Shown: positions 1 to 64,000 of the stretch, piece by piece | Numbering within the stretch: position 1 is the first letter of the stretch | How the letters are laid out: every line of letters starts with the position of its first letter | DNA from: a virus | Taxonomy: Duplodnaviria > Caudoviricetes | Strand: one strand, 5' to 3' | Virus record (IMG/VR): IMGVR_UViG_3300021399_000157 | Location: 3,032-67,031 of that record | Length of the DNA: 64,000 bases | Made by a program: the position numbers and the translations under genes | Notes under the pieces: model-generated | What the model was told of the DNA's origin: nothing | Seen by the model: only the letters and a program-made list of their open reading frames with translations | Databases searched by the model: none

Positions 1-33
1 AATCCAAATCCTCATAATTAAATTCTCTTTTCA

Positions 34-765
34 TTATTTACCACCTAATTTCTTTTTAACTATTGCTATTGCTTCTTTCATTTGTTCTATTGATAATTTT
101 TTTGTGTCATAGTAGTCATATAAATCTTCTCTGCTCCATTGTTCATCTTTTTGTTCTAGTTCTGTCATCAATTTTAATAGTTCAATTTGTAAATCAGTAT
201 ATTGTTTTTGTTCTTCTTCAGTTAATGGTCTTTTTCCTGTTATTAGTTCTATACATTTTAGCAAGTATTCATCATCACTTTTTCCTATTAACCAATCTAT
301 GTATTCATCAGGTAATTCTCTTATTGTCTTACCATTATGTTTTCCAAATGTTAGTTTATATTCTTCTGCTTCTGTTTGTGTAGGTTCTTGATTATTTATT
401 GCATTTTGTACTTCTTCTGCACTTGATACTGATACATCTATTCCAAATCCACACATTCCTAATGCTCTACCTACTGCAGAAGTTTCACAATTCTCTATGT
501 AAGATGTTTTATTTATAAATGTACTATTTTCTTTTTCATATGCAGTTCCTGTTGCTAATAATACTCCATCTTCTGTTGTTACATTTGCTCTAAATACACA
601 TACACCATTCTCATTGCTTACCATATGTGTTTGAATACATCCTTGTGGATATATCATTCTAAATGCTTTTATTCTTTGATTTACTTCTGCATAATCTTTT
701 CCTCTAATGTCTGTTGGTTTGATTGTTTCATTTGCTTTTTGTATATCTTCATATTTAATTTCCAT
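34..765 (-). CDS. Single-strand annealing recombinase (Sak/Rad52-like) with C-terminal LTFGKH-type domain
   Basis: ENCETSAVGRALG motif typical of phage Rad52-like SSAPs; early region; C-terminal YKLTFGKHNGKTIRELPDEYIDWL. Confidence 0.65.
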   Translation of the reverse strand: MEIKYEDIQKANETIKPTDIRGKDYAEVNQRIKAFRMIYPQGCIQTHMVSNENGVCVFRANVTTEDGVLLATGTAYEKENSTFINKTSYIENCETSAVGRALGMCGFGIDVSVSSAEEVQNAINNQEPTQTEAEEYKLTFGKHNGKTIRELPDEYIDWLIGKSDDEYLLKCIELITGKRPLTEEEQKQYTDLQIELLKLMTELEQKDEQWSREDLYDYYDTKKLSIEQMKEAIAIVKKKLGGK

Positions 766-1018
766 TTTTATCTTCTCCTATCTTTTCTAATTTACTTAAT
801 GGTACTTCATAACATCTAGGTATTCTTCTTGCTTGTGTAGTATCTTCAGGTCTAATATGACACTTTTTAACCTCTTCCCCACTTATTCTATATGTTCCTT
901 TTAAACTAGGTGTTTTTGAAAATGTTATGATGTTTTCATCTGCAACTTTATATGTTGCTAATAACACCATTCTATCCTTCCATCTAGGTTGCCATATGTC
1001 AAAATAACTTTTTCCCAC
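755..1018 (-). CDS. Hypothetical protein
   Basis: 87 aa ORF overlapping neighbours in the early operon. Confidence 0.6.
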   Translation of the reverse strand: MGKSYFDIWQPRWKDRMVLLATYKVADENIITFSKTPSLKGTYRISGEEVKKCHIRPEDTTQARRIPRCYEVPLSKLEKIGEDKNGN

Positions 1019-1020
1019 TT

Positions 1021-1263
1021 TTACTTACCTCCTTTTAAGTCTTTGACTTTTTTTCTTAATCTTGTATTTTCTTTTTTTAATCTTTCTACTTCATCTTGAT
1101 TTTCTAAAGTTCTCATTAATGTTTCTGTTATTCTAGATTTTATTATATATTCTAGTTCTACTTTTTCTATCTCTAGAGTATTTATTCTTCGTTGCATCTT
1201 CATTTTGTTTTTTAGAGGTGCAATTATTATATTTAATATTTTCTTAATGAAATTCATTTTCAC
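1021..1263 (-). CDS. Hypothetical coiled-coil protein (homolog of 32538-32768)
   Basis: Shares INTLE..K.ELE and EVERL..EN..LR with the phage B ORF. Confidence 0.65.
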   Translation of the reverse strand: MKMNFIKKILNIIIAPLKNKMKMQRRINTLEIEKVELEYIIKSRITETLMRTLENQDEVERLKKENTRLRKKVKDLKGGK

Positions 1264-1471
1264 TCACCCCATACATTTTATAAGGACTTATTGGTTCATA
1301 GTTGTCTTTTATCATTTGCTTGTAATCTTCGTATTCTTCTTTTACTCTATCTACTTCATTATCTAAATCTTCTATTACTCTTATTAAGTCATCTACACTT
1401 ACTAAATCTTCTTTAAAATGCTTTTGTGTCCATTCATTTAGTTCTTCTTTTTTTATAAATATATTATCCAT
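1244..1471 (-). CDS. Hypothetical acidic phage protein
   Basis: 75 aa ORF with RBS, overlapping operon arrangement. Confidence 0.65.
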   Translation of the reverse strand: MDNIFIKKEELNEWTQKHFKEDLVSVDDLIRVIEDLDNEVDRVKEEYEDYKQMIKDNYEPISPYKMYGVSENEFH

Positions 1472-1670
1472 TTCTTATCATTCTCCTTAACTTATCCCTA
1501 AATTCATTCTTTTTTTCATCTTCTTCATAAAGATATACCATCTTACCACAATTTCTGCATATATCTCTTTTGTATTTATTGGTTAGTCTTACTCTATGTC
1601 CACAATTTTTACAAGTTCCTGTAAAGTTTTGCAACTCCTCTATCATTTTTGTATCTTCTTTCCAACTCAT
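1464..1670 (-). CDS. Small zinc-ribbon protein
   Basis: CKNC...CRNC cysteine pairs. Confidence 0.65.
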   Translation of the reverse strand: MSWKEDTKMIEELQNFTGTCKNCGHRVRLTNKYKRDICRNCGKMVYLYEEDEKKNEFRDKLRRMIRNG

Positions 1671-2560
1671 TAAAAATCCTCCAATAAAGCATCCATCTCT
1701 TCCTGTTCTTGTTTTGATAAAGGTTTTACTATTTGTTCTTCATTAAACCAATTTGGTAAATAAGAGTTATTATTTGCATTTTTTTCCCAAGTTCTTACTG
1801 ATGCTTTCCAATCCTTCATCTTATTCTTACCAACATACCAATTTTTACTTTCATAAAAATCATAAAACTTATTAGGATTTACATCATTATGTCTTTCTTC
1901 ACAATATGCTTTTATTTCTTCAATAGATGGTTTTTTAAATATCATTTCTCCATTTGGTATTATTCCTCTACTATGTTGATTACAATAATATTTACCATTT
2001 ATTAAATATGATGCTTTTCTTGTACATTTTTCATTATTTGATTTTGTAATACATTCACAAATTTTATTTTCCTTAAAAACATTTTTAATTGTTATTGTAT
2101 CATCACATATATTATTATCTTTATCTATCTCTATATCTTTCTCTTTCTCTATCTCTATGTTGCATTTTGTTGCATTGGTGTTGCATTGCAACATTTTTTT
2201 CTTTTCTCTAGACTTTCTTGACCTTATTGTAGAAGCAGTTTCACTCCCTATGCATTGTCTAGTTTCAATAAGTTCATACTCATCAACTTCCTTTTGTTCT
2301 AATAATCCATTCCTCATTAAGAAGTTGATAGTAACTTTAACATCCTCAACATTTTCATCTATTTCTAGTGCTATTTCTTCTTCAAATGTATCTTCAACAT
2401 TATCAAAATATAAATATCCATCATCCTTAAGTGATAGTAATTGCATTTTTAAATAAATGATTGTGTAGGTATCACCCCCTGCTATTGTTCTTAACTTTTT
2501 TATCCTTTTATCTGTAAAAAAGTCATTCTTAAGTTTTAACCAATAGTATTTTTTGTTCAT
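1670..2560 (-). CDS. Phage replication initiator (replisome organizer N-terminal type)
   Basis: KYYWLKLKNDFF..KRIKKLRTIAGGDTYTIIYLKM N-terminus; internal iterons; C-terminal KMKDWKASVRTWE helix. Confidence 0.85.
   Translation of the reverse strand: MNKKYYWLKLKNDFFTDKRIKKLRTIAGGDTYTIIYLKMQLLSLKDDGYLYFDNVEDTFEEEIALEIDENVEDVKVTINFLMRNGLLEQKEVDEYELIETRQCIGSETASTIRSRKSREKKKMLQCNTNATKCNIEIEKEKDIEIDKDNNICDDTITIKNVFKENKICECITKSNNEKCTRKASYLINGKYYCNQHSRGIIPNGEMIFKKPSIEEIKAYCEERHNDVNPNKFYDFYESKNWYVGKNKMKDWKASVRTWEKNANNNSYLPNWFNEEQIVKPLSKQEQEEMDALLEDF
2158..2193. repeat. Iteron-like TGTTGCATT repeats inside the replication gene (putative phage A origin)
   Basis: Three direct TGTTGCATT copies plus an inverted TGCAACA, next to a TCT(A/T)TC-rich tract. 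Confidence 0.6.
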
Positions 2561-2563
2561 TGT

Positions 2564-2782
2564 TTACTCCTTTACATTTTTGAATTCATTAATTAAATTA
2601 TCTACTGACTTAAGACTTACTAACATCATAAAGCAATATAATGCAAAATACATATATCCAAATGTTTTTGTTGTTGTTACAATTATGTATGTTGTCCATA
2701 ATACTGCAGGTGTACTAATTAAAAATATAACTAGGTTTAAAACTGAATTCCATTTTACTTTCATATCCTTATCTCCTTTCAT
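2564..2782 (-). CDS. Small two-TM membrane protein (likely start 2764)
   Basis: Two hydrophobic stretches; first gene after the early promoter. Confidence 0.6.
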   Translation of the reverse strand: MKGDKDMKVKWNSVLNLVIFLISTPAVLWTTYIIVTTTKTFGYMYFALYCFMMLVSLKSVDNLINEFKNVKE

Positions 2783-2793
2783 CTTATAATTCC

Positions 2794-2822
2794 ATTTTAT
2801 ATGATGTCTTTGTACAAGTCAA
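2794..2822 (-). promoter_or_regulatory. Sigma70-type promoter for the phage A early operon
   Basis: TTGACT-17 bp-TAAAAT on the minus strand. Confidence 0.65.
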
Positions 2823-2846
2823 TATAATATTATGGTAAATTTTAAA

Positions 2847-2875
2847 TTGTACACTTTAATGTCAAATGATATAAT
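2847..2875 (+). promoter_or_regulatory. Divergent sigma70-type promoter for the HNH-like gene
   Basis: TTGTAC-17 bp-TATAAT. Confidence 0.6.
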
Positions 2876-2890
2876 AAAGATGGTGATTAA

Positions 2891-3178
2891 ATGAATATAA
2901 AGACTTTAGAAAAAAATAGATATTCAATTTTAATTAATGACTTATCTAGATGTTATTTTTGTGGTAAACCTAAAAATCACTTACACGAGATATACTTTGG
3001 TAAGAATAGAATTAACTCTATGAAATATGGTTGTGTAGTTCCTTTATGTGCCTCTTGTCATTCAAAAGTACACTCCAATGTAGAATTAGACCTAAAACTA
3101 AAAAAACTCTGTCAAAAAAGATTTATTGAAGTCTATGATGATGATTTCTTATCTATCTTTAGAAAAAATTACATATAA
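2891..3178 (+). CDS. Small zinc-binding HNH-fold nuclease-like protein
   Basis: CYFC...HLHEIYFG...PLCASCHSKVH. Confidence 0.7.
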   Translation: MNIKTLEKNRYSILINDLSRCYFCGKPKNHLHEIYFGKNRINSMKYGCVVPLCASCHSKVHSNVELDLKLKKLCQKRFIEVYDDDFLSIFRKNYI

Positions 3179-3205
3179 AAAACAGGATTATATGTCCTGT
3201 TTTTA
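3176..3205. terminator. Bidirectional intrinsic terminator
   Basis: AAAAAACAGGA-ttatatg-TCCTGTTTTT between convergent genes. Confidence 0.75.
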
Positions 3206-3321
3206 TTTTGCTTTAATAAATGCCTTTATTTTGCATTTTATGTTTTAAATGAATAATTATACTATCTTTATCTTAATCGTTAAATTTGACCTGTTTCTGT
3301 TAGTCTAGAGGTATAATTTAA

Positions 3322-4122
3322 TTATATCTTTATTAATTTACCTTTTTTTAGTAAATCTAGCATCTTTTTATTTTGACTAGGTAAACCTACATAAGCAGTT
3401 ATTCCATTCTTTTTTGCTATCTTCTTTCTATAACTAAATGAACTATCTACCCCTATTGCTTTTAATCCATCTACTATACTTACTGATTTACCTGTATATT
3501 TTTTGTAATAAGATACACTAGGTTTAGTTTCTTTTTTTAATGGTGGTAAATATTGAAATTTTATATTTCTTGTTTTTAATACTTTTGTGAAGTTTTTATC
3601 TATATAAAATATATCTTCAGGTTTTCTACAATCTCCTTTAGTTACATATTTTCCTCTAGAATTTTTTACTGATTTATTAGCACTTCCTATTCCACAAGTA
3701 AAATGTAAATGATTAGCAGTTGCAGTTTCTTTACCTTCCAAGCATATAGGTTCTCCTGCTTTAAACACTTTTCCTTTTTTTATTCCAAATTTCTTTACAT
3801 CACTATCTTCAAAATGTACTGCAGTCATAAATATTTGATGATAACCTATTGGTGTATGTACTTTTTTTGTTGATACTAAAAATACTTTGTTAGATACTTT
3901 ACCATTACCTATTCCTTGTACATTTGTTACTTTCATATCTATAGGACTAAAAAGATAATCTCTCCCACCATCTTCTCCTCCCAAATCAGTAGGAAAATCT
4001 TTTGGTGTAGCACCATACCAATGTGCTTTGTGATTTCCTTCATTGTATGATTGAGTAATTTTCATATAATGCATAGGAAATTTAGCATAATCTTCATATC
4101 CTTTTGTAAAATGAAATGCCAT
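3322..4122 (-). CDS. Endolysin, M23-type metallopeptidase with C-terminal cell-wall binding domain
   Basis: H...D and NHLHF zinc motifs; Lys-rich C-terminal domain; follows holin; RBS GAGGAG favours start 4122. Confidence 0.75.
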   Translation of the reverse strand: MAFHFTKGYEDYAKFPMHYMKITQSYNEGNHKAHWYGATPKDFPTDLGGEDGGRDYLFSPIDMKVTNVQGIGNGKVSNKVFLVSTKKVHTPIGYHQIFMTAVHFEDSDVKKFGIKKGKVFKAGEPICLEGKETATANHLHFTCGIGSANKSVKNSRGKYVTKGDCRKPEDIFYIDKNFTKVLKTRNIKFQYLPPLKKETKPSVSYYKKYTGKSVSIVDGLKAIGVDSSFSYRKKIAKKNGITAYVGLPSQNKKMLDLLKKGKLIKI

Positions 4123-4124
4123 AC

Positions 4125-4355
4125 TTACCACTCCTCTTCATCAAAATCAAAATCTTCATTAAATTCTTCATCTTCAGTTGAGAATATTTTACCTGTTGTT
4201 AAGTATGCACTTATTACACCTGCTATTACTATAATTGTTGCACTTACTTTATCTATATTCCAATTCCATACATTTGCTAATCCTAATAATAGCATATTAA
4301 TCATATTTAGTATGTTTACTACATACTTTGATATTTTCTTTATTTTTTCTTTCAT
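4125..4355 (-). CDS. Holin
   Basis: 76 aa, two TM segments, acidic tail, directly upstream of lysin. Confidence 0.7.
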   Translation of the reverse strand: MKEKIKKISKYVVNILNMINMLLLGLANVWNWNIDKVSATIIVIAGVISAYLTTGKIFSTEDEEFNEDFDFDEEEW

Positions 4356-4365
4356 ATTTATCCTC

Positions 4366-6834
4366 CTAATCTATTACTTCAACTTTCATATAAGTTTGTA
4401 ACATATCATTTGATAATGTTTGTCTTGCAGTATCTCCACTACCACCATACACATACATTCCAATTAAATCTCCTTCAGTTACATTACATATAATTTCACT
4501 TGCAACTAATTGACTTACACCTGTATTTGGTTCCCTTCTTAATTGCATTGTTATTGTAGTTCCATCTAAATTGCTTGCATTATAATTTTTTGTTATTCTC
4601 ATATACTTATCACCAGCAGCACCTTTACTAAATGCAAATGTACCACTTACCTTTATTCTTCTTACACCACTACCTATTAATACCTGTCCTGAACTTTCTG
4701 CTAATCTAGTACCACTAGAAATATAAGTTGTTAAATTTAATTTTGCATATGAATTACTAAAACTTTGACTTGATGGTAAGTGCATAACAATATAATTATT
4801 TTCTTCTGTCTTTGCTACTGCACCACTTCCACCTATTCCATAAATACCTATAACTGCTATGGTTGCACCTGATGTTGCATTACCCCCAGCAGTTACTGCA
4901 CTTGTTGATAAATCTCTGTGTTGCACTCTTGAACTTTCCCAACTAGCACTTTTTTCATATATATCTATTGTTGCATTTCTTATTTGTTGCCTTGAACTAG
5001 TATAACCATATACTAGACTTAAATTTACATTATTCATACCTGCTTTGTTATTAGGTACATCTACAAATTGAGAAGCATTGTTTCCCCAATTGTCTAGTTT
5101 ATATACAATTCTTAATGTATCAAAATCATATTTAGATTGTGACCAACTTATTGAACTTGTACTTGCTGCACTAAATGTACCTTCCCAAAGGGTAGTTACT
5201 TTAGCACCACTACCATTTTTGATTTCTGTCATTATATCTGTTGCTTCCCATTTTGTGCTATCAAATGTTCCTGTTGTTGTTCCTGTACATTTTTGTAATG
5301 AACCATTATATACACAATAATCTCCTGTTTCATATGTTGATGTACTATCATATCTAGGTGTTCCTGTTAATCCAAATACTTCTACATTGTTTTCTCCATC
5401 TTCATCTGCTAGATTTAATTCTCCATTAATTTGTAAATCACTTTCACCTAAACTCATTGATGGTACTGCTTTATTTATTGTATATGTATAAACTAATGGT
5501 GTACTTATATTTGCATCAGTTACTTGTAATTCTATTGTGTATGATTTGTTATATACTGCAGTTAATACTAGATTTTCATCTATATACCATTTTGTTCTAT
5601 TTGTATTATCATCATAGGTTACATTAAAGTCATATAGATTACTCCAATCTCCATCACTTTCTTTATACCTATATGATGCATATATTCCATTACCTGTTAC
5701 TCCATTGATGTTATCAGGTTGCATTGTACCTTCAAATGTTGCTCTTGTAGTACCACTTAAATCTGTTCTTTCTACTAATTGCCTTGTTAGAGTTATTGGT
5801 GTATATGTTTCATAACTATCATATTCATCATTAAATTGCATTGAATAATCTCTACTATCAGTTATTGTTATAGTTACTATATTAGATGTCATTGCATTTT
5901 GAAAAGTATAATCAAAATTATATGATGTACCACTTAAATTTATTGTATTTGTTAAATCTCCACATTTAAGTGTTATCTTTGATAATGTTGCTCCATCGTG
6001 ACTTTCTAATGTCATTTGGTATCTAGGTTTACTTAATCCTAATATTGCTTTAGTCATACTTGAACCAATAGCATTTATTACATTTGTATCAGTTTCTTCT
6101 TTAGTGAAATTTGAATATGTAGGACTACTTGTTGCAGGTACACTTAATGTAAATGATGTTGTTTTTGACCCTATATTGGTACTTCCTGAATATGTTATAC
6201 AAGTTATGGTACAAGTCTTACTACTTTCTGTTGAACTAAATTCATTTATTAAACTACTAGGTGGTGTCCAATCTACTGATGCTCCTACACCTGTTGCTAT
6301 CGTTCCTGTTGAATTCCCAAAACTATATGTCAATGTATGAGTAAAACTATTACTTGCTCTATTGGTATAAATTGTTTGTGTCATACCTAATTCAAAACCT
6401 GTATATAATACACTAGGTTGACTTGCTCTAGGTATTGTTGGTAATGAAAAGTTTACTGAACCTGAACCACTTACTGAACCTGATGAACTTATTTTATATG
6501 TGATTGTATCACTATATGTTCCTGTTGTACTATGTTTTACTGAATAAGTATATGTTGCTATTGTCTTTTCACTACCTTTTGAATAACTTGTTGAACCTAG
6601 ATTTGTAGAATAACTTGTAGTACCACTTGTATGATTATAAATACCACTTATTCCACAAGAACCACTACTGAATGAACCATAACTACCATTACCATATAAT
6701 CTTAACTGAATACTTATATTAGATGTATTCCCACTTGTACTTTGTGAGTTGTATTTACCATATATCCTTAATTGAGAATATGTAGATGTACTTATCGTTC
6801 CTAATTTTTGATATGAAGTTGTTAATGTTGCCAT
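4366..6834 (-). CDS. Tail fiber / receptor-binding protein (DUF859-like N-terminus)
   Basis: Ser/Thr-rich beta protein; LPTIPRASQP..TNRASNSFTHTLTY; CBM-like YDSTSTYETGDYCVY segment; last tail gene. Confidence 0.75.
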   Translation of the reverse strand: MATLTTSYQKLGTISTSTYSQLRIYGKYNSQSTSGNTSNISIQLRLYGNGSYGSFSSGSCGISGIYNHTSGTTSYSTNLGSTSYSKGSEKTIATYTYSVKHSTTGTYSDTITYKISSSGSVSGSGSVNFSLPTIPRASQPSVLYTGFELGMTQTIYTNRASNSFTHTLTYSFGNSTGTIATGVGASVDWTPPSSLINEFSSTESSKTCTITCITYSGSTNIGSKTTSFTLSVPATSSPTYSNFTKEETDTNVINAIGSSMTKAILGLSKPRYQMTLESHDGATLSKITLKCGDLTNTINLSGTSYNFDYTFQNAMTSNIVTITITDSRDYSMQFNDEYDSYETYTPITLTRQLVERTDLSGTTRATFEGTMQPDNINGVTGNGIYASYRYKESDGDWSNLYDFNVTYDDNTNRTKWYIDENLVLTAVYNKSYTIELQVTDANISTPLVYTYTINKAVPSMSLGESDLQINGELNLADEDGENNVEVFGLTGTPRYDSTSTYETGDYCVYNGSLQKCTGTTTGTFDSTKWEATDIMTEIKNGSGAKVTTLWEGTFSAASTSSISWSQSKYDFDTLRIVYKLDNWGNNASQFVDVPNNKAGMNNVNLSLVYGYTSSRQQIRNATIDIYEKSASWESSRVQHRDLSTSAVTAGGNATSGATIAVIGIYGIGGSGAVAKTEENNYIVMHLPSSQSFSNSYAKLNLTTYISSGTRLAESSGQVLIGSGVRRIKVSGTFAFSKGAAGDKYMRITKNYNASNLDGTTITMQLRREPNTGVSQLVASEIICNVTEGDLIGMYVYGGSGDTARQTLSNDMLQTYMKVEVID

Positions 6835-6835
6835 A

Positions 6836-8542
6836 CTAACCTCCTATATAGAACCATCCTGTTCTATTTTGTCCTTCCATTTTTTCTACTCTATGATAAC
6901 CTGCAATAAAATAATGTTCTACTTCTAGATTATCCAAGTATGCTCCATCATTATTGAATACTGCTAATTCTCCTGTTGTATCTAATATTTTAAATGCATC
7001 ATTTGTCATTTGTGTCTTTATTTGACTTGTATTAGTTTGTACTAAAATACCATCACTATCTATTTGCACTAATGAGTTTTTAACACTTGTTATGTTGCCA
7101 TTATCATCCAATACTTCATCTAGTTTACTTACTGATATTTGTACATTTTCTTCTGCTTGAGTTACTCTTGTTCCTAGACTTGTTATTGCATTACCATTTG
7201 CATCTATTTGCTCTTGTAAGTTTGATATATCTGTTTGACTTGCTACTTCTCCTACGATTTGTCCTAATTGCTTATTTACAATTAGTGTAGTTTGTAATGC
7301 CATCTTATCTGTTGTACTTGATGTTGTATAGTCAGTTTTTGTTCCTGTTAATTCATCACAATGTATATTTTCTTCTAATCCTTGAGTGATATTAATTTCA
7401 TCTGCTAACATTAAACAATTATATGTTGTACCATCTATTGTTATGTCATATTTATCTAATGGTTCTAGATATGTTATTCCTGTACTTGAAAAATCAGTTA
7501 TGTAATATTCTGTTCCTTTTACTTTATTGAATATTGCATCTATCCATTCTTCTCTATCATTTTGACTTAATAATTGGTTATCACTAAATGATAATTCTGT
7601 TTCACCATTTGCTTCAATAGATGTTTCATCACTCCTATAGATTACATCACTATCTGCACTTCTCGTTAAACTTAATTTATTTATTTCACCATATTTCTTT
7701 CCAAAATTAACATTGATATTTTTGCAACTTTCTTCATCAAATACTTCATTTGTTGTTGTAGGTTCTATCAATTTTAAAGCAGTTCCATCAGTTATAATAG
7801 TTGTTCCTGTTGCTTCTGCTATATCATCTAATACATCTCTAAATGTATATCCTATACTTGCACCTTCATTATCAACATATAAATCTTGTGTTAATACTTT
7901 ATCATAGTTAGCAAATGTATCACTTTCATTATAAAATGTTAATCCTATATGTGATGCTATTCTACTTATATAATCTCTTAATGTTATTGATATACTTTCT
8001 ATTACATAAATAGTTCCTGTTATAGCATCTCCTACTTCATAATCAGTTCCTTCTTCTAGTAATTTATATTCACCATCTACTAATTGATAATACTCTATAC
8101 CATCTTGATATGTTGCATCTAATGTTTGTACAAATTGTCTTAAATCTACTCCATCATAGGGTATCATTGAATTTAACATATAATCATAGCAAGTATAACT
8201 ATAACTTAATGTATCTTCTTTCTTTTGACCTTCTTTTATTAAGAATTCTCCAAAATCCACATATTCATAATTATCTCTATAATCATTTACATCATCATCT
8301 GCTACTTTTATTCCAAATTGACAAATGATAATAGCATTACTAGGTATTTCTTGATTTACATCTAATACTAATTGTTTCATTATGGATTTAAACAATTCTC
8401 CATTATAACTAAATGATACTGAGTTAATATCTTCTGTATCTAATAATGTACTTACTCCATTGACTTCATATGATAGTTTTACATCTATTTCTCTACCAAC
8501 AGACTTTATATTATTTTTAAATGTTTGACTTACTACCTTCAT
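6836..8542 (-). CDS. Baseplate hub / Tal-like tail protein
   Basis: Position after Dit-like gene; coiled-coil C-terminal region. Confidence 0.6.
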   Translation of the reverse strand: MKVVSQTFKNNIKSVGREIDVKLSYEVNGVSTLLDTEDINSVSFSYNGELFKSIMKQLVLDVNQEIPSNAIIICQFGIKVADDDVNDYRDNYEYVDFGEFLIKEGQKKEDTLSYSYTCYDYMLNSMIPYDGVDLRQFVQTLDATYQDGIEYYQLVDGEYKLLEEGTDYEVGDAITGTIYVIESISITLRDYISRIASHIGLTFYNESDTFANYDKVLTQDLYVDNEGASIGYTFRDVLDDIAEATGTTIITDGTALKLIEPTTTNEVFDEESCKNINVNFGKKYGEINKLSLTRSADSDVIYRSDETSIEANGETELSFSDNQLLSQNDREEWIDAIFNKVKGTEYYITDFSSTGITYLEPLDKYDITIDGTTYNCLMLADEINITQGLEENIHCDELTGTKTDYTTSSTTDKMALQTTLIVNKQLGQIVGEVASQTDISNLQEQIDANGNAITSLGTRVTQAEENVQISVSKLDEVLDDNGNITSVKNSLVQIDSDGILVQTNTSQIKTQMTNDAFKILDTTGELAVFNNDGAYLDNLEVEHYFIAGYHRVEKMEGQNRTGWFYIGG

Positions 8543-8544
8543 AA

Positions 8545-8928
8545 TTAAGACCTCTTATTTGTTGCTATAAATGATATATTAAATCCATCATTCTTGTTTG
8601 AGTTATTTATTAGATGTTTATTTGATACACTCCAATCTCCTGTATATGTAGTTATTGTTGTATATGCTTTCTTTTTAGGGTCATAATATCTAAAACTTTG
8701 AGTTACACTATCTAATATAGGTGCTATTGTTTCTAATTCTGTTTTTGTTAGTTTTCTAAAGTGTAATACAAATTTTGGGAATATTCCCACGAGTGTAGCA
8801 GACCACGACCCTTTTAAATTTCTGCCACTGTCATTTCCCCATAATTTATTGTATTGATATTCTACTTCTACTAAATATTGACCAAAGTTAGTTCCATTTA
8901 TTTGTATGCTATTTTTATCAATAAACAT
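8545..8928 (-). CDS. Distal tail (Dit-like) protein
   Basis: SGRNLKG..ATLVG motif; directly after tape measure. Confidence 0.55.
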   Translation of the reverse strand: MFIDKNSIQINGTNFGQYLVEVEYQYNKLWGNDSGRNLKGSWSATLVGIFPKFVLHFRKLTKTELETIAPILDSVTQSFRYYDPKKKAYTTITTYTGDWSVSNKHLINNSNKNDGFNISFIATNKRS

Positions 8929-8932
8929 TTAA

Positions 8933-10909
8933 TCACCACCTATTACTTCCAAATGCTTCTTCATTTTGGATTTTTTGTAATTCTCTTGATAACACTCTAC
9001 CATTCATTGTGTTAGTTATATTTGCATTTATTGTGATGTATTTACCTATTGCTTCTCCTAACAATGCCATTTGTTGAGTATCAGTTAATGGTATAACACC
9101 TTCCATACCTCTTTCTCCTGCTATTGCATTTCCTAAAGGTACTCCTCTGGATGGTAAATTAACAATTCCACCTTTTGCCATTTTAATAGTAGGTATAGTA
9201 GGTATAGGTATAGGATTTTCCTTCCATAATCCTTTAAATGGTTTTTGTTTTAATATTGTTGTATTTCTTAAACCATTCAATGTCTTATTTAATTCTTTAA
9301 ATGGTTTATTAATTACACTATTTATTCCTTTTATTAGGTTATTTACTATTGTCTTAAAAGTATTTACAATTCCATCTTTTAATCCATTAAATATCTTTCC
9401 ACCTTTACTAAATAGTGAAGATACATTACTCCATATTGATGCTACTTTATTTTTTGCATTTGTAAATGCAGTCTTAAATAAATTTGGTATTTTTGATAGT
9501 GCAGAACCTATTTTGCTAGGTAATGATGTAATAAAACTAATTATACTATTTATGCCATTTCTAGCAAGATTTACCATACCATTAAATGCAGTTGCTCCAA
9601 GTGTTTGTAATAATTTGAAGAAATTACCTATTCCTGTAACTATACTTGATATAAATGATACTAACTCATTCCAAGAGTTTTTTATTTCTCCCACTATAGC
9701 ATTTATTATTGGTGATATAAATGATACTAATTCATCCCAAGATTTCTTTATTTCTTCACCTATAGCACTTATTACAGGTGATATTAAATCCCATATTGTT
9801 TTTAATACTCCTATTACCATTCCTATCATTGTTTCAACTATACCTGCAACTACACCAACTAATCCTTGAAGTACTAATATTATTCCATCTACTATCTTCT
9901 TTATTCCATCCAAAATTACTCCGGGGTCTAATGTAAATATTCCAATTAATACTTCTCCAACACCTATTAATATTTCTTGAAAACCAACAAATTGTCTTAC
10001 AACACTATTTAATACTCTTGTAATTCCATCTCCCATAACTTCAAAATTAGTTCCTTTTAAAAAGTTAGTAAAAGGGTCTAAAAATTGTTTAGGATTTGTT
10101 AAAAATTCCATCATATCTGTTAACCATTGAGGTATTTTAATATTATTTACATCTAATGCATCACTTAATTTAAAATCTACTTCTGCTAAATCACCAACAC
10201 CACCAAGATTTCCAAGATTTGTACTACCTGCTCCACCACCTGTAGATGATGTGTCATTAAGAACATTCATTTCATCAAATCCTGCAAGTTGTTTTCTTGC
10301 TTCTTTTAGGTTTTTAGCAATACCACCTGTGTTTTTCTTAATACTTCCTGCATTTTTATCTGCTTTTTTCAATGATTGTTGAAATTTATCAATTCCTGCA
10401 TTTTTAAATATATTAATTCCTGTTAAGAATTTAACAATATATCCTATATATGCAATTATCTTAATAACACCATCTAAAACAAAATTGAGTACTTTTGCTA
10501 TAAAATTTGCTACACCCTCAATTGCAGGTGCTAGTGCTTGATTAATTACAAATGCTATATATTGTACTTTTTGTGCAATTTCTGTATGTTCTTTCTTAAC
10601 TTTATCTATTGCTTGACTAACCACATAAACTGCTCCAATTATTAATGTTATAAATGGTGCTATTGTAAGGATTGACCCTGCTATTTTTAATATTAATCCT
10701 AATAATAAATTTAATATCCCACCTAGACTTTTAAATGCATTTGCTAATACTCCACCTATAGACTTAAGTTTATTTTTTACTTTTTCAAATTTACCACTAA
10801 ATTTGTCTGTGAAGTCTTTTCCTTCAACTTTTGCTTCAATCTCTGTTAGACCTTCATCTACTCCTGATGTATCTACTTTAGTTCCTATAGTGATTATTCC
10901 ATCATTCAT
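8933..10909 (-). CDS. Tape measure protein
   Basis: 658 aa amphipathic helical repeats; C-terminal MAKGGIV...AGERGMEGVIPL. Confidence 0.85.
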   Translation of the reverse strand: MNDGIITIGTKVDTSGVDEGLTEIEAKVEGKDFTDKFSGKFEKVKNKLKSIGGVLANAFKSLGGILNLLLGLILKIAGSILTIAPFITLIIGAVYVVSQAIDKVKKEHTEIAQKVQYIAFVINQALAPAIEGVANFIAKVLNFVLDGVIKIIAYIGYIVKFLTGINIFKNAGIDKFQQSLKKADKNAGSIKKNTGGIAKNLKEARKQLAGFDEMNVLNDTSSTGGGAGSTNLGNLGGVGDLAEVDFKLSDALDVNNIKIPQWLTDMMEFLTNPKQFLDPFTNFLKGTNFEVMGDGITRVLNSVVRQFVGFQEILIGVGEVLIGIFTLDPGVILDGIKKIVDGIILVLQGLVGVVAGIVETMIGMVIGVLKTIWDLISPVISAIGEEIKKSWDELVSFISPIINAIVGEIKNSWNELVSFISSIVTGIGNFFKLLQTLGATAFNGMVNLARNGINSIISFITSLPSKIGSALSKIPNLFKTAFTNAKNKVASIWSNVSSLFSKGGKIFNGLKDGIVNTFKTIVNNLIKGINSVINKPFKELNKTLNGLRNTTILKQKPFKGLWKENPIPIPTIPTIKMAKGGIVNLPSRGVPLGNAIAGERGMEGVIPLTDTQQMALLGEAIGKYITINANITNTMNGRVLSRELQKIQNEEAFGSNRW

Positions 10910-10920
10910 ACTTTCACCTC

Positions 10921-11493
10921 CTATAATCCTAATGCCTTATTCAATTCTTGAATACTTTTTAGTTGTGCATCTGTTAATTTTGGTTCTTTTTTCTTTAATG
11001 CAAAATGTTTTTTTGCATCCATTATTCTTTTTCTTTCTTTTGCATCTTTAATGTCTTTTAAATCCATTGTTCTTAAGTTTCTTATTCTATTTAATATACA
11101 ACAATTACCCATATCACTATTAGATAATCCATTTATTAAATTATAAAACTTCCACCAATGCATTTGTGTAGTTGATAAATCTATATGATAATCACTCATA
11201 AAACTTGCTTCTATATAATCCATATCTTGGTCAAAATCCATATCAGGTTCTTCGTTACTTTCTTTTGGTTCTTGCCCACATAATAGGTATTTTGTTGCCA
11301 ATTCTACTAATTCTGCTAAATTACCACTCTTCATAGCATCTTTACCAAATAACATTCTTATTATTGCTAATGTTCTTTCTAAATCTCCTATAGTTTCATC
11401 TTGTACTATTTTGTTGCACTTTAATGCTATTCTAAAGTCTGTATTTATCTTGTACCTTGTACCCTTTACTTCTATGTATTCAGGATAGTTCAT
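10921..11493 (-). CDS. Gp15-like tail assembly protein (A118 type)
   Basis: INTDFR..LK and DFDQDMDYIEASFMSDYHIDL...MHWWKFY..INGL. Confidence 0.75.
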   Translation of the reverse strand: MNYPEYIEVKGTRYKINTDFRIALKCNKIVQDETIGDLERTLAIIRMLFGKDAMKSGNLAELVELATKYLLCGQEPKESNEEPDMDFDQDMDYIEASFMSDYHIDLSTTQMHWWKFYNLINGLSNSDMGNCCILNRIRNLRTMDLKDIKDAKERKRIMDAKKHFALKKKEPKLTDAQLKSIQELNKALGL

Positions 11494-11975
11494 TGTAATA
11501 CACTACCATCTTCTACTTGACCATATAGTTTTTCAATCTTGTCATATGTGTATTCTACATTCTTTTCTAGTTTAGGCATTATTTGTTTGTCTATAATATT
11601 GTCTATTTCAGTTAATGATGTCCATCCTAGTTTTCTACCATTTAGTAGTTTACTTACTCCATTTTCCCCTAGTAACACATTATAAATTTCTTCTTCTTTT
11701 TTATAAAACTCTTCTAGTGCTTTAAATTTATCTTCTGTGTTTTTGCTTAATGCTTTTTTACCTTTTACATCTTTTCTTTGGTCTATCATCTTTAATTTGT
11801 TTTGAAGTTCTACTCTGTTCTTTTTAGACCTTTCCATTGCATCTTGGTATTTTAGTGGTAATTCAATATCTTCTAAATCAAATTCTAGATATTCACCTGT
11901 TTCTTTTCCTTCACTATCTACTATTGTTAATCTTAATACATCATTTTTTCCTAATTGAATAAAATTGTCTGTCAT
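11490..11975 (-). CDS. Tail assembly chaperone
   Basis: Position between major tail and Gp15-like genes. Confidence 0.6.
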   Translation of the reverse strand: MTDNFIQLGKNDVLRLTIVDSEGKETGEYLEFDLEDIELPLKYQDAMERSKKNRVELQNKLKMIDQRKDVKGKKALSKNTEDKFKALEEFYKKEEEIYNVLLGENGVSKLLNGRKLGWTSLTEIDNIIDKQIMPKLEKNVEYTYDKIEKLYGQVEDGSVLQ

Positions 11976-11995
11976 TTTATTTCCTCCTTATATTT

Positions 11996-12036
11996 AAAAA
12001 AAGAGGATAGGGAATAATCCCTAACCCCTATTTGGT
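11996..12036 (-). terminator. Intrinsic terminator after major tail gene
   Basis: GC-rich hairpin (GGATAGGGA...TCCCTAACCC on plus) followed by a T-run on minus. Confidence 0.5.
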
Positions 12037-12039
12037 TTA

Positions 12040-12528
12040 TTATAAACTAGTAGTTGGTGTAAATGTAGGTACTCCATCTGCTATAGTAACAGAACCTTCA
12101 GTTACATCTCCATCATAATATATATCGTATTCAATTTCACTATTTTCTCCTAAAATAGATGTGATAACAATTTTTCCTTCACTTAATTTAGCAGGATAAC
12201 TATTACCTGTTCCATTCCATCTATCAATGTCTAGGATTTTTGTCTTATAGTTTAATTTATCTCTACCATCTGCAACAAACTCAAACAATTCATCACCTTT
12301 GTAAGTCTTTTGAGTTACACTTCCTTGTTTTTCATTTGCAGAATGGTCGCTTCTTGCATTATCTTCTATTATCCACTTTTCTGTATCAACTTGTGGATTG
12401 TAATCAACAGAATAATCAGTAATACCAATTCCTAATATTTTCCAAGTTCTAGTTGTACCATTTGGTGTAATATCAAGATATGTTAACCATTGACTTCTGT
12501 TAATTTTTTGAATATCATCAGGTATCAT
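12040..12528 (-). CDS. Major tail protein
   Basis: WKILGIGITDYSVDYNPQVDTEKWI typical of A118-like tail tube proteins. Confidence 0.7.
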   Translation of the reverse strand: MIPDDIQKINRSQWLTYLDITPNGTTRTWKILGIGITDYSVDYNPQVDTEKWIIEDNARSDHSANEKQGSVTQKTYKGDELFEFVADGRDKLNYKTKILDIDRWNGTGNSYPAKLSEGKIVITSILGENSEIEYDIYYDGDVTEGSVTIADGVPTFTPTTSL

Positions 12529-12710
12529 AAATTTTCTCCCTTCTCTAATTGTCTTTCAATTAAAACTAAATCTTCATATGTAAGAGGTTCAATGTACCCT
12601 TTTTCATTTAAAATTTTAATTTGTTTAATAGTAAAGTTTTCAAGAATATCACCTTTGATGTAATTTTTACCATTTGCTATAAAATCTTTTTTAACTACTA
12701 CTTGTTTCAT
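12525..12710 (-). CDS. Hypothetical small structural-region protein
   Basis: 61 aa, overlapping start/stop with neighbours. Confidence 0.55.
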   Translation of the reverse strand: MKQVVVKKDFIANGKNYIKGDILENFTIKQIKILNEKGYIEPLTYEDLVLIERQLEKGENL

Positions 12711-13133
12711 TTAATCCTCCCTATATGTGATTTGTATTTGTAAATCAAATTCTGCAGTTTTAGTTTCTGCATTATTCATTGATGCAGGACTTAAGCATTT
12801 AATACTTTCAATCCCATCTATATCAGGCAATATGCCTTCCTCATTATTAGAGTTAATAGTTTTTTCAAATTGTTCAAAAAAACCTATGTTTTCAAGATTG
12901 TTTATAGTATCTTGTGAGTATGCTTTTCTACTTCTAAAAGAAAACACATCTCTTCTAACTCCTCCACCTATAATCCAATTTTCAACCTCTTTATTAGTTG
13001 GTATTTTATCTAGTGAATAATCATTAATATCTTTAGATAACATATTTGCATTTATTTGGTATCTAGTGCTATTCATCATTGCATCTAATACACTAAATAA
13101 ATACTCTCTTAATTTTGCTATTCTATAATCCAT
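12711..13133 (-). CDS. Tail terminator-like (minor capsid 3 type) protein
   Basis: Synteny; ...FDLQIQITY C-terminus. Confidence 0.6.
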   Translation of the reverse strand: MDYRIAKLREYLFSVLDAMMNSTRYQINANMLSKDINDYSLDKIPTNKEVENWIIGGGVRRDVFSFRSRKAYSQDTINNLENIGFFEQFEKTINSNNEEGILPDIDGIESIKCLSPASMNNAETKTAEFDLQIQITYRED

Positions 13134-13559
13134 CTATATACCTCTTTTCATATAATCTTCTACTTCTTTTGCAATGGTATCTGCTTCTGCATCTACCATC
13201 CTTCTATCCCAATAAGAACCTGTACCTGCAGTATGATAAACCAAATCAATGTTAGTTAGATGTTTCTTTTTTCCTTTATCACTCCAAAAACCATATGTAG
13301 GTGAGTAATATGCACCTTTACCATTATCCATTACCATTAATTTACCATAATATTGGTATCTAGCATATGGACTTTCATAAATGATTTTATCATCTTCAAT
13401 TGATACATTTTTTCTTAAATTACCTTCATCATATGGTACATATTTATCCATATGTTTATAACAAGTATCAGTAAAAAACTTTTGGACTTTTCCACCTTCT
13501 TCAAGATTATGTCTTAATATAATCTCTTGTGGTTTTCTCATCTCTATTTTTAAACTCAT
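13134..13559 (-). CDS. Tail completion / minor capsid 2 type protein
   Basis: KYVPYDEGNLR...YESPYARYQYYG...HTAGTGSYWD. Confidence 0.7.
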   Translation of the reverse strand: MSLKIEMRKPQEIILRHNLEEGGKVQKFFTDTCYKHMDKYVPYDEGNLRKNVSIEDDKIIYESPYARYQYYGKLMVMDNGKGAYYSPTYGFWSDKGKKKHLTNIDLVYHTAGTGSYWDRRMVDAEADTIAKEVEDYMKRGI

Positions 13560-13906
13560 TATTTACCACTTATATGAATGTGAGGTTGACTACCAAATTG
13601 ATTATCAGTTTTGCTTGTAATAGCATATATAACACCATCTAAATCTTGTTGTGTAGTTATTTCTTGTGTTAGAGTTCCTTGTACAATAATATCTCCTATA
13701 TCAAAGTTCCTAAAATCTAAATTAGGATTTTTTTCATAAGGTATTCTTATTTGTACATCATTTGCATTTTCATATCCTTTATTAGTAGATGCACCTTGTC
13801 CACCAAAGAACCATACATCACTATAATTAAATCTAATCCACTTTTCTAGTCTTGTATCATCATCTAAACCTTTATGATAGATTGTTAAAGTTGAATTAGT
13901 TATCAT
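13559..13906 (-). CDS. Head closure protein
   Basis: Synteny; GDIIVQG...PHIHISGK. Confidence 0.6.
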   Translation of the reverse strand: MITNSTLTIYHKGLDDDTRLEKWIRFNYSDVWFFGGQGASTNKGYENANDVQIRIPYEKNPNLDFRNFDIGDIIVQGTLTQEITTQQDLDGVIYAITSKTDNQFGSQPHIHISGK

Positions 13907-14295
13907 TTAGCACCACAATACATATAAGGTGTACCATCTTCTAACTTACAATCTACTAGATATTCTTTTACAATACCTTTTATTTCACTTTCTTGTGCCT
14001 CTGTAATGTTAGTTGATGGTGTTGCATATGAAATACTATATCCATCTATATTTTCACTTGCAATGCCCTTATTTGCTCCTTTAAAAGCATCATATGAATT
14101 GATTGTGTTAATTAGTTCATTAATACATAACTTTACTTCTTGGATTTGACTATCTAAATCTTTCAATCTGCCAAATGTATATTTATCTACATTTTGTCTT
14201 GCTCTAAACTCTAATAGGTTAAAAGGCATTTGGTCTAAAGTGCCACCTAATGCCAAATATTCATTATATGTTAGGTATTGTTCACTAAAATCCAT
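13903..14295 (-). CDS. Head-tail adaptor (SPP1 gp15-like)
   Basis: YLTYNEY...IDKYTFGR...SENIDGYSISY. Confidence 0.7.
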   Translation of the reverse strand: MDFSEQYLTYNEYLALGGTLDQMPFNLLEFRARQNVDKYTFGRLKDLDSQIQEVKLCINELINTINSYDAFKGANKGIASENIDGYSISYATPSTNITEAQESEIKGIVKEYLVDCKLEDGTPYMYCGAK

Positions 14296-14324
14296 AATGC
14301 CCTCCTTCTTTCAATTATTTTTTA

Positions 14325-15182
14325 TTATAGACTTGCGCTTGGTGTTCCATTATAGATAATTAAATCATCCATAACTGCTTTTGTTCCTTTATATGCAAAT
14401 AGTCCAAATGCAGTTGCATCACTTAAATCTACTTTAGTTGGATTGTAAATAGAAGTCATAACAGGTTGCGCTACTGCACCACGAACCATAACTATATAAT
14501 TTACTCCTGCAGGTAAGAATACACTAGAGTAAACATTTACATTGTTGAATGTTCCTTGTTCATAGTTTCTTACTTGTCCTAAATCATTTGAATTAGAAAT
14601 AGAGTTAATCTTGTTTCTTAATTTTCCATAATATGCAGGTGACATAACTATTTCAATCATATTTCTAGGTACACCATTTACATATTGATTTTTAGTAGTT
14701 TCTACTTTTTGGATTGCTTCCTCAATTTCATCTTCAATTGATGCTCCTGAAGTTGCAGTAAATTGAGTTCCTTCTGCTACTGCTTCTGCAAAAAACTTTG
14801 TATCAAGTTCTACTGCTAGTGCATCTTGATGATTTCTAGTTCTACGAGAAATTAGTCCATCTACACCATAAGTTCTTAAGTCTTTTTCTTCAACTTCTTC
14901 TAAATATTCAGTATTATCATTAATTGATATTACTACAGGATTTGCTTTTACATATTGTCCTTTTCCACCTGTTCTTGCAGTACCATAAGTTTGTCCTATA
15001 ATATTAGCAAATCTTTTTGCTTCAATAGTTCCTGTACTAGGGTCACCACTTAAATCTTGATTTTTTAATCTAGAAGCAAGTGTAATGTGTTGTAAGTTTT
15101 CAATTACTTTACCATATGCTTCTGCTAATTTGTCTTTTCCACTTGTTGTTAATTCAATGCTTAATGCATCTAATCTTGCCAT
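14325..15182 (-). CDS. Major capsid protein
   Basis: 285 aa after scaffold; HK97-fold-like ending AFGLFAYKGTKAVMDDLI. Confidence 0.75.
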   Translation of the reverse strand: MARLDALSIELTTSGKDKLAEAYGKVIENLQHITLASRLKNQDLSGDPSTGTIEAKRFANIIGQTYGTARTGGKGQYVKANPVVISINDNTEYLEEVEEKDLRTYGVDGLISRRTRNHQDALAVELDTKFFAEAVAEGTQFTATSGASIEDEIEEAIQKVETTKNQYVNGVPRNMIEIVMSPAYYGKLRNKINSISNSNDLGQVRNYEQGTFNNVNVYSSVFLPAGVNYIVMVRGAVAQPVMTSIYNPTKVDLSDATAFGLFAYKGTKAVMDDLIIYNGTPSASL

Positions 15183-15203
15183 TGTTATTCATTCCTTTCT
15201 TTT

Positions 15204-15734
15204 TTACCATAATTCAGGTATTTCTTTTGTATTATTTGTTTGTTCACTATCTCCCATACTTTCCATATCTTTTAATTGATTAGGATTTACAAATATATCA
15301 GTTTTGTCTTTTGTTAATTCATCAAACAAATCTTGAATACCTTTACCTTTATTTTCAGGTTTATTTAATCCTTCTTTAATATCATTTAAAAGACCTGTTC
15401 TAGCATATTCACTAGTGAATGTTTTGCCTTCAAAAAGGTTATTGATATTTTCTGTTAATATCTTTTCCTCTTCTTCTGCTTTTTGTTTTGCTTCTTGTTC
15501 CTTAATAGAGGTTTGCAACTCCTCATATTTAGTTTTCCAATCTGCATTGTCTTTAGCACTTTCATTAAACTCATTGATTTTAGTTTCATAAGTAGATATT
15601 TTGTTTTCTAACTCTTCTTTTTGATTTGTTAAGTTTTCAATCTCCTTATCTTTCTTTGTCATTGCTTTACCATATAATGACATTACCTTATCAACTTGTT
15701 CTTCATCTAAAAAGTCTAAATTTTCTCTTTTCAT
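15204..15734 (-). CDS. Capsid scaffolding protein
   Basis: EEQVDKVMSLYGK N-terminus, coiled coil, directly upstream of capsid gene. Confidence 0.75.
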   Translation of the reverse strand: MKRENLDFLDEEQVDKVMSLYGKAMTKKDKEIENLTNQKEELENKISTYETKINEFNESAKDNADWKTKYEELQTSIKEQEAKQKAEEEEKILTENINNLFEGKTFTSEYARTGLLNDIKEGLNKPENKGKGIQDLFDELTKDKTDIFVNPNQLKDMESMGDSEQTNNTKEIPELW

Positions 15735-15875
15735 AATCTTCTCCTATCGTTTTTTTATCGTGCCACGAACACGAGTGATTGATTAAGTTTTATACCTATC
15801 GTGGTATTTACGAATGGTCATTTTCATAACCTACATTAATTATATATCATAATAAAAAAAAGTGCAAATTGCACT

Positions 15876-16166
15876 CTATTTCTTTTTAGGTTTCTTTTTT
15901 AATGATACTTTTTTAGGTTCTTCTTTTTGTTCTACTACTTCAGGTATTTCTATTTCTTTAACAGGTTCTTCTTTTACTTCTATTGCTTTTACAAATGCTC
16001 TATTTAACTTGTTTGTTTCAGTTAAATACTTAAACATTTCTTCATCACAATCAAAAGTATCTCCAATAAATAGTTTACCTTCTTCTGCTTTTCCTTTTCT
16101 TTCAATATTTTTTAGTTTAGCAAAATCCTTTAAATTAAATTCTGCTATTGCTTCTGCTCTTATCAT
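15876..16166 (-). CDS. Hypothetical protein
   Basis: 96 aa with Lys/Glu-rich tail, RBS GGAGGA. Confidence 0.6.
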   Translation of the reverse strand: MIRAEAIAEFNLKDFAKLKNIERKGKAEEGKLFIGDTFDCDEEMFKYLTETNKLNRAFVKAIEVKEEPVKEIEIPEVVEQKEEPKKVSLKKKPKKK

Positions 16167-16179
16167 AACTTTCCTCCTC

Positions 16180-16998
16180 CTAATATTGTTGATAAGTTCC
16201 TTTATCTATTTTTTCTCTGCACTTTTCTGCTCTTGCTTTTATTACAGGTCGCATATATTTATGTTTCATACTATCTAACATTTGTAATTGGTGTCCTATA
16301 TGACAAAATGCACTTGCATCCCAAAAACTACTTCTAACTAAAGATACACTATTATCATAGTTCATTCTATTCCATACATAACATATCTTTTTTAAATTAG
16401 TTACATTTTCATATTCAAGACCATCTGCAAGTTTATATGCCCATACTCTATCTTCCATTAAAGTATCTTCACAGAACCATACAATCTTATCCTTCCTGAT
16501 TACCTTTGACCAAGCAGTACACCATACATTGTTATTTAAAGACCATAAATCCTCATAACATTTTGCTTCATTAGTTGTTTGAAAATCTATACCATTCTTA
16601 CCTAGCATTTCACATCCAATAGTCATTAGTTCCTGATTATCTAGGTTGTTATCAATTGTTTCAAGAACATCATTATCCTTCCACCAATCATCACTATCTA
16701 AAAAACAAAAATAATCAAAATCTAAATTATCCATTGCATATTCCATTGCTACATTCCTAGAACCACCATTATATCTTTTTCTTCTGTTCTGTATAAGATG
16801 TATTCTTTTATCTTTATAACTTTTAATAGTTTCAACTGATGTATCAAAACTCATATCATCAACTATTACTAGATTAAAATCCTTGTATGTTTGATTTAAA
16901 ATACTTTCTATACAATTCCTTAAGTATGTTTTACCTTCATACTTACCTCTATCATTGTTGCAATTTGGTACTATAATAGCATATTTATATTTTGACAT
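16180..16998 (-). CDS. Glycosyltransferase family 2 (GT-A fold)
   Basis: IIVPNCN, CIESILNQTY, IVDDMSFDTS, GGSRNVA, FLDSDD (DxD), MED. Confidence 0.9.
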   Translation of the reverse strand: MSKYKYAIIVPNCNNDRGKYEGKTYLRNCIESILNQTYKDFNLVIVDDMSFDTSVETIKSYKDKRIHLIQNRRKRYNGGSRNVAMEYAMDNLDFDYFCFLDSDDWWKDNDVLETIDNNLDNQELMTIGCEMLGKNGIDFQTTNEAKCYEDLWSLNNNVWCTAWSKVIRKDKIVWFCEDTLMEDRVWAYKLADGLEYENVTNLKKICYVWNRMNYDNSVSLVRSSFWDASAFCHIGHQLQMLDSMKHKYMRPVIKARAEKCREKIDKGTYQQY

Positions 16999-17043
16999 AC
17001 TATCACCATTTTCATTATAACATAATTAAAAGAGGGTGTAAAA

Positions 17044-17397
17044 TTACATCCTCCAAACACATCTAATTATTCTATTTAATGGATTAAAAGTATCATAAAC
17101 CACTCCATCAATTACTGCAGTTATATGACCATCCATAGTTACTGCATACTTGCCTTTTGGATGTTCTTCAACAAACTCTTTTAATGTTTTTGAATAATGA
17201 CACTCTCTAGGGTATCTCTTATCCAAATAATCTTCAACAAAAGGTACATTTTCAAACATATATCCTACATCACTTGCTAAATCACTTAACTCTTCAAAAA
17301 CATCCTCCCAATCTCTACCTGTTAGGATGCTTATGCTTCTTATAACACAATCATCTATATGCCTGTTATAAGGATTTGCATTGTAATATTTATACAT
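17044..17397 (-). CDS. Papain-like (C39-related) peptidase-fold protein
   Basis: DDCVIRSIS (Cys), GHITAVIDG (His), YDT (Asp). Confidence 0.55.
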   Translation of the reverse strand: MYKYYNANPYNRHIDDCVIRSISILTGRDWEDVFEELSDLASDVGYMFENVPFVEDYLDKRYPRECHYSKTLKEFVEEHPKGKYAVTMDGHITAVIDGVVYDTFNPLNRIIRCVWRM

Positions 17398-17873
17398 TAC
17401 ATTTGTGCTATCTTTTGTGAGTATTTTCTTATTAGATTTATTTCTTCTTGTGAGTTAGCATCATTCTTTAACATCTCAAAAAAGTTTACTGCACTTTCAA
17501 GCATATATTCTAAAGATTTTAATGTATCATCTTTAGCACCATAGTTGCCTCTATTGTATTCTTCTCTACCTGCTTCATATCTACCATATTCACTATATAA
17601 TCTATCTAAATGATTATGACCTCTATATTTTGTATCATATCCTCTTCTGTTATAGTTCCCATAATCTCCATAGTTATCTCTTCCATATGCATCATATCCT
17701 GCTCTTCTTCCATATTCTCCATAATTCATATTACTATCCTCCTTTGCCATATGTTTTATTTTTGCTAGTTTATAAACTATATCTAAATTGTTAGTTGTTA
17801 AACCACTTTCCAATTGTTTTTTAATTGATTGTTCTGTTTTTTCAATAATCTCTTTGTCTATATTTTCTTCCAT
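17397..17873 (-). CDS. Tyr/Gly/Arg-repeat protein of the low-complexity cassette
   Basis: YGEYGRRAGYDAYGRDNYGDYGNY repeats between helical ends. Confidence 0.65.
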   Translation of the reverse strand: MEENIDKEIIEKTEQSIKKQLESGLTTNNLDIVYKLAKIKHMAKEDSNMNYGEYGRRAGYDAYGRDNYGDYGNYNRRGYDTKYRGHNHLDRLYSEYGRYEAGREEYNRGNYGAKDDTLKSLEYMLESAVNFFEMLKNDANSQEEINLIRKYSQKIAQM

Positions 17874-17876
17874 AGT

Positions 17877-18050
17877 CTATCCTCCCTTCTTTAGTAAACT
17901 TAATATCTCATCATTCTGCTCTATAATCTTTTGCAAATAATTGCTATCTTGGTTTTGTAATTCTTGCATTAAATCACTATTGTTATAATCCCTAAATAGT
18001 ATTTCTAGACTTAATGCTTGTAAAACTAGACTTAAATTATCTACTTTCAT
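17877..18050 (-). CDS. Small protein not in the ORF track (57 aa, MKVDNLSLVLQALSLEILF...)
   Basis: ATG overlaps the upstream TGA; ends at the RBS of the next gene. Confidence 0.65.
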   Translation of the reverse strand: MKVDNLSLVLQALSLEILFRDYNNSDLMQELQNQDSNYLQKIIEQNDEILSLLKKGG

Positions 18051-18496
18051 CCTATTTTTTCAATGATTAAATTAGCATCTTTGATAGTAGGTATTTGAGT
18101 TACTACTGCAGGTGTTACACTTCCTATAGCAGGTATAGACCCTATTGCAAGTGTTGTATTTACTCTTGGACACAATCTTATGATTTTAGTAAATGATATA
18201 TTGGTATAAACATCAGGTGTAGTTGTTTCTGCATCCATTTCAGTTCCTTCAACATCTGTTCCTGTTGCACTCTTTAGTGCTAGTGCTACTTGACCTGCAG
18301 TTGCACTTGTAACATTTGCATTAAAACTAATCTTAAATGTTCCACCACCTATTATTGTAAAATCACTACCTCCATTCATATATTGTAACCATCCACAACA
18401 ATTAGCAGTTCTGCTTCTTAAATCAACTATGTCAAAATTAATGTTATCTGTATTAGATGTAAGTATTTCAGGTGTTATTTGTAATGCTTGTATCAT
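18047..18496 (-). CDS. BclA C-terminal-like beta-sandwich protein
   Basis: GGGTFKISFNANV...GTEMD...YTNIS pattern; CCGW motif. Confidence 0.5.
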   Translation of the reverse strand: MIQALQITPEILTSNTDNINFDIVDLRSRTANCCGWLQYMNGGSDFTIIGGGTFKISFNANVTSATAGQVALALKSATGTDVEGTEMDAETTTPDVYTNISFTKIIRLCPRVNTTLAIGSIPAIGSVTPAVVTQIPTIKDANLIIEKIG

Positions 18497-18588
18497 TTTA
18501 TCTCTCCTTCCTATATAAAAAGAGATAGAAACTTATCTATCTCCTATTAGCAAGTTCCTGTATTCAGGTTTGTCTATTGACCTTTTGC

Positions 18589-19344
18589 TTAAATTACATT
18601 TGTACCATAACCATAAAAGTTACCACATCCACATCCATTTCCTAAAGTAGGATTTAATAAAGATTGATATGGACTAGACACTAAATAACTAGGTGTAGGT
18701 GTTGGTTGAAGTTTAGATAATAGGTTTGCAGTTTGCTCTCTATCACTTATGATATCTTTTGCTTCTGCAAGTCTATCTCTTAAATCTTGGATAGTGTTTT
18801 GAGTGATTAATGCTCTTGTTTGTTCACCATCTTCTCTAATTGCTTGTTTAATGTCACAACAACAATTGTCTAATCTTGCTAATCCTTGTAAACTAGTCAT
18901 TCCTAATTGGTTTTCTAATTGAGTTGTTTGAAGTAATATATCTCTTTGAGTATTTGCATTTCCCATTAGAATATCACTTCTTAAGTTACACAAGTTAGTT
19001 GCAGTATTATAGAACCCATTAGAAATATTAGAATTAATATCACTGCAACAATTACACAATTGAGTTGATAAGTTACCAAATCCTGTTGTAGTAGTATTAG
19101 ATAATTGACTAATATCTCTTTGAGTAAACTCACTAGATACAAAATCTGTTGTTGCAACATTATTCCATCCATTGTTACCAAATCCACCCCATCCACCATT
19201 ATTAAATAATAGTGCTAGAAGTACAATTGCCCATATTCCATCTCCACCAAATATTCCATTGTTGTTACCATACATAACAGGATATGGATATTGGTTATTT
19301 GTTGCTAGGTCAATTGTTGGTACTATTCCATTTTGTCCATTCAT
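18589..19344 (-). CDS. Gly/Asn-rich spore-coat-like protein
   Basis: GGDGIWAIVLLALLF-NNGGWGGFGNNG, QLCNCC, LDNCCCD, EDGEQTRALI, GCGCG tail. Confidence 0.6.
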   Translation of the reverse strand: MNGQNGIVPTIDLATNNQYPYPVMYGNNNGIFGGDGIWAIVLLALLFNNGGWGGFGNNGWNNVATTDFVSSEFTQRDISQLSNTTTTGFGNLSTQLCNCCSDINSNISNGFYNTATNLCNLRSDILMGNANTQRDILLQTTQLENQLGMTSLQGLARLDNCCCDIKQAIREDGEQTRALITQNTIQDLRDRLAEAKDIISDREQTANLLSKLQPTPTPSYLVSSPYQSLLNPTLGNGCGCGNFYGYGTNVI

Positions 19345-19378
19345 AAGATACTCTCCTTTCTAAATATTTATATCAATG

Positions 19379-19615
19379 TTATTTAACATTAATACCTTTA
19401 ATCATTGCATCCCATTGCTCTCTTTGTTGCTCATTAAATCCTCCTGTTATCTTATTTAGGTATTCATTAGGATTTACATTATCTTGTTTTGCTTTTTGAT
19501 ACTCTTGGTATGCTTGTGGATTTATTCTCTTTAGTTGTTGTTCTAGTTGGTTTGTCATCTTCTGTGTAGTTCCCATCATCATTTGTTTCATCATCATTTG
19601 CAACATATTGTTCAT
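19379..19615 (-). CDS. Met/Gln-rich small protein
   Basis: MNNMLQMMMKQMMM N-terminus, NPNEYL motif; overlaps upstream gene. Confidence 0.6.
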   Translation of the reverse strand: MNNMLQMMMKQMMMGTTQKMTNQLEQQLKRINPQAYQEYQKAKQDNVNPNEYLNKITGGFNEQQREQWDAMIKGINVK

Positions 19616-19985
19616 TGTTTATCTTCTCCTTTAGTTCCTCTATTTGACCCATCAAAAACTCTATTTGAAGGTCTTTTTCATCTTTAGGTACTATTTCATT
19701 AAGTTCATATGTTTTGATTAATCCTGAAGTGTTTTTGACCCATACAATGCTCATATCTTTACTAAAGTATGGTGTATCACCTATTACCATATCCTTTTGT
19801 ACCTCTTCTATTGATGATGCATACTTAATTGCATCTCTATTTGTTGGTGCTATTTGAAAATTTTGTGTAAGACTAGTTGGTGGATTAATAGGTTGTTGTA
19901 TTTGACTTTTCATCTTTTCTAGTTCTGCTATTTGGTTATTAATCCTATCTAGACTTACCTGTGGATTGTATATTTGGTTATACAT
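19479..19985 (-). CDS. Gln/Asn/Pro-rich protein, first gene of the cassette
   Basis: RBS GGAGG; TPYFSKDMSIVWVKNTSG..KTYEL domain. Confidence 0.65.
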   Translation of the reverse strand: MYNQIYNPQVSLDRINNQIAELEKMKSQIQQPINPPTSLTQNFQIAPTNRDAIKYASSIEEVQKDMVIGDTPYFSKDMSIVWVKNTSGLIKTYELNEIVPKDEKDLQIEFLMGQIEELKEKINNEQYVANDDETNDDGNYTEDDKPTRTTTKENKSTSIPRVSKSKTR

Positions 19986-20112
19986 ATTTACCTCCTAATT
20001 GAAAAAAGAGATACTATCCACTGCTTTTTAAACAATCTCTAGTTCCCTCCTTCCAAGTAAATTATTGCATAAAAAAAGAACCTGATTTCACCAAGTTCCT
20101 GTCTATATTACA

Positions 20113-20307
20113 TCAAATTACCTTCATTATCTTTTTCTTTAGTTTTCTTATTCTTCTATCTATTGTGCTTGTACTAGTGTGTAGTTCTAATGCCATTTTA
20201 GTAATTGAATATCCTTTTATCTTCATCTCTAGTATCTTTGATAGTTCTTCATTTAACATTGCTCTTTCTTTAATTAGTTCATACTCTTCTTTTGTAAAAT
20301 CAAACAT
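20113..20307 (-). CDS. Small HTH regulator (LuxR/sigma region 4-like)
   Basis: GYSITKMALELHTSTSTIDRRIRKLKKKI. Confidence 0.75.
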   Translation of the reverse strand: MFDFTKEEYELIKERAMLNEELSKILEMKIKGYSITKMALELHTSTSTIDRRIRKLKKKIMKVI

Positions 20308-20388
20308 TACATATACCTACCACAAGATTTGCATCTTCTTTTGCCATTCTTACCTTTGGTAGTTTTTGACTTTCTATATTTAACTCTT

Positions 20389-20703
20389 TTAGTTACCTTG
20401 ATATGTGCCATTGTTATCTCCACCTATATAGTTATTACTTCCTTCTGCATCCATATCTACTGATGTTTCTTCAATTCCCATATCATTTAGAGTATAAACT
20501 AAATATCCAAATGTAACTGCTAATAATAATATTGCCATTACTGATATGATAAACAATCTTTTGTTTTGTTTCTTATAATCCTTTAACATATCCATTGCTA
20601 TGCTCTCTTGCTTTATTCCATCTAACTCTTGTTGTAAGTAATATACATCATCTTTTAATCTCATCTTATTCCCCTTCTCTATGATAAATCTTAATATGTT
20701 CAT
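20389..20703 (-). CDS. Single-TM membrane protein
   Basis: LFIISVMAILLLAVTFGYLVY segment; true start probably slightly downstream. Confidence 0.55.
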   Translation of the reverse strand: MNILRFIIEKGNKMRLKDDVYYLQQELDGIKQESIAMDMLKDYKKQNKRLFIISVMAILLLAVTFGYLVYTLNDMGIEETSVDMDAEGSNNYIGGDNNGTYQGN

Positions 20704-20944
20704 TCATTGCTTTTGATACTCTTTCATCTATCTCTTTATCATAATTATCTAATATATCTAATATCTTATCTAATTTCTTTTCTACTTGAGTTAGTCTATA
20801 GTCTATCAATTGTTGATTTGCACTCTCTTTATCCTTTTCTTTTACATCTGTAATGTTTTCTTTCTTTCTTGCATAATAAAAATTAAATACATTCAATGCT
20901 ATTCCTAATATACTTATTGCTAGTGCTAGTGTTATTGTTTCCAT
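20666..20944 (-). CDS. N-terminal TM plus coiled-coil protein (holin/XhlA-like architecture)
   Basis: ITLALAISILGIALNVF then RLTQVEKKLDKI. Confidence 0.55.
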   Translation of the reverse strand: METITLALAISILGIALNVFNFYYARKKENITDVKEKDKESANQQLIDYRLTQVEKKLDKILDILDNYDKEIDERVSKAMNEHIKIYHREGE

Positions 20945-21013
20945 ATGTCATTACCTCTCTTTAAGTATATCACAATTGTGTAGTTGTGTAAAATTGCAGA
21001 AGAAAAGGTGATG

Positions 21014-21214
21014 TTACTCACCTAATCCTTTGATGGTATGATAATGTTGGTCTGTACTATGTGGTTCAAATCCTTGTTCCCTGATGTATTCTATAAAGTT
21101 ATGATACTCTTCAACTGATACATCCTTCCAAACATCTAGTGTTAAATCCTTAAATGTAAAACTCATAATCACTTTACCATCATCATCTAACCATTGATAA
21201 CCTTTTAAACTCAT
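21014..21214 (-). CDS. Hypothetical protein (moron, second gene)
   Basis: 66 aa with RBS AGGAGA. Confidence 0.55.
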   Translation of the reverse strand: MSLKGYQWLDDDGKVIMSFTFKDLTLDVWKDVSVEEYHNFIEYIREQGFEPHSTDQHYHTIKGLGE

Positions 21215-21227
21215 ATTCCATTCTCCT

Positions 21228-21635
21228 TTACATTAATCTTCTTCTTGCACCTGTAAGAGTTAGTTCATTCCTACTAGGTAAATTGCTTCCATTGTGTCTA
21301 ATCCCTCTTGCTAGTTCCATATCAATATACCTTTGATATCTATCTAGGATGCTTTGTGGTACTTCTATACCATACTCTTTACATCTGTCTAATGCCCATT
21401 GTGTAGCATAATACTCTTGCTCACATCTTCTCATCTTTGAATTGTTATTCTCACAATGACCAATCTCGTGTAACAACTCAAATGTTGCTAGGACACTATT
21501 CTTTGGATGCCACTTACATATCCTTCTTTCTCTTGGATGAATATGCATCCTACTTCTGCAAGTTGAATGTTCATCAATAGTAACTTTGTACTTACTGATA
21601 ATCTCATCTTGCAATTGCTTATGTGTTTTACTCAT
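21228..21635 (-). CDS. Zincin (HExxH) metallopeptidase-like protein
   Basis: LLHEIGH...EQEYYA motif. Confidence 0.7.
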   Translation of the reverse strand: MSKTHKQLQDEIISKYKVTIDEHSTCRSRMHIHPRERRICKWHPKNSVLATFELLHEIGHCENNNSKMRRCEQEYYATQWALDRCKEYGIEVPQSILDRYQRYIDMELARGIRHNGSNLPSRNELTLTGARRRLM

Positions 21636-21709
21636 AATCCTTGCCTCCTTATTAAATTTTCAAACAACACCATAAGACTAGGGCATTATATCCCTCATCT
21701 TATACTACC

Positions 21710-21738
21710 ATTATATTATAATATTATATATAAATCAA
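21710..21738 (-). promoter_or_regulatory. Sigma70-type promoter of the zincin moron
   Basis: TTGATT-17 bp-TATAAT. Confidence 0.7.
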
Positions 21739-21794
21739 GAAAAATTAATTATTGGTACTAATAAATGTTATTATAATACACTTTTGTTTCAATC

Positions 21795-21819
21795 AAAAAA
21801 GACCCTCATCAGGTCTTTT
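21795..21819 (-). terminator. Intrinsic terminator after minor capsid gene
   Basis: AAAAAAGACC-ctcatca-GGTCTTTT on plus. Confidence 0.65.
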
Positions 21820-21916
21820 GCAAGGATAAGGTTTCCTTGTACATAAGTAAAAATGGAATATTGCTAATATCTTAATTAGCAACTTAAGTATATCATAATA
21901 TGTAGATTGGTGCAAA

Positions 21917-23119
21917 TCACCTTAATCTATCGTATTTCATCTTAAGTCCACTAACTCTAGATAAGTCTTGATACTTCTTGTTAAGTTGTTTTAACTTGAT
22001 GTTACTCTTTATTACTTGTTCTTCATTATCACTTGCTTTTGCTATTGCTAGAGTGTCTTTAGTCTTTCTTATCTCTGTTTCTATTCTTCTTTGTAATTGT
22101 GTACCTTGATAATTAGTATAATGTACTCCATCAAACTCAAATCCTTTTTGATTTTGTTCAATGATGTCTTTTAGTTCTTCTTTAGAATAGTTAGGTTTAC
22201 TAACACCTAATACTATAGCAAATGTGTAATGATAGCAGTTATATTCTCCTATTGGTCTATGTGATAGACTACTTTTACCACTTGCTAGTTCTAAATGCAT
22301 ATCTATCTCTTCTCCATCATATGATTTAGCAACACCTGTTTCTTGCAACTTCTCATACTCTTCGTTAGAAAATTGTTTACCTTGTGCTTCTTGATGGTCA
22401 GGTGCAGGATTAAAATGTACACTTATTTCAACACCATCTGCATCAAACTCTTTACCTAATTGGTTTTGCATCTCTTCGTGCATATGTGTTAATCCACCTT
22501 TTAGGTTCATTCTTACTGCACTATCCATCCTTATGCTTCTACCACTATCATAATCTACACTTCTTATACCACTATCTCCTAGTTCTTTAATGGTCTTTCT
22601 CATAGCACTATCAAAATTTTGTTTACCTTGTCCAACATTTATTATTGCTTCATCTATTACATCTTGATAGGTTTCTGCTAGTGATGTGTATTCAATCTTA
22701 CCATTTACTACTCTTGCAAATGCTCTAGTTTTAGAAATATTTATATATTCTTTAGCAGTTATCTCTGCAAGTGCCTTTATTTGCCTCTTAAGTGCCTCAT
22801 TTTGCTCAAAAGGGATGTACTTAATAGATTTATACTCATAGAATTGTTTTGCAAATCTATAGTCGTTTTTTGCCACCTCTTCAAATATCTTATAAATATC
22901 CTTAACATTTAGTTCTGTTATTTCTGCTAATCTTTTAGCAATCTTATCATATCTACCACCATATTTTAGGATTTGTGCTAGTTCTTGTGCTTGTGATGGT
23001 GTTATTTCACCAAACTCTTTAATAGTTGCACCTATCTCTTCTAGTACATATTCATTACCTTTTTCTATTCTTCTAACTAATCTTTCTACTACTTTATCAA
23101 TTAGTTCTTCACTTAACAT
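21917..23119 (-). CDS. Minor capsid protein (MuF/A118 gp4-like)
   Basis: DSAVRMNL, EISVHFNPAPDHQEAQGK, YNCYH, QRRIETEIRKTK. Confidence 0.85.
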   Translation of the reverse strand: MLSEELIDKVVERLVRRIEKGNEYVLEEIGATIKEFGEITPSQAQELAQILKYGGRYDKIAKRLAEITELNVKDIYKIFEEVAKNDYRFAKQFYEYKSIKYIPFEQNEALKRQIKALAEITAKEYINISKTRAFARVVNGKIEYTSLAETYQDVIDEAIINVGQGKQNFDSAMRKTIKELGDSGIRSVDYDSGRSIRMDSAVRMNLKGGLTHMHEEMQNQLGKEFDADGVEISVHFNPAPDHQEAQGKQFSNEEYEKLQETGVAKSYDGEEIDMHLELASGKSSLSHRPIGEYNCYHYTFAIVLGVSKPNYSKEELKDIIEQNQKGFEFDGVHYTNYQGTQLQRRIETEIRKTKDTLAIAKASDNEEQVIKSNIKLKQLNKKYQDLSRVSGLKMKYDRLR

Positions 23120-23132
23120 AGGATTTTACCTC

Positions 23133-24500
23133 CTATTCTTGCTCTTCTTCCTCTTCAGGTTGTTCTTCTCTTGCTACATTATTAGGTTCATTAGTTCCTA
23201 ATAAATCATCTATATCAGGATTTGCTTCTTTAATCTCTTTAACCTTCTCTTCACTTTCTTCCATTGTTTCATCAGGTTTTATCCAATTTCTTAATTCTGC
23301 ATCACTTATTACTTGTTGTGCATATCCTTGTAATAGATGTGCAAACTCTTCATTTGTATCTTCTAGTAATGTATAACTCCAATCAAATGATACTTCATAA
23401 TCACCTTGTGGTGATAGATTATATGCATTTGCTAGTACATTACAAGCATAAAAGAAATCATCTAATCCTTTTTCTATACTACTTCTCATATCATCTACTA
23501 TTGTAAATGTATCATACATTGCTCTTCTTATTTCAGTTGCAGTTGCATTTTGTGTATTTATTTCACTTATTATTCCTGCACTAGTTCCTATCTCGTGTTC
23601 TAATCTTCTATATAGTTCTTGTAATCTCATTGTATAATCTCTAAATTGAGGGTCAAATACTTCAAAGAAACTATCTATACCACTATCTATCTTTTTAAAT
23701 AATCCATTTTGTGGTAATGCATCTTTACCATTAAACATTGTTACATCTGCACCAACAAATGCCTCTTTTAGTTCATACTCTCTTAATAGTTGTTTCATTG
23801 TTTCTTTAACTTCTAGGATTGTTGCATCACATCCATAAGTTATAGGTACTCCATATTTATCGTTTGTTCTTCTGTTATTGATAGGTGATTTAATATATCC
23901 AAATAAACATCTATCACAATTTGTTATTGTTCTTACTTCTTGAATATTTTGCCAAAAATCAGGTGTAGGTATCTTATTACCATTATCATCTGTATATTGT
24001 TGTGTCATTACCATATCACCATTATCTTGTAATTGGTAATTAGTCCATCTTAAATATACTTTTTTAGATATTGTACCTTGTATTACTTTTCTTTCTGCTA
24101 ATATAGTTGCACCTGTTATTAGTTCTCCATCCATATTATCTATAGTCATTCTATTTTGTGGTACTAGATTATAGTATATCTTACCACCTTTTACATATGG
24201 TACTATTACAAGTCCACCATATCCAAATGCCATTGATGTAAACTTTTTTGCTTTCTTCCACATTGATTGACCTGTTTGATTAAGTAGTTCTACTCTTTTG
24301 TTTTCACCTAATACATTCATTACACTATCATTAACAACATAATTTGCTAACTTATTACTAAAGATAGCATTAAAGTTTATATCATCTATCTTTTCATACT
24401 CTAATGCATATTTAGAGTTATCATCTATTTCTTTTTCAGTTGTTTGAGTTGTGATTTTAAACACATTCGTTAAAATCCATATCCATATATTTTTAAACAT
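23133..24500 (-). CDS. Portal protein (A118/SPP1-like)
   Basis: 455 aa between terminase and minor capsid; ATATEI motif. Confidence 0.8.
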   Translation of the reverse strand: MFKNIWIWILTNVFKITTQTTEKEIDDNSKYALEYEKIDDINFNAIFSNKLANYVVNDSVMNVLGENKRVELLNQTGQSMWKKAKKFTSMAFGYGGLVIVPYVKGGKIYYNLVPQNRMTIDNMDGELITGATILAERKVIQGTISKKVYLRWTNYQLQDNGDMVMTQQYTDDNGNKIPTPDFWQNIQEVRTITNCDRCLFGYIKSPINNRRTNDKYGVPITYGCDATILEVKETMKQLLREYELKEAFVGADVTMFNGKDALPQNGLFKKIDSGIDSFFEVFDPQFRDYTMRLQELYRRLEHEIGTSAGIISEINTQNATATEIRRAMYDTFTIVDDMRSSIEKGLDDFFYACNVLANAYNLSPQGDYEVSFDWSYTLLEDTNEEFAHLLQGYAQQVISDAELRNWIKPDETMEESEEKVKEIKEANPDIDDLLGTNEPNNVAREEQPEEEEEQE

Positions 24501-24501
24501 C

Positions 24502-26040
24502 CTATTGTCCTCTCTTCTTCCATATATTATTTAATGCATAGCGTGTGGCATCTATGCAATGGTTGTTTGCATCCACATATCCACTTATGTAATTGTCATC
24601 TTTATCCTTTTCATATTCATATGTACTAAACTCTTCAGTTGCTTCAGGGCATCTTTTAGGGTCTATAACTATTTTTGCTAATGCACTTAACCACTTCATA
24701 GAATATTCAACACTTCCTGCACCTTTTTCTGCACCTCTCATAGAAGCACCATAACTTCTAAAATCTCCTATTGATTTAGGTTCTGCACTATCACTTATAA
24801 TCATATCATTCTCTGTAACTCCCTTTAGGTTCTTTAAATCCTCCCATACATCTGCATTACTTTTCTTATTTACCACATACTCATCAAATATATATAAAGT
24901 CCTAGTTGATGGATTAAACGAACACTTTATCCAAGCAAGAGGGTCAGGAAACCATCCAAAGTCCATTCCCATATAAATATAATCAAAGTTCTCTATCTCT
25001 TTATCAGTTATTTCTCTTAACTCTATATTTTCAAATACTTGACCACCTACACCTGTCATTAATCCTAGATATTCATTCTCATATAACTTCTCATTGATGC
25101 TCTTTAGAAATTCTGCTTCATCTATAAATGCTTGACCTAACCACTTTTTAGGTACTGCTCTATAATCACTTAAGTGTACTAGTCTAGTATCTTTTGGTAT
25201 TAACTTCTCTATATTTACAAAGTGTTGTGTACTTGCAGGTGTATTATATGAATAGAATTGAATAAAATCATCTCCACCTCTTATTAAGGATTGATTTATT
25301 TTTCTTGTTTCATTCATTCCTGCAAATTGGTCAAACTCTTCATACCAAGTTATACCAACATACATATCTTTTGGTGTCTTTAATGATTTAATCTTTCCAT
25401 AATCATCTGCACCTCTAAAGTATATCTTTTGACCTGTACTTAATTTAGTTATCTCTAAAGGTGATTTAGTAAACTTATAATCCTCTTTAATATGTGGATA
25501 TGTTTCTCCTAGTGTATCTACTGCCCATTCTAATTGACTAAATACACTATCCTTTAATGTATCTTTAACTTTTCTTAATACAACACAACACATTTTAGGA
25601 TTTTGTTCTAGTAGTTCAATTATCTTTTCACTTATAAAAGATGATTTGGTACTACCTCTTCCACCTTCTAGATAAAACTCTCTATAATCTCTATCATCTA
25701 TTGCTCTATTTACATCTGCAAAACTAGATGCTATATCTTTAGCAGGTAATACAACATATACTTCTTGCTTCTGTTCATCGTGGTCTTTCTTATCCATTAA
25801 ATCTTGTATTATTTGATAGTTCTTACTACTACCACTTACTGCACCTTTTATTAATCCTAAAGTTGCTAACTCTTGATATGTCTTACCACTTTTTTGCTCT
25901 GTTTGATTTAATAGCATCTCTAGGTCTTGTATCATAGTTCTTTTTCTTCTTCTTGCTTCTCCTGATGCTATTCCACCTTTCTTCGCTTCCTCTTCAGTTA
26001 ATTTGTGTCCTTGAGGTATTAGGTTTTGTTCGTTTGCCAT
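24502..26040 (-). CDS. terL: Terminase large subunit (PBSX-like) with N-terminal TerS-like KGG extension
   Basis: Walker A GGRGSTKS, Walker B WYEE, nuclease GMDFG and NHCIDATRYA; N-terminal MANEQNLIP...AKKGGIASGEARRRKR. Confidence 0.92.
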   Translation of the reverse strand: MANEQNLIPQGHKLTEEEAKKGGIASGEARRRKRTMIQDLEMLLNQTEQKSGKTYQELATLGLIKGAVSGSSKNYQIIQDLMDKKDHDEQKQEVYVVLPAKDIASSFADVNRAIDDRDYREFYLEGGRGSTKSSFISEKIIELLEQNPKMCCVVLRKVKDTLKDSVFSQLEWAVDTLGETYPHIKEDYKFTKSPLEITKLSTGQKIYFRGADDYGKIKSLKTPKDMYVGITWYEEFDQFAGMNETRKINQSLIRGGDDFIQFYSYNTPASTQHFVNIEKLIPKDTRLVHLSDYRAVPKKWLGQAFIDEAEFLKSINEKLYENEYLGLMTGVGGQVFENIELREITDKEIENFDYIYMGMDFGWFPDPLAWIKCSFNPSTRTLYIFDEYVVNKKSNADVWEDLKNLKGVTENDMIISDSAEPKSIGDFRSYGASMRGAEKGAGSVEYSMKWLSALAKIVIDPKRCPEATEEFSTYEYEKDKDDNYISGYVDANNHCIDATRYALNNIWKKRGQ

Positions 26041-26053
26041 TCCATCACCTCCT

Positions 26054-26153
26054 TACTTTATTATAAGTACTATAGAATAGATATACATCAAAATCCAATT
26101 GCGAATATGCTCTTAATTTATATATCTACTCTATGCTACCTATAATGTAGCAT
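26054..26153 (-). ncRNA. Structured non-coding element, family copy 1
   Basis: TAGAATAGATATA / TATATCTACTCTA arms, GTAC and GCTAC flanks, flanking mini-hairpins. Confidence 0.55.
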
Positions 26154-26186
26154 TTCCATTAAAACTTTTTATTCCATAAGTGTCTC

Positions 26187-26486
26187 TTATTTTCTTTTCT
26201 TATTTTCTTTTTCCCATTCACTATATGTAAAACTATCCCATTTTGAATGTGTTGCACCTGATTTACTTACAGGTGGTTTTTTATATTTTTCTTCAAATCT
26301 ATCTACTAGATTATCCACATTATCTTGCCACCAACTACCATAGTCTGCTACATTTTCATTATCATAGTAACTTTCTTCTTCAGGTTCTTTTGCTTTTGCT
26401 ACTGCTTTCTTGCTTGTTTTTTGTATCTTACCTTTGCTACTTGATGCACCTCTTCCACCAAATAATTGTATATTTAACTCTAACAT
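26187..26486 (-). CDS. FGGRG-leader protein 5 (unknown function)
   Basis: Starts MLELNIQLFGGRGASSS. Confidence 0.75.
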   Translation of the reverse strand: MLELNIQLFGGRGASSSKGKIQKTSKKAVAKAKEPEEESYYDNENVADYGSWWQDNVDNLVDRFEEKYKKPPVSKSGATHSKWDSFTYSEWEKENKKRK

Positions 26487-27148
26487 TATTTTAACCTCAC
26501 TTTCACATATATATTACCATTCTTACTCCCTACACTCTCAACTTTATACTTTTGATTTCTTGCAAGTAATACCTCTTTTTGTGGGTCTCTTGCTTCTACC
26601 TCTCTTATCCTTTTAGTAGGTTTCTTCATTATATCCAATCCTCTAGTCTTTTTATTTGTATGTATTTCCATAATGATTGGTTTTGTACTACCAAAAAAGT
26701 ATTTGTTATTTTCTGCTATTCCTAAACTCTTTGTTGTACTCATAAATCCTTTTTCTGTATGGTCTTTATTAATGGCATTGTTTATCCTGTTATTTACTTG
26801 TTTTGCTATACCTTGTGAATATGCACCATTTCCTTTTGAATAAACTCCATATACTAGTTCTTCTACCATATTTGCATATTCACCATCTGTCATATTTCCA
26901 AATATTGCACTTGCATCTGTGGTTCTATATAATATTTCATCCTTTATTTTGTCATTAGTAAGTATATCTAGTTCTTTTAAATATACTTTATCATCATCAG
27001 TAAAGTCTATCTCATCATCTAATCCTCTTAAGTAGTTATTTATCCACATTCCTTGACCACTTACATAATATTCTAAAGACATATCATAGTTGCCTGTTGA
27101 TGATGTAGCACCTCTGCCTCCAAATAGTTGTATATTAAGTTTTAGCAT
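26486..27148 (-). CDS. FGGRG-leader protein 4: R-S-E clade (VIP2/C3-like) ADP-ribosyltransferase
   Basis: MLKLNIQLFGGRGATSS; INNYLRG, LYRTT, GFMSTT, QKEVLLARN. Confidence 0.85.
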   Translation of the reverse strand: MLKLNIQLFGGRGATSSTGNYDMSLEYYVSGQGMWINNYLRGLDDEIDFTDDDKVYLKELDILTNDKIKDEILYRTTDASAIFGNMTDGEYANMVEELVYGVYSKGNGAYSQGIAKQVNNRINNAINKDHTEKGFMSTTKSLGIAENNKYFFGSTKPIIMEIHTNKKTRGLDIMKKPTKRIREVEARDPQKEVLLARNQKYKVESVGSKNGNIYVKVRLK

Positions 27149-27157
27149 ATATACCTC

Positions 27158-27706
27158 CTAAATCATCTTAACTCTTTTGTTATCAAACACTATATATTCT
27201 CTTTCTTTACCTTGTACATTTAATTTTGCTATTACTACATCATACTTTTTACTTTTAGCAATTTTCTTCAAATCTATATTACCCTTCATTAATTGGTGGT
27301 TCCCTATTTGTTGCCATCTTTTCATATTTTGTATAAATGCTTCTTCTCCATCTAACTTACCTATAGGACTTGCATATTTATATAACTCTTTAAAATCTTT
27401 TACTTTTGCAAAATCCAATGGTTTATTTACATTTATTTTAGCATTATAAACTCTACCTTTTGCACCTTTTTTATCAAAAAACATACTATCTGTTTCTATT
27501 CTTTCATAACTAAAATCATCTGCAAATTGTTTGCTATCTGTAAAATAAATACCATATTCACCTGATGATGTATTTAATCCTGATAAAGATATATCAAAAC
27601 TTTCTATGTTAGCATTTGGACTTCCGTGATATAATGTTCTTTTTATTATGCTATTACTAAAACTTGCACCCCTACCTCCAAATCTTTGGATATCTAAATC
27701 TAACAT
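27158..27706 (-). CDS. FGGRG-leader protein 3: H-Y-E clade ADP-ribosyltransferase-like (ART-PolyVal-like)
   Basis: MLDLDIQRFGGRGASFS; LYHGS, GIYFT, EYIVFD. Confidence 0.7.
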   Translation of the reverse strand: MLDLDIQRFGGRGASFSNSIIKRTLYHGSPNANIESFDISLSGLNTSSGEYGIYFTDSKQFADDFSYERIETDSMFFDKKGAKGRVYNAKINVNKPLDFAKVKDFKELYKYASPIGKLDGEEAFIQNMKRWQQIGNHQLMKGNIDLKKIAKSKKYDVVIAKLNVQGKEREYIVFDNKRVKMI

Positions 27707-27708
27707 AT

Positions 27709-28095
27709 CTATCTACCTATTGCTTTCAATATTTGTTTTTTTCTTTCATCTATTATGTTTTTAGCATTTGCTATTGCTTCTTTTCTAGTTGAACCTGTTG
27801 TTATCATTGCCCCATTTGTTTCATTATTTGTTCTTACTACTGCTACATATTTACTACTACCTGCCCTACCTAAATATGGTCTGTTTTTTGCATATGCTTC
27901 TTGTTCACTATTGAATACACCAACATCTATTGTTTTATATCTAAAAGTAACACCCTTTACTTCTATATCTTCTCTTCTACCATCCTCATCCATATTTCTT
28001 GTTGCAGTTGTAAAAGTTGCACTTTTAGGTTCTGTATCTGCATTGCTACTACTAGAACCTCTGCCTCCAAACATTTGAATGTCTAGTTTAATCAT
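27709..28095 (-). CDS. FGGRG-leader protein 2 (unknown function)
   Basis: Starts MIKLDIQMFGGRGSSSS. Confidence 0.75.
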   Translation of the reverse strand: MIKLDIQMFGGRGSSSSNADTEPKSATFTTATRNMDEDGRREDIEVKGVTFRYKTIDVGVFNSEQEAYAKNRPYLGRAGSSKYVAVVRTNNETNGAMITTGSTRKEAIANAKNIIDERKKQILKAIGR

Positions 28096-29119
28096 TCTTC
28101 TTCATCCTCTCTGTTACTTTATTTTCATAATATATTACCTCTATGTCTCCATAGTTATATTCTAATTTACCACCATACACTAGTATTTTAGATGGTTTTA
28201 TCTTTTTAATCATTGCATCCATTCCATCTTTCCATATCTTTAGTGCATCTGTATTTCTTTTTACTCCAATTGTACTTATTGATACTATGCTTCCTTCAGG
28301 TATTCCATCAAAACAAAAATCAAATGTTTCTTCTTCTGCCCAACTTATTGTAGGTATTACCTTTATTCCACATCTTTGATAATATTGTCCAATTAGTCTG
28401 CTTCTATATATATTCCATATCTTCATTGCTATAGGCATATCCATATATAAACTAAAATCAGGACTTAATATGCAATCATAATCTCCTAATACTTCAACAT
28501 ACTCTTGTGGATTATTCCATATTCTTTCAAATTGATAATCATCTAGATAAAAATGTATTCCTACATTCTTGTTTTCACTTGTTTTAGCATAATTAAATCC
28601 CATCAAATCTTTAGGTACATAATTATCATTCTCTATAATAGGCATTTGGTATTTACCATCACAGGCATCTGCATCAAATAGTTCTAGGTTATATGCTTCA
28701 TTGGTTCTTTCTCTTTCATTGATTTTTATTTCAGGTACTTCTATTTCAGGTACTTCTATATCAAATCCATACTTTTCCATATCTATATCTAGGATTTTGT
28801 TTATCTCATCCTGTACCATATCTAAATCCCAAGCAGTATTCATTGTTAATTGATTATGTACTAATAAATATGCTCTTCTTTGCTCATCTGTTAGATAATC
28901 TAACTTAATTACAGGTACTTCTTTTAATCCTAAATCTTTACAAGCAAGGTATCTACCATTACCTTCTACTATCTCATTATTCCATATTGCTATAGGGTCA
29001 TTCATACCAAACTCTTCAATAGATGCTTTTATTTGGTCTATTTGACTTTGTGGATGTAACTTTGCATTTTTATCATATAATCTTAAAGTATCTATGTTTA
29101 CATATTCTATTTGTAACAT
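28088..29119 (-). CDS. ParB/Srx N-terminal domain fused to DUF4417-like domain
   Basis: N-terminal QIKASIEEFGMNDPI..GNGRYLA; C-terminal HFYLDDYQFERIW, PDFSLY.DMP, VIPTISW, FCFDG. Confidence 0.8.
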   Translation of the reverse strand: MLQIEYVNIDTLRLYDKNAKLHPQSQIDQIKASIEEFGMNDPIAIWNNEIVEGNGRYLACKDLGLKEVPVIKLDYLTDEQRRAYLLVHNQLTMNTAWDLDMVQDEINKILDIDMEKYGFDIEVPEIEVPEIKINERERTNEAYNLELFDADACDGKYQMPIIENDNYVPKDLMGFNYAKTSENKNVGIHFYLDDYQFERIWNNPQEYVEVLGDYDCILSPDFSLYMDMPIAMKIWNIYRSRLIGQYYQRCGIKVIPTISWAEEETFDFCFDGIPEGSIVSISTIGVKRNTDALKIWKDGMDAMIKKIKPSKILVYGGKLEYNYGDIEVIYYENKVTERMKKND

Positions 29120-29121
29120 AT

Positions 29122-29523
29122 TTATCTCCTAAAATTATATTCTTTCCCTGTTTTTCTATCTCTTATATATATTGTTCCCTTATATTGATTATATGAAACA
29201 TAAGGGTCTTTAATTCCACCATCTAATGCATCTTGATATATTCCACCTAGTTCTTTTAAATATGACATTGTATATCCACCTGTATTGCTCATAATATATT
29301 TATTGTTTACATATAATGCATTATCAAATGATGTAATATCTAATCTATTTGATAATTCTTTTCTTATTTCTACATTATCACTTAATCTATATCCTGTTGG
29401 ATTATTGTATTCATCTCTTGCTTTTTTTGTCCATTGTTTTGTTCTATTTGTTATTTTTACATTTATATTGCTACTAGAAGAAGCACCTCTGCCTCCAAAC
29501 ATTTGTATATCTAGTTTTATCAT
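29122..29523 (-). CDS. FGGRG-leader protein 1 (unknown function)
   Basis: Starts MIKLDIQMFGGRGASSSS. Confidence 0.75.
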   Translation of the reverse strand: MIKLDIQMFGGRGASSSSNINVKITNRTKQWTKKARDEYNNPTGYRLSDNVEIRKELSNRLDITSFDNALYVNNKYIMSNTGGYTMSYLKELGGIYQDALDGGIKDPYVSYNQYKGTIYIRDRKTGKEYNFRR

Positions 29524-29553
29524 ATTATCACCTTTTTAATTATAACATTATAT

Positions 29554-29976
29554 TTAAAATCTTTCAAATCTACCATTGATGTAATTATCTTTTATCAAAA
29601 CTCTACCTTTAGATGTATGTAATCCTTCAAATCTTCTTTCAAAGTCTAATAGCATCTTTTTAATTTCTAATAGGTTCTCTACATCCAAATGTCCTTTCAT
29701 CTTTTGAAATATCATCTGCATTGTAATATCTTCAAACATTTCCCTGTCATACTGCTCAATTAGATGTAAATATTCGTGAGATGTATCCTGTACTAGTATT
29801 ACACCATTCCAATATTTATATCCATCTCCTAATCCCTGTTTCCTACATTCTCTTTTAGGTACTATTAAGTGATGAAAAGATAAACTACTATTTCTGTTTA
29901 CATTATATCCCATAAAGTCATATCCAAGTTTTCTTATGTTAAAATCCCTTATCATTAACTTTGATACTTCTTGCAT
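29554..29976 (-). CDS. HNH-like protein (homolog of 63313-63696)
   Basis: LSFHHLIV...NGVIL...SHEYLHLIE. Confidence 0.6.
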   Translation of the reverse strand: MQEVSKLMIRDFNIRKLGYDFMGYNVNRNSSLSFHHLIVPKRECRKQGLGDGYKYWNGVILVQDTSHEYLHLIEQYDREMFEDITMQMIFQKMKGHLDVENLLEIKKMLLDFERRFEGLHTSKGRVLIKDNYINGRFERF

Positions 29977-30187
29977 ATATTAATATTAACTCCTCTATCT
30001 CTATATCTCCATTTAGATACTCCCATATCCTGTCTTTCTTCCATTCTTCAAGTTCTAACTGATATAATAAGTTCCTCCAAAATCTTATCTCTTTTTCATT
30101 AAAAAAAGGGCATAAGAGTTCCTGATACATTCCTCTTAATGTCCTTCCATTGTCAATCACAACTTTTAAAATATTATTTCTATCCAT
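29939..30187 (-). CDS. Hypothetical protein
   Basis: ATG at 30187 with AAAGGA RBS (ORF track extends to a GTG at 30217). Confidence 0.5.
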   Translation of the reverse strand: MDRNNILKVVIDNGRTLRGMYQELLCPFFNEKEIRFWRNLLYQLELEEWKKDRIWEYLNGDIEIEELILIYARSIKVNDKGF

Positions 30188-30217
30188 ACTCTTTATCCTT
30201 TGACTACATTTTAACAC

Positions 30218-30246
30218 AAAATAAAGAAGTAATCAATATTACTTCT
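30218..30246 (-). terminator. Intrinsic terminator closing the ncRNA unit
   Basis: AGAAGTAAT-caat-ATTACTTCT 9 bp stem followed by TTATTTT on minus. Confidence 0.7.
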
Positions 30247-30270
30247 CTAACAGGATAAATGATAATTATC

Positions 30271-30371
30271 GTGCCATTAATAAGCACCATAGAATAGATA
30301 TAATCCTGAACTTGTAGAAACTGCCATTTTCATATCTACTCTATGCTACTTACATTTTTCCTATAAAGCAT
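30271..30371 (-). ncRNA. Structured non-coding element, family copy 2
   Basis: CATAGAATAGATAT / ATATCTACTCTATG arms; GTGC..GCAC flank hairpin. Confidence 0.6.
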
Positions 30372-30410
30372 TTTTTACTAATTTTGAAAAATATAAATAT
30401 AGATAGTTTA

Positions 30411-30535
30411 GGTACTCTTTATAAGTACCATTGAATAGATATATTTGCTAGACTAGACTTCACTTTCCTAATACCTTAAAAGTGTAATTATAGGTTAATA
30501 TATATCTACTCAATGCTACCTACTAGAGATAGCAT
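30411..30535 (-). ncRNA. Structured non-coding element, family copy 3
   Basis: CATTGAATAGATATAT / ATATATCTACTCAATG arms (compensatory change versus copy 2). Confidence 0.6.
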
Positions 30536-30545
30536 CTACCAAAAT

Positions 30546-30660
30546 CACTTATTTTTATAAGCACCACCTAGATAATAAGTATCTAAAGGGTAACAACTCC
30601 TAAAAGACTAAATGAGTTGTATTCATAACTTACTATCTAGGTGCTACCTACAAAGGTAGC
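30546..30660 (-). ncRNA. Structured non-coding element, family copy 4
   Basis: CACCTAGATA / TATCTAGGTG arms; inner ACAACTC / GAGTTGT hairpin. Confidence 0.6.
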
Positions 30661-30700
30661 GTAAGAATAAAAAGGGGCAAGGTATTTTCATACCAACTTA

Positions 30701-30729
30701 ATATTACCACATTTTATATTTTATTGCAA
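30701..30729 (-). promoter_or_regulatory. Sigma70-type promoter (extended -10) driving the ncRNA unit
   Basis: TTGCAA-17 bp-TAATAT preceded by TGn. Confidence 0.65.
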
Positions 30730-30730
30730 A

Positions 30731-30874
30731 TTACTTTTTCTTTTCCTTCTTTAATTGTTTTGCTTTTACTCCTGTATAATCAGGATATTTTAATAAATAT
30801 TTTGTTAAGTCTTGCAGACTTTCTAAATTAAATCTTATATTTCCTTTTGGTGTTTCAATTGTTATTTCATACAT
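30731..30874 (-). CDS. Small protein not in the ORF track (47 aa, MYEITIETPKGNIRFNLESL...)
   Basis: Ortholog at 63778-63915 conserved at protein level with mostly synonymous or conservative DNA changes. Confidence 0.75.
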   Translation of the reverse strand: MYEITIETPKGNIRFNLESLQDLTKYLLKYPDYTGVKAKQLKKEKKK

Positions 30875-30959
30875 TAATTATTTTCCTTTTCGTTAGTAAA
30901 TCTTGGTTTTCCCATTAAAATACTTACTAATCTATTGTAATCAACTAAAAGATATCCAT
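30835..30959 (+). repeat. Direct repeat, left copy (identical to 63876-64000)
   Basis: 125 bp exact match read by eye; the match runs to the window end. Confidence 0.9.
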
Positions 30960-31128
30960 ATTGACTTCTAGTTGAAAAATCTTCAATTTTTAAATTATCC
31001 ATATATTCTATTGCTTTATCTATGATATTATTTAGTCTTTCTATTTCTTCATCTTGTTCTAAAACTCGTAACATTAAATTAGCAATGTATTTCATTTGTT
31101 CTTCACTCACTATTTGCTCAACTCCCAT
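30874..31128 (-). CDS. Hypothetical protein (EIERLNNII family)
   Basis: Shares ERLNNII with 31600-31794. Confidence 0.6.
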   Translation of the reverse strand: MGVEQIVSEEQMKYIANLMLRVLEQDEEIERLNNIIDKAIEYMDNLKIEDFSTRSQYGYLLVDYNRLVSILMGKPRFTNEKENN

Positions 31129-31607
31129 CTATATCCATAAGCAGTAGGTTTATTTCCATTACAACACATACTTATAAAACTTTGCTTATATCCTAATTCA
31201 TTTTGTATATCAGTTTGTGAGTTCCACTCTTTTATAAAGTTGCCTTTTAAATCATATTGCTTTACTTTTTTTACTGGTCTATAAAACCTATTATCTCTTA
31301 CACATTGTTGCATATTTTCACTTTGTGTCCCACATTTCAAATTATCTAAATTGTTATTGGCAGGGTTATTGTCTAAGTGCATAACTAAACATTCTTCTGT
31401 ATAATCTTCTAAAAATGTTTTTGCTACTAATCTATGAACTCTAGAATTATGAGTTTTACCATCATAATATAAACCAACATATTTATATTTTCTGTGTGTA
31501 TATTGTTTTAATATCTTTTTATTTTTTTTTACTCTTACATTTCCTAAATTAGAAATTTCATATTTATTCCCATATCCAACTAAATCTTTCCATATCTCAT
31601 TATTCAT
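31110..31607 (-). CDS. Free-standing NUMOD4-HNH-NUMOD1 homing endonuclease
   Basis: EIWKDLVGY..KYEISNLGNVR; VHRLVA...MHLDNNPANNNLDNL; VKQYDLKGNFIKEWNS. Confidence 0.9.
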   Translation of the reverse strand: MNNEIWKDLVGYGNKYEISNLGNVRVKKNKKILKQYTHRKYKYVGLYYDGKTHNSRVHRLVAKTFLEDYTEECLVMHLDNNPANNNLDNLKCGTQSENMQQCVRDNRFYRPVKKVKQYDLKGNFIKEWNSQTDIQNELGYKQSFISMCCNGNKPTAYGYRWELSK

Positions 31608-31794
31608 TATTGTTTTTTCCTTTTAGTTCTTTTAAAATCTCTTGCTTAATATCTTCATAAATATCACAACCTCTACCACTACTACTTAAACTTTCTACAT
31701 ATTTGGTAGTTCTATTTATGATATTATTTAGTCTTTCATTTTCTTCTAATAATCTATCTATCTCTCTTGGCATTTCTTCTATTGATATATTCAT
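31600..31794 (-). CDS. Hypothetical protein (ENERLNNII family)
   Basis: 64 aa, paralogous motif with 30874-31128. Confidence 0.6.
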   Translation of the reverse strand: MNISIEEMPREIDRLLEENERLNNIINRTTKYVESLSSSGRGCDIYEDIKQEILKELKGKNNNE

Positions 31795-31796
31795 AT

Positions 31797-32234
31797 TTAC
31801 TCCTCCGTTTTTATATCATTTATTCTTTTCTTTATTTTTTTTAGTATGTTAAATACTGATGCTCTACTATAACTAGATATCCTAGCTGTTTTTTCTATTG
31901 TTAGTCTATCTATGTATCTGCATCTGTATATCTTGTCGTAAGGGTTATTACTTAATCTTAATTCTTGCTCTTTTAATTTAACTAGTTTTTCTCTATCGTC
32001 TAATATAGATTTTACTTCTTTTAGTCTTTGATCTATATTTTTCTTTTCTTTCTGGATCAAGTATTCGTCGAATGCATTTACTCTTTTTCCTCCTGTTGTC
32101 TTTTCTCCAGTTATTCTAGTTGCTTTCGGCTGTGTCTTTGAGAATAAATCTTCTTTTTCGGTTAATATCTCGTTATATTTCCTTTGTACTTCATAGTGCT
32201 TATTTTTATATATTTCGTATTCTTCAAATAACAA
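31797..32234 (-). CDS. ArpU/RinA-like late transcriptional activator
   Basis: C-terminal YRCRYIDRLTIEKTARISSYSRASVFNI sigma4-like HTH; end of the early region. Confidence 0.7.
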   Translation of the reverse strand: MLFEEYEIYKNKHYEVQRKYNEILTEKEDLFSKTQPKATRITGEKTTGGKRVNAFDEYLIQKEKKNIDQRLKEVKSILDDREKLVKLKEQELRLSNNPYDKIYRCRYIDRLTIEKTARISSYSRASVFNILKKIKKRINDIKTEE

Positions 32235-32337
32235 TTTACCACTCCCTTTTATTTACTTTTGATTAACAAATACATTATCAGTATAAATAGTATTAGTATC
32301 GTTAATATATCTATTTTTTTTATTCTTTTAAAATGTT

Positions 32338-32529
32338 TCATTTATCTGCGTCTACTATGATATTATCTATAGTCATTCTTTTTCTTATGTTAGTCTTTAG
32401 TCTTACGAAGTCTTTTACTGGTATCTTTTTATTGATTATCATAGTGCCTTCTGTAATTTCTACGTCGTATTTGGCTATTAGTTCTTCTACTGTTGTTTCT
32501 CTTAGTAAGTTTTTAATTTCCTCTATCAT
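32338..32529 (-). CDS. Hypothetical protein
   Basis: RBS AGGAG, operon context. Confidence 0.55.
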   Translation of the reverse strand: MIEEIKNLLRETTVEELIAKYDVEITEGTMIINKKIPVKDFVRLKTNIRKRMTIDNIIVDADK

Positions 32530-32537
32530 AACTCCTC

Positions 32538-32768
32538 CTATTTTATTCTATTTTTTAATTCTTTGTTTTTTTGTCTTAATTTTTTGTTTTCTTCTCTTAA
32601 TCTTTGTACTTCTTCTTCGTTTTCTATATTATTCATAAATAGATAGTATAAACCTTCTTTTATGCTCCATTGTAAATACTCGTTTTTATTCTCTAGGGTA
32701 TTTACTTTCATTCTTAGTCTTACTGGATCTAGTAGCAACCCTAATTTATTTTTTATTTTATCTTTCAT
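32538..32768 (-). CDS. Hypothetical coiled-coil protein (homolog of 1021-1263)
   Basis: VNTLE.K.E and EVQRLREENKKLR. Confidence 0.65.
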   Translation of the reverse strand: MKDKIKNKLGLLLDPVRLRMKVNTLENKNEYLQWSIKEGLYYLFMNNIENEEEVQRLREENKKLRQKNKELKNRIK

Positions 32769-32943
32769 TATTTTTCTCCATTGATTTTATTATATTATCG
32801 TAGAACTTATACTTCTTATATATTTCGTCTTGTTTATCTCTTAGTTCTTTTCCTTTTTCGTATTTTTGCATCGTGCTTAATTCTCTTAGATTTTTTGATT
32901 TTATCAGAAGCTCGTATCTTTTTTTTCTTATATCTTTATTCAT
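32758..32943 (-). CDS. Hypothetical protein
   Basis: 61 aa overlapping neighbour. Confidence 0.55.
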   Translation of the reverse strand: MNKDIRKKRYELLIKSKNLRELSTMQKYEKGKELRDKQDEIYKKYKFYDNIIKSMEKNNER

Positions 32944-33159
32944 ATTAACGTTTCTCGCTTATGTCCTTTATTTTAGTTTTTGTATACAATAGCTTCTTGT
33001 ATATCCTTCTTCCGTACAGTTTGTTATCTCGTTTTCTGTTTCCTCCATTAGATGCCATTGTATAGCTGACAATATTATAATTAGTATGATAACTACTACA
33101 ACCTTAACCCACGCTCTTAACTTTCTTCTTTTCATTTTTTATTCTCCTTTTATAATTTA

Positions 33160-33211
33160 ATTATATGAAAGCGTTTACTTAAAGTCAATTATAAATTGTT
33201 ATATTTTGGTA
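33160..33211 (-). promoter_or_regulatory. Sigma70 promoter with operator-like box
   Basis: TTGACT-17 bp-TATAAT; spacer contains GAAAGCGTTT; 17-mer ATTGTTATATTTTGGTA (33195-33211) repeated exactly at 40319-40335. Confidence 0.6.
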
Positions 33212-33240
33212 TTTTTTTATAATATAAGTGTCAAGTGTAA

Positions 33241-33270
33241 AGAAAAAAGACTAGATTATCTCTAGTCTTA
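33241..33270 (-). terminator. Intrinsic terminator, AGACTAG family
   Basis: AAAAAAAGACTAGA-ttatc-TCTAGTCTT overlapping the stop codon. Confidence 0.7.
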
Positions 33271-33726
33271 TACCATTTCGTTATTTACTACTTCTTTTAC
33301 TTTGATCTGCGTATCCTTAATTGCTTCTGGTCCTATTACAAATAGGTCTATTCTTCCTGTAGTCATACAAATACCGCAACTATCTAGTACTATTGCTTCG
33401 TATTCTACTCCGTCTATTTCTAGGATCAATACGTCGTAGTAGTTATATAGTCTTACTCCGTTTGAATATCTCCAACCGTAATTAAGTAGATAGTTTGTAG
33501 CTGTTGCTACTACTAACTTACCTTTATAGGTATACCAGCCGTACTCGTTTACTCCGAAGTCTTCTATACCTAGTCCGCACCCAGTCGGGCTTACTGGTTT
33601 CTTTGGATAGTAGGAAGTTAGCCTAGTTTCGTATTCGTATGTTACTGTATATCTGTTTTCCTCCGCTCTAACTTCCTTCACTCCTGACATTAATAATAAA
33701 GCTATTAAAAATAGTTTTTTCTTCAT
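33268..33726 (-). CDS. Secreted 3D-domain (MltA-like) cell-wall protein
   Basis: Signal peptide; RLTSYYP, IVLDSCG, RIDLFV. Confidence 0.7.
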   Translation of the reverse strand: MKKKLFLIALLLMSGVKEVRAEENRYTVTYEYETRLTSYYPKKPVSPTGCGLGIEDFGVNEYGWYTYKGKLVVATATNYLLNYGWRYSNGVRLYNYYDVLILEIDGVEYEAIVLDSCGICMTTGRIDLFVIGPEAIKDTQIKVKEVVNNEMV

Positions 33727-33929
33727 GCCTTTATTTCTTCTTTCTGATTATTATTTTATCTCCTTCTACATATACTTCCAGATCGTCGCTCTCTTTGATG
33801 CCTGCTTTTTCTATGTGCTTCTTTGATATTGTTATTTTATAACAATTTACTTTAGCTTCTCCTGATGCTGTAAAATATTTTTGTTGTACTAATTTCAAGT
33901 TATCACCTCTTTTCTATTTGAAACCTTTT

Positions 33930-34217
33930 TTACATTTCTAATTCTTTAAGATCTTCGTCAATATACATTTGTATATTTTCGAAACCTTCTACTTCTTCAA
34001 TGTCTCCATTATAGGCTATTAAAATATTCATGGTTTCGTCTTTCTGAATCTCCCAGTAAAAAGTATTCTTGATTATGTTATATAATTCAATAGCCTTTAA
34101 TTCTTTGTCTAAATGATAATATCTTTTTAAAATTCTTTTGTATTCTTCATACCAGCTATAGTTATTCATTAATTGTAATTCAAACTCGTTTATAGCGTGT
34201 TCTAATTGTTCCTTCAT
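33930..34217 (-). CDS. Hypothetical protein
   Basis: 95 aa, RBS AGAGGTG. Confidence 0.55.
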   Translation of the reverse strand: MKEQLEHAINEFELQLMNNYSWYEEYKRILKRYYHLDKELKAIELYNIIKNTFYWEIQKDETMNILIAYNGDIEEVEGFENIQMYIDEDLKELEM

Positions 34218-34230
34218 ATTTTCACCTCTT

Positions 34231-34452
34231 TTATTCCTCTGTGTCTTCTTCGTCTTCTTCTGGATCTTCTTCGTCTCTGATGCATTCCCAGTCTAACCTA
34301 CCGTAAGTATATCCGTTATCGTTGCTGAAATATACTGGAGTGTCTTCGTCGAAGTCCATTAACATTCCGATTAGTTCTCCTGCTGTTAATGTGTGTCCTA
34401 CTTGATCTGTGCTATAACCACTTCTATTAGTTTCTAATAATATTTTTTTCAT
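34231..34452 (-). CDS. Hypothetical acidic protein
   Basis: 73 aa; FSNDNGYTYG motif. Confidence 0.6.
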   Translation of the reverse strand: MKKILLETNRSGYSTDQVGHTLTAGELIGMLMDFDEDTPVYFSNDNGYTYGRLDWECIRDEEDPEEDEEDTEE

Positions 34453-34554
34453 ATCCTTTTCTTTCCTTTCATGATTTAATTATTCCATATTTTGTCAACA
34501 TTGTCAATAAAAAAAAGAAAACGTTTTCATAAAATATTTTTCTTTACGTCAATT

Positions 34555-34582
34555 AAAAAAAGACTAGAGAAAAGCTCTAGTC
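34555..34582 (-). terminator. Intrinsic terminator, AGACTAG family
   Basis: AAAAAAAGACTAGAG-aaaag-CTCTAGTCTT. Confidence 0.7.
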
Positions 34583-34786
34583 TTCGTCTGGCTCTACTGC
34601 TATAGCATAACTTGTAAAGCATGGTCGTTCTGATCCGTATAAGTTGATTTCATAAACTCGGTGCTTATAATGTAAGTCGTATTCTAGCATGAAGTCGTCT
34701 GTTACCGTATAAAAGATAAATACGTTCCCGTCTTCGTCTAATTTCACCGCTTCTAATGTTTCCAGTCCGTCAATTAAATTAATCAA
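34577..34786 (-). CDS. Hypothetical protein
   Basis: TTG start with AGAGGTG RBS. Confidence 0.5.
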   Translation of the reverse strand: MINLIDGLETLEAVKLDEDGNVFIFYTVTDDFMLEYDLHYKHRVYEINLYGSERPCFTSYAIAVEPDED

Positions 34787-34976
34787 AATAAACCACCTCT
34801 AAACTGATAAAAAAGGTCTCTAAAAGGAAAAAAGGAAAAATGAATAATGAATGAATACAGATGCCTTCTTAAATTGATGTTTGATTAAACAGATGCTTTT
34901 TATCACCTCCTCACAATACAATATATGCTGGTTATTTCCGAATAGTACTTATTTTTGGCTTTTCTTTTCTTTTTGA

Positions 34977-35006
34977 AAATAAAAAGACTAGAATAATCTA
35001 GTCTTA
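34977..35006 (-). terminator. Intrinsic terminator, AGACTAG family
   Basis: AAAAAGACTAGA-ataa-TCTAGTCTT overlapping the stop codon. Confidence 0.7.
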
Positions 35007-35441
35007 ATAGTTCTCTGGAGTTGCTAAATATTCGTTTCTTGCAAGTTCTAAACCTAACTTTAATCTTGGATCTTCCATGACTTCATTTATTGTTAAGTCT
35101 AACGCTTCTAGTGTGTCTCTTAAATCATAAGTGATACAATACTCGTGATTTGCAAGCTCGTATAAAAACATATCTTTTATGAAGCCTTCTCCTGTTTCGT
35201 CTTCTGCTATTGCTTCCTTCATTCTTTTTTCTTTTCCGTTGATTAGTTCGTCTAATGCTTTTTCGTCTGTCTTTCTGATAAAGCCTCCTGCTCCTATACT
35301 GATTAATTCGCTGTTGTCTTTAACTCCTAATTCTTGCTTCATTTTTTCGAACTGTTCGTTACTGAATGCAAAGCCGAACGGAAACTCGTCAAACTCCTTT
35401 TGTAATTTGTTTTTTAATTCTGCATATTTATTCATAAACAA
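35004..35441 (-). CDS. Conserved-looking phage hypothetical protein
   Basis: FAFSNEQF, GAGGF, FLYELANHEYCIT. Confidence 0.65.
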   Translation of the reverse strand: MFMNKYAELKNKLQKEFDEFPFGFAFSNEQFEKMKQELGVKDNSELISIGAGGFIRKTDEKALDELINGKEKRMKEAIAEDETGEGFIKDMFLYELANHEYCITYDLRDTLEALDLTINEVMEDPRLKLGLELARNEYLATPENY

Positions 35442-35613
35442 TATCTCCTATCTTATATTTTTCTGCTCTTTCTTTTGTTAGTCCGCCTTCTATTATTTGT
35501 TGGCTTTCATACCAGTACATTTTAATTCTGACTGGGTTATATAAATTGTTTTTTTTCATATATTCTTCTGATACTTCGTAAATGTCGATTATTTTAAACT
35601 TTTTCTTTTTCAT
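35428..35613 (-). CDS. Hypothetical protein
   Basis: RBS GGAGGA. Confidence 0.55.
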   Translation of the reverse strand: MKKKKFKIIDIYEVSEEYMKKNNLYNPVRIKMYWYESQQIIEGGLTKERAEKYKIGDIVYE

Positions 35614-35756
35614 ATTTCCTCCTTTTTTTCTTTTTGTAACCTCTTACATTTTTAATTTTAACTTAAAAGTTCCTAAAATGCAATAACTTTTTTTACAATT
35701 ACAATAACTTTTCTTTTTTATATTAACTATTTGAAAATAAAAAGCTAGAATGATAT

Positions 35757-36197
35757 CTAGCTTAATAATTTATTTGTTTTGTTTTCTAACTGGCTGTGGC
35801 GCATCTTGTTATAATAATATTTTAAATCTTCTTGTAGCCAGTCTGGAATAATTCCTCTTTCTATGAATGTTTTTACTTTTAAATAGTTTCTAGTAGCGTG
35901 TTCTTCGTCTAACTTATGCTCTGGTCTATATGATAAGTAAAAATATCCGCATTCTTTCATATAATCTATTACTTCTACTCTTTTTGCTTCTTTTTGCTTC
36001 TCGCAGGCTTCTATAAGATCCGCTATCTTTGGTAAGAACTTCGAAGTCCTTATAATGTCCTTAGTCGCTCTGATAAATGTCTCGTAGTCATACTCCTTTA
36101 TGAACTCGTAAACTTGCTGAGCTTCTAGCTGGCTGTATTCTTTTCCGTATGCTAGTCCTAAAAAGTTTAGTCCTTTTATTGCTTCTTCTATTTTCAT
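35757..36197 (-). CDS. Helicase loader/inhibitor (G39P-like) protein
   Basis: KFLPKIADL motif; directly after the replication initiator. Confidence 0.65.
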   Translation of the reverse strand: MKIEEAIKGLNFLGLAYGKEYSQLEAQQVYEFIKEYDYETFIRATKDIIRTSKFLPKIADLIEACEKQKEAKRVEVIDYMKECGYFYLSYRPEHKLDEEHATRNYLKVKTFIERGIIPDWLQEDLKYYYNKMRHSQLENKTNKLLS

Positions 36198-36226
36198 ATT
36201 CTTTCTCCTTTTCTTTTTGAAACTTT

Positions 36227-36991
36227 TTACTCCGTATAAAAGTCGCTAAAGTCTGTGTATGGTGTAAGATCTTTGGTAGTTAATTCTTTTACTGGCTGAT
36301 TTAAATATCCTTCGAACTTTGTACCGAATAAGGTCTCTGGTCTTATATATCCCTTCATTTTATTATCGTTGATCCATTCTCTGACTTTTTTATCTATGAC
36401 TAATTGAAAGTCCTGTAATGTATATCCTTCGTTTATTCTGGCTCTGATTAGTTCTCTAGTCTTTTTACTAGATGCTCTGTAGTTTGTTCCAGCCATGCTA
36501 TTTAAATGGCTTACAATTTCCTGATACGGAATATTCTCTTTAATAATTAATTCATTAGTTGTTAATTCATTAGTATTTAATTCTTTAGTTATATTATTAT
36601 ATTGTCGTTGATTTTCTAGCGGTTGATTTTCAAGCGGTTGATTTTCTAGCTCTTGTTTTTCTGTCTCTTGTTTTTCTGCTTCTTGTATTGGGTATGGTTT
36701 TTCGTAAATATCGTATAAGTATTCTATTCTTCCTGTCTTTGTTTCGTTCGGCATGAGTTTAGTCACTTTTAAATATCCGAACTTTTTCAACTCATTCAAA
36801 GTACTTTTAATTGAGCTTTCGTTCTCTTTATTGATCGCTACCAGTCCAGCTATGGAATAGTCCCAGCTGTCAGGAAGTGATAGCATCTGACTTAAAAGTC
36901 CTTTGGCTTTTAGTGTCATTTCCTTTTCTTTAAAGTGATAATTACTCATAACGGTATAATCTTTTGTTTTGTTTACTCTTAATACAGCCAT
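36227..36991 (-). CDS. Replication initiator (HTH N-terminus, conserved phage C-terminal domain)
   Basis: LKAKGLL..MLSLPDSWD; YIRPETLFGTKFEGYLNQ. Confidence 0.85.
   Translation of the reverse strand: MAVLRVNKTKDYTVMSNYHFKEKEMTLKAKGLLSQMLSLPDSWDYSIAGLVAINKENESSIKSTLNELKKFGYLKVTKLMPNETKTGRIEYLYDIYEKPYPIQEAEKQETEKQELENQPLENQPLENQRQYNNITKELNTNELTTNELIIKENIPYQEIVSHLNSMAGTNYRASSKKTRELIRARINEGYTLQDFQLVIDKKVREWINDNKMKGYIRPETLFGTKFEGYLNQPVKELTTKDLTPYTDFSDFYTE
36607..36690. repeat. 15-bp iterons in the replication gene (putative phage B origin)
   Basis: GTTGATTTTC(T/A)AGCG x3 followed by TCTTGTTTTTCTG x2. Confidence 0.7.
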
Positions 36992-37060
36992 GCTTCTTCT
37001 CCTTCTCTATTTTAAGTCTAGAAACATTATAGCATTTTTTTATACCATGTCAGTAATTTT

Positions 37061-37318
37061 TTATAATTTATTTTCTTTTTGTAACTTTTCGTCGATCATT
37101 TTAATTAACTCTGGCATATATTTTTTTTTGTTTGTATGTACTAAATCATGATGCCTTTTACATAATGGTATAACGTTTCCTAGGTATGTTTTTCTCCCTC
37201 CCTGAAGTCCTCCATATCTGATATGGTGTAAATGGATATTTGTATTTCTACATATAGCACATTGTCCGTTATATAGTTCTATGGTCTTTTCGTATACTTC
37301 TTTTTCTTCTTTAGTCAT
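37061..37318 (-). CDS. HNH endonuclease
   Basis: CAIC...HLHH...GNVIPLCKRHH. Confidence 0.8.
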   Translation of the reverse strand: MTKEEKEVYEKTIELYNGQCAICRNTNIHLHHIRYGGLQGGRKTYLGNVIPLCKRHHDLVHTNKKKYMPELIKMIDEKLQKENKL

Positions 37319-37375
37319 TTATAAAGTCCTCTATAGTCCTTCATTTTTCCTCCTATCTTTTCTATTTGAAACCTT

Positions 37376-37726
37376 TTACTCCTGATCTATAAACTTTTTA
37401 AAGTTTGAGCTTCTACTATCGTCTATAGCGTATCTGATATAGTCGGCTTCTTTATTTATTCTTGCATCTTGTACTTTCTTTTCTGGTTTTAGATATTCGT
37501 ATTCTTGTTGTAGTTTTCTTCTAGCTCTTGATACGCTTTCGAATACTGGAATATCGTACTCTTTTCTAAAGTTCTTGCTATAAAATAGCTGTACGAATGC
37601 TTTACTATTTAGTACTCCGTATTTAGTACAGTAAATATAGTATAGGTACATATCGTCTTTTCTAGCTAGTGGCTCTTTCTCTAGGATCTTCTTTACTTCG
37701 TTTTCTATTGTTTCTAGTCTTTTCAT
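37376..37726 (-). CDS. Hypothetical protein
   Basis: PVFESVSRARRKLQ motif; operon context. Confidence 0.6.
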   Translation of the reverse strand: MKRLETIENEVKKILEKEPLARKDDMYLYYIYCTKYGVLNSKAFVQLFYSKNFRKEYDIPVFESVSRARRKLQQEYEYLKPEKKVQDARINKEADYIRYAIDDSRSSNFKKFIDQE

Positions 37727-37728
37727 AT

Positions 37729-38061
37729 TTATATCTCCTCTATTTCAATTTTATATTTATACTCGAATAGTTTCTTTTTAAGCCTGTAAACGTCCGTTCT
37801 GTAGCCTTTTACGTCTATTACGTGCATTTTATTGTCTTCGGTTGTTTTGTACGTGAAATCGGCTCTATACGTGATTTTTCGGCTTGTTTTATTATTTAGT
37901 TTATAGCTTGGCTGGAGTTCATACTCTTTTTGTAGCTCCAGTTCTTTTATTTTTCCTGCTTTCTCTAATAGTTTTAGTTTTATATAGTAATTCTTTTCTC
38001 TGATGCTATCGAAGGTATAACCGTCATATTTAGCTTTTTTATTGTGATACTTGGCTACCAT
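37729..38061 (-). CDS. DUF1064-like PD-(D/E)xK nuclease
   Basis: KYHNKK..DGYTFDSIRE; YRADF.Y; VIDVKG. Confidence 0.85.
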   Translation of the reverse strand: MVAKYHNKKAKYDGYTFDSIREKNYYIKLKLLEKAGKIKELELQKEYELQPSYKLNNKTSRKITYRADFTYKTTEDNKMHVIDVKGYRTDVYRLKKKLFEYKYKIEIEEI

Positions 38062-38374
38062 ACTCTCTTTGTATTTGGCTTTCTAGTAGTCTTAGTTGTA
38101 GTTTGATGCTATTTATCGCTTCTAGATTTGCTTTATAAATAGTCTCCGCTACGTCTCTTTTAAATCTAGCCTCGGCTACTGACGGTATTCCGTAGCAAGT
38201 TAGAGTTATTACTCCTATTGCTTGTCCTTCGTCTCTTAGTTTTAACACTTCTTTTCTTAATAGTATTTTATAGTCTCTTTCTGCTTCTGCGTAGTTATTT
38301 CCTGTCTTACGTAGTGATCTGATGCTTATCTCTAACTCTTGTATTTTATTTTCTAATTCGTTATATAGGTCCAT
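38039..38374 (-). CDS. Hypothetical coiled-coil protein
   Basis: 111 aa helical; operon context. Confidence 0.6.
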   Translation of the reverse strand: MDLYNELENKIQELEISIRSLRKTGNNYAEAERDYKILLRKEVLKLRDEGQAIGVITLTCYGIPSVAEARFKRDVAETIYKANLEAINSIKLQLRLLESQIQREYGSQVSQ

Positions 38375-38384
38375 ATAGTACCTC

Positions 38385-38792
38385 CTAGAATGGAAGTTCG
38401 CTATCTTCTATTTCTATTTCTTTTCCGAACTCTTTAAATGGATCGTAGCTATCTTTCTTTTCTTTTTCGTTATTATCTTTTTTTCTTTCTAGGTACTCTA
38501 ATTCTTCTACTAGTACATAGTTAATATATTTAGTATTTCCTTCTTTATCTTGATAAGCATCTACCTGAGTTCTACCTATTACTGCTATTAGGCTTCCTTT
38601 AGTTTGATACTTTACTAGGTTTTCGGCTAGTTTATTCCATACTCTACAGTTTATAAAGTCCGCTACTCTTTCTCCGTCTCTAGTTACTGGTCTATTAGTA
38701 GCTAGTCTGAACTCGCATATACTTTTACCTGTGCTAGTTGATCTTAGCTCTAAATCGTTAGCTATTCTTCCTGTTATGATGCACTTATTCAT
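38385..38792 (-). CDS. ssb: Single-stranded DNA-binding protein
   Basis: ADFINCRVWNKLAENL..KGSLI; acidic ELPF tail. Confidence 0.95.
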   Translation of the reverse strand: MNKCIITGRIANDLELRSTSTGKSICEFRLATNRPVTRDGERVADFINCRVWNKLAENLVKYQTKGSLIAVIGRTQVDAYQDKEGNTKYINYVLVEELEYLERKKDNNEKEKKDSYDPFKEFGKEIEIEDSELPF

Positions 38793-39008
38793 TTACTTTC
38801 TCCTTCCTATTAATGTAATTGCTATTAGTGTTATACAAATTATTAATGTAATTGTTACTGCTGTATTCATTATTTTAATTCCTCCAATGCTTTTAGTATT
38901 CTTCTGATATCTTCTTTAGTTACTAGTTTTACGTAGTCGTCGTTTTCTTCTATAAGGTCTTTTAGATAGTTTACTAGTATTTTATATTTTTCTTCCATAT
39001 AGTACCTC

Positions 39009-39209
39009 CTATATATCAAAGTCTAAGTCGTCTAGGTCCTGTTGGTAGTCGCTTAGATTTTCGTACATATCTTCTTTTATGTCCGCTAGATCCCAGTCTT
39101 CTGGTATTTCCATTTCGAACTTATATTCTAAATACATTCTACCTTTGATAGTTTTAATCTTTTCTTCTGGCGGATCTGGATAGTCGTATACGTTCCAGCT
39201 TGTCTCCAT
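39009..39209 (-). CDS. Hypothetical acidic protein
   Basis: 66 aa, RBS GAGGA. Confidence 0.55.
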   Translation of the reverse strand: METSWNVYDYPDPPEEKIKTIKGRMYLEYKFEMEIPEDWDLADIKEDMYENLSDYQQDLDDLDFDI

Positions 39210-39212
39210 ATT

Positions 39213-39920
39213 TTATCCTCCTACCTTTTGTTTTAGTTTTTCTATTGCATCTACTAGTTGCTCTTTATTTAAGTCTTTAGTTTGATAGTATTCGTAGATT
39301 TGTTCTCTATTGAAAGTTTCGTCTTCTTTTTCTGCTTTACTTACTAGTTTTAGAAATACTGTAAGTAAATCGTATATTTCTTTTTGTTCTTCTTCTGATA
39401 ATACTTTTCTTCCTGTAGCTAGTTCTATTAGTTTTATCATATATTCGTCTTTAGCGTTTCCTAGTAGCCAGTCTATATAGTCTGGTTTTTTTTCTGATAC
39501 TTCTTTTAGTGTCATTCCTTTAAACTTACCGAATGTTAGCTTATAGTTATCTGCTTCTTCTTGCGTAGGCTCTTTTTTTTCGCTTAGGCTTTGAGCGTCG
39601 TCGTCTTCTGTAGCTAGTCCGAAAGCCATTAGTAAACTATATCTTCTGGCGTATGTTAATGCACTTCCCTGTTGTTGTGCTGGGTTATTTACTCCTATTA
39701 GTGTAGCGTCTACTACTCTAGCTCCTCTTAGTGCTGGTTGTTCTTCTCCGTTTATGATCTTTACCGTCATTATATAGTCGTCTCCGTCTATCCTATCTAT
39801 ATATTGATAGTAGCTCATATTATTAGCTTCTAAGTATTCGTGTATTTGTGCTATGTCTACGTATTGGTAGCTATATTTACCTACGCTAGCTGTCTGATTT
39901 TTTGTAACTTTTGTTTTCAT
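39213..39920 (-). CDS. erf: ERF-family single-strand annealing recombinase with C-terminal LTFGK domain
   Basis: AQQQGSALTYARRYSL..AFGLATEDDDA. Confidence 0.88.
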   Translation of the reverse strand: MKTKVTKNQTASVGKYSYQYVDIAQIHEYLEANNMSYYQYIDRIDGDDYIMTVKIINGEEQPALRGARVVDATLIGVNNPAQQQGSALTYARRYSLLMAFGLATEDDDAQSLSEKKEPTQEEADNYKLTFGKFKGMTLKEVSEKKPDYIDWLLGNAKDEYMIKLIELATGRKVLSEEEQKEIYDLLTVFLKLVSKAEKEDETFNREQIYEYYQTKDLNKEQLVDAIEKLKQKVGG

Positions 39921-40053
39921 TAAATATCCTCTTTTCTATAACTTTCTAATTCTTTTATTTCTCTTTGTAATGCTTCTATTTCTTTTTCTTTATCTTTTTT
40001 ACTTAATAATTCGCTTAGTAGTACCAGTGCATCTTGATATTTTTTCTCCATAT

Positions 40054-40260
40054 TTAAACTCCTTTTTTTAATAGTTCGAATATATCTTCGTATTTATCGT
40101 GGAAGTTAGTATATATTGCTTCTGCTACTCTAAAGGACGGATCAGCATTTCCTAGTTCTATCGCTACGTAATAGCTTTTAGATATTCCTAGTTTTTGAGC
40201 CATTTCTAGCTGATTTAGTTCTTGTTTCTCTCGGAAACTTTTTAGATTAAATCTTTTCAT
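40054..40260 (-). CDS. Cro-like XRE HTH regulator
   Basis: QLEMAQKLGISKSYYVAIELG; divergent from repressor. Confidence 0.85.
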   Translation of the reverse strand: MKRFNLKSFREKQELNQLEMAQKLGISKSYYVAIELGNADPSFRVAEAIYTNFHDKYEDIFELLKKGV

Positions 40261-40283
40261 TCTCGTTACTCCTTTCTATTTTC

Positions 40284-40335
40284 ATTATAGAAAGCGGTTT
40301 CTATAATGTCAATAAATTATTGTTATATTTTGGTA
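40284..40335. promoter_or_regulatory. Lysis-lysogeny switch region with palindromic operator
   Basis: TAGAAAGCGGTTTCTA palindrome, a TTGACA -35 on minus, and the shared 17-mer. Confidence 0.55.
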
Positions 40336-40422
40336 ATTATTTTCTTATATTTACACTTTTTTATTTTCTTAATGTAACTTTTTTGATATTATTGTTACAT
40401 AATAAGATAGGAGGTTTTTTAT

Positions 40423-40761
40423 ATGATAAATCATAAACGTATAGGTAGACAAATTAGAGAACTTCGTATTCTTCGTGGCTGGAAGCAGTACGAACTTGCG
40501 GATAAGGTAGGTTTATCTCGTCCTGCTATTTGCAATATTGAGGCTGGTAAGCGTAGTCTTACGCTTAATACTTTAAAGCGTTTCTGTGAAGTCTTCGAAA
40601 TAGATATCTCGTACTTCGGTATAGAGACTAGTAATTTTGACGACGCAGTAGACGTTATCTCTCGTATTGATGCTCTTTTTAATAGTGATCTTCCTACTGA
40701 GAAAAAAGAAGAACTCTATCGTAAAATTATGAAAATATATCTAGATAGTATAGATAATTAG
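40423..40761 (+). CDS. CI-like XRE HTH repressor
   Basis: QYELADKVGLSRPAICNIEAGKR; upstream of integrase. Confidence 0.85.
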   Translation: MINHKRIGRQIRELRILRGWKQYELADKVGLSRPAICNIEAGKRSLTLNTLKRFCEVFEIDISYFGIETSNFDDAVDVISRIDALFNSDLPTEKKEELYRKIMKIYLDSIDN

Positions 40762-40868
40762 CTATTTGAAACTTTATCGTTATTTTTTAAAAGTTGGTAT
40801 TCTATTTTTACTTGCTCCTGTTCTGCTATTAGCTCGAATAGGATCTTAAAGAACTTATCTACGTCCAT
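40758..40868 (-). CDS. 36 aa ORF not in the track (MDVDKFFKILFELIAEQEQVKIEY...), candidate recombination directionality factor
   Basis: AGGAG RBS; divergent from the integrase. Confidence 0.45.
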   Translation of the reverse strand: MDVDKFFKILFELIAEQEQVKIEYQLLKNNDKVSNS

Positions 40869-40944
40869 ATTATTACTCCTTTCTAAATTGTTAGTAATAT
40901 TATGTACTTTATTTTCTATTTGTAAACATTAGGGGGTTTTCTTT

Positions 40945-42288
40945 TTGAAAAAAGTTATACGTGTCGGCGGATATGCTAGGGTATCTACTGAGGAACAAAA
41001 AAAATACGGATATTCTATAGACGCTCAGGTAGATAAAATAAAAAAGTATTGTGAATTAAAAAATTATCAACTTGTAGATATGTTTATAGACGAAGGCTTT
41101 ACTGCTTCTAATATGAAACGTCCTAGACTTCTGGATCTTCTTAATAGTTTAGATAAAATAGATGCTATAGTATTTACTCGTCTAGATAGATTTTCTCGTA
41201 ATGTATTAGAAGCTAATAAAATGCTAGCTACGTTACAAAAAAATAGCGTTAGTATGATAGCTATAGAAGAAGAAGATATAAATACTACGGACGCTGACGG
41301 TCTCTTTATGTTTCAATTAAAGGTATCGTTAGCTGAGCGTGAAATAAAAAAAACGTCGGAACGTATCCGCTCTGTATTTGAGTATAAAATCAAAGAAGGA
41401 CAGGTTATATCTGGAGTTACTGCTCTAGGTTATAAGATAGCTACTGTAGACGGAATAAAACGTATGGTTAAAGACGAAGACGAAGCTCCAATAGTTATGG
41501 ATATTTTTAATTACTTTCTAAAATACCAGTCTATACGTGTTGTTACTGATCTTATAAATAAAAAATATGATATAAAAAAGAGTTATCAAGTATACAACCA
41601 CTTATTAAAAAACGAAATATATATAGGTAAGTATCGTAATAATGATAATTTTGTAGATCCGTATATTGATAAAGATACTTTTGATAAAATACAGAAACTT
41701 ATAACTAAAAATATCCGTACTGGAGATAAAAAGTTTACTTATATATTTAGCGGTCTTATTCGTTGTCCTGAGTGTAAAAAGCTACTTACTGGTACTAGAA
41801 CTCTATATAGAGGTCGTTACTACTATTATTATCGTTGTAATAGGCACTACATTTCTAAATGGTGTAGTATGAATAAAAGCTGTAGTGAAAACTTGATAGA
41901 AAAATATCTACTAGAAAATATAGAAACTTTAGTATCTGATCGTATAGCTTATATTAAATCTGTTGAGCCTGCGGATAATGTAAATATTGAAAAAGAAATA
42001 AAGTCTTTACGTGCTGAGCTTGATAACTTAAATTATATCTTTATGAAAAAGCGTATTTCTGTAGCTGAGTATGATCGTCTTTATGAAAAAACCGAAAGTA
42101 AAATAAAAAAGTTGGAGTTATCTCCTTCTAAAAGTGCCGATACTTCTCATTTAACGGCGTTTTTATCTAGTGGCTGGAGAAACGGCTACGATATTATGAA
42201 TAGAGAAAATAAGCGTACTTTATGGCGTAATTTAATTAAAGAAATACACTGTGATAGAGACTATAATATAGAAATTATTTTTTACTAA
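40945..42288 (+). CDS. Large serine recombinase (integrase)
   Basis: YARVST catalytic Ser, RLDRFSRN, recombinase domain, CPEC..C..C zinc ribbon, coiled coil; TTG start. Confidence 0.95.
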   Translation: MKKVIRVGGYARVSTEEQKKYGYSIDAQVDKIKKYCELKNYQLVDMFIDEGFTASNMKRPRLLDLLNSLDKIDAIVFTRLDRFSRNVLEANKMLATLQKNSVSMIAIEEEDINTTDADGLFMFQLKVSLAEREIKKTSERIRSVFEYKIKEGQVISGVTALGYKIATVDGIKRMVKDEDEAPIVMDIFNYFLKYQSIRVVTDLINKKYDIKKSYQVYNHLLKNEIYIGKYRNNDNFVDPYIDKDTFDKIQKLITKNIRTGDKKFTYIFSGLIRCPECKKLLTGTRTLYRGRYYYYYRCNRHYISKWCSMNKSCSENLIEKYLLENIETLVSDRIAYIKSVEPADNVNIEKEIKSLRAELDNLNYIFMKKRISVAEYDRLYEKTESKIKKLELSPSKSADTSHLTAFLSSGWRNGYDIMNRENKRTLWRNLIKEIHCDRDYNIEIIFY

Positions 42289-42328
42289 CTTATGTTAGCC
42301 TGTAGGCTATAGTATATTAGTAAAAATA
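42277..42328. other. attP-like imperfect palindrome at the integrase 3' end
   Basis: TTTTTACTAA...TAGCCT-GT-AGGCTA...TTAGTAAAAA symmetric about a GT core at 42302-42303. Confidence 0.7.
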
Positions 42329-42356
42329 AAAAAGGCTAGGATAATTCCTAGCCTGT
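42327..42356. terminator. Terminator after the integrase
   Basis: AGGCTAGGA-taat-TCCTAGCCT. Confidence 0.6.
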
Positions 42357-42443
42357 TCGTATTATTTATTTCTGATTAGTTCATACTATTATTGCGTACG
42401 CACCTCTCATTATAAAATACTCTTTCTTTAATGACTTCCTGAC

Positions 42444-42476
42444 AAAGACTAGGCTCACCACCTAGTCTTTTTTATT
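42444..42476. terminator. Terminator between convergent transcripts
   Basis: AAAGACTAGG-ctcacca-CCTAGTCTTTTTT. Confidence 0.65.
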
Positions 42477-42674
42477 TTCCTCCAAAATAGTTACTCTATT
42501 TTCTATTTTATACATTCGGTCTATTAAGTTATTATGTTCGTGTACTTTCTGATCTAGTTCGTTTATTCTAAATAAAACTAGATCGTTATTTCTTTTGTTA
42601 GCTGATACAGTGGCTATTACGCTAGGTACTGCTACGCATAGTCCTGATATTACAGCTGTTATTACTGCTTCCAT
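42462..42674 (-). CDS. Small TM plus coiled-coil protein (holin/XhlA-like)
   Basis: N-terminal TM, RINELDQKVHEHNNLIDRMY. Confidence 0.65.
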   Translation of the reverse strand: MEAVITAVISGLCVAVPSVIATVSANKRNNDLVLFRINELDQKVHEHNNLIDRMYKIENRVTILEENKKD

Positions 42675-42717
42675 TTATCCTCCCTTCTTTTATCTTTAAT
42701 TTTTTCACTCTCCTTTT

Positions 42718-45405
42718 TTATGCTGTTCTTTCCCATATATTTACAGCTAAATAAGGAGATAATGTAGCGTGGTATTCATTATTACCAATATCCATTTGAA
42801 TTTTTGAATATTCTCTTGAATTAGAACTTGTACCTGTGTAATTGTCTGTTCCACCGCTAACTTCTTTAAACACACCATTAGCGTAAGTATTTGCGTTTGC
42901 CCAGTGTGCATTCCAGAATTGGCCTGTTAATTTAGGTAATTCATTATTAGTTAATTTATGATAATATTCTCCTCCAGTTTCTCCAAGTGGAAACCAGTTA
43001 CTATTACCTATATCACTATCCCTTAATGTTTGAACTCCATTATTATTTTGTTCTTCAGCACTTCCACCAGCACCTAATAAGTATCTACCTTTAATTTGTT
43101 TCCAAGTGCCACCAAATAAAGTAGCTGGGCTTGTTGAATTTGTACTAATGTATATTGATCCTACTGGATATATCAAATCAACTATACTACTTGTTGTAGG
43201 TACTTCGCTCATAGTTGCTATTTTATTTGTACTTGCATTATAGTTACCTTCTACTGATAAATTAGCTACGTCGTTACTTATTATTGAATTACTATTGATC
43301 TGAACGTCTATAGCTGTTCCTCCGCCACCTGATATATGTATATTTCCACTACCTAGTAGGCTTTGATTATTTATTGTCTTGATATTTGTACCGCTTACTA
43401 ACGCATCTTGTTTAGTGCTGTCGTGGTATGAGTTGTCTATAAAACCACTATCGTTAGTTAAATCACTAGTATTAGTAGGAATATTACCGTTTACTTCGTT
43501 TAATGCACTAACTAGGTTAGTTTTGCTTATAGTTGATAAGTTATTTAAATCTCCTGTTGTAGTATTATCTACAAAGTTACTATCGTTTGTTAAATCACTT
43601 GTTTTTGAAGGTATAGAAATACCTAGATCACTTGCTGATTTATTTCCGTTTAATTCTACTCCGTTAATTTTTGGCTTATTTACTAAGGCTGTATAGTCAG
43701 AAGTACCGCCTCCGCCTCCACCTGCTATTGTAGTCCACGTATTCCAAGTACCGTTATTTTGTATTCTTGTATATATTTCTGAGTTATTTAGAAAAGAGTA
43801 AGCTATTTGTCTTTGATATTTGTCATTGTGTACTATATGTATTACCCACCACCAGTTAGAAACTGTGCTACCGCTTGGGCTGTGTGTTAGTCCGTTTCCC
43901 ATATAAATACCTGATGCGTCTCCGCAGGCTGTATCCCAGTCTCCTGTTACTTGGTTTGCTATCTGTCCGTATCCTGCTATTCTTTTTAGAATGTTTTCGT
44001 CTGATACTTCTAGGCTTCCGTTATCTGCTGGGAAGCAATTTATCCCTACGCTTCTCTTTAGTCTATCGAAGAAAGTTATCGGAATACCTCTATCTAATAC
44101 TAGGTTATATGTAGTACTTCCTATTTTATCTTCTAGTAATACTTGTACGTTCCAAGCGAAATTATTATCTAGCGTTAATTGTGTTGTTACTTCGTCTTGT
44201 AGCGTTGTATAACTTCCGTATGTGCTTTCGTCTACTTCTTTATATCTTACTTTGATACTTATCGTGTTTTTATTGTCTAAGCTGGAGTATTCCGCATTTA
44301 CGTTTATATTAGTTTCTGAATAGAAGTTGTTTTCCCTTTGTAAACTTATAATCGCTGTCGGTAGTACCCAGTCTAGCACTGTAATATTTAGATTTTGGCT
44401 TGTAGAAATACCTCTACTATCTGTTACTGTTACTACTGCTGTTGTATTTGATGCTATATTTAATGTACCTATATTAAAAGTAGCACTAGTACCGCTAATA
44501 GTAGCGTTATAGGTAGCACCGTTTATTAAACAAGTTGCAGTACTTAGTGTAGCGTAGTTTTTAGCTTTTGCATTTGTTATATTTACTCGTAATATACTAT
44601 TATTCCTAATTATTTGTTGATTATTACCTGTAATAGCTGTAGTAGTTGAGTTTGTATCTAGATATGCTGTATTAAATGTCGGGTTTGAGTTCGTTACGTT
44701 AGCATAAAATAGTACGTTTTTGCTTCCTATCTGAGTTGATCCGTTATAAGTTACTGCTGTTACGTTTCCTACTCCTACACTTGCATTCGGTATTTGTTGA
44801 TACATTTCGTCCGCTATAATAGAAGTATCAAATGTTATAGTATCTGTTACTCCTGTTCCTATCTGATACGAATAGTTTCCAAAGTATAGCGTTATTGTAT
44901 GAGTAAATGCTGTACTTTTTCTATTTGTGTTGATAGTGATAGTATCTCCAATATTAAAAGTACTAGGTGTTACTGTTGGCTGACTAGCTCTAGCTATTGT
45001 AGTTAATGCGGTATTATTGGTACTTACTGAACCACTTTTTGGAGTATAGTTATTTGTATCTCCTTTAGTAAATACTGCTTTAGCATATCCTGATAGTGTA
45101 CCGTCGTCTTTATGCGTTACTGTTATTGTAGCTGATGCTGACTTTGATCCACCCTGTGTTATTGTTTTTAAGTTTATACTTGCTACTTTTCTATCATAGT
45201 TTTGTTTGTTGTCGTGCCAGTAAATAACTAGCGTCGAATTAGCACTTGAACTCCAGTAGGCGTTAGTAGATTTTAAAGTAGCAGTACACGTAATACTTGA
45301 AGTATTATTTGATACACTAGTACTGTTTTCTTTAAAACTTGCGGTTAATGTATAAGCGTTACCTCTAGCGTTATATAGTGTTGTACTTTTTGATGCACTA
45401 GCCAT
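42718..45405 (-). CDS. Tail fiber / receptor-binding protein (DUF859-like N-terminus, tail-collar-like C-terminus)
   Basis: TIARASQP; repeated TSDLTNDS; IYPVGSIYISTNSTSPATLFGGTW. Confidence 0.8.
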   Translation of the reverse strand: MASASKSTTLYNARGNAYTLTASFKENSTSVSNNTSSITCTATLKSTNAYWSSSANSTLVIYWHDNKQNYDRKVASINLKTITQGGSKSASATITVTHKDDGTLSGYAKAVFTKGDTNNYTPKSGSVSTNNTALTTIARASQPTVTPSTFNIGDTITINTNRKSTAFTHTITLYFGNYSYQIGTGVTDTITFDTSIIADEMYQQIPNASVGVGNVTAVTYNGSTQIGSKNVLFYANVTNSNPTFNTAYLDTNSTTTAITGNNQQIIRNNSILRVNITNAKAKNYATLSTATCLINGATYNATISGTSATFNIGTLNIASNTTAVVTVTDSRGISTSQNLNITVLDWVLPTAIISLQRENNFYSETNINVNAEYSSLDNKNTISIKVRYKEVDESTYGSYTTLQDEVTTQLTLDNNFAWNVQVLLEDKIGSTTYNLVLDRGIPITFFDRLKRSVGINCFPADNGSLEVSDENILKRIAGYGQIANQVTGDWDTACGDASGIYMGNGLTHSPSGSTVSNWWWVIHIVHNDKYQRQIAYSFLNNSEIYTRIQNNGTWNTWTTIAGGGGGGTSDYTALVNKPKINGVELNGNKSASDLGISIPSKTSDLTNDSNFVDNTTTGDLNNLSTISKTNLVSALNEVNGNIPTNTSDLTNDSGFIDNSYHDSTKQDALVSGTNIKTINNQSLLGSGNIHISGGGGTAIDVQINSNSIISNDVANLSVEGNYNASTNKIATMSEVPTTSSIVDLIYPVGSIYISTNSTSPATLFGGTWKQIKGRYLLGAGGSAEEQNNNGVQTLRDSDIGNSNWFPLGETGGEYYHKLTNNELPKLTGQFWNAHWANANTYANGVFKEVSGGTDNYTGTSSNSREYSKIQMDIGNNEYHATLSPYLAVNIWERTA

Positions 45406-47117
45406 TAACTATCACCTCCTGATACTGATACTAGTCCTATTCCGTCATTTACTAGGTTATTATTGCTATCGTAGATTTCTATAGGTATAAATCTCATTTT
45501 ATTACATAGTGTAATTTCTTCTTCTATTACTGATTTTTTCATGTGGAACTCGTCTTTACTAACCCAGTATATTTGATTTCCTAGTCTATCGTATCCTGAA
45601 AACCCTACGGTGTTATTCATTAGTATATATGATCCGTCTACTCCGTACATTTTTAGTCCGTTTTTATTTAGTTCTGCTATTAAAGAGTTTGCTTCGTCGT
45701 ATACTTCTATTTGTCCGTTTTGGTTTAGGTTACTTCCTAGTTTTAATGTACCACCTTTTATTAAATCTGCTGTTAAGTTTATTACGTTTATTTGCTCCAT
45801 ATTTAATACGTTATCTATGGTCCACGCACTATTAAACGGTCCGTTTATTCCTGAGTTAGAGAAACCTATACCTCCGTTATTTATCATTATTACGTTTGTA
45901 GCTGTTTCTTTTGGTAAGCTATCTACTACTAGTATCTTATCTCCTTCGTAGATAACGTAACTAGATCCTAAAGCGTTCCATATTTTATCCTGTGCTTCTT
46001 GTAGTTCTTGTCCTAGTGTTATTTGTAATGTAGCTGTGCTTTCGTCTACTATTTGTTGCGTTTGATTTGCTATAGAACTTACTAGTCCTGATAGTGTCGG
46101 TATGAAGTTTCCGAACTCCAATTGAGTATATTTATCTAGTACGCAGTCGTACTCGTATTTAATTATATTTGTTTCTAGTTCTATACCTAGCTTTTGATCT
46201 ATAACTTGTATAGTATCTCCTATATCTGATACTTTCTCTACATTTGCTGATAATGTGTAGTTTACTACTGGTACTGAGTTAGTATCTAAGTAAGTTTGTC
46301 CCTGTTCTGCTAGGTCGTTTACTAGTGCTTGTATATAAGCGTCTTCGTCTACTTCTCCTGTATCTTCGTCTTTATAGTCTTCTTCTACTATTTCGCTTTG
46401 GTCGAAGGTTACAGTTTTAGTATATGGTATGTCGTACTGTGTTTCGCTTTCTAGATATACGTCAGCTGTCGGATCATTAGCGTTTAGTAATATTCCGTCT
46501 TTTCCTACTGGCATTAGTTTTGTAACTACGTTATCCCAGTTATAAGTAGCTTTTATATCTTTTAAGTTTTTTCCGTATTGGATAGTAACTCCGTTATCTT
46601 GTCCTATACTGTCTCTAATTCCTATAGTCCAGTTATCCCTTACTAAATGTCCTCCGTATCTTTCTAGTAATACTTGTATAGCTTCGTATAGTGATTTTCT
46701 TACGCATCTATAACTAGCTATTTTAGTTATATCTGATATCGTAGTAAAAGGGCTTGTAGTATCTGTAGAACTGTTTAAGTGATCTAGTGCGTCGTTACAG
46801 TTTTTATCTACTACGTAACTATCCTGTATTAGATAGTTTTCACTATCATAGAATACGTGGTAGGCTTTTACTTTTATTTTAGTTCTTGTATTTTCTACGT
46901 TTGTTATCCTGAACGCTTGGTCTCCCTGTGGTGTATTGGCTACTATGATATTATTAGGAACTAGATAGTCTATATAAGATAGTGGAGCTTCTATACTTAT
47001 ATAGAAGTCTCCGTTATCTTCTTTATGTACTTTAGCCTTTGTAGTTTGTAGTACTATTTCTCCGTTGTTTGTATATTCTTTATCTGATGCTTCAAATATT
47101 TTTATCATTATAGCCAC
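45405..47117 (-). CDS. Tal / prophage tail endopeptidase-like hub
   Basis: GGHLVRDN, YGKNL..I, VVTKLMPVGKDG. Confidence 0.8.
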   Translation of the reverse strand: MAIMIKIFEASDKEYTNNGEIVLQTTKAKVHKEDNGDFYISIEAPLSYIDYLVPNNIIVANTPQGDQAFRITNVENTRTKIKVKAYHVFYDSENYLIQDSYVVDKNCNDALDHLNSSTDTTSPFTTISDITKIASYRCVRKSLYEAIQVLLERYGGHLVRDNWTIGIRDSIGQDNGVTIQYGKNLKDIKATYNWDNVVTKLMPVGKDGILLNANDPTADVYLESETQYDIPYTKTVTFDQSEIVEEDYKDEDTGEVDEDAYIQALVNDLAEQGQTYLDTNSVPVVNYTLSANVEKVSDIGDTIQVIDQKLGIELETNIIKYEYDCVLDKYTQLEFGNFIPTLSGLVSSIANQTQQIVDESTATLQITLGQELQEAQDKIWNALGSSYVIYEGDKILVVDSLPKETATNVIMINNGGIGFSNSGINGPFNSAWTIDNVLNMEQINVINLTADLIKGGTLKLGSNLNQNGQIEVYDEANSLIAELNKNGLKMYGVDGSYILMNNTVGFSGYDRLGNQIYWVSKDEFHMKKSVIEEEITLCNKMRFIPIEIYDSNNNLVNDGIGLVSVSGGDS

Positions 47118-47809
47118 CTCGTATAGTTAGATATAGTAGCACTCGTTACGCTTCCTGTTATTTCTACTGTATTAGCTCCAGTTTCTATTTTAAAAAGGCT
47201 ATAGTCTCCTGTTACGTGTCTATTCATTAAAGCTGTAGTGTCTGGGTTGTATGCTTGCATTTCTGTAGTATCTATAGTTATTTCTGTATCGTTTTCTCCT
47301 AAGTCTATACTAAATATTTGTATTCCGTTTAGTTCTACTTCTATAGTCCCTGATCCTGATATATTTAGAACTGGTTTAGCGTATATATTTCCTGCGTTTG
47401 TTACTGTAGTTTCTCCTGATATAGTTATAGTTTCTTCATGTACTGGATATTTGAAAGGTTGTACGTGCATTCTTACTTTAGCTGTTTTAAATCTGATTAG
47501 TCTTTCAAAGTCTATTTGTCCTAGTATTTGATAGTTATAGTATTTATCGCTTTCATTAGAAAAAACTACAGTACCTTCGCTATTAAAGTATTCTATTACT
47601 TGATCTATATCAAAGTCTCCATATAAGCCTATTTCTATTTCTTTGTCGTATGCTGAGTAGCCTAGCGTAGTTACTATATCTCCGTCTCGTCCGTCTATTT
47701 CTTCTGTTTGAGTTCTTATTTTAGGTTTTGTGATAGGTGGTAGCTCTGATATTAGTAGTCCTGTTATTGTATTAGAGTTTACTCCGTTTAGAATTATATA
47801 ATTTCTCAT
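47108..47809 (-). CDS. Distal tail protein (Dit)
   Basis: EEIDGRDGD, FSNESDKYY, VQPFKY. Confidence 0.85.
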   Translation of the reverse strand: MRNYIILNGVNSNTITGLLISELPPITKPKIRTQTEEIDGRDGDIVTTLGYSAYDKEIEIGLYGDFDIDQVIEYFNSEGTVVFSNESDKYYNYQILGQIDFERLIRFKTAKVRMHVQPFKYPVHEETITISGETTVTNAGNIYAKPVLNISGSGTIEVELNGIQIFSIDLGENDTEITIDTTEMQAYNPDTTALMNRHVTGDYSLFKIETGANTVEITGSVTSATISNYTRWL

Positions 47810-47823
47810 TTTACCACCTCCTA

Positions 47824-50250
47824 TTAATTATATATTGCGTTCGTTACGGTTGTTTCTACGAAGCGTCCTACTGTTTCGTCGTCTAGTTCTATCTTCATTT
47901 CTGATAGTGCTTCTTTAAATGCTTCTACCATATTAAAATAGCTACCTGTTTCTGATGCTATATTGCTTCCTACGTTTAGATCCGTATCAAAGTTAGTAGG
48001 TATAGCGTTTTGCATTTCGTTTGTTACATTAGACATTTCGTCTGTGAAACCTTCTCCTATACCTAGTGCTAGATTTTTTCCTACTTCGTCTCTAAATACT
48101 GTACTAGGTGAATGTATTCCGAATATTTTCTTTATTCCTTTTAGTACTGATTTACCGAAGCCTTTTATTTTATCTAGTATCCAGTCTGTAGCATTGTTAA
48201 TACCTTCCCATAGTCCTTTTACTATATTTTTACCTACGTCTCCTAGTTTTCCTATTCCGTTTGTTATTCCTTCTTTTACTTTGTTTAGTAAATCTTTTCC
48301 TATGTTTATCATATTTTTAAAGTTTTGCTTAATTCCGTTTATTAGTGAAGTTATAATTTGAGGTATTTTTGCTACTAGTTGCGGTATAGCTTTTATTAGT
48401 CCTTCTGCTAATTTAATTGTTAAAGTAATACCCATTTGAATTATTTTAGGTAGATTATTTACTATAGCATTTACTAGTTTATCTATAATAACTGGTATTT
48501 TATCTATTAGCTGTGGTAGTGCGTTTATTAAACCGTCTGCTAGTCCTATAATTAGTTGTATTCCTGCGTCTATTAGTAGGTCTATATTATCTAGTAACGT
48601 ATCTACCATAGTTAGTACTGCTTCTATCATTTGCGGTATTAGTGTAGGTAGTTGCTGAGCTATTCCCTGAACTAGTGATACTATTAGTTGTATACCCATT
48701 TGTAGTATCTTAGGTAGATTTTGAATAATAGTAGTTAGTAAAGTATTTAGGATCTGCATAGTAGCATTCATTATAGCTGGCATATTTTGTTGTATCCCGT
48801 TTATTAGTCCGTTTATAATATTTACTCCAGCGTCTAGGAATTGTGGTAGTATAGCTATTATTCCGTTTAGTATTTGCGGTAGTGCGTTCATAATTCCTTT
48901 AGATATATTCTCTACTGCTGGCATTACGTTTCCTAGTAGTCCTAGATTACTTTCTGATCCGTCTCCTGCTATTGTTAGCATTAAATTACGTACTAAGTCT
49001 TCTATATTGGCGTTGTCGTCTGCTATTCCCGTTAGTAAGTTACTCCACGCTGATTTCATAGCGTTAAATGATCCCTGAATAGTAGTCCCAGCTTCTTTTG
49101 CAGTAGTTCCTGTAATTCCTAGTTCTCCCTGTATTACGTGGATAGCTTGATATACGTCATTTAGGTTATTTATATCGTATTTTATTCCTGTTATTTTTTC
49201 TGCATCTGCTAGTAATCGCTCCATTTCACCTTTAGTACCACCATATCCTAGTTTTAGGTTATCTAGCATTGTATAGTTTTGTTTAGCGAAGCCTTGATAG
49301 GCGTTTTGGATCATTTCCATACTTGTACCCATTTTATTTGCGTTATCAGCCATATCTGTTACCGCCATATCGCTGACTTCTGCTACTTTTTCTGTATCTC
49401 CGCCTAGACTTTGTAATAATGATGCTGAGAAACTAGTAACTGTACTCATATACTCGTTAGCGCTTAGCCCTGCTGTCCTGTAAGCATTATTTGCATAGTC
49501 TAGAACTATATCAGAACTATCTTTGAATAGTGTCTCTACTCCACCTACTAACTGCTCGTATTCTCCGTAGCTTGCTAGGGCTTGCTTACCTACGTTTACG
49601 AATGCACTTCCTAGACTTTTTAGTCCATTTATAGCTGAGTTTATAGCTTGCGTACCTAGATTAGCTAGAATATTTTTAAATACTGTATATCCTTCTCCTG
49701 ATTTCTCGGCTTTTTTTCCGCTTTCTTCGGTTTCATTACCTAGCTCGTCTATTTCTTTAGTAGTTTTATTTACGGTAGCTTCTGCTTGGTTTAATTGTGT
49801 CTTCATTTTGCTTAGTGCTATCTCGTTTTCGTTCATATTTTGAGAACTTTTAGCTACTGCAGTTGCTAGATCGTTTACTTTTGCTTGTTGATCTTGATAA
49901 GCTTGGCTATTTTCTCCTGATGCTTTACGGACGTTTTCTAGTTCTTGCTTTTCTTTCTCGTATTCTTGAACTAATTTATCGTGTGCTTGGGCTTGTTGGC
50001 TTACTTTTGCACTAAAAGTATCGTATGAGCCTTTTAAACTGTTGTAGGCTTGTACTTGTTTAGCTAGTACTCCGTTTAAATCGGTAGTTTTTGCTTTTAA
50101 AGTGGATAAAGAACTATCATTTTTATCGTATCTACTTGCTACTGCTGTTAGTTCTGATCCTGTTTCTCGTAAGCTTTGTGTTATTTGCTTTAATGCGTTT
50201 TTATACTCGTCTGCTCCTGTTAATTTTATTGATCCTCCAAAGCTAGCCAT
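47824..50250 (-). CDS. Tape measure protein
   Basis: 808 aa; YTMLDNLKLGYGGTKGEMERL; FGIHSPSTVFRDEVG. Confidence 0.92.
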   Translation of the reverse strand: MASFGGSIKLTGADEYKNALKQITQSLRETGSELTAVASRYDKNDSSLSTLKAKTTDLNGVLAKQVQAYNSLKGSYDTFSAKVSQQAQAHDKLVQEYEKEKQELENVRKASGENSQAYQDQQAKVNDLATAVAKSSQNMNENEIALSKMKTQLNQAEATVNKTTKEIDELGNETEESGKKAEKSGEGYTVFKNILANLGTQAINSAINGLKSLGSAFVNVGKQALASYGEYEQLVGGVETLFKDSSDIVLDYANNAYRTAGLSANEYMSTVTSFSASLLQSLGGDTEKVAEVSDMAVTDMADNANKMGTSMEMIQNAYQGFAKQNYTMLDNLKLGYGGTKGEMERLLADAEKITGIKYDINNLNDVYQAIHVIQGELGITGTTAKEAGTTIQGSFNAMKSAWSNLLTGIADDNANIEDLVRNLMLTIAGDGSESNLGLLGNVMPAVENISKGIMNALPQILNGIIAILPQFLDAGVNIINGLINGIQQNMPAIMNATMQILNTLLTTIIQNLPKILQMGIQLIVSLVQGIAQQLPTLIPQMIEAVLTMVDTLLDNIDLLIDAGIQLIIGLADGLINALPQLIDKIPVIIDKLVNAIVNNLPKIIQMGITLTIKLAEGLIKAIPQLVAKIPQIITSLINGIKQNFKNMINIGKDLLNKVKEGITNGIGKLGDVGKNIVKGLWEGINNATDWILDKIKGFGKSVLKGIKKIFGIHSPSTVFRDEVGKNLALGIGEGFTDEMSNVTNEMQNAIPTNFDTDLNVGSNIASETGSYFNMVEAFKEALSEMKIELDDETVGRFVETTVTNAIYN

Positions 50251-50313
50251 ATTTCACCGTCCTTTCTATGTTTCACGTGAAACATTTTTTATTTTTATTT
50301 TCTTTTTGAAAAG

Positions 50314-50562
50314 TTATAGCCATTCTTCTTCCTGTTGTTGTCTACTATATAGCTGGCTATATGTTACGTTTTTAGCCTTCATTTGTAGTTCTAGGTCGAA
50401 GTCGTTCTTGTAATGCTGATATAGTTTATTAAATAGTCTATACGTTAGCCTTCCTGTCTCTTTAAATGATAGATTTAGTTTTGTTTTCCCGACGAAATAA
50501 AAGAAAGTAAAATCTATAGGTTTACTTTCTTCGTCTATAACGTCAGGAATTATGCGTTTTTT
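50314..50562 (-). CDS. Tail chaperone GT extension reached by -1 frameshift
   Basis: A AAA AAC slippery site at 50556-50562; the -1 frame stays open to TAA at 50314 (..IDFTFFYFVGKTKL..EEEWL). Confidence 0.7.
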   Translation of the reverse strand, partial: KKRIIPDVIDEESKPIDFTFFYFVGKTKLNLSFKETGRLTYRLFNKLYQHYKNDFDLELQMKAKNVTYSQLYSRQQQEEEWL

Positions 50563-50900
50563 CCTTCGTCTGTCTTAGTGCTTTCTATTACGGTATCTTG
50601 TAAACTTTTAGTCATATTTTCTAGTCCGATATCTGTAAGCATTCTACCTACGAAAGCTGGAGTAACTGGTTTATATTCTGTACCGTTTTCTTCTGCTTCT
50701 ATAGATAGTCCTTCGTTTAGCATTTCAGTATATCCGAACTTTAACGCTTTTACGTTTACTTCTTGATCTAATCCAGAAGTTAGCTCGGTCCATTTCTCTA
50801 GTGTTCCGTATTCTTCTTGGATAGCTTCCATTACATTTAGATTAAATACTATTTTATATTCTTTTTCTTTATATGTTATTTTTCCTGCATTATCTTTCAT
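50550..50900 (-). CDS. Tail assembly chaperone G
   Basis: VFNLNVMEAIQEEYG; between major tail and tape measure. Confidence 0.8.
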   Translation of the reverse strand: MKDNAGKITYKEKEYKIVFNLNVMEAIQEEYGTLEKWTELTSGLDQEVNVKALKFGYTEMLNEGLSIEAEENGTEYKPVTPAFVGRMLTDIGLENMTKSLQDTVIESTKTDEGKNA

Positions 50901-50920
50901 TTCATTATTCCTCCTATATT

Positions 50921-50952
50921 AAAAAAAGGGGTAGGCTTATCTACCTACCCTG
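50921..50952 (-). terminator. Terminator after the major tail gene
   Basis: AAAAAAAGGGGTAGG...CCTACCC. Confidence 0.6.
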
Positions 50953-50955
50953 TTA

Positions 50956-51516
50956 TTATTCTCCTGAAGCTTCTCCGAATAAACCTGATAGATAAGTTCT
51001 GGCTTCTTCCATTGTATCGAATGTTTGAGTTTTACTCCAGTTTCCGTTAGCTAGTGTAGATACTATACCTTCGAATGTAGTAGTACCGAACTCTACACTT
51101 TCTCCTTTTGTTGTATTTTCTTGGCTAGGCTCTGAGAATTTAACTTTACTTAAGAATTCTACTTTGTATTTATATACTCCGCCTACCATTTTAGTTACGA
51201 TACGTCCTAAACCTACGTAAGGGGCTACGTCGTTAGCGTTACGTATCATTTCGTCTCCTGTTACAGTATGTCCTAGTAATTCTGCTTGTGTACTTATATC
51301 TGCGTTATCTAGTTCTATTGATACTGTTCCACTTTGGAAGCTTGTATCACTTTCTGCTAGTCCGTCGTCTGCGTATAATTTAGCATCATTACTAGATATA
51401 CTTACACTACAACTTACAGCTTTACCAGGCTTTTTACCTGCTCCGTATGTAGCTGTTCCGTCTGTAGCTTCTGTAAGTATTCCATATAAAAAGTTTTGTA
51501 CTCCTATTTTAGCCAT
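50956..51516 (-). CDS. Major tail protein (phi13-like)
   Basis: AKLYADD..AESD; APYVGLG; TKGESVEFGT. Confidence 0.9.
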   Translation of the reverse strand: MAKIGVQNFLYGILTEATDGTATYGAGKKPGKAVSCSVSISSNDAKLYADDGLAESDTSFQSGTVSIELDNADISTQAELLGHTVTGDEMIRNANDVAPYVGLGRIVTKMVGGVYKYKVEFLSKVKFSEPSQENTTKGESVEFGTTTFEGIVSTLANGNWSKTQTFDTMEEARTYLSGLFGEASGE

Positions 51517-51865
51517 TGTTCTCCTCCTTTATTTTTGCAAAGCATAGCGTCTTATGATAGTATCCTGTATCGTCCTCGTATAGATCCTGAGACGTCATAC
51601 TAGGTTGCCATTCCCAGCCGTTAGCTTTTAATATTTCTTTTACACTTTCTATTATTGTTAGATAATTACCTTTACTATATATATCAAAGTCATAGTAGGT
51701 TACGTAGGCTTGTAATTCGTCGTCTGCACTAAAAGAAGTATCGTCCTGTATTTCTTGATATGTTATATAGGTAGTTGCTTTACCTGTATATTTTAGAAAC
51801 GCTACAGGAATAATTACTCCTGATACTGCAAAATTAGTAAATATTGTTTGTAGTTCGTTATTCAT
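51509..51865 (-). CDS. Tail terminator protein
   Basis: YDFDIYSKGNY, DLYEDDTGYYH. Confidence 0.75.
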   Translation of the reverse strand: MNNELQTIFTNFAVSGVIIPVAFLKYTGKATTYITYQEIQDDTSFSADDELQAYVTYYDFDIYSKGNYLTIIESVKEILKANGWEWQPSMTSQDLYEDDTGYYHKTLCFAKIKEENNG

Positions 51866-52280
51866 TTAATAGTCCTTTACTAAATTTTCTTTGAGCTTCT
51901 AGCATAGCTTTTTCTATTTGTGCCTTTTTGAATGATCTTCTAAAAAAGGGTTGCTTCGTAAACTTACTTGATCCGTATTCGAATACGTTAGCTACTAGCG
52001 GTGCTGGAGTTTTTACTCCGTCTTTATTTGTGAAATATCCGAAGAAGCCTACTTTCGTATTAATTCCGTTATCTGTTGGAGTTTTATATACTTTAGTTAC
52101 TTTTAAGCAATTCATTATATTACTACTTGCGAAACTCTTAGGTATATTACTCTTTACGTTCTTAATAGTTACGTCTGCTCCTGCTTTAGTCATTTCTCCA
52201 AATATTTTATCGCTATTTCCGTTAATGTACTCTATATCTTTTAAGATCTCTGTAGGTAGTTGCATTACGAATTTAGCCAT
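51858..52280 (-). CDS. HK97 gp10-like tail completion protein
   Basis: ANVFEYGSSKF.KQPFFR. Confidence 0.8.
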   Translation of the reverse strand: MAKFVMQLPTEILKDIEYINGNSDKIFGEMTKAGADVTIKNVKSNIPKSFASSNIMNCLKVTKVYKTPTDNGINTKVGFFGYFTNKDGVKTPAPLVANVFEYGSSKFTKQPFFRRSFKKAQIEKAMLEAQRKFSKGLLNE

Positions 52281-52642
52281 TAATGAGTTACCTCCTTAGC
52301 TTGTAATTCTAACTCTACGTTAGCGTAGTCTATATTGTTTAGATATTCTATCTTATAGTCTTTATCTCTGAACTTTATTAAAATATCTCTATTAGAGTTT
52401 TCGCTATTGTAATATGCGTTTTCTACCGTTTGCGAATATCTTATAGTAAAGTTTACGTATGCTTTCTCAAAGTCGCTATTATTAGTAATTAGGGTATAGC
52501 CACGTAGTGTCTTTACCTCTGCGTATGTAGTTAGGATATCCTGTTCTACGTTTGCTGGGAAGCCTGCGTCGTCTATACCCTCTACTATTTTATATATAAC
52601 TATTTTACGATTATACTTACCTGCGTTTACTGTTTTAGTCAT
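52280..52642 (-). CDS. Head closure (head-tail joining) protein
   Basis: NAGKYNRKI...FTIRY...YKIEYLNNID. Confidence 0.8.
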   Translation of the reverse strand: MTKTVNAGKYNRKIVIYKIVEGIDDAGFPANVEQDILTTYAEVKTLRGYTLITNNSDFEKAYVNFTIRYSQTVENAYYNSENSNRDILIKFRDKDYKIEYLNNIDYANVELELQAKEVTH

Positions 52643-52935
52643 AGTAAGTTTATACTATGCATTCCTAGAATTGTCTCTACTGGATAAGATAGAGACGCTT
52701 TATCTACATATAGCGTCCTGTTATCCCACATATCCTGACAAAGTATCAATACTACTATTACGAAGTCTTGATAGTTATCTAGGTCTGCTTGTCCTGTATA
52801 ATTTGATATAAAAGTCTTAGCAATTTCTAATAAGTTAGATAGTGTCTTTTCGTCGTCTTCTGATACTTCTACTAGTCTGATATATTCGGCTATATCGTTA
52901 GTAGTTATATCGCTTACTTTTGAAATACTATTCAT
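52639..52935 (-). CDS. Head-tail connector (gp6-like)
   Basis: EYIRL..DDEKTL..AKTFISNYTG; DMWDNR. Confidence 0.85.
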   Translation of the reverse strand: MNSISKVSDITTNDIAEYIRLVEVSEDDEKTLSNLLEIAKTFISNYTGQADLDNYQDFVIVVLILCQDMWDNRTLYVDKASLSYPVETILGMHSINLL

Positions 52936-52983
52936 TTTCTACCTCCTTCTGTTTGGAGTTACCTAAGCAACAAATAATATTTT

Positions 52984-53151
52984 TTAGTCTTCTAATTCTT
53001 CTTGTACTTTTTTTTCTTTTTTTGCTGGTTTTACTTCTTCAATGTATCCAGCGTTTAGTAAATCTTTTACGATTTCCTTATCGTTAATTTCTTTTACTTC
53101 ATCTTTTCTCATTGAAACTGCTCCAGCAAATGATTTTAACGCTTTATACAT
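52984..53151 (-). CDS. Small protein not in the ORF track (55 aa, MYKALKSFAGAVSMRK...)
   Basis: RBS AAAGGA; typical short gene after HK97 capsid genes. Confidence 0.65.
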   Translation of the reverse strand: MYKALKSFAGAVSMRKDEVKEINDKEIVKDLLNAGYIEEVKPAKKEKKVQEELED

Positions 53152-53168
53152 TATTTAGTTCCTTTCTA

Positions 53169-54314
53169 TTAGCTAGCCATTTTTACTGCTACGATTTTTT
53201 GAGCGTTTTCTACTTTACTATCGAACTCGATCCAACCTACTACTCCTACTGCGTGCATAGTAGCGTATTTTTCTCTTAATACTTGGATATTTAAGTCTTC
53301 TGAGAATTTAGTAGCTAGTCCTGACATATCTCCGTAGTAAATAACTGTCTTTCCTGCTTCCATATCTGGCATATTATCTGATACATATACAGGTTTTCCT
53401 AGTAAGCTCTTTCCAAATGGTAAGCTGATATCGTCTTGTAATAAATATCTTCCCATTTTGTCTTGTAATGAACGAATAGCATCTCTTGTAGCTGGAGACA
53501 TAATCCAGATAGCGTTATCTTGATAAACGTCTTTTACTTGTCCTTGAGCTAAGATTAATTCGTCTGCATCAATAGCTGTAGCACTAGCTGTAGTTTTTAC
53601 ATTAGATAAATCTGATAAACCTGTTACTGATCCTTTTCCGTTTAATAGTACGTCTTCTATAAATCTAGAAATATCGTAAGCCATTACGTCTACTACGAAA
53701 GCTACGATATCGAATTGAGCGTTATTGATTAAAGATCTAGATACTAAAGATAATGCTCCTGCTAAGTATCCTTCTAATGTGATGCTATCTAATTTTCCGA
53801 TATTGCTTTCTAAGTCTGTGAACTCGTCAGCAAATGCTACTTTAATAGATTGTGTACTTTCGTCATAGAATGGTAATTCTAATTTTCCTTTTACGTTATA
53901 TTTAGTTGATCTTTCTAAGATAGGTGAAATATCATATACTTTTTTGATAATACGGTTAGCTATTGTTGTAGGAATAACTGCTCCGTTATCTGTTAAAGTC
54001 ATATTAGTAGCTCTTTCGTTAGTTACTACTCCTCTGATATAATCAGCGAATGCTTTTTCTTCGTTTAATGCTCTTTCTTCCTTTTCTACTTCTACTTCTG
54101 TTTCTTTTTCTTCCACTGGTTTTCCTCCTTCCATTTTATCAAAGTCTTCTTTAATTCCTAGTGTTTTAATAATGCGTCTTACATTATCTCTGATTTCTGC
54201 TAATTCTTCTGCTTCTGCTTCTGTTAGCTCTCTTTTTTCTTCTTTAGCCTTATTTAGAACTTCTTCGGCTCTAGTAATAAGATCATTCTTTTTTTCGTTT
54301 AATTCTTTTTCCAT
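53169..54314 (-). CDS. Major capsid protein, HK97 family
   Basis: N-terminal coiled-coil delta domain; GAVIPTTI; LLGKPVYVSDNMP. Confidence 0.95.
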   Translation of the reverse strand: MEKELNEKKNDLITRAEEVLNKAKEEKRELTEAEAEELAEIRDNVRRIIKTLGIKEDFDKMEGGKPVEEKETEVEVEKEERALNEEKAFADYIRGVVTNERATNMTLTDNGAVIPTTIANRIIKKVYDISPILERSTKYNVKGKLELPFYDESTQSIKVAFADEFTDLESNIGKLDSITLEGYLAGALSLVSRSLINNAQFDIVAFVVDVMAYDISRFIEDVLLNGKGSVTGLSDLSNVKTTASATAIDADELILAQGQVKDVYQDNAIWIMSPATRDAIRSLQDKMGRYLLQDDISLPFGKSLLGKPVYVSDNMPDMEAGKTVIYYGDMSGLATKFSEDLNIQVLREKYATMHAVGVVGWIEFDSKVENAQKIVAVKMAS

Positions 54315-54316
54315 AG

Positions 54317-55033
54317 TTATTTTTCCTCCTTCATTTCTTTTATGATTTCTTCATATTTTGAATAATCTATGTTTTTATCAACAATTTCTTGTTGCTTAGG
54401 CTCTGCCTCTGTTGATACTTCTTCTCGTACCTCTGCATCTTGTGTAGATGCTTCCTCAGTTTGAATTACTTCTGTTCCTTCTTGGTTTACTGGTAATTCT
54501 TCCTGAGCTTCTTCTTTTACGTCCACTTCGTCTATGAAGTCTTCACCTCTAAAATGCATTATATCGTCTTCTGATCTTGCACTTATTAGAGTACCTTCAT
54601 AAGCTGGGCTTTTTCTTTTATCTAGAATTGATACTTCGGCTAGGTCTAGGTCTTTTACTGCTCTATGTGGTATTCCGTCTCTTATAGAGTTTACTACGTC
54701 TCTATCTGAGAAACCGAAACTCCAGCCTACTAGTTCTCCTGCTCTAGCTTTTTTAATTACTTCTGGATCAGTTATAGTAGCTCTAGCTTTTAGTCCTATA
54801 TTATCTTCTTCTAATTGTAGGTTTCCTGCTTTAGTGCTTCCTAAGTCTCTGTTCCAGTCGTGATTTAGTAAGATATGTACGTCGTCATTTCTTTTTAATG
54901 CTTTTTTAAATGCTCCTTTACATATCCTTTCTATAAATTGTCCTACTCTACTCCATAGCGGTTTACTATCACGCTCTATAGCGTTTACGTATCCCTCTAT
55001 TTCTACTTTATCAGCTCTGATATTTACTTTCAC
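54317..55033 (-). CDS. Prohead protease, HK97 family
   Basis: LLNHD, GWSFGF, EVSI. Confidence 0.92.
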   Translation of the reverse strand: MKVNIRADKVEIEGYVNAIERDSKPLWSRVGQFIERICKGAFKKALKRNDDVHILLNHDWNRDLGSTKAGNLQLEEDNIGLKARATITDPEVIKKARAGELVGWSFGFSDRDVVNSIRDGIPHRAVKDLDLAEVSILDKRKSPAYEGTLISARSEDDIMHFRGEDFIDEVDVKEEAQEELPVNQEGTEVIQTEEASTQDAEVREEVSTEAEPKQQEIVDKNIDYSKYEEIIKEMKEEK

Positions 55034-55047
55034 TTTATCACCTCCTT

Positions 55048-56352
55048 CTATACATCTGAACTATTTCCGCTTTGCTCGAACTCTGTATCTAGTTCTTTAT
55101 CTAGTAATAACTTTTGTATTTCTGCTTCTGCGTTTTCGTCTATTGCACTTTCTGGCTGGTCTGTTATATTAGCTGTTGTATCTGTATTAGGTGTATAAAA
55201 TTGATGCGTATTTGTATCGTATAGTACTGCTCCTAGTCCTACGTTGATTACGTCTAGTCCTTCTATATAATTCATATTTTCTTGTCTTCTGATTTCGTTT
55301 AGAGTTATCCACCCAGTTTCTTTAGCTGTTTTATATGCTTCGTATCTTTCTTTTACGTTTGCTTTTAGGATCTCTTTAACGTCAAACTCGAAGAACATTT
55401 TATTCTTTTCTTTTTCTAGTAATAGGTCTTTATTTAATGCTGTTGTAAAAGCCCTAACTATTGGATATATTGCTTCTTTAAATGTTAGATAGAAGTCGTC
55501 AGGGTGTATGTGAAATATATTATTTATTTCGTCCTGTAATGTCTTCTTACTTTCGTTTAATTGCATCTCCACTGAGCTATTACTAGCTTCTTGGAACTCT
55601 AACCCGTTATTTAATACTACTACGTTATCTGTACTATTAGCGTATAGGTTGTTCCACGCTTGCTTTAATACGTTTATTTCTTCTTGTCCTAACTTTCTTT
55701 GTGATTTTAGAAAGCCTTTTTTATTTCCTCCTGATTTAACTATATTTAGTTGATATAGTAACGTATTGAAGGCTGTCTCTAGTGCTGTTCCTACTTCTTC
55801 TGTTAGTCCTATTCCTGTAGCTCCGTCTTTTGTATTACGTAGCAATTTTAAAAACTCGTATTTTTGATAATTTTGTCCTTCTACTATCAAATAGAAGTCT
55901 TTATATATTGGTTTGAAGTTAGGTATAGCACTTACGTATATATCTTTTACGTAGAATAGTCCTGTTACGTCATTTCTATTTCTTCTGATATATGCGTATC
56001 CACCTTTTCCTAGTAGATAGTCTTCTACCATTGCTTTTTTCATTTGAAAAGCGTCTAGTGTGTCTCCTGTATCTCCGTTTAGTAAAGTTACTCTCGGATC
56101 GTCGTCCTTACTTTCTACTTTACCGTCTTTATACTTATATAGTTTTACTGGCATAGATGCTATGATGCCACTAATATAGTCTACTGCTCCTGATACTGCG
56201 GGTAGTGTTAAGGCTTGCTCTCTTGTTATTGGTTGGCTATTAAATAAAGCCTGCAATAAAATATCGTTAGCTGTTTTTTCTTCTGGTGTAGTTGTTGTAG
56301 ATGCTTCGTCTACTGTATTGTCTCTCTTTCTAAATCTATCGAATACTCCCAT
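55048..56352 (-). CDS. Portal protein, HK97 family
   Basis: IASMPVKLY, LLGKGGYAYI, TLNEIRRQEN. Confidence 0.92.
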   Translation of the reverse strand: MGVFDRFRKRDNTVDEASTTTTPEEKTANDILLQALFNSQPITREQALTLPAVSGAVDYISGIIASMPVKLYKYKDGKVESKDDDPRVTLLNGDTGDTLDAFQMKKAMVEDYLLGKGGYAYIRRNRNDVTGLFYVKDIYVSAIPNFKPIYKDFYLIVEGQNYQKYEFLKLLRNTKDGATGIGLTEEVGTALETAFNTLLYQLNIVKSGGNKKGFLKSQRKLGQEEINVLKQAWNNLYANSTDNVVVLNNGLEFQEASNSSVEMQLNESKKTLQDEINNIFHIHPDDFYLTFKEAIYPIVRAFTTALNKDLLLEKEKNKMFFEFDVKEILKANVKERYEAYKTAKETGWITLNEIRRQENMNYIEGLDVINVGLGAVLYDTNTHQFYTPNTDTTANITDQPESAIDENAEAEIQKLLLDKELDTEFEQSGNSSDV

Positions 56353-56367
56353 TTTCTCACCTCCTTA

Positions 56368-58056
56368 CTATATAACTTGGATAGCGAAGTCCATTTGATT
56401 TAGGAATACGTCTTGTTGTAGTAGATATATAGCGTTTAGCATTGAAACTACCATATCTACTTTTCCTGTTGATTTCTTCTTATGTACGTACATATTTTTA
56501 TTTGTGTCATACGTACAGCGTGCATTCTGGAAGTTAATCTCCAGAAGTGTATTATTTTCATATTGGAACTCTTTCGCTAGTATCTTTTCTTTTAGTAACT
56601 TTGTAGGTGGGTGTAATACGCTAGAATGCTGTCTGATTTCAACGCAGTTATATCCTGCTCTTTCTAGTTTCTGAGCTGTACTAAGTGCGTTCCACCTATC
56701 GTATCCTATAGCTTGGATCTGTACTCCGTATTTATCCTCTAGATTTAATATAAAGTCCTCTACTACTGCGTAGTCTATTACTTTATCTCCGCAGGCTATT
56801 ACTTTTCCTGATCTGATTAATTCTCTATAGTTTACCTTCTCTGTTACTGTCTTTTCTTCTATTCTTCCTTCTGGAATAAATGCGAAGCTGTCGGCTAATA
56901 CGTTGTTATCGTCGTCTACTGTTACCATACTTACGCTGGTATTATCGTTACTTTCTGATAAGTCAAGCCCTACATAAACTATTCTGCCTTTCCAGTCTAT
57001 TTTAGCTTGTTTGCATTCCTGCAAGTCTTTTACGTCTATATATGTTTCTGTTCCTGTTCCCTGATATATGATATTACAATGTTTTGTTACGAAGTTTTCT
57101 CTAGCACTTTCTACAGCTATTGCATAGGCTCTTTTCTTTACTAGGTCGTCCCAGATCTCTGGTATTTCTAGTGCTACTGGGTTGCTTTGTTTTAGGATCA
57201 TATCGTCCGTTTCCCAGTCCTTCGCCTTATCTGGCTCGTATAATAAGCTAAAGCGTGTTTCGTCCTTCTCTAGCCCGTCTAATACTTTTTTTGAGTACTT
57301 TACTTCGTCTTCAAACGGGTTATCTATTGTCGGGTATTTTGTGCTGATTATAAAGCCTAATTTATTTAGTATATTTAATTGTCCTGACTTCATACTCTCG
57401 ATAGCGTAACTTGTTGGTAAAGCTCCTGCTTCGTCTACTATGAAGGCGTTCGGTAATCTTCCGTCTAGTCTACTGGTAGAATAACTTAACGGAATGTACG
57501 TTACCTGAGTTGGCTTGAAAAGAATATAATCTCTCAGGATCTTAAATCTTTTCGTATCTTTGTATTCGTATATTAACGGTGAACTCCTGATTATTTCGCT
57601 TATTGCTTCTCTGACTTCTCTAGATAAGGCACCGTCTGGAGCTACACTAAAGAACTTACTAAACTTCGGCTCTGTTAAAAATAGAAGTATAAAAATAGTT
57701 GCTATTGTGAATGTTTTAAAGTTCTTTCTACATATCTCTAAAAGCCCTATTTCATATCTTCTTTTCTTTTCATTGTCTCGATACACAGTACAAAGAATAG
57801 CAATATAAAAAAGCCATTGATAACCTGCGGTACATTCGTATAGCGTCTGTCCTGCTTTTAGTCCCTTCGGCATTATTAACAGCTTTAAAATGTTATTCAC
57901 TTGTTTTAATTTCTGCTCGCTAATTTTATATTTGCTGTCTTTATCTTCGCAAATGTTTACGAAGTCCTGCATCTGCAATTTAACATATTTAGGAGTAGTC
58001 TTTTTGCTTATTGATAACTTGCAATATTCTAACGCTTTATTATGCATAGTCGTCAC
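56368..58056 (-). CDS. terL: Terminase large subunit (cos/HK97 type)
   Basis: ICRKNFKT, IVDEA, GLDLS, YDRWNA, GKVDMVVSM. Confidence 0.93.
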   Translation of the reverse strand: MTTMHNKALEYCKLSISKKTTPKYVKLQMQDFVNICEDKDSKYKISEQKLKQVNNILKLLIMPKGLKAGQTLYECTAGYQWLFYIAILCTVYRDNEKKRRYEIGLLEICRKNFKTFTIATIFILLFLTEPKFSKFFSVAPDGALSREVREAISEIIRSSPLIYEYKDTKRFKILRDYILFKPTQVTYIPLSYSTSRLDGRLPNAFIVDEAGALPTSYAIESMKSGQLNILNKLGFIISTKYPTIDNPFEDEVKYSKKVLDGLEKDETRFSLLYEPDKAKDWETDDMILKQSNPVALEIPEIWDDLVKKRAYAIAVESARENFVTKHCNIIYQGTGTETYIDVKDLQECKQAKIDWKGRIVYVGLDLSESNDNTSVSMVTVDDDNNVLADSFAFIPEGRIEEKTVTEKVNYRELIRSGKVIACGDKVIDYAVVEDFILNLEDKYGVQIQAIGYDRWNALSTAQKLERAGYNCVEIRQHSSVLHPPTKLLKEKILAKEFQYENNTLLEINFQNARCTYDTNKNMYVHKKKSTGKVDMVVSMLNAIYLLQQDVFLNQMDFAIQVI

Positions 58057-58408
58057 TACCGTTTATAGCTTTTAGTAGTGGATCTTCTTCTACTTCTGTA
58101 TCCTCCTCGTCTACATTATAGTTCTTGATAATTTTCATTAATGTAGATACAGTTCGGTTAGCACTATCTGTAGTTGTATTGTATTCTCTTAATGCTGGGT
58201 TAGAATATAAGTTTTTTCTTCCTTTTACATATTCCTTCGTGACTAGCATACCGTCGTCCTTCATTCTTTTTTCTAATTCTGTTAGCATATTTAACTGAAC
58301 TTGATACCTCTTGAATGTAGTAATAAAAAAGAAATTGCTTTGTACTCCGCTTTCTTCTGCTATTCTAATTATCTCTTGTGCCTGCTCGCTTAAACTCATT
58401 TTTGCCAT
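58040..58408 (-). CDS. terS: Terminase small subunit (P27-like)
   Basis: DGMLVTKEYVKGR..NPAL; directly upstream of terL. Confidence 0.8.
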   Translation of the reverse strand: MAKMSLSEQAQEIIRIAEESGVQSNFFFITTFKRYQVQLNMLTELEKRMKDDGMLVTKEYVKGRKNLYSNPALREYNTTTDSANRTVSTLMKIIKNYNVDEEDTEVEEDPLLKAINGSDDYA

Positions 58409-58452
58409 GCTTCTACCTCATTTCCTTTTATCTCATTTTTTCTAATGGTCTT

Positions 58453-59247
58453 TTAAAATAAGCCGTACTCTGCGAACTTCTCGAAACCTCCAATATTATT
58501 TATATATTCTCTGGCTTCTTCCACTATTTCGCTATATGGCTTACCGTCTATTTGATTATCTCCGATAGCGCAGGTTAATTCTATTGTTTCTCCTGTCTCC
58601 TGAGCTTTTTTAAATGCGTAAATATTTACTGATACGTCAGCTTTGGATAAGTCTTTTCCATGAAGTCCACCGCCTGTAACACTCTGAGCCATATCACTTC
58701 CTAACTTTCTATTAGTAGCTCCTGTGTCTACGTCAGTTCCTCCCGTCCATTCTCCTAACGGGTTGATTATTACTTCTGGTCTCATTCCTTTTAAACGTTC
58801 TTTTAGTTCTTCGCTGTCTGCGTTACTTTGGCATACTATCAGTTTATCGTCTGTTAGAATGTATTTTCCGTCAGATTTATATTTATTATATAGTTCTCTG
58901 GCTAATACGCTAATCTGTTTTTCGTTTGCTGTTAATGGAACTCCTTTGAATATTCCATTATCTCCGCATCTGATCTCTTTACTCTGGTTTTCTGCTAAGT
59001 GTTCGTCCTGTGGCACTTCTAAATAGTCTAGTAATACCGCTCCTGCTATTCTTCTTACAGCTTTTAGTACTTCCTCTTTTTCTAAATGTACGCTTGTTTC
59101 ATTTATTACATGACAAATATCATGTCCTATCAGAACTTCCACCGCTACTCTCGGATCTTTTTCCTTCTGATAAGATAAATCTACTATAGCTCCTGCTATT
59201 CGATCCGCTATCTTGTCTGGGTGGCTAGGGTTTACCTTTTCTATCAT
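58453..59247 (-). CDS. metK: Compact phage-type S-adenosylmethionine synthetase
   Basis: HPDKIADRIA, CGDNG, INPLG..DTGATNRK, GGLHGKDLSKAD; 264 aa. Confidence 0.85.
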   Translation of the reverse strand: MIEKVNPSHPDKIADRIAGAIVDLSYQKEKDPRVAVEVLIGHDICHVINETSVHLEKEEVLKAVRRIAGAVLLDYLEVPQDEHLAENQSKEIRCGDNGIFKGVPLTANEKQISVLARELYNKYKSDGKYILTDDKLIVCQSNADSEELKERLKGMRPEVIINPLGEWTGGTDVDTGATNRKLGSDMAQSVTGGGLHGKDLSKADVSVNIYAFKKAQETGETIELTCAIGDNQIDGKPYSEIVEEAREYINNIGGFEKFAEYGLF

Positions 59248-59258
59248 TTCATTTCCTC

Positions 59259-60281
59259 CTACTTCTTTATACCCATAATTTTATCTACTGAGTTTTTATG
59301 TTCTTTGTAATATTGTAGCATTGTATAGTAAAAACTTTGTTTCCTGATCTTTGATAAAGACGCTGTATTTGACATTAAAGTTAAAAAACATAATGACGTT
59401 CCAGTCTCTAACATTTTCATATTTTTTTCTGGTACTGCTTTGTCTCCATTCAAAATATGATTTAGATTATATCGGTTAGGCTTGAAACCTTCCAAGCCGT
59501 CAATACCGCAACACGTTAAACTATCGCCATGCTTTCGGATCCTGTTTTCACCTGCATATATTTTTAAACCTAATCTGTGGGCTTCTTCTTTTAGCTTTAA
59601 GAAGTCACTTAGAATAGTTTCGTATTCGTAGGAATAATCTCCGCCTATTCTTACAAGTCCTTTTACTTTTTTCGGGAACTTCATACCTTCTATAATTACT
59701 CCGTAAGCTCCTGCTTCTTTGAACTTTTTCAAGTTATCAAAGACTAGGTTATACTTTTCGCTCATGTAAGGCTGTATTCTTACGATTACTCTTTTTACTC
59801 TCGGTGATATTTTTTTAATTATTTCTAATCTTTCTTCAAATGTAGGACAGCCAGCTTCTAAGCTGTCATAGTCACTACATACTAAACTAATCTGAACTAC
59901 GCAGTTACATTCTTCTAGCAAGCTAAGATATTCTTCTTCGGCTACTAGTTTTCCCTTCGTGCTAATGATAAATGGATACTGCGTTTCTTTCAATATCTTT
60001 AAACATTCGTAAGTAACTCTGTATTTTCTCTCGCATGGTTGAAAAGGATCACTCATACCGCCTATATGTAGTGGTATATCCCAGTCGCACCAGCTAGTAT
60101 CTGGAGTTCTTTTTCCATTGATAAAGTCTTTTAGCTTCTTTGGAGTTTCGTCTATTTTTATTTTTGAAATATCTTCGAACTTTTTAGCAAAGCAATATTT
60201 ACAGCCATGAGAACAGCCTACATACATATCAAAGCGAATAGGCACGTCACATAAATAGCATTGACTACCGCACTTAGGCAT
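59259..60281 (-). CDS. Radical SAM enzyme (spore photoproduct lyase-like superfamily)
   Basis: YVGCSHGCKYC CxxxCxxC, GGMSDPFQ, STK, RIQP. Confidence 0.85.
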   Translation of the reverse strand: MPKCGSQCYLCDVPIRFDMYVGCSHGCKYCFAKKFEDISKIKIDETPKKLKDFINGKRTPDTSWCDWDIPLHIGGMSDPFQPCERKYRVTYECLKILKETQYPFIISTKGKLVAEEEYLSLLEECNCVVQISLVCSDYDSLEAGCPTFEERLEIIKKISPRVKRVIVRIQPYMSEKYNLVFDNLKKFKEAGAYGVIIEGMKFPKKVKGLVRIGGDYSYEYETILSDFLKLKEEAHRLGLKIYAGENRIRKHGDSLTCCGIDGLEGFKPNRYNLNHILNGDKAVPEKNMKMLETGTSLCFLTLMSNTASLSKIRKQSFYYTMLQYYKEHKNSVDKIMGIKK

Positions 60282-60282
60282 A

Positions 60283-60831
60283 TCAATTCTCCTCCAGAAT
60301 GTCTAGCACGCTTTGTACTATCATTTCTTTTCCGTATTTATTTATTGCTTCCTTAACTTGATCTTCGTACTTCTTCTCGAATGTTATTTGTAAACTCCAA
60401 AGTTCTTTATCGTTTCCTTCTCCAGCTATTCCGCTGTCTATCATTTCGTCGATAAAGTCTAGTGTATTTTCTTCAAAGCCATATTTACTCATGTCTAAAG
60501 ATATTTTATCTAATTCTTCTTCTAATGTCTGATAGTCCCACTCTGCGTAATCATGGGTTTTATTATCAATAATTCTAAAAGCGTTTTGTTGTTGTTCTGA
60601 TAAGTCGTCTGCAAAGATTACAGGCACGTTCTTTAAGCCTAGCTTCTTTGATGCCTCATATCTTGTATGTCCGTTGATTATGACATAATCTGAATTAACA
60701 ACTAAAGGCACTTTAAAGCCGAACTCTTTTATACTTTCTGCTACTTTATCCACAGCATTTATATTTACTCGTGGGTTATTCTCATAAGGCTTTATCAATT
60801 TTATATCAATATTCTTAATCTCCATTGTCAC
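60283..60831 (-). CDS. ParB/Srx N-terminal domain protein
   Basis: PYENNPR..VAESIKEFGF...GHTRYEA...FRIIDNK. Confidence 0.85.
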   Translation of the reverse strand: MTMEIKNIDIKLIKPYENNPRVNINAVDKVAESIKEFGFKVPLVVNSDYVIINGHTRYEASKKLGLKNVPVIFADDLSEQQQNAFRIIDNKTHDYAEWDYQTLEEELDKISLDMSKYGFEENTLDFIDEMIDSGIAGEGNDKELWSLQITFEKKYEDQVKEAINKYGKEMIVQSVLDILEEN

Positions 60832-61417
60832 TCATTCCCTTTATTACATTCAAAAAAATAAAGTTTAAATCTTCCTTCGAATGTGTCTTTAAATAATTTT
60901 CAAAATAAGGCTTTAACTCATGTTTAAGACTAAATGTGATAATAAAGCTGTCTTTTTCTATATTTTCATTTTCATTCTTTGATAAGCCTGTTTCGTCCAA
61001 AACTTCATAGACGCTATAATTATCGAAGCCAAAAAAGTTTAAGTCTACGTTAAAGTCGTCTATGTGATCCACTTTAAAATTATTGATCTTGTCTATTTCT
61101 ACTTTCAACTTTTCATAGTCCCATAATGAAAAGTCTGTTACTTTGTTATCAACTATCCTAAAAGCCTTTATCTGCTCCTCTGTCAGATCGTCCGCTACGA
61201 TTACTGGCACTTCTTTTAGTCCTAATTGCTTTGATGCTTTTAGTCTCGTATGCCCTGCTACTATGACATTGTTCTTATCTATGATAATTGGAACTTTAAA
61301 ACCGAATTGTTTAATACTTTCGGCTACATACTTGACAGCATCATTATTTAGTCTCGGGTTTTTGTCATATGGTATTAATTCCTCGACTTTTCGGTATTCT
61401 ATCTTCGTTTCTTTCAT
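60815..61417 (-). CDS. ParB/Srx N-terminal domain protein
   Basis: PYDKNPR..VAESIKQFGF...GHTRLKA...FRIVDNK. Confidence 0.85.
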   Translation of the reverse strand: MKETKIEYRKVEELIPYDKNPRLNNDAVKYVAESIKQFGFKVPIIIDKNNVIVAGHTRLKASKQLGLKEVPVIVADDLTEEQIKAFRIVDNKVTDFSLWDYEKLKVEIDKINNFKVDHIDDFNVDLNFFGFDNYSVYEVLDETGLSKNENENIEKDSFIITFSLKHELKPYFENYLKTHSKEDLNFIFLNVIKGMSDNGD

Positions 61418-61539
61418 TTCATTATATCTCCTATACCTCTTTAAATGCTATTTTTAGGCTTCTGGAGGGGTTTTAACAGTTTTCCTAGATAATTTATACG
61501 TTTTTACCTGTTTTAACTCCATTTGAGCCGTTTTTATAT

Positions 61540-61643
61540 GTTTTTTCCAAAAAAACTTTGTATTTTTTTTATTTTTTGTGTAGAAAGGTGGCGGGTGGGT
61601 TTTGAAAAAAGTTTTTTTATTCCTTCCTAAATGTCGGGGGGTG
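61540..61643. other. Putative cos/packaging region
   Basis: C-rich blocks (ACCCCCCG, ACCCACCCGCCACC on minus) and A-tracts directly after the terminase-associated HNH gene. Confidence 0.35.
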
Positions 61644-62003
61644 TTAATTGTCTTCTCGTTCTGATGCAAGTCTATATAGATAGTCTCTATCTATCTTACC
61701 TATCTCTGCTTGTTTGTGGTGTTCCTGACATAAACATATTAGGTTATAGCTATCTAGTAGTCTGTCTTTGTTTTCTTTTACTGGTGTTATATGATGCACC
61801 TCTAGTCCTTCGTAGGTGTATCTACCTTCTGCTCTACATACGCTACATAGATAGTTACTAGCTTTTCTTATCTGATTAGCTTTCTTATGCCACGCATTCT
61901 TATTCCTTAGCCTTCTTGCTTCTGTATCCTTTTTATCTCTATTATGGTTACATTTATAGGCTATATCGTGTACTTTACCGCATCTACTACAGCTTTTATA
62001 CAT
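61644..62003 (-). CDS. Terminase-associated HNH endonuclease
   Basis: LCSVC...EVHHITPV...NLICLCQEHH; cos-phage context. Confidence 0.88.
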   Translation of the reverse strand: MYKSCSRCGKVHDIAYKCNHNRDKKDTEARRLRNKNAWHKKANQIRKASNYLCSVCRAEGRYTYEGLEVHHITPVKENKDRLLDSYNLICLCQEHHKQAEIGKIDRDYLYRLASEREDN

Positions 62004-62770
62004 TATCCTTTAAACCCGTACTCTTTTAGCTTAGCTAGTGTCTTAGGTCCTACTGATCCGTCAGCTTTTAGTCCTGTTCTCTTTTGGAACTCTGTTATAC
62101 TTCCTTTTAGATATGGTCCGTAGTAGTTTCCTAGTGCTTTCTTGCTTGTATATGCTGGAAATGTCTTATACATAAAGTCTGCTATCTTACCTATATTAGC
62201 GTTTGTATCTCCTGAACTAAAGTATCCCTTTTTACCAAAGAAAGAAGTATCTGATTTAGTTTCTTTAGTAGTAGTTTTAACTGCTGGGTTTACTAGACAA
62301 CCTAGATATTTATAGTTATTAGCATTTACGCTCCAGTTTCCGTTAGTTCCTTTTTTTCTGGTATAGTTAGCAAATGCAAAGTGATTATATCCGCTTTCTG
62401 AGGTTAATACTTCTGTACTGCTTATAACCTTTTCTACAACTGCTACGTGTCCTGCTAGTGATCCTTTACCTTCCCATACCATTATTCCACCAGCTACGGG
62501 TTTAGTGGATACTGATAGTCCTATAGATTTACCTCTTTTTATAAAGTCTTCGGCGTTACAGTTTAATTGCCAGTATTTCATTCCTTTATATCCTGATAAT
62601 TGGCTGTATATCTCGTTAAATCTACCGCAAGCCCACCCTACACAGTTACATAGTACGTTTAGTCCTGCTTTTGTAGGTTTTCCTTTGATACAGTGGCTGT
62701 ATCCGTTATTACTTGTTGTATTATAGAACTTATTATTCTTCTTCGGTAGTGTCTTCTGTACTGTAAACAT
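62003..62770 (-). CDS. Endolysin: CHAP domain plus peptidoglycan-binding domain
   Basis: NCVGWA, GHVAVVE, SESGY; QKRTGLKADGSVGPKT. Confidence 0.88.
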   Translation of the reverse strand: MFTVQKTLPKKNNKFYNTTSNNGYSHCIKGKPTKAGLNVLCNCVGWACGRFNEIYSQLSGYKGMKYWQLNCNAEDFIKRGKSIGLSVSTKPVAGGIMVWEGKGSLAGHVAVVEKVISSTEVLTSESGYNHFAFANYTRKKGTNGNWSVNANNYKYLGCLVNPAVKTTTKETKSDTSFFGKKGYFSSGDTNANIGKIADFMYKTFPAYTSKKALGNYYGPYLKGSITEFQKRTGLKADGSVGPKTLAKLKEYGFKG

Positions 62771-62854
62771 TTTCTACGCTACCTCCTTCGTTTAATTCTT
62801 CTACGCTGTTGTCTTCTACTGTTGTTTGTGCTTCGTATTTTTCTTCCATACTAT

Positions 62855-63058
62855 TTACTCCTTTTCTTTATTATAGTTATAGTTTGATACTCCTAGTAAT
62901 GCTCCTAAAAAGGTTGCTACTAGTGATATAGTTCCTACTATTAAAGTTGGATCGAAGTTATATAGTTCTCCTAGTCCTGTTATTAGTGCTATAGTTGGAG
63001 CAACCGAAGTAGCTAGTATCCACTTTAGTACTGTAAATACTTTATTATTTAGTATCAT
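62855..63058 (-). CDS. Holin
   Basis: 67 aa, two TM segments, ATFLGALLGVS; upstream of the lysin. Confidence 0.8.
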   Translation of the reverse strand: MILNNKVFTVLKWILATSVAPTIALITGLGELYNFDPTLIVGTISLVATFLGALLGVSNYNYNKEKE

Positions 63059-63077
63059 TCTTTTCCTCCTTTACATA

Positions 63078-63103
63078 ACAAAAAAAAGACTATCGCTAGT
63101 CTT
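63078..63103 (-). terminator. Terminator closing the phage B ncRNA pair
   Basis: AAAAAAAGACTA-tcgc-TAGTCTT. Confidence 0.65.
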
Positions 63104-63172
63104 CTGATAAGCTCTCTAGAAGGTATACAGGATATGAAAAAAGTTATACCCTCTAGACAGCTCGTCGCTGTC
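63104..63172 (-). ncRNA. Structured non-coding element, family copy 6
   Basis: TCTAGAAGGTATA / TATACCCTCTAGA arms; GACAGC/GCTGTC flank hairpin. Confidence 0.5.
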
Positions 63173-63209
63173 TTCCACCGTTCGTGTCTTAGGGGTTGGT
63201 GCTTTATAT

Positions 63210-63320
63210 GGTACTAATACGTACCTTACTAGATAATAAGCATTCTGATAGTAACAACTCCTAAAAGACTAAATGAGTTGTATTCTTTACCTACTATCTA
63301 GTAAGCTACTTACTAGTATC
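63210..63320 (-). ncRNA. Structured non-coding element, family copy 5 (ortholog of copy 4)
   Basis: CTTACTAGATA / TATCTAGTAAG arms; 35 nt core identical to 30590-30624. Confidence 0.65.
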
Positions 63321-63696
63321 TTTGTAAGTATTTTCTTTTTATAAGTAGCTTACCTTTACTTCCTTTATCCCATTTATGCTCGCTTTCGAACTGTTGGAGT
63401 AAATATTCTATAATTTGTCTTTGATCTTCTGTAGGCTCGGCTCTTTGTTGGTTTATGTATTCAAATATTTTATTTATTGCTATATATGTATCTATATCTT
63501 TATATTCTATCAGGTGTAAATATTGGTGTCCTATTGGCATTAGTAAAGCTCCGTTGCTTATTTCTTGCTTACCTCCGTCACATCTTTTAACTATATGGTG
63601 GAATGTTAAATCTTTTTTTACTAATTTATAGTTAAGCCAGTCTAGATTAGAGTATGGCTTGTAGATTTTTAACATTTCTTTCGTTATATTCTTCAT
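63313..63696 (-). CDS. HNH-like protein (homolog of 29554-29976)
   Basis: LTFHHIVKR.DGG..EISNGALL...HQYLHLIE. Confidence 0.65.
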   Translation of the reverse strand: MKNITKEMLKIYKPYSNLDWLNYKLVKKDLTFHHIVKRCDGGKQEISNGALLMPIGHQYLHLIEYKDIDTYIAINKIFEYINQQRAEPTEDQRQIIEYLLQQFESEHKWDKGSKGKLLIKRKYLQRY

Positions 63697-63777
63697 ATTT
63701 CCTTCGTTTTATATTATCCCTCAATAATATTATTTCATATAAATAGTCTAATTTAGTCTAATGTTACAATTTCTCGT

Positions 63778-63915
63778 CTATTTTTTCTTTTTTAGTTGTT
63801 TCGCTCTTACTCCTGTATACTCTGGATATTTTAATAGATATTTTTCTAATTCTTTTAGACTTTCTAGATTAAACTTTATATTTCCTTTTGGTGTTTCAAT
63901 TGTTATTTCATACAT
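63778..63915 (-). CDS. Small protein not in the ORF track (45 aa, MYEITIETPKGNIKFNLESL...)
   Basis: Ortholog of 30731-30874. Confidence 0.75.
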   Translation of the reverse strand: MYEITIETPKGNIKFNLESLKELEKYLLKYPEYTGVRAKQLKKKK

Positions 63916-64000
63916 TAATTATTTTCCTTTTCGTTAGTAAATCTTGGTTTTCCCATTAAAATACTTACTAATCTATTGTAATCAACTAAAAGATATCCAT
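63876..64000 (+). repeat. Direct repeat, right copy (truncated by the window end)
   Basis: Identical to 30835-30959. Confidence 0.9.

Follow-up and report, generated by a model that had tools for sequence, protein, structure and literature searches.

Why should five small, otherwise unrelated proteins in a phage of gut bacteria begin with one and the same short peptide, and why should that peptide look like the propeptide of the ribosomal protein L27? The proteins are encoded in a 64,000-nucleotide stretch of a Caudoviricetes genome (positions 3,032 to 67,031 of IMG/VR record IMGVR_UViG_3300021399_000157; hereafter the window), where the start pattern M-x-x-L-[ND]-I-Q-x-F-GGRG-[AS] stands on exactly five ORFs, all on the minus strand: MIKLDIQMF-GGRGASSS (start at 29523), MIKLDIQMF-GGRGSSSS (28095), MLDLDIQRF-GGRGASFS (27706), MLKLNIQLF-GGRGATSS (27148) and MLELNIQLF-GGRGASSS (26486). 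Residues 4–9, the P6–P1 region, read L-[ND]-I-Q-[MRL]-F in all five leaders, and behind each of them the GGRG motif begins at residue 10. A six-frame regular-expression search of the complete 67,031-base record found no leader outside the five ORFs, the back-translated core of leader and tag (TTYGGNGGNMGNGG) was observed five times versus zero in 100 shuffles, and the looser pattern G[GSA]RG[AGS] matched only once more in the window, in the Walker A loop (GGRGSTKSS) of the large terminase. Similarity among the five proteins is confined to the first 16 residues and the remainder is unrelated. Pairwise, the leader codons are identical at 17–24 of 27 bases and the 20 bases 5′ of them at about 4–11 of 20, with synonymous positions of the leader codons differing in most pairs, showing that conservation lies at the level of the peptide and not in a recent DNA repeat. 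The leader is also missing from the scaffold protein (15204-15734) and from the capsid protein (14325-15182). This rereading agrees with the initial annotation, which had picked out the same five starts, called the ORFs otherwise unrelated, and described the leader as exclusive to them, counting scaffold and capsid among the ORFs without it.

The five tagged genes form a compact same-strand cassette with a DUF4417 gene, one of them lying upstream of it and four downstream. Cargo gene 1 (29122..29523, minus; 133 aa; mature pI 9.6), with its leader MIKLDIQMF (nine codons) and tag GGRGASS (seven codons) at 29476..29523 (minus), precedes the ParB_N-DUF4417 gene (28088..29119, minus; 343 aa; DUF4417, PF14386, 2.8e-79), which itself carries no leader. 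Cargo gene 2 (27709..28095, minus; 128 aa; leader MIKLDIQMF and tag GGRGSSS at 28048..28095, minus) shares its first 8 bases with the end of the DUF4417 gene. Cargo gene 3 (27158..27706, minus; 182 aa; leader MLDLDIQRF and tag GGRGASF at 27659..27706, minus) encodes an ART-PolyVal ADP-ribosyltransferase (Pfam 1.6e-14), with candidate H-Y-E residues in the segments that begin at residues 26 (YHGS), 52 (GIYF) and 169 (REYIVF). Cargo gene 4 (26486..27148, minus; 220 aa; leader MLKLNIQLF and tag GGRGATS at 27101..27148, minus) encodes a C3/exoenzyme-type ADP-ribosyltransferase (Pfam ADPrib_exo_Tox 4.4e-14), with candidate R-S-[QxE] residues in LYR (from 73), STT (from 137) and QKE (from 190). Cargo gene 5 (26187..26486, minus; 99 aa, Lys-rich; leader MLELNIQLF and tag GGRGASS at 26439..26486, minus) is the last gene before the large terminase TerL (24502..26040, minus; Terminase_3 and 3C), which starts 147 bases further on. 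Pfam gave no family for cargo genes 1, 2 and 5, and the mature forms of all five cargo proteins are basic (pI 8.8–9.7). Thus Pfam corroborates both the two ADP-ribosyltransferases (ARTs) and the placement around a ParB-DUF4417 gene, with the terminase just downstream, that had been noted from the sequence. The region's best sigma-70-like promoter match (29539..29567, minus; TTGAAA-17-TATAAT with TG, 11/12) lies just upstream of cargo gene 1, as a hint only, such matches showing no enrichment there. A second phage module in the window, to which its S78 protease belongs, has ParB-only genes and neither DUF4417 nor tagged genes.

A link of the motif to DUF4417 and packaging genes in other phages had been predicted, and it proved strong: 75 of 80 viral DUF4417 loci have one or more tagged genes in the 4 kb downstream. 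The tags at these 80 loci comprise 108 M-GGRG starts, 8 L27-type leaders and 11 cases of a third class in which GGRG is internal, behind a 72-residue N-domain, and M-GGRG starts outside the loci numbered only four in the other 937 kb. Conversely, DUF4417 lies just upstream of 34 of the 53 MGG[RS]GAS matches that an ORF of 60 aa or more follows, the matches without it being mostly MGGSGAS or situated within longer frames. All leader loci with sufficient flank have DUF4417 directly upstream, frequently with overlapping stop and start codons. The pairing is kept across three different terminase/portal/head modules, and loci L026–L029 share the layout of the window, with the cassette just upstream of the terminase genes. 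Homologues of the window's exo-ART (43–45% identity over nearly the full length) begin MGGRGA and align from window residues 7–9 onwards, which makes the leader an addition to the shared form. In some phages with Prp hosts, leader and M-GGRG forms occur side by side. The window cassette is, almost certainly, a member of a DUF4417-GGRG system in which the L27-like prefix is the minority form (8 vs 108 M-GGRG starts), and the comparison supports GGRG as the functional constant of the tagged proteins. We found no paper on the GGRG tag or on its pairing with DUF4417; the system is widespread in phages and without a published description, and its link to an L27 leader is new.

Is the leader, then, a substrate of Prp, the host protease that matures L27? 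As the initial annotation stated, the window has no Prp-like gene, and the phage record contains neither a Prp nor an L27 homologue. The comparison of host L27 and Prp was made with carrier or related-prophage genomes. In four genomes with leader-GGRG prophage genes, Prp is encoded beside an L27 bearing the extension, and the host and phage peptides pair as MNLNIQLF|ASKK with MLELNIQLF|GGRG, MLKLDLQFF|AHKK with MLRLDLQYF|GGRG, MLKINIQLF|AHKK with MEKLNLQLF|GGRG, and MLKISLQFF|AHKK with MLKLDLQHF|GGRG; the P6–P1 string LNIQLF of the window recurs identically in L27 of genomes G001 and G040. The extended host L27 and prp gene that had been proposed as a check were thus present in four of five genomes with leader-GGRG genes and in three of three with a related TerL, one of which (prophage TerL 78% identical to that of the window) has an L27 reading ..QLNIQLF|AHKK. 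The fifth leader-GGRG genome, a MAG labelled Bacteroidales, has a short L27 and no Prp, and its leader-bearing contig was probably mis-binned.

One feature departs from the known substrates. P1′ is Gly in 18 of 18 aligned leaders. To our knowledge Ala occupies this position in every established Prp substrate, and we found no literature data on Gly there. L27 and the proteins of phage 80alpha carry Ala at P1′ (PMC9405229), and binding of P1–P3 is described as what mainly sets Prp specificity (PMC9261936). Prp cuts the capsid and scaffold proteins of 80alpha, and its motif has also been noted on non-homologous phage proteins, the phage 80 capsid and a phi13 tail protein (PMC5744158); 80alpha can do without the cut in its capsid protein (PMC5744158), and a Prp motif therefore need not mean function. 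Judged from the alignments, the leader mimics the host L27 propeptide, and a cut by Prp is plausible and fairly likely. The earlier suggestion of such a cut therefore stands as regards the match to the L27 propeptide and the presence of Prp in carrier genomes, and is weakened by Gly, not Ala, at P1′.

We propose that the five ORFs form an accessory cassette of the DUF4417-GGRG system in which Prp exposes GGRG and ParB-DUF4417 handles the tag, a composite reading on which we regard the balance as level. An enzyme-like DUF4417 protein, which in the window has a ParB-type NTPase domain as well, would pair with swappable, mostly effector or toxin proteins whose sole common part is an N-terminal Gly-Gly-Arg-Gly-(Ala/Ser)-Ser label. 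Methionine aminopeptidase favours Met-Gly, and in most phages, where the label comes straight after the start Met, removal of that residue would yield an N-terminal GGRG. In the window phage nine L27-propeptide-like residues precede the label, and a cut by host Prp after Phe9 would yield the identical N-terminus, in keeping with the initial annotation, which had derived a shared GGRG end from this cut and is seconded by the many relatives that begin M-GGRG directly. Its further suggestion, that the leader keeps toxic ARTs latent, is unlikely, given homologues of the same ART that have no leader. The point of the window leader seems to be the new N-terminus and not removal itself, and two proposed routes that end in one label would mark the free GGRG N-terminus as the part that acts. 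The internal GGRG of the N-domain class, on the P side of which we found no shared protease site, suggests that a free N-terminus is perhaps dispensable or that another cut is made. The label would be a handle read by ParB-DUF4417, because DUF4417 is the only constant partner; gene linkage makes it reasonably likely that DUF4417 handles the tag, processing, modifying or loading the effectors late in infection. The leading purpose would be effector delivery with the virion or virion DNA into the next cell, although such loading and co-injection, argued by analogy, is put forward only tentatively. The initial annotation had likewise read GGRG as a possible tag for virion loading, or else for conjugation.

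The DUF4417 protein itself has the conservation pattern of an enzyme, as far as its sequence tells: identity is about 50% across a GC range of 29–55%, and numerous acidic and aromatic positions are invariant, among them the Asp residues D193, D194, D215 and D221. Clustered at 50% identity, the family falls into about 3,400 clusters. In the structural model, residues 1–93 of the window protein adopt a ParB/Srx fold and residues ~165–337 a TIM-barrel-like domain predicted to be closest to TGT/DpdA. VIA-align placed the modelled domain nearest to ArcTGT 1iq8 (Z 10.0; 164 residues, rmsd 3.0), DpdA 7ui4 (Z 9.4) and QTRT2 (Z 9.4), other TIM barrels reaching at most 8.0; Foldseek returned only ParB matches and weak TIM matches, and hhalign detected no sequence relationship between DUF4417 and TGT/DpdA (probability <1%). 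It is conceivable, as a long shot, that ParB-DUF4417 acts on DNA in the manner of DpdB/DpdA, with the tag taking the part of incoming nucleophile that otherwise falls to a free base, and so links effectors to phage DNA by a covalent bond. The attacking group would be either the exposed alpha-amine of Gly1 or the guanidinium of the invariant Arg, held out on a flexible, Gly-rich arm. Effectors bound in this way would accompany the genome through packaging and injection, or else the DNA would be marked with peptide; Met removal and the Prp cut would both free the N-terminus. Fpg/Nei, T4 endonuclease V and SRAP/YedK have their N-termini freed through Met removal. DpdA and DpdB combine a TGT-fold TIM barrel with a ParB-superfamily NTPase (PMC10164549; 7ui4), and the window phage would have the two folds in one polypeptide. 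DUF4417 differs in being about half the size of TGT, and the predicted likeness is one of fold, without sequence relationship; the cassette genes scanned included none recognised as serving deazaguanine synthesis, and Dpd lacks tagged proteins, the hallmark of the DUF4417-GGRG system.

The cassettes might alternatively serve the producing cell: the toxins or effectors would act from there in abortive infection, superinfection exclusion or the killing of competitors after lysis, with DUF4417 activating, processing or exporting them, virions uninvolved, and the site before the terminase merely giving late expression. We consider this rather unlikely, but it accounts for several observations. DUF4417 occurs in 35 of 300 sampled Clostridia genomes, mostly stand-alone, with an ImmA/IrrE-type peptidase upstream and genes for proteins with related Gly-rich heads (MGAG.GGNFGNTKG.., MGGRG..), some bearing Ntox50, following it; no packaging genes were found within the ~1.5 kb flanks of these chromosomal cassettes, which argues against virion loading as a universal role. 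The cargo bodies are of effector type (ARTs, a Gln deamidase toxin, zincin-like proteins, JAB), these being polymorphic toxin domains, and a close relative of the window phage lacks the whole cassette, which is thus not needed for morphogenesis. Against this, the abutting or overlapping genes leave the window cassette no space for immunity genes, no export signal or secretion gene was recognised among the scanned window proteins, and the phage cassettes lie almost invariably just upstream of terminase genes in modules of various types. That location, at the head of a packaging operon near TerL, portal and a MuF-like Phage_min_cap2 gene (21917-23119; 400 aa, with no further domain and no toxin), would suit GGRG as a capsid-targeting peptide read by a portal, scaffold or MuF-like protein, much as the capsid-targeting sequence (CTS) of T4 is read by the scaffolding core, DUF4417 being an unrelated neighbour such as a DNA-modifying anti-restriction enzyme. 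The cargo is basic, as are the T4 internal proteins, and T4 packages the ART Alt (PMC9026906). We nevertheless find this improbable: the tag accompanies three unrelated terminase/portal/head sets, with or without scaffold or S78 protease, its constant partner is DUF4417 and no structural protein, and 80alpha proteins are cut by Prp before assembly (PMC5744158), so that the leader cannot hold cargo in proheads.

Two further readings concern the prefix alone. It might be kept uncut, either as a neutral or translational extension or as a Prp decoy that slows host L27 maturation during infection, and five co-expressed copies would make a high decoy dose. Gly at P1′, versus Ala in L27 and the 80alpha proteins (PMC9405229), could slow or abolish cleavage, and the M-GGRG forms imply that the cargo works without a leader. 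Yet P6–P1 is as strictly conserved as in L27 and tracks the host L27 sequence, the junction of leader and GGRG always falls at the Met position of relatives, and a decoy would not need diverse enzyme bodies, all of which makes an uncut prefix hardly probable. The short N-terminal peptide ending in Gly-Gly also recalls leaders of the double-glycine type, cut after Gly-Gly by a C39-type peptidase/ABC exporter as in bacteriocins. Here the 11-residue leader fits the double-glycine consensus poorly, no such peptidase/exporter was recognised among the scanned window proteins, and most relatives would shed Met-Gly-Gly only; we regard this reading as extremely improbable.

Set beside known systems, the proposed Prp-exposed, DUF4417-handled label shares elements with three besides Dpd. 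As in the Prp substrates pro-L27 and 80alpha capsid and scaffold (PMC9405229, PMC5744158), L-[ND]-[LI]-Q-x-F stands directly before the mature chain, and as in 80alpha a host ribosomal signal is borrowed by proteins of a phage without its own protease. The known phage substrates, however, are structural and cut at F|A, whilst the five candidate substrates of the window are of effector type, are not structural and read F|GGRG, and in relatives a bare Met can take the place of a leader of the window type. The CTS on IPI–III of T4 (PMC9026906) is likewise a ~10-residue N-terminal peptide common to proteins that are basic, variable and otherwise unrelated; an ADP-ribosyltransferase, Alt, is among the packaged members, and the T4 arrangement has been proposed for loading diverse cargo (PMC9026906). 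But the CTS directs its proteins to the scaffolding core, and gp21 removes it in the prohead by cleavage behind Glu (PMC9026906), whereas the window leader ends Q-x-F and would be removed in the cytoplasm by a host protease, what is conserved stays on the protein after that cut, the constant partner is DUF4417, and encapsidation is only proposed; no prohead protease was recognised among the scanned head-module genes of phage A. MuF toxins and polyvalent proteins (PMC5576092, PMC5512222) resemble the cassette in their ART, ART-PolyVal, deamidase, zincin, JAB and ParB-type domains, in their exchangeable toxin bodies and in being encoded, in temperate Firmicutes phages, within the DNA-packaging module, and the cargo bodies match segments of giant polyvalent-protein profiles. 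There, a giant polypeptide joins effectors to MuF or to one another; in the window they are separate small tagged proteins, the two ARTs of 182 and 220 aa being fused neither to MuF nor to other effector domains. The polyvalent-protein paper mentions neither the DUF4417 pairing nor the tag.

If the proposal holds, it would describe a general address-label system in phages whose hosts are gut Bacillota or streptococci and, judging by composition, in actinobacterial phages too, in which one conserved enzyme serves many swappable effectors that have only a short N-terminal peptide in common, a third solution next to the T4 CTS and the MuF/polyvalent fusions. DUF4417 would gain its first functional context, and the range of Prp, studied as an antibiotic target, would extend from ribosomal and structural proteins to effectors. 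Exposure of the same label by Met removal or by a hijacked, essential ribosome-maturation protease offers a natural experiment, and cultured carriers, namely S. pyogenes A25/A1, S. pneumoniae MM1 and the Roseburia phage Jekyll, are open to direct tests.

The cassette of phage A, the module that occupies the window from position 1 to about 40,900 and carries a Terminase_3, an SPP1 portal and a scaffold, consists of six tightly packed minus-strand genes. Five encode the cargo proteins 1 to 5, and the sixth, a ParB_N + DUF4417 gene without a leader (29119-28088; 2.8e-79), lies between cargo 1 (29523-29122) and cargo 2 (28095-27709) and is followed by cargo 3 (27706-27158), with an ART-PolyVal domain (PF18760, 1.6e-14), cargo 4 (27148-26486), a C3/exoenzyme-type ADP-ribosyltransferase (PF03496, 4.4e-14), and cargo 5 (26486-26187). 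All five cargo genes start with M-x-x-L-[ND]-I-Q-x-F, a nine-residue leader resembling the propeptide of ribosomal protein L27, joined directly to the tag GGRG-[AS]-x-[SF]. The initial annotation had described five such ORFs, a scaffold and capsid free of the leader, and the absence of a gene for Prp, the host L27 protease; these points were borne out, since scanning all six frames of the 67-kb record, an IMG/VR contig, confined the leader to the five cargo ORFs, the phage A scaffold and capsid sequences lack it, and neither Prp nor an L27 homologue is encoded in the record. The back-translated leader-tag core occurs five times in the window and in none of 100 shuffles. Past residue 16 the five proteins show no relatedness, and in pairwise comparison of the ORFs the leader codons have 17-24 of 27 bases in common whilst the flanks look random, which argues that selection acts on the peptide. 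A double-glycine leader reading of the shared starts was rejected. Both ART cargos hold candidate catalytic residues. Cargos 1, 2 and 5 had no family match in Pfam or PHROGs, the 133-aa cargo 1 gave no usable match in the ESM Atlas (top TM 0.37), and tblastn of the exo-ART cargo 4 against named phages returned none. Genes for TerL, a portal of SPP1 type and a MuF-like protein (Phage_min_cap2) lie on the 3' side of the cassette. The P-loop of this TerL (window about 25640-25670, minus strand) reads GGRGSTKSS, close to the tag form GGRG[AS]SS; P-loops of this form also occur in 28 TerL genes of DUF4417 loci, and the resemblance is probably a coincidence.

Scanning viral and genomic sequences with the pattern M-x-x-L-[ND]-x-Q-x-F-GGRG recovered 10 viral and five genomic loci. 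In four of these genomes, which are MAGs from Clostridia or Erysipelotrichaceae, the Prp gene adjoins an L27 with an N-terminal extension and the phage leaders are similar to the L27 that the host itself encodes (host LNIQLF/ASKK and phage MLELNIQLF/GGRG in genome G001; LDLQFF/AHKK and MLRLDLQYF/GGRG in G004; slashes mark the known or predicted cut). The fifth, a MAG labelled Bacteroidales, has a short L27 starting MAHKK and no Prp, and the 35-kb contig that carries its two tandem leader-GGRG genes (JAZQOJ010000183.1) is therefore probably a mis-binned Bacillota phage. A prophage with a TerL 78% identical to that of the window resides in an AT-rich genome of small size whose family is that of G001, and this genome encodes Prp and an L27 reading ..QLNIQLF/AHKK, of which residues P6-P1 are identical to two of the window leaders. 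The extended host L27 and the prp gene on which the initial annotation relied are thus both present in four of the five leader-GGRG genomes and in the genome with the related TerL. Prp cuts at F/A, removing the extension of L27 as well as the N-termini of the capsid and scaffold proteins of 80alpha, and its motif is present on phage structural proteins that are not homologous to one another (PMC9405229; PMC5744158); binding of P1-P3 is the main determinant of its specificity (PMC9261936). Given the host L27 and Prp matches together with these published substrates and specificity, cleavage of the leaders after F9 is plausible; MLKLNIQLFGGRGASSS is a candidate leader-tag substrate peptide, with the cut predicted after F9. 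The cargo leaders differ from the published F/A sites in their P1' Gly, which is without precedent. At one further locus (L081) an 84-aa ORF starting 7 bases past the DUF4417 stop begins MGGRGAFSTSHPK and continues MLKINIQLF-AQ, so that the tag precedes an L27-type leader with a canonical F/A; this ORF may be a recombination scar or have a mis-called start.

At every leader locus with enough flanking sequence the DUF4417 gene lies immediately upstream, its stop often overlapping the start of the tagged gene, and the pairing recurs with three different packaging/head modules (TerL_ATPase, Phage_portal and S78 protease; Terminase_6N, SPP1 portal and min_cap2; Terminase_3, SPP1 portal and Mu_F). 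A search of viral contigs with an alignment of ParB-DUF4417 proteins yielded at least 522 relatives, of which the best 80 loci were analysed, and tagged genes were present within 4 kb downstream in 75 of these 80. By prefix, the 80 loci hold 108 M-GGRG (or M-GSRG) starts, 8 L27-like leaders and 11 conserved 72-residue N-domains, the rest of their sequence (937 kb) containing only four M-tag starts; the five tagged genes of the window are the joint highest count among them. In the reverse scan, for gene starts MGG[RS]GAS with an ORF of 60 aa or more behind them (n = 53), DUF4417 lay just upstream in 34, including phages of GC 0.6-0.69, the remaining matches being mostly MGGSGAS or inside longer frames. 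The predicted association of the motif with DUF4417 and packaging genes therefore holds in both directions of search and across the three module types. Named carriers include S. pyogenes phages A25, A1 and Str01, S. suis phiNJ2, S. pneumoniae MM1, Roseburia phage Jekyll and Dorea phage DO134P1, and each of these genomes labels its tagged genes as hypothetical.

Only a minority of a much larger tag family carries the leader as its prefix. It is an add-on, since homologues of the exo-ART cargo (43-45% identity over nearly the full length) start MGGRGA, their alignments beginning at cargo residues 7-9, and deamidase and zincin-like bodies are likewise known with MGGRGA-type starts. A cut after F9 would restore the same N-terminus that removal of Met would give in these relatives, and this convergence is the strongest argument for cleavage and for a free GGRG end as the functional element. 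The third class of tagged proteins, termed MM1-type, combines the conserved 72-residue N-domain with an invariant GGRG, a Gly-rich linker and a JAB/JAMM domain (E..HxH..S..D), as in ORF29 of S. pneumoniae phage MM1 (5570-6316 of locus L111) and at 2723-3481 of locus L012, with further members in L037, L057, L075 and others. The AF2 model is confident (pTM 0.88) and has a folded N-domain and the JAMM motif. A ubiquitin-like nature of the N-domain was unsupported, the top matches being weak (YkuJ, Z 4.3) and only the C-terminal JAB being recognised. Because the residue preceding GGRG varies in this class (E, K, F, H, A or G), it has no common P-side protease site.

DUF4417 forms about 3,400 clusters at 50% identity, comprising ParB fusions and stand-alone proteins, and retains about 50% identity across GC 29-55%, and numerous positions in it are invariant (Asp, aromatic residues and Arg). 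In the AF2 model of ParB-DUF4417 (mean pLDDT 78; DUF4417 domain mostly >85) the N-terminal part adopts the fold of ParB/Srx (Z about 12) and the DUF4417 part is TIM-barrel-like, matching ArcTGT (Z 10.0), DpdA (Z 9.4) and QTRT2 (Z 9.4), compared with Z ≤8.0 for generic barrels. Foldseek with the whole model recovered nothing beyond the ParB part and weak TIM matches. Comparison by hhalign of 154 aligned DUF4417 sequences with only two TGT sequences gave a probability of 0.3-0.8%, which provides no sequence support and speaks neither for nor against a relationship to TGT. As DpdA requires the ParB-superfamily ATPase DpdB (PMC10164549), the modelled union of ParB and a TGT-like barrel in one fusion is suggestive of a parallel with DpdA/DpdB. 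The one published remark found on ParB-DUF4417 fusions describes them as phage-enriched and of unknown function (bioRxiv 10.1101/2025.10.10.680097), and two papers that mention DUF4417 treat it solely as an uncharacterised domain or annotation label.

The initial annotation had interpreted the cassette as effectors loaded into the virion, and of this interpretation the L27-like leader and the link with DUF4417 and packaging genes stand, the virion role being limited by chromosomal cassettes. In 300 sampled Clostridia genomes DUF4417 was found in 35, mostly stand-alone and then followed (loci L242-L271) by proteins that begin with related Gly-rich heads, for example MGAG.GGNFGNTKG.. and MGAGYHGGFG..., two of which carry Ntox50; at L242 a Peptidase_M78 (ImmA/IrrE-like) gene lies upstream of DUF4417. 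The cassette is also wholly absent from a close relative of phage A and is thus accessory. Its absence there, the chromosomal forms in Clostridia and the MM1-type class fit handling of the tag by DUF4417 better than reading of the tag by a head protein. The best reading is that the cassette belongs, as a variant matured by Prp, to an undescribed effector-tag system that depends on DUF4417; cleavage is likely, a link between the tag and the DUF4417 enzyme is probable, and delivery of the tagged proteins with the virion is conjectural. Full-text literature search found the leader-GGRG strings (LQFFGG, LQLFGG), MGGRGA and MGGRGS in no phage-context publication, a literature search for the DUF4417-GGRG pairing found no published description, and L27 leaders go unmentioned in the polyvalent-protein paper; both this pairing and the link between L27 leader and GGRG are apparently undescribed in the literature searched.

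The second module of the window (42,718-64,000) is HK97-type with an S78 protease, and a serine recombinase gene (40945-42288, plus strand) lies between it and phage A. With two different morphogenesis modules, the record probably represents two adjacent prophages or a chimeric assembly; in the sequence collection the window cargo proteins lie on contigs of ≤33.7 kb. In the second phage, two ParB-only genes (60815-61417 and 60283-60831), a radical-SAM gene (59259-60281) and a gene with an S-AdoMet-synthetase N-domain (58453-59247), all on the minus strand, stand directly upstream of a small ORF of no family (58040-58408; TerS by position only) and TerL, and the region 58453-61417 is a candidate DNA-modification module. 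The presence of DUF4417 in this phage was refuted with a DUF4417-only HMM, by which both ParB genes are ParB-only; neither DUF4417 nor tagged genes were found there.

Just downstream of the MuF-like gene, phage A encodes a 135-aa protein with a HEIGH zincin motif (21228-21635, minus strand) and a weak PHROG match to metalloprotease (7.8e-4), which may correspond, as a separate protein, to the hub metallopeptidase of polyvalent proteins. A GtrB-like glycosyltransferase gene (16180-16998) and a gene for a Gly/Asn-rich 251-aa protein (18589-19344), both on the minus strand, lie between the portal/MuF and scaffold/capsid genes, an unusual insertion in a head module.

Follow-up and report, generated by a model that had tools for sequence, protein, structure and literature searches.

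Does the ParB-DUF4417 protein encoded among genes whose products share the N-terminal peptide GGRG act on that peptide, and in what manner? The window, i.e., the whole 64,000-nucleotide stretch of Caudoviricetes DNA analysed here, carries an untagged gene placed directly among such tagged genes. The original prediction proposed it as the enzyme of the tag system, which would recognise the free N-terminal glycine and might ligate the tagged proteins (hereafter cargo) to packaged DNA or a capsid component, with its ParB part localising it to the genome.

The DUF4417 gene and its tagged neighbours

The locus comprises the following features:
29122-29523, (-) strand: cargo gene 1, 133 aa; leader MIKLDIQMF at 29497-29523, tag GGRGASSS at 29473-29496; body of no known family (no Pfam or PHROG match)
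28088-29119, (-) strand: ParB_N-DUF4417 fusion, 343 aa, untagged; proposed tag reader/enzyme (Pfam, PHROG, NCBIfam; AlphaFold model pLDDT 94)
28781-29119, (-) strand: ParB/Srx N-terminal NTP-binding domain of the fusion, residues 1-113, with GxxRxxA (G53-A59) at 28943-28963 and no HTH after it (VIA-align, Foldseek, motif positions)
28091-28663, (-) strand: DUF4417 domain, residues 153-343, a small TIM-like barrel (Pfam E 2.8e-79; domain model pLDDT 95.5, pTM 0.91; matches to ArcTGT, DpdA and QTRT2; covariation at D221 and S259)
28553-28555, 28538-28543, 28457-28459 and 28343-28345, (-) strand: conserved strand-end residues of the barrel, respectively H189, D193/D194, D221 (PDFS) and S259 (PTISW)
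27709-28095, (-) strand: cargo gene 2, 128 aa; leader MIKLDIQMF, tag GGRGSSSS; its ATG overlaps the DUF4417 stop
27158-27706, (-) strand: cargo gene 3, 182 aa; leader MLDLDIQRF, tag GGRGASFS; body an ART-PolyVal ADP-ribosyltransferase domain (Pfam PF18760, E 1.6e-14)
26486-27148, (-) strand: cargo gene 4, 220 aa; leader MLKLNIQLF, tag GGRGATSS; body an ADP-ribosyltransferase exoenzyme domain (Pfam PF03496, E 4.4e-14)
26187-26486, (-) strand: cargo gene 5, 99 aa; leader MLELNIQLF, tag GGRGASSS; lysine-rich body
23133-26040, (-) strand: context directly downstream of the module, with the large terminase (24502-26040) and the portal (23133-24500) (Pfam Terminase_3/3C, SPP1_portal)

The predicted fusion of a ParB/Srx domain to a domain bearing the HFYLDD, PDFS, and PTISW motifs is real. 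In the C-terminal part, residues 153-331 belong to Pfam DUF4417 (PF14386), scoring 265.3 bits where the cut-off is 28.9, and the N-terminal part matches Pfam ParB_N slightly below the cut-off (23.4 bits against 26.3, E 6e-5), an assignment backed by PHROG 620/15396 (E 3e-40, 2e-33). PHROG 940 matches the protein over its full length (E 5e-116). By VIA-align, residues 1-113 adopt a ParB fold closest to pNOB8 ParB-N (5k5d; Z 12.4, rmsd 3.1 over 112 residues), followed by KorB (Z 11.1), PadC (Z 11.0), and sulfiredoxin (Z 9.8); Foldseek matched the same domain to ParB, Noc, and SerK, and G53, R56, and A59 form its GxxRxxA nucleotide-binding motif. HFYLDD (residues 189-194), PDFS (220-223), and PTISW (256-260) are the best-conserved stretches of the family: conservation among 69 homologues is complete or at least 90% at H189, D194, P220-D221-F222-S223, and P256, and invariant polar residues (H189, D194, S223, N236, and R239) sit at the strand ends of the barrel. 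About half of the unique DUF4417 domains (117/228) are fused to ParB_N.

The protein is not a canonical ParB partition protein, as its ParB-like structural matches cover residues 1-113 only, no Pfam match to an HTH or a ParB C-terminal domain was found in it, and TIGR00180 scored 24.9 against a cut-off of 58.45. The proposal that the ParB part localises the protein to the genome is thus unsupported, since what is present is an N-terminal NTP-binding (Srx-like) domain without an HTH or DNA-binding domain. The same N-terminal domain, in the same position upstream of the terminase genes, occurs in ParB_N-methyltransferase and other phage ParB-CTPase-fold fusions. The ParB-DUF4417 fusion has been reported as enriched in phages, with no function assigned and its tagged neighbours unmentioned; the NTP-binding screen of the same study (bioRxiv 10.1101/2025.10.10.680097) had fusions of this kind in its panel and does not list them as binders.

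The gene begins MLQIEYVN, carries neither leader nor tag, and adjoins tagged genes on both sides, as predicted. The stop of cargo gene 1 abuts its ATG and its own stop overlaps the ATG of cargo gene 2, which suggests coupled expression. All five genes around it encode an L27/Prp-like leader followed by GGRG. The five leaders conform to M(L/I)xL(D/N)IQ(L/M/R)F followed by G and are predicted, from their sequence, to be Prp (L27-type) substrates; the published Prp/L27 motif is MLxx(D/N)LQ(F/L)F with a small residue next, in the form MLxx(D/N)LQ(F/L)F'A (PMC9405229). No Prp gene was found in the virus record.

Pairing of DUF4417 with GGRG-tagged genes across phages

The original prediction had DUF4417 genes often followed by small ORFs starting MGGRG, and this link holds very strongly in both directions. 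GGRG-type ORFs follow DUF4417 in 77 of 80 viral (IMG/VR) loci and in 67 of 80 species-level genome loci, starting from -28 to about +900 nt after it, and most loci without GGRG carry tag variants (GSRG, GGRN, NGGG, or GRGR). In the reverse direction, of 53 usable true ORF starts encoding MGGRGAS, 51 had DUF4417 no more than 3.5 kb upstream and two lacked it (three more with insufficient upstream DNA were left out), against seven with and 28 without DUF4417 among chance matches away from ORF starts (six were too short). The Walker-A motif of TerL, GGRGSTKSS, is a chance look-alike of the tag and was filtered from all counts. A shared phage backbone as the cause of the synteny was rejected by a terminase-matched control: among 41 phages whose TerL is 40-80% identical to that of the window, 40 lack both parts, one carries both, and none carries one only. 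Carriers of the module include gut Firmicutes, streptococci, bifidobacteria, and cluster A mycobacteriophages, the pairing reaching actinobacteriophages after correction of mis-called gene starts. No description of the DUF4417/GGRG-tag pairing was found in the literature searched, and the observations suggest that hundreds of phages carry a so far undescribed system of an enzyme and its tag.

The shared peptide is joined to highly diverse proteins. The 274 unique cargo proteins fall into 71 clusters, and their bodies include ART, Gln_amidase, Ntox24-like, JAB-like, and HExxH types. The tag is encoded in 232 distinct ways over its 24 nt, and it draws on all Gly codons and the six Arg codons. 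Such free synonymous variation shows that it is the peptide that is under selection. Conservation at the DNA level (e.g., a binding site or a ribosome-binding mimic) was rejected on the same ground. In 207 of the 274 cargo proteins the tag directly follows the initiator methionine (M-GGRG). Three quarters of the tags therefore need removal of Met only, and as most have no leader, the leader is an optional means of tag exposure. In about 5-8% of the cargo, the tag lies behind a pre-sequence that is either about 70 aa long or short and atypical, and the residues preceding GGRG in the non-Prp leaders vary (F, C, N, K, E, H, A, G, D, or S), which makes a single peptidase specificity unlikely.

Head/packaging modules that encode toxins or effectors with highly variable bodies are also known from the MuF toxins of temperate phages (PMC5576092) and the polyvalent proteins of phages and conjugative elements (PMC5512222), whose domain repertoire matches the one seen here (ART-PolyVal, ADP-ribosyl exotoxin, glutamine deamidase, metallopeptidase, and JAB-like). 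There, however, the effectors are parts of larger proteins, either joined to a large MuF or other domain or arrayed within a single giant chain, whereas the cargo here consists of separate small proteins that share only an eight-residue tag and are accompanied by a dedicated enzyme-like gene. The cargo does not show the polymorphic toxin/MuF arrangement of a large N-terminal trafficking domain, a variable toxin, and an immunity gene: no MuF match was found, and the five cargo genes abut one another with no immunity gene among them.

Covariation of the DUF4417 pocket with the tag arginine

Asp221 of the PDFS motif is kept in all 206 enzymes paired with Arg-containing tags but in only two of the 11 paired with Arg-less tags, the latter sorted by eye. 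It is the top alignment column for covariation with the tag arginine (Fisher 2e-14), and S259 of PTISW ranks second (Fisher 3e-6). Among phylogenetically independent pairs on the tree, Asp221 and Arg3 changed together in six of six (sign test p = 0.03). The exceptions are L271 and L124, which retain Asp221 despite Arg-less tags. A search of IMG/VR for more Asp221-less enzymes (alignment A5) returned ordinary PDFS relatives and one PNFS case (L379). We conclude from this sequence covariation that the tag is probably bound in a conserved pocket of DUF4417. The idea of tag recognition by this protein is therefore supported, with the qualification that the evidence concerns Arg3 and Asp221 and is silent on Gly1, the residue that the original prediction had singled out. 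A free N-terminal glycine is the usual state of the tag; that it is required does not follow, as the cargo with pre-sequences illustrates.

DUF4417 may be a non-covalent adaptor that only binds the tag, leaves it chemically unchanged, and hands the cargo to the procapsid, portal, or terminase, or it may chaperone or inhibit the toxins before assembly. Both the co-occurrence and the covariation of Asp221 with Arg3 speak for binding rather than catalysis, and the module adjoins the terminase and portal genes. Phage T4 internal proteins carry short N-terminal targeting peptides, a precedent for such routing, and the T4 capsid-targeting sequence, like the leaders of the Prp-processed proteins of staphylococcal phage 80alpha, is a short N-terminal peptide common to unrelated late proteins. 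In T4, however, the prohead protease cleaves the peptide off, and no enzyme gene is dedicated to it. The Prp leader of 80alpha is found on structural capsid and scaffold proteins (PMC5744158, PMC9405229). An adaptor sits poorly with the enzyme-like invariant polar set at the strand ends and with the NTP-binding domain fused in half of the cases. Enzyme and cargo are both absent from the virion proteome of the carrier phage Str01 (PMC6195288), the only carrier proteome found; with just 12 proteins, this list settles nothing on virion presence. On balance, we regard the adaptor as an unlikely explanation.

Likeness to TGT and DpdA and the possible activity

The DUF4417 barrel most resembles base-exchange enzymes, ArcTGT (1iq8; Z 10.2, 171 aa, 3.0 A), DpdA (7ui4; Z 9.6), and QTRT2 (6fv5; Z 8.9), with other natural barrels reaching a Z of at most 7.6; the superpositions span 167-171 residues and the likeness is at the fold level only. 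Pfam TGT (PF01702) gave no match at E <= 1 in the record, hhalign of DUF4417 against four bacterial Tgt sequences returned a probability of 0.1%, and the DUF4417 profile retrieved nothing from the PDB sequences at E <= 10. Foldseek with the domain model gave no match at E <= 1e-3, only weak mixed TIM barrels with TGT at a probability of about 0.9, and the ESM Atlas yielded no usable match.

Beyond a TIM barrel of the TGT type, DUF4417 has conserved Asp residues at consecutive strand ends (D194, invariant, and D221, at least 90% conserved) that may correspond to those of TGT/DpdA. In TGT/DpdA, Asp residues at the barrel mouth provide general acid/base catalysis and hold the base by its guanidine-like edge. 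In DpdA, Asp95, Asp130, and Asp256 are the general acid/base, base-binding residue, and nucleophile, respectively, and are invariant (PMC10164549). A third conserved Asp that could be the nucleophile was not found in DUF4417. The differences extend to size and architecture, as DUF4417 is half as large, shows no sequence or profile similarity, and lacks the zinc subdomain, ending at the last barrel helix (residue 343) with no Cys/His cluster. Its pocket Asp covaries with an arginine of a protein tag and not with a base.

The ParB part offers a further parallel. DpdA, which inserts 7-deazaguanine into DNA in Salmonella Montevideo, requires the ParB-fold ATPase DpdB (PMC10164549), and the ParB_N-DUF4417 fusion may thus mirror DpdB plus DpdA in a single chain, an architectural analogy that does not imply shared function. 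By this analogy, DpdB would be a better model for the ParB part than a genome-localising ParB. Classical 7-deazaguanine modification itself is unlikely, as the 67-kb record has no match to the Pfam families of the preQ0 pathway (QueC and GTP cyclohydrolase I) or to that of TGT; supply by the host is possible.

Taking these observations together, we give about even chances to the reading that the ParB_N-DUF4417 protein is a dedicated partner of the GGRG tag acting as follows. The cargo would consist of interchangeable toxin- or effector-type bodies (two ADP-ribosyltransferases here), each exposing GGRG(A/S)SS. Exposure would occur through loss of the initiator Met in most phages and, in the present one, through cleavage of the L27-mimicking leader by the host protease Prp. 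The tag would enter a pocket atop the DUF4417 barrel, where Arg3 would be held by Asp221 with Ser259 adjacent. DUF4417 would then act on the bound tag as an enzyme and not as a passive receptor. Its fold, together with the fused ParB-type NTPase, favours a chemistry related to that of the base-exchange TGT/DpdA enzymes, and with the modelled fold DNA would be a plausible substrate. The tag might be joined, by its Arg guanidinium or its terminal amine, to the C1' of a nucleic-acid sugar, most likely in phage DNA, and the effectors would travel with the genome.

An enzyme that processes or activates the tag without involving DNA might instead explain the pairing, either by placing a small group (nucleotide, sugar, or acyl) on the N-terminus or Arg3 or by trimming pre-sequences, so that the toxins are switched on, stabilised, or masked. 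The ParB/Srx fold occurs in small-molecule phosphotransferases as well (sulfiredoxin, SerK, and SbnI), and some cargo pre-sequences would need removal if a free end matters. The best structural matches, however, act on nucleic acids, and trimming is hard to reconcile with the variable residues before GGRG and with the large share of tags that need Met removal only; we consider this explanation rather improbable. It is very improbable that DUF4417 modifies DNA, or cuts it as a nuclease, with phage or host DNA as its target, while the tagged genes are unrelated morons in the same cassette: the PHROG label 'nuclease', the database mislabelling of the family as 'DNA modification methylase', the ParB_N-methyltransferase fusions at the same genome position in related phages, and the DpdA-like fold would agree with it, but the association is near-absolute both ways across two phyla, the parts are gained and lost jointly on one terminase backbone, a pocket residue covaries with a tag residue, and the 7-deazaguanine synthesis genes are absent from the record.

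In its most far-reaching form, the preferred reading of a dedicated tag partner would make DUF4417 a protein-nucleic acid transglycosylase, a pared-down relative of DpdA driven by its fused DpdB-like ParB NTPase. Such an enzyme would swap a base of the phage DNA for the Arg3 guanidinium (or the Gly1 amine) of tagged effectors, so that genomes carry covalently tethered toxins or anti-defence enzymes to the next host. Asp221 would correspond to the base-binding Asp, the arginine mimicking the guanidine edge of guanine. We offer this form tentatively and think it unlikely as a whole.

If the dedicated-partner reading is true, phages possess a widespread unnamed module in which one enzyme and an eight-residue label handle exchangeable toxins and host-takeover enzymes, which would constitute a new principle of viral effector handling. 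DUF4417 would gain a function, and the start sites of many actinophage genes would be corrected. In practical terms, the module would provide a minimal tag-and-enzyme pair to load proteins onto, or along with, phage DNA.

The ParB-DUF4417 protein and its setting

The gene in question lies among genes whose products carry a GGRG(A/S)SS-type N-terminal peptide (the tag):

28088-29119, minus strand, 343-aa ORF encoding the ParB_N-DUF4417 protein

The original prediction of a ParB/Srx domain fused to a domain with conserved-looking HFYLDD, PDFS and PTISW motifs was supported by Pfam, PHROG and model superposition. Residues 153-331 are DUF4417 (Pfam, E 2.8e-79), the ParB_N Pfam match (E 6e-5) falls marginally below the curated cut-off, residues 1-150 match ParB-like PHROG families (E as low as 3e-40), and a match to phrog_940, annotated 'nuclease', spans the whole protein (PHROGs, E 5e-116). 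The AlphaFold model, built from 69 homologues (mean pLDDT 94), places a ParB-type domain, a disordered linker and a compact beta/alpha barrel in that order. Its residues 1-113 match the ParB N-terminal folds of pNOB8 ParB (Z 12.4), KorB (Z 11.1) and PadC (Z 11.0), and sulfiredoxin also superposes on them (Z 9.8). The nucleotide motif GxxRxxA is present in this domain (G53, R56, A59), and the window protein has neither an HTH nor any further DNA-binding domain after it. The three motifs proved to be the conserved core of the DUF4417 family (H189 and D194 in HFYLDD, P220-D221-F222-S223 in PDFS, P256 and W260 in PTISW), and their conserved residues directly follow predicted beta strands, the usual place of a TIM-barrel active site.

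The gene is indeed embedded among tagged genes, as had been proposed, with stop and start codons that overlap or abut, and the large terminase and portal genes lie directly downstream. Five adjacent ORFs, two of which are ADP-ribosyltransferases (Pfam), start with M(L/I)xL(D/N)IQ(L/M/R)F-GGRG(A/S), and these leaders fit the motif described for L27/Prp cleavage, MLxx(D/N)LQ(F/L)F'A (PMC9405229). A Prp gene was not found in the 67-kb virus record containing the window. The terminase (TerL, 24502-26040, minus strand) carries GGRGSTKSS in its Walker-A loop (25650-25680), which recurs in related terminases; we rejected it as a tag, this being a chance look-alike that must be removed from motif counts. 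A second phage-like unit (42700-64000; GC 0.33-0.36 vs 0.26-0.31) holds a terminase-sized ORF (56368-58056) and a portal-sized ORF (55048-56352), with DUF4417 and the GGRG tag absent, and an integrase-sized ORF (40945-42288, plus strand) lies between the two units.

Pairing of DUF4417 with tagged genes

The expectation that DUF4417 genes often precede MGGRG-starting ORFs held in forward, reverse and terminase-matched tests. In 77 of the 80 IMG/VR loci encoding relatives of the window protein at 44-67% identity, one to four ORFs just 3' of DUF4417 start with MGGRG or with a Prp-like leader plus GGRG. Likewise, 67 of 80 loci from different bacterial species (including Bacillota, Bifidobacterium, Coriobacteriia, Veillonella, and bins labelled Bacteroidales or Saccharibacteria) have GGRG-type ORFs that begin -28 to about +900 nt relative to the stop codon of DUF4417, against 0-2 chance GGRG matches in six frames across the remainder of each locus. 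Tag variants (MGSRGAS, MGGRN, MNGGGA, MGRGRGGG) account for most 'exceptions'. When IMG/VR DNA able to encode MGGRGAS (Ser as TCN) was scanned in reverse, DUF4417 was found on the same strand ≤3.5 kb upstream of 51 true ORF starts and not of 2, the upstream DNA being too short in 3; the corresponding numbers for non-start matches were 7, 28 and 6. DUF4417 is present elsewhere in reverse-scan loci L106 and L127, and L156 resembles a chance high-GC ORF. Among 41 phages with a large terminase 40-80% identical to that of the window and with 3.5 kb or more sequenced upstream, DUF4417 and tags were both absent in 40 and both present in one. Because none had one part alone, the module is gained or lost as a unit. 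The tag is written in 232 distinct 24-nt codings using all Gly codons and six Arg codons of both codon families, and this variation shows that it is selected as a peptide. The DUF4417-GGRG link is thus real and unusually tight.

The pairing extends to actinobacteriophages, including the Mycobacterium phages StarStuff and Pukovnik and the Gordonia phage MinecraftSteve, in which the frame of the gene after DUF4417 is open upstream to a tag:

L459:1318-2097, StarStuff, open to MGGRGSAGSGG
L082:1346-1873, Pukovnik, open to MGGRGGAGGPG
L460:1482-2132, MinecraftSteve (annotated VIP2-like ADP-ribosyltransferase toxin), open to MGGRGSGGGG

The extended frames overlap the end of the DUF4417 gene and have a long Gly-rich linker after the tag. 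The annotated starts of these genes seem too late, and the same mis-call may be common to many cluster A-type actinophage records. To our knowledge, the L27 extension is absent from the hosts of these actinobacteriophages, and the Prp leader seen in the window would thus be one optional route to tag exposure.

The 274 unique tagged proteins (cargo) form 71 clusters sharing the consensus G-G-R-G-A-S-S-G, followed by unrelated bodies. Recognisable bodies are toxin- or effector-type (ART-PolyVal and ADP-ribosyl exotoxin in the window, glutamine deamidase); the commonest, a 130-aa family, has a borderline Ntox24 match, and further bodies bear HNHPS...S..D or HELGH motifs. Of the 274, 207 begin M-GGRG directly, about 25 have Prp-like leaders, and a few have another short leader or a pre-domain. 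The latter, conserved and of ~70 aa, immediately precedes GGRG/GGNG in nine loci (L026, L028, L080, L104, L110, L260, L270, L271, L379); the residue before the tag varies, and the bodies of this sub-class are of ~180 aa with HNHPSGG...S..D (JAB/RadC-like).

Covariation of residue 221 with the tag

We compared each of 217 unique DUF4417 domains with the tag of its neighbour. With Arg-less tags sorted by eye, 206 combine Asp221 with an Arg-containing tag, nine combine a non-acidic residue 221 with a tag lacking Arg at position 3, two (L271, L124) keep Asp221 beside an Arg-less tag, and no domain without Asp221 pairs with an Arg tag.

Non-acidic residues at position 221 and neighbouring tags
Gly221; L274, L280, L287; MNGGGA or TNGGAS
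Asn221; L372; MGGNGASS
Asn221; L379; ...HLD-GGNGASSS
Gln221; L369; MGGATKS
Asn221; L371; M(S/A)NGSN
Asn221; Zaria-like mycobacteriophages; MGRGRHSG or MGRGRGGG

Residue 221 changed at least seven times on the domain tree, which was built with column 221 included; in six phylogenetically independent pairs differing at 221, few as these events are, the tag changes likewise in essentially all pairings and never oppositely (sign test p = 0.03). Among all well-aligned columns, 221 predicts tag state far better than any other (206/206 vs 2/11, Fisher 2e-14), followed by Ser259 of PTISW (164/206 vs 1/11, Fisher 3e-6), which follows the next barrel strand. The simplest reading of these alignments is that Asp221 and Ser259 would line a pocket that holds Arg3 of the tag. 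One Bacteroidales-labelled contig carries two DUF4417 genes 2 kb apart, and the ORFs after them differ in their tags: L274:2008-2640, a PGFS variant, precedes MNGGGAVSTG, and L274:4621-5211, a PNYS variant, precedes MSGTSDKTSGS.

The barrel fold and a possible mechanism

Searches with a profile against PDB sequences, in the ESM Atlas and by hhalign against bacterial Tgt found no sequence relative of known function for the barrel. Structure comparison against 48,161 representative chains placed three members of one superfamily on top for the domain-only model, i.e., the archaeosine tRNA-guanine transglycosylase ArcTGT (Z 10.2; 171 residues, 3.0 A), DpdA (9.6) and QTRT2 (8.9), and likewise for the full-length model (9.9, 9.3 and 8.9), followed by a designed barrel (8.2), bacterial TGT (7.6) and many unrelated barrels (6.4-7.5); Foldseek was far less decisive. 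We consider this likeness a fold-level lead, short of family membership. It carries more weight because DpdA depends on a ParB-fold ATPase, DpdB, to put preQ0 in the place of guanine in DNA (PMC10164549), and the window protein similarly unites a DpdA-like barrel and an NTP-binding domain of ParB fold in one chain. Three Asp residues serve DpdA: one as general acid/base, another, with a His, in binding the guanidine-like Watson-Crick base edge, and the third as nucleophile (PMC10164549). The window protein keeps two Asp at consecutive strand ends (D194 and D221), of which D221 covaries with the tag Arg guanidinium; no third Asp stood out as conserved in the homologue alignment, and no zinc subdomain was seen. 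QueC, FolE and TGT genes were not found in the virus record.

Tandem DUF4417 proteins (P0031, P0052), in which the HF.DD acid pair has been lost from the first copy (the N-terminal one), resemble a pseudo-dimer and hint that the domain may work as a dimer. In P0139, DUF4417 continues in frame into ...KTMGGRGSGGG and a cargo body; enzyme and cargo are naturally fused here, or else the gene call runs over a stop that was lost. The product of L084:4026-4895 in Dorea phage DO134P1, a gene that precedes a stand-alone DUF4417, starts ...CFVIMPISDQGDYP... and may resemble nucleoside 2-deoxyribosyltransferase-like or TIR-like proteins.

A preprint describes the ParB-DUF4417 fusion as phage-enriched, without function or neighbours (bioRxiv 10.1101/2025.10.10.680097), and the polyvalent-protein (PMC5512222) and MuF-toxin (PMC5576092) papers report the same effector domains with neither GGRG tag nor DUF4417 enzyme. 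MGGRG or GGRGA was not found in phage-related papers among the top-ranked literature matches. New in our analysis are the control with terminase-matched phages, the test of tag codons, the form of the tag that follows a Prp leader, the revised gene starts in actinophages, the comparison with DpdB/DpdA and the covariation of Asp221 with Arg3.

We infer with good support that the tag N-terminus, exposed in most phages when Met is removed and in this one probably through host Prp, would bind in the DUF4417 pocket, and with moderate support that DUF4417 would act catalytically on it. That TGT-like chemistry might tie the tag to DNA, with effectors delivered along with the genome, is speculative and rather unlikely. 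The sole virion proteome found for a carrier phage, that of Str01, is a list of 12 proteins from which both APZ81899 (the enzyme) and APZ81907 (the cargo) are missing, which counts slightly against a virion role. Less probably, DUF4417 could be a passive adaptor or chaperone, modify the tag with DNA uninvolved, or be an unrelated DNA enzyme. In essence, an enzyme-like gene and its tagged cargo form a two-part module whose parts are selected jointly, and one specific pair of residues links enzyme and tag.

What the first reader, a model, noticed from the sequence alone, without database searches (positions are those of the whole stretch)
30218..30729. ORF-free transcription unit made of three tandem structured RNA units with constant stems and variable loops
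Seen: promoter (30701-30729), a GAAA-tetraloop hairpin, three units and a terminator (30218-30246), with no ORF. Each unit on the minus strand reads GUA-G-[10-16 bp stem]-variable 28-58 nt loop-[stem]-G-U(A/G)C-UUAU. The G-G mismatch is invariant. Stem changes are compensatory (AGAA/UCU versus UGAA/UCA; a wholly different CACCUAGAUA stem in copy 4). In copies 1, 2, 3 and 6 the stem mismatch is A-C on plus but G-U on minus, which points to RNA in gene sense. Mini-hairpins on both sides overlap the stem base and co-vary (GTGC/GCAC versus GGTACT/AGTACC). Inference: a processed small-RNA array (guide-, decoy- or antitoxin-like loops), an antitermination element or a ribozyme family; I do not recognise it.
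Basis: partly seen in the sequence, partly recalled or inferred. Interest (0 to 1): 0.85.

Follow-up and report, generated by a model that had tools for sequence, protein, structure and literature searches.

The report
Phage hairpin cassettes carrying swappable small RNAs
The ORF-free stretch holds three copies of an uncatalogued phage RNA module, a conserved stem with one fixed G-G mismatch that carries interchangeable small RNAs (elsewhere even tRNAs), and it most likely marks where a long transcript is cut to release them.

Summary
A covariance model finds six copies in the window, all on the gene-sense (minus) strand. Three are tandem at 30272-30659, one lies before the terminase gene, and two are in the second phage of the record.

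The module belongs to a large family with no Rfam match. It occurs in more than 118 IMG/VR contigs and in prophages of small-genome gut and rumen Bacilli and Clostridia MAGs.
- **Stem:** it covaries strongly (95.6% paired, 20 of 24 pairs changed on both sides, 0 of 500 shuffles as good).
- **Strand:** non-Watson-Crick positions are G-U rather than A-C by 102 to 17, and 179 of 202 copies run with the genes. This points to RNA.
- **Mismatch:** the G-G mismatch survives changes of the neighbouring pairs.
- **Flanks:** flanking segments form alternative mini-hairpins that covary with the stem base.
- **Cargo:** it is hypervariable (166 clusters among 202 copies). About one in ten is a tRNA or tRNA-like, and cargo is swapped at orthologous loci.

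Best reading: a processing and stabilising chassis for phage small RNAs, probably cut by a double-strand-specific RNase such as host RNase III. The function is untested.

It is not a Y RNA, an attC site, a MITE, a CRISPR array or a known ribozyme.

This scan found the same module earlier on other DNA, in three windows.

The parts
30701..30729 (-). Promoter-like site: TTGCAA, 17-nt spacer, TGnTAATAT (extended -10).
   Evidence: Read. It scores 8 of 12, below the scan tool's threshold, so one search did not list it. Plausible, not shown.
30681..30694 (-). 5'-proximal GGUAU-GAAA-AUACC hairpin, at about the predicted transcript start.
   Evidence: it folds.
30549..30659 (-). Unit A. The clamp has an upper stem that begins CACCUAGAUA. 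The cargo core is shared with unit E.
   Evidence: R1 54.2 bits; z = -6.25. The same cargo sits on three different stems in seven contigs.
30414..30531 (-). Unit B. Standard clamp; the cargo belongs to a recurring RNA class.
   Evidence: R1 57 bits. The cargo is conserved in L107, L125 and L018 on two different clamps.
30272..30361 (-). Unit C. Standard clamp with a 30-nt cargo.
   Evidence: R1 61.4 bits; fold.
30217..30248 (-). A/U-rich hairpin followed by a U-tract; a terminator-like end of the array.
   Evidence: It has only 2 G-C pairs, so the scan tool did not list it.
26055..26151 (-). Unit D. A solitary copy just upstream of the RBS of the terminase gene (24502-26040).
   Evidence: R1 62.4 bits.
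63209..63321 (-). Unit E, in the second phage. Its cargo core is shared with unit A, while the stem has changed on both arms.
   Evidence: R1 31.5 bits.
63099..63173 (-). Unit F. The base triplet is GCU/AGC instead of GUA/URC. The G-G mismatch and the UUAU tail are kept.
   Evidence: R1 18.7 bits, E = 0.047; fold.

Best explanation
Each unit is an RNA cassette made in gene sense. A conserved 'clamp' hairpin carries a variable small RNA (the cargo) at its tip.

**The clamp**
- About 10 base-paired positions at the bottom: UUUAUAG-GUA on the 5' side with URC-UUAUAAA on the 3' side.
- Then a fixed G opposite G.
- Then 14 or more covarying pairs.

**Proposed mechanism (inferred)**
1. The array is transcribed as one precursor. 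In the window it has its own promoter-like site and terminator. Elsewhere it lies inside tRNA and ncRNA islands.
2. A double-strand-specific endonuclease, most likely host RNase III (Mini-III as the alternative), cuts both strands just above the G-G mismatch.
3. This releases the cargo as a stem-clamped, exonuclease-resistant small RNA. Where the cargo is a tRNA, it is released as a precursor for RNase P and RNase Z.
4. The severed flanks refold. The upstream piece ends in a 3' mini-hairpin (a with a') and the downstream piece begins with a 5' mini-hairpin (b with b'), which protects the neighbouring RNAs.

The conserved arms also act as portable homology, so cargos are exchanged between phages.

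**Shown:** RNA-type structure, strand, covariation, alternative flank pairings, and modular exchange of clamp and cargo.
**Inferred:** cleavage, the enzyme, the cut positions, and what the cargos do.
For: **Structure**
- 95.6% of cells are paired, 20 of 24 pairs changed on both sides, 0 of 500 shuffles reach this, and slid controls give 27-47%.
- The anchored scan gives 202 unique elements against 5-6 in reversed-sequence controls.

**RNA, in sense**
- With detection that does not favour G-U, non-Watson-Crick positions over 93 distinct stems are G-U 102 against A-C 17.
- 179 of 202 elements are co-oriented with the genes.
- All four cargo tRNAs called by ARAGORN are on the same strand.

**G-G mismatch**
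- It is kept when the adjacent triplet changes and in unit F.

**Flank hairpins**
- The mean Watson-Crick run is 6.4 against 3.9 at the 5' side and 4.95 against 3.9 at the 3' side, compared with shuffled flanks.
- The 5' partner covaries with stem positions +1 to +3: C-G 88 and U-A 22 at +1; A-U 84 and G-C 11 at +2.
- The 5' hairpin most often reaches 3 nt above the mismatch and the 3' hairpin 1-2 nt. That offset fits a staggered cut leaving a 1-2-nt 3' overhang.

**Cargo as the payload**
- 166 clusters among 202 elements.
- tRNAs inside clamps, and T-arm hairpins enriched tenfold.
- Five unrelated cargos of 20-95 nt sit in the same clamp at one orthologous locus whose flanks are about 80-91% identical.
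- The same cargo sits on different clamps.

**Context**
- Arrays of 2-4 units use different stems.
- They lie in ORF-free stretches, a median of 182 and 216 nt from the neighbouring ORFs, next to tRNA genes.
- All four host MAGs searched (G001-G004) encode RNase III, and two also show a weak match (about 20 bits, below the curated cut-off) in a short 128-141-aa frame that could be Mini-III.
Against: - No transcript, end-mapping or cleavage data exist.
- RNase III usually needs little sequence, so near-identical arms across many phages call for another reason: a sequence-specific partner or frequent recombination.
- Cargo is on average no more stably folded than coding controls (z -0.79 against -0.83), so many cargos may be unstructured or neutral.
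- No common cargo motif was found, and no target.
- Both conformations are supported by covariation, so the three-hairpin form, not the long hairpin, could be the working state.
- The promoter and the terminator in the window are weak by consensus scans.
Confidence: 0.5

Rival explanations
1. Protein-binding scaffold, Y RNA-like. The conserved stem with its G-G mismatch is the docking site for a phage or host protein. The variable cargo, sometimes a tRNA mimic, is the effector or decoy module. The RNA works as an RNP rather than merely being processed.
For: - Strong sequence conservation of the arms in more than 118 contigs.
- An invariant mismatch.
- tRNA-like cargos whose acceptor stem continues into the clamp.
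- A modular conserved stem with a variable module is the Y RNA plan (PMC4201824).
Against: - No TROVE/Ro60 gene in the phage record or in four host MAGs.
- No Ro-binding motif in the stem consensus.
- No YrlA match in Rfam.
- No consistently adjacent protein gene.
- The upper stem is freely replaceable.
Confidence: 0.15
2. Bistable cis-acting switch on phage transcripts. The long hairpin and the three-hairpin form are alternative states that set the stability, termination or translation of neighbouring genes. The loop content is largely neutral insertion.
For: - Mutually exclusive pairings are both supported by covariation.
- Predicted ensembles mix the two states.
- Unit D abuts the terminase RBS.
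- Cargo is not unusually stable.
Against: - Tandem arrays with no gene between units.
- Positions typically about 200 nt from ORFs.
- Cargos include functional tRNAs and conserved RNA classes.
- No U-tract follows the mini-hairpins.
Confidence: 0.15
3. DNA-level element: a recombination site (attC-like folded single strand) or a miniature transposable element whose inverted ends enclose passenger DNA.
For: - Imperfect inverted arms with an extrahelical-type mismatch and a variable centre of about 20-130 nt resemble attC.
- Cargo replacement at a fixed locus.
- Presence or absence of units between related contigs.
- G-T wobble is also tolerated in folded single-stranded DNA.
Against: - No tyrosine recombinase in the record; the only integrase is a serine type.
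- No attC core-site consensus.
- No target-site duplication, since the flanks pair rather than repeat.
- The interior is not conserved, as it would be in a MITE.
- Orientation follows the genes, and cargo tRNAs are always in the same sense.
- The flank hairpins make sense for RNA ends.
Confidence: 0.07
4. A new self-cleaving ribozyme, or a guide or antisense RNA array whose loops target host or rival-phage nucleic acids.
For: - Array layout.
- Hypervariable loops at orthologous loci, which suggest an arms race.
- The loop of unit F is antisense over 14 nt to a gene start in the same record.
Against: - No known ribozyme family matches.
- Apart from the G-G mismatch there is no conserved unpaired core.
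- Cargo lengths run from 20 to more than 130 nt.
- No complementarity beyond chance in the phage (the 14-mer is reached by 10 of 200 shuffles) or in host MAG G001.
- In that same search of G001 the clamp arms found no look-alike outside the prophage region, and so no CRISPR-repeat-like array there.
Confidence: 0.08

Closest known systems
RNase III processing hairpins in phage polycistronic transcripts: T7 R0.3-R18.5 sites such as R1.1, and Bacillus phage SP82 early-RNA sites (my knowledge of Dunn and Studier 1983 and Panganiban and Whiteley 1983; use of R1.1 as a stabiliser in PMC6993053)
   Same: - Long sense-strand hairpins between phage genes, with an internal irregularity at a fixed place.
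- The sequence is conserved among sites of one phage.
- Proposed role: cutting the transcript and leaving protective hairpins.
   Different: - Here the hairpin tip carries interchangeable small RNAs, including tRNAs.
- Units form ORF-free arrays.
- Protection would come from separate flanking segments that refold after the cut.
- There is no sequence similarity, and cleavage is untested.
Processing stalks that flank rRNAs in bacterial rRNA operons, and animal pri-miRNA clusters cut by Drosha (lower-stem mismatched GHG motif); analogy from my own knowledge
   Same: - The ends of a functional RNA pair into a long stem that an RNase III-family enzyme cuts.
- Several units lie on one precursor.
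- A mismatch in the lower stem, about one helical turn above the base, could fix the cut site.
   Different: - Different enzymes and hosts.
- Cargo here is unrelated from unit to unit.
- This is analogy only, with no homology.
Bacterial and phage Y RNAs (YrlA; PMC4201824)
   Same: - A long stem formed by the two ends.
- A variable module that can mimic tRNA.
- Occurrence in phages.
   Different: - No Ro60/TROVE gene.
- No Ro-binding motif.
- No Rfam match.
- Only about one cargo in ten is tRNA-like.
Integron attC sites
   Same: - An imperfect hairpin of one strand, with conserved base, unpaired bases and a very variable centre.
- Arrays and cassette exchange.
   Different: - No core-site consensus.
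- No tyrosine integrase.
- No ORF cassettes between sites.
- The features fit RNA.

Membership tests
Phage RNase III processing signals (T7, SP82 type) | A sense-strand double-helical hairpin of about 20 bp or more within a phage transcript | tested here: met
   24 covarying pairs. All six units fold this way. 179 of 202 are co-oriented with the genes.
Phage RNase III processing signals (T7, SP82 type) | Cleavage by RNase III at a fixed position | not testable with these tools
   All four host MAGs searched (G001-G004) encode RNase III. The reach of the flank hairpins fits a staggered cut. No cleavage data exist.
Phage RNase III processing signals (T7, SP82 type) | Position between cistrons of an operon | tested here: inconclusive
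   Unit D and many relatives lie between genes. Arrays, however, sit in ORF-free islands a median of about 200 nt from ORFs.
Y RNA (YrlA) | Encoded next to a Ro60/TROVE gene | tested here: not met
   PF05731 is absent from the record and from four host MAGs, and the control genomes rang.
Y RNA (YrlA) | Ro-binding motif (GNCGAA-type) in the stem, and a match to the Rfam model | tested here: not met
   The stem consensus lacks the motif. There is no Rfam hit.
Integron attC | Core sites RYYYAAC and GTTRRRY at the hairpin base | tested here: not met
   The base consensus is UUUAUAG-GUAG and GGURC-UUAUAAA.
Integron attC | Tyrosine integrase (IntI) in the element | tested here: not met
   PF00589 is absent from the 67-kb record, and the controls rang.
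MITE (Correia, RUP, BOX type) | Conserved interior among copies, and orientation independent of the genes | tested here: not met
   166 cargo clusters among 202 copies. The orientation bias is 179 to 9.
CRISPR array or mini-array | Direct repeats separated by spacers of uniform length | tested here: not met
   The arms are inverted, the cargo runs from 20 to more than 130 nt, and the linkers are 41 and 75 nt.
Type III toxin-antitoxin (ToxI/ToxN) | Tandem direct repeats of about 36 nt followed by a ToxN gene | tested here: inconclusive
   The repeats are not direct. The PF13958 search found nothing, but its control did not ring either. The neighbours have no Pfam or PHROG match.
Known self-cleaving ribozymes | A match to a curated family model | tested here: not met
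   No Rfam match at gathering threshold, and only chance-level hits at E up to 5.

The most novel reading that the evidence does not exclude
The clamp is a universal plug-and-play chassis for phage small RNAs, an RNA-gene counterpart of the integron cassette. One conserved hairpin supplies expression, excision and stabilisation for any inserted RNA. Its conserved arms let phages trade cargos by recombination. The fast-turning cargos, including tRNAs and tRNA mimics, would be weapons or decoys in phage-host or phage-phage conflict.
Probability: 0.3. Interest if true: 0.85.

Novelty: new variant of a known kind. Interest (0 to 1): 0.75.

Why it matters
If the reading is right, many uncultured gut and rumen phages share one standard RNA part that packages, releases and protects a large and fast-changing repertoire of small RNAs.

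- It would open a large set of unstudied phage small RNAs to experiment: more than 160 cargo types in this small sample alone.
- It would explain how phage tRNA and ncRNA islands are built and shuffled.
- It would offer a natural, compact 'clamp' for expressing stable small RNAs in low-GC Gram-positive bacteria.
- The three-partner covariation (a, a' and the 3' arm) is a clean case of an RNA whose two conformations are both under selection.

Tried and rejected
- **Rfam:** at gathering and at E up to 5 on the window and on 28 related loci, nothing matched the element itself.
- **Deposited phage genomes (INPHARED):** BLAST gave no real match.
- **Antisense or guide targets:** none above chance in the phage or in host MAG G001.
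- **Host copies outside prophages:** none among the candidates scored in five MAGs. Only 150 of thousands were scored, so this is not exhaustive.
- **Y RNA idea:** no TROVE gene.
- **attC idea:** no tyrosine recombinase.
- **ToxN:** nothing found, but the control was silent.
- **Conserved neighbouring protein:** none. The commonest cluster is in 19 loci, and HNH-like ORFs lie within 3 kb of 32 of 200 elements.
- **Neighbours of the array in the window:** no Pfam or PHROG assignment.
- **Cargo stability:** not different from coding controls.
- **Universal cargo motif:** none.
- **Empty-site alignments:** too noisy to define insertion boundaries.

Full report
**Setting.** The window is bases 3032-67031 of a 67-kb IMG/VR virus record with about 30% G+C. 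Nearly all genes are on the minus strand. The record carries two packaging modules, with terminase large subunits at 24502-26040 and 56368-58047. It also has a serine integrase at 41080-42288 and a replication-initiation gene at 36227-36991. An exact 125-bp repeat (30835-30959 equals 63876-64000) suggests that two related phages are joined in the record.

**The observation.** On the minus strand the 30217-30729 stretch has no ORF of 30 aa or more. Read, it contains:
- a promoter-like site (30729-30701),
- a GAAA-tetraloop hairpin (30694-30681),
- three hairpin units,
- an A/U-rich terminator-like hairpin with a U-tract (30248-30217).

The consensus scanner listed neither the promoter nor the terminator, so both are plausible rather than shown.

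I built covariance model R1 from 12 short-cargo relatives and ran it with filters off. It finds six copies and nothing else significant:

| Copy | Coordinates | Bits |
|---|---|---|
| D | 26151-26055 | 62.4 |
| C | 30361-30272 | 61.4 |
| B | 30531-30414 | 57 |
| A | 30659-30549 | 54.2 |
| E | 63321-63209 | 31.5 |
| F | 63173-63099 | 18.7 |

For A-E the minus strand beats the plus strand by about 20-45 bits; F has no plus-strand match. Each unit folds on its own into the long hairpin with G opposite G (z -3.7 to -6.3). The whole unit has z = -7.6.

**A large family.**
- In the genome collection, 19 of the 28 matching loci hold a full element. Most are gut or rumen MAGs labelled Bacilli, 'Tenericutes', Erysipelotrichaceae, Candidatus Coprovivens or Clostridia; a few carry other labels, perhaps binning errors. 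The five MAGs that were searched whole are 1.2-1.6 Mb.
- An anchored structural scan over 1.1 Mb of these loci gives 212 hits against 6 in reversed-sequence controls. With the MAG loci added, this comes to 202 unique elements.
- Rfam has no matching family.
- Deposited phage genomes have no copy.
- In five host MAGs the model hits only the prophage contig. The scoring was partial.

**Anatomy.** The consensus reads, 5' to 3': c-UUUAUAG, GUA, G, then a stem of 14 or more pairs, the cargo, the returning stem, G, URC, and UUAUAAA.
- On a model-based alignment of 150 matches, 95.6% of cells pair and 20 of 24 pairs show changes on both sides. None of 500 shuffles reach this, and slid controls give 27-47%. 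That alignment is fitted to the model and includes some opposite-strand matches, so the numbers lean towards the structure.
- With detection that treats G-U like any other mismatch, 93 distinct stems carry 102 G-U positions against 17 A-C positions. The helix therefore exists on this strand as a single-stranded nucleic acid.
- 179 of 202 copies are co-oriented with the surrounding genes.
- The G-G mismatch persists when the triplet below it changes (GUG/CAC, AUU/AGU, and GCU/AGC in unit F).

**Alternative pairings.** An upstream segment (a) is complementary to the first part of the 5' arm (a', GGUAG plus two or three stem bases). A downstream segment (b') is complementary to the end of the 3' arm (b, GGURC).
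- Both mini-hairpins exceed shuffled flanks, clearly at the 5' side and moderately at the 3' side.
- Segment a follows the stem when the stem changes. Examples are UGCUACC with GGUAGCA, CACUAYC with GGUAGUG, and AAACUAC with GUAGUUU.
- At stem position +1 the pairs are C-G 88 and U-A 22; at +2 they are A-U 84 and G-C 11.

The same bases are thus under selection to pair with two partners. The 5' mini-hairpin most often reaches 3 nt above the mismatch and the 3' one 1-2 nt.

The two mini-hairpin loops are the same bases that form the bottom of the long hairpin. The data therefore cannot tell a long hairpin from three hairpins with kissing loops. ViennaRNA ensembles mix the states.

**Cargo.**
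- It ranges from about 20 to more than 130 nt and falls into 166 clusters among 202 elements.
- Some cargos are tRNAs: tRNA-Trp three times, a tRNA-Arg-like with an enlarged anticodon loop, and Rfam tRNA hits inside clamps in L014, L033, L049 and L013.
- T-arm-like hairpins are tenfold enriched in cargo. In several cases the acceptor stem continues into the clamp.
- Arrays lie beside ordinary tRNA genes and other phage ncRNAs: tRNAs in L145, L037, L109 and L026, skipping-rope in L072, and GP20-b in L019.

Clamp and cargo are independent modules.
- At one orthologous locus in five contigs, with flanks about 80-91% identical, the same clamp holds five unrelated cargos of 20, 54, 61, 63 and 95 nt, followed by a terminator hairpin.
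- The cargo of unit A sits on three different stems.
- The cargo of unit B is a conserved RNA found on two different clamps.
- Units within an array use different upper stems, as expected if mispairing between units must be avoided.

On average cargo is no more stable than coding controls. It shares no universal motif. It has no antisense match beyond chance in the phage or in a host MAG.

**Mechanism.** The facts to explain are:
- a sense-strand helix with a fixed mismatch one helical turn above its base,
- flanks that can each refold into a hairpin using exactly the bases freed if the helix were cut just above the mismatch,
- arrays in ORF-free tRNA islands,
- freely exchangeable cargo.

The simplest account is a processing and stabilising chassis. 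A double-strand-specific endonuclease cuts the clamp, the cargo leaves as a stem-clamped small RNA or tRNA precursor, and the neighbours are left with protective terminal hairpins. All four host MAGs searched (G001-G004) have RNase III. Two also show a weak match, below the curated cut-off, in a short frame that could be Mini-III. The phage record itself has none. The 1-2-nt offset between the reaches of the two flank hairpins fits an RNase III-type stagger, but this is inference. I put this reading at about 0.5.

The rivals are:
- a protein-docking, Y RNA-like RNP (no TROVE gene),
- a bistable cis switch,
- a DNA-level recombination element (no tyrosine recombinase; the orientation and the tRNA sense argue against it),
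- a ribozyme or guide array.

**Comparison with what is known.** The closest functional analogues are the RNase III sites of T7 and SP82, rRNA processing stalks and pri-miRNA clusters. None shares sequence with this module, and none carries swappable cargo. Membership in Y RNAs, attC sites, MITEs, CRISPR arrays and known ribozymes fails on tested defining features. ToxI/ToxN is left inconclusive, because the repeats are not direct but the ToxN search had no working control. I therefore rate the module a new variant of a known kind (phage transcript-processing hairpins). About 0.3 goes to the more novel reading of a general small-RNA cassette platform.

**Earlier notes of this scan.** Three other windows on other genomes were reported with the same module and similar conclusions. 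Notes on this window pointed me to unit F and to the 125-bp repeat. I checked both here.

Noticed in passing
window 30835-30959 and 63876-64000: An exact 125-bp repeat. With two terminase and portal modules and different G+C on the two sides of about 40 kb, the record looks like two related phages joined or nested, or an assembly chimera.
   Followed up: partly
window 63099-63173 (unit F loop) and 34452-34465: The loop of unit F is antisense over 14 nt to the RBS and start codon of the 73-aa gene 34231-34452. Ten of 200 shuffles do as well, so this is weak.
   Followed up: partly
window 63313-63696: A 127-aa HNH-like ORF directly upstream of unit E. It is 72% identical to a 129-aa family that lies within 3 kb of 27 elements in other contigs. 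HNH-like ORFs accompany only 32 of 200 elements overall.
   Followed up: partly
L025, L040, L118, L143, L122 (elements E084, E106, E035, E184, E042): One orthologous locus in five contigs has the same clamp, five unrelated cargos and a terminator hairpin enclosed by the 3' mini-hairpin partner. This is a natural cargo-swap series suitable for experiments.
   Followed up: yes
L014:901-982, L033:8938-9028, L038 (element at offset 2479, + strand), L124 (element at offset 335, - strand): Clamp cargos that score as tRNA but carry an enlarged anticodon loop holding a conserved GCGUACGCAA-like insert. They could be tRNA mimics or intron-bearing tRNAs.
   Followed up: no
L072:3656-3739 and L019:1381-1444: Rfam skipping-rope and GP20-b RNAs lie immediately next to clamp elements, so these islands collect several kinds of phage ncRNA.
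   Followed up: no
window 26486-27148: A 220-aa protein with a weak PHROG match to ADP-ribosyltransferase toxin-like proteins (E = 3e-6). It lies between the ParB-like nuclease gene and the terminase gene.
   Followed up: no
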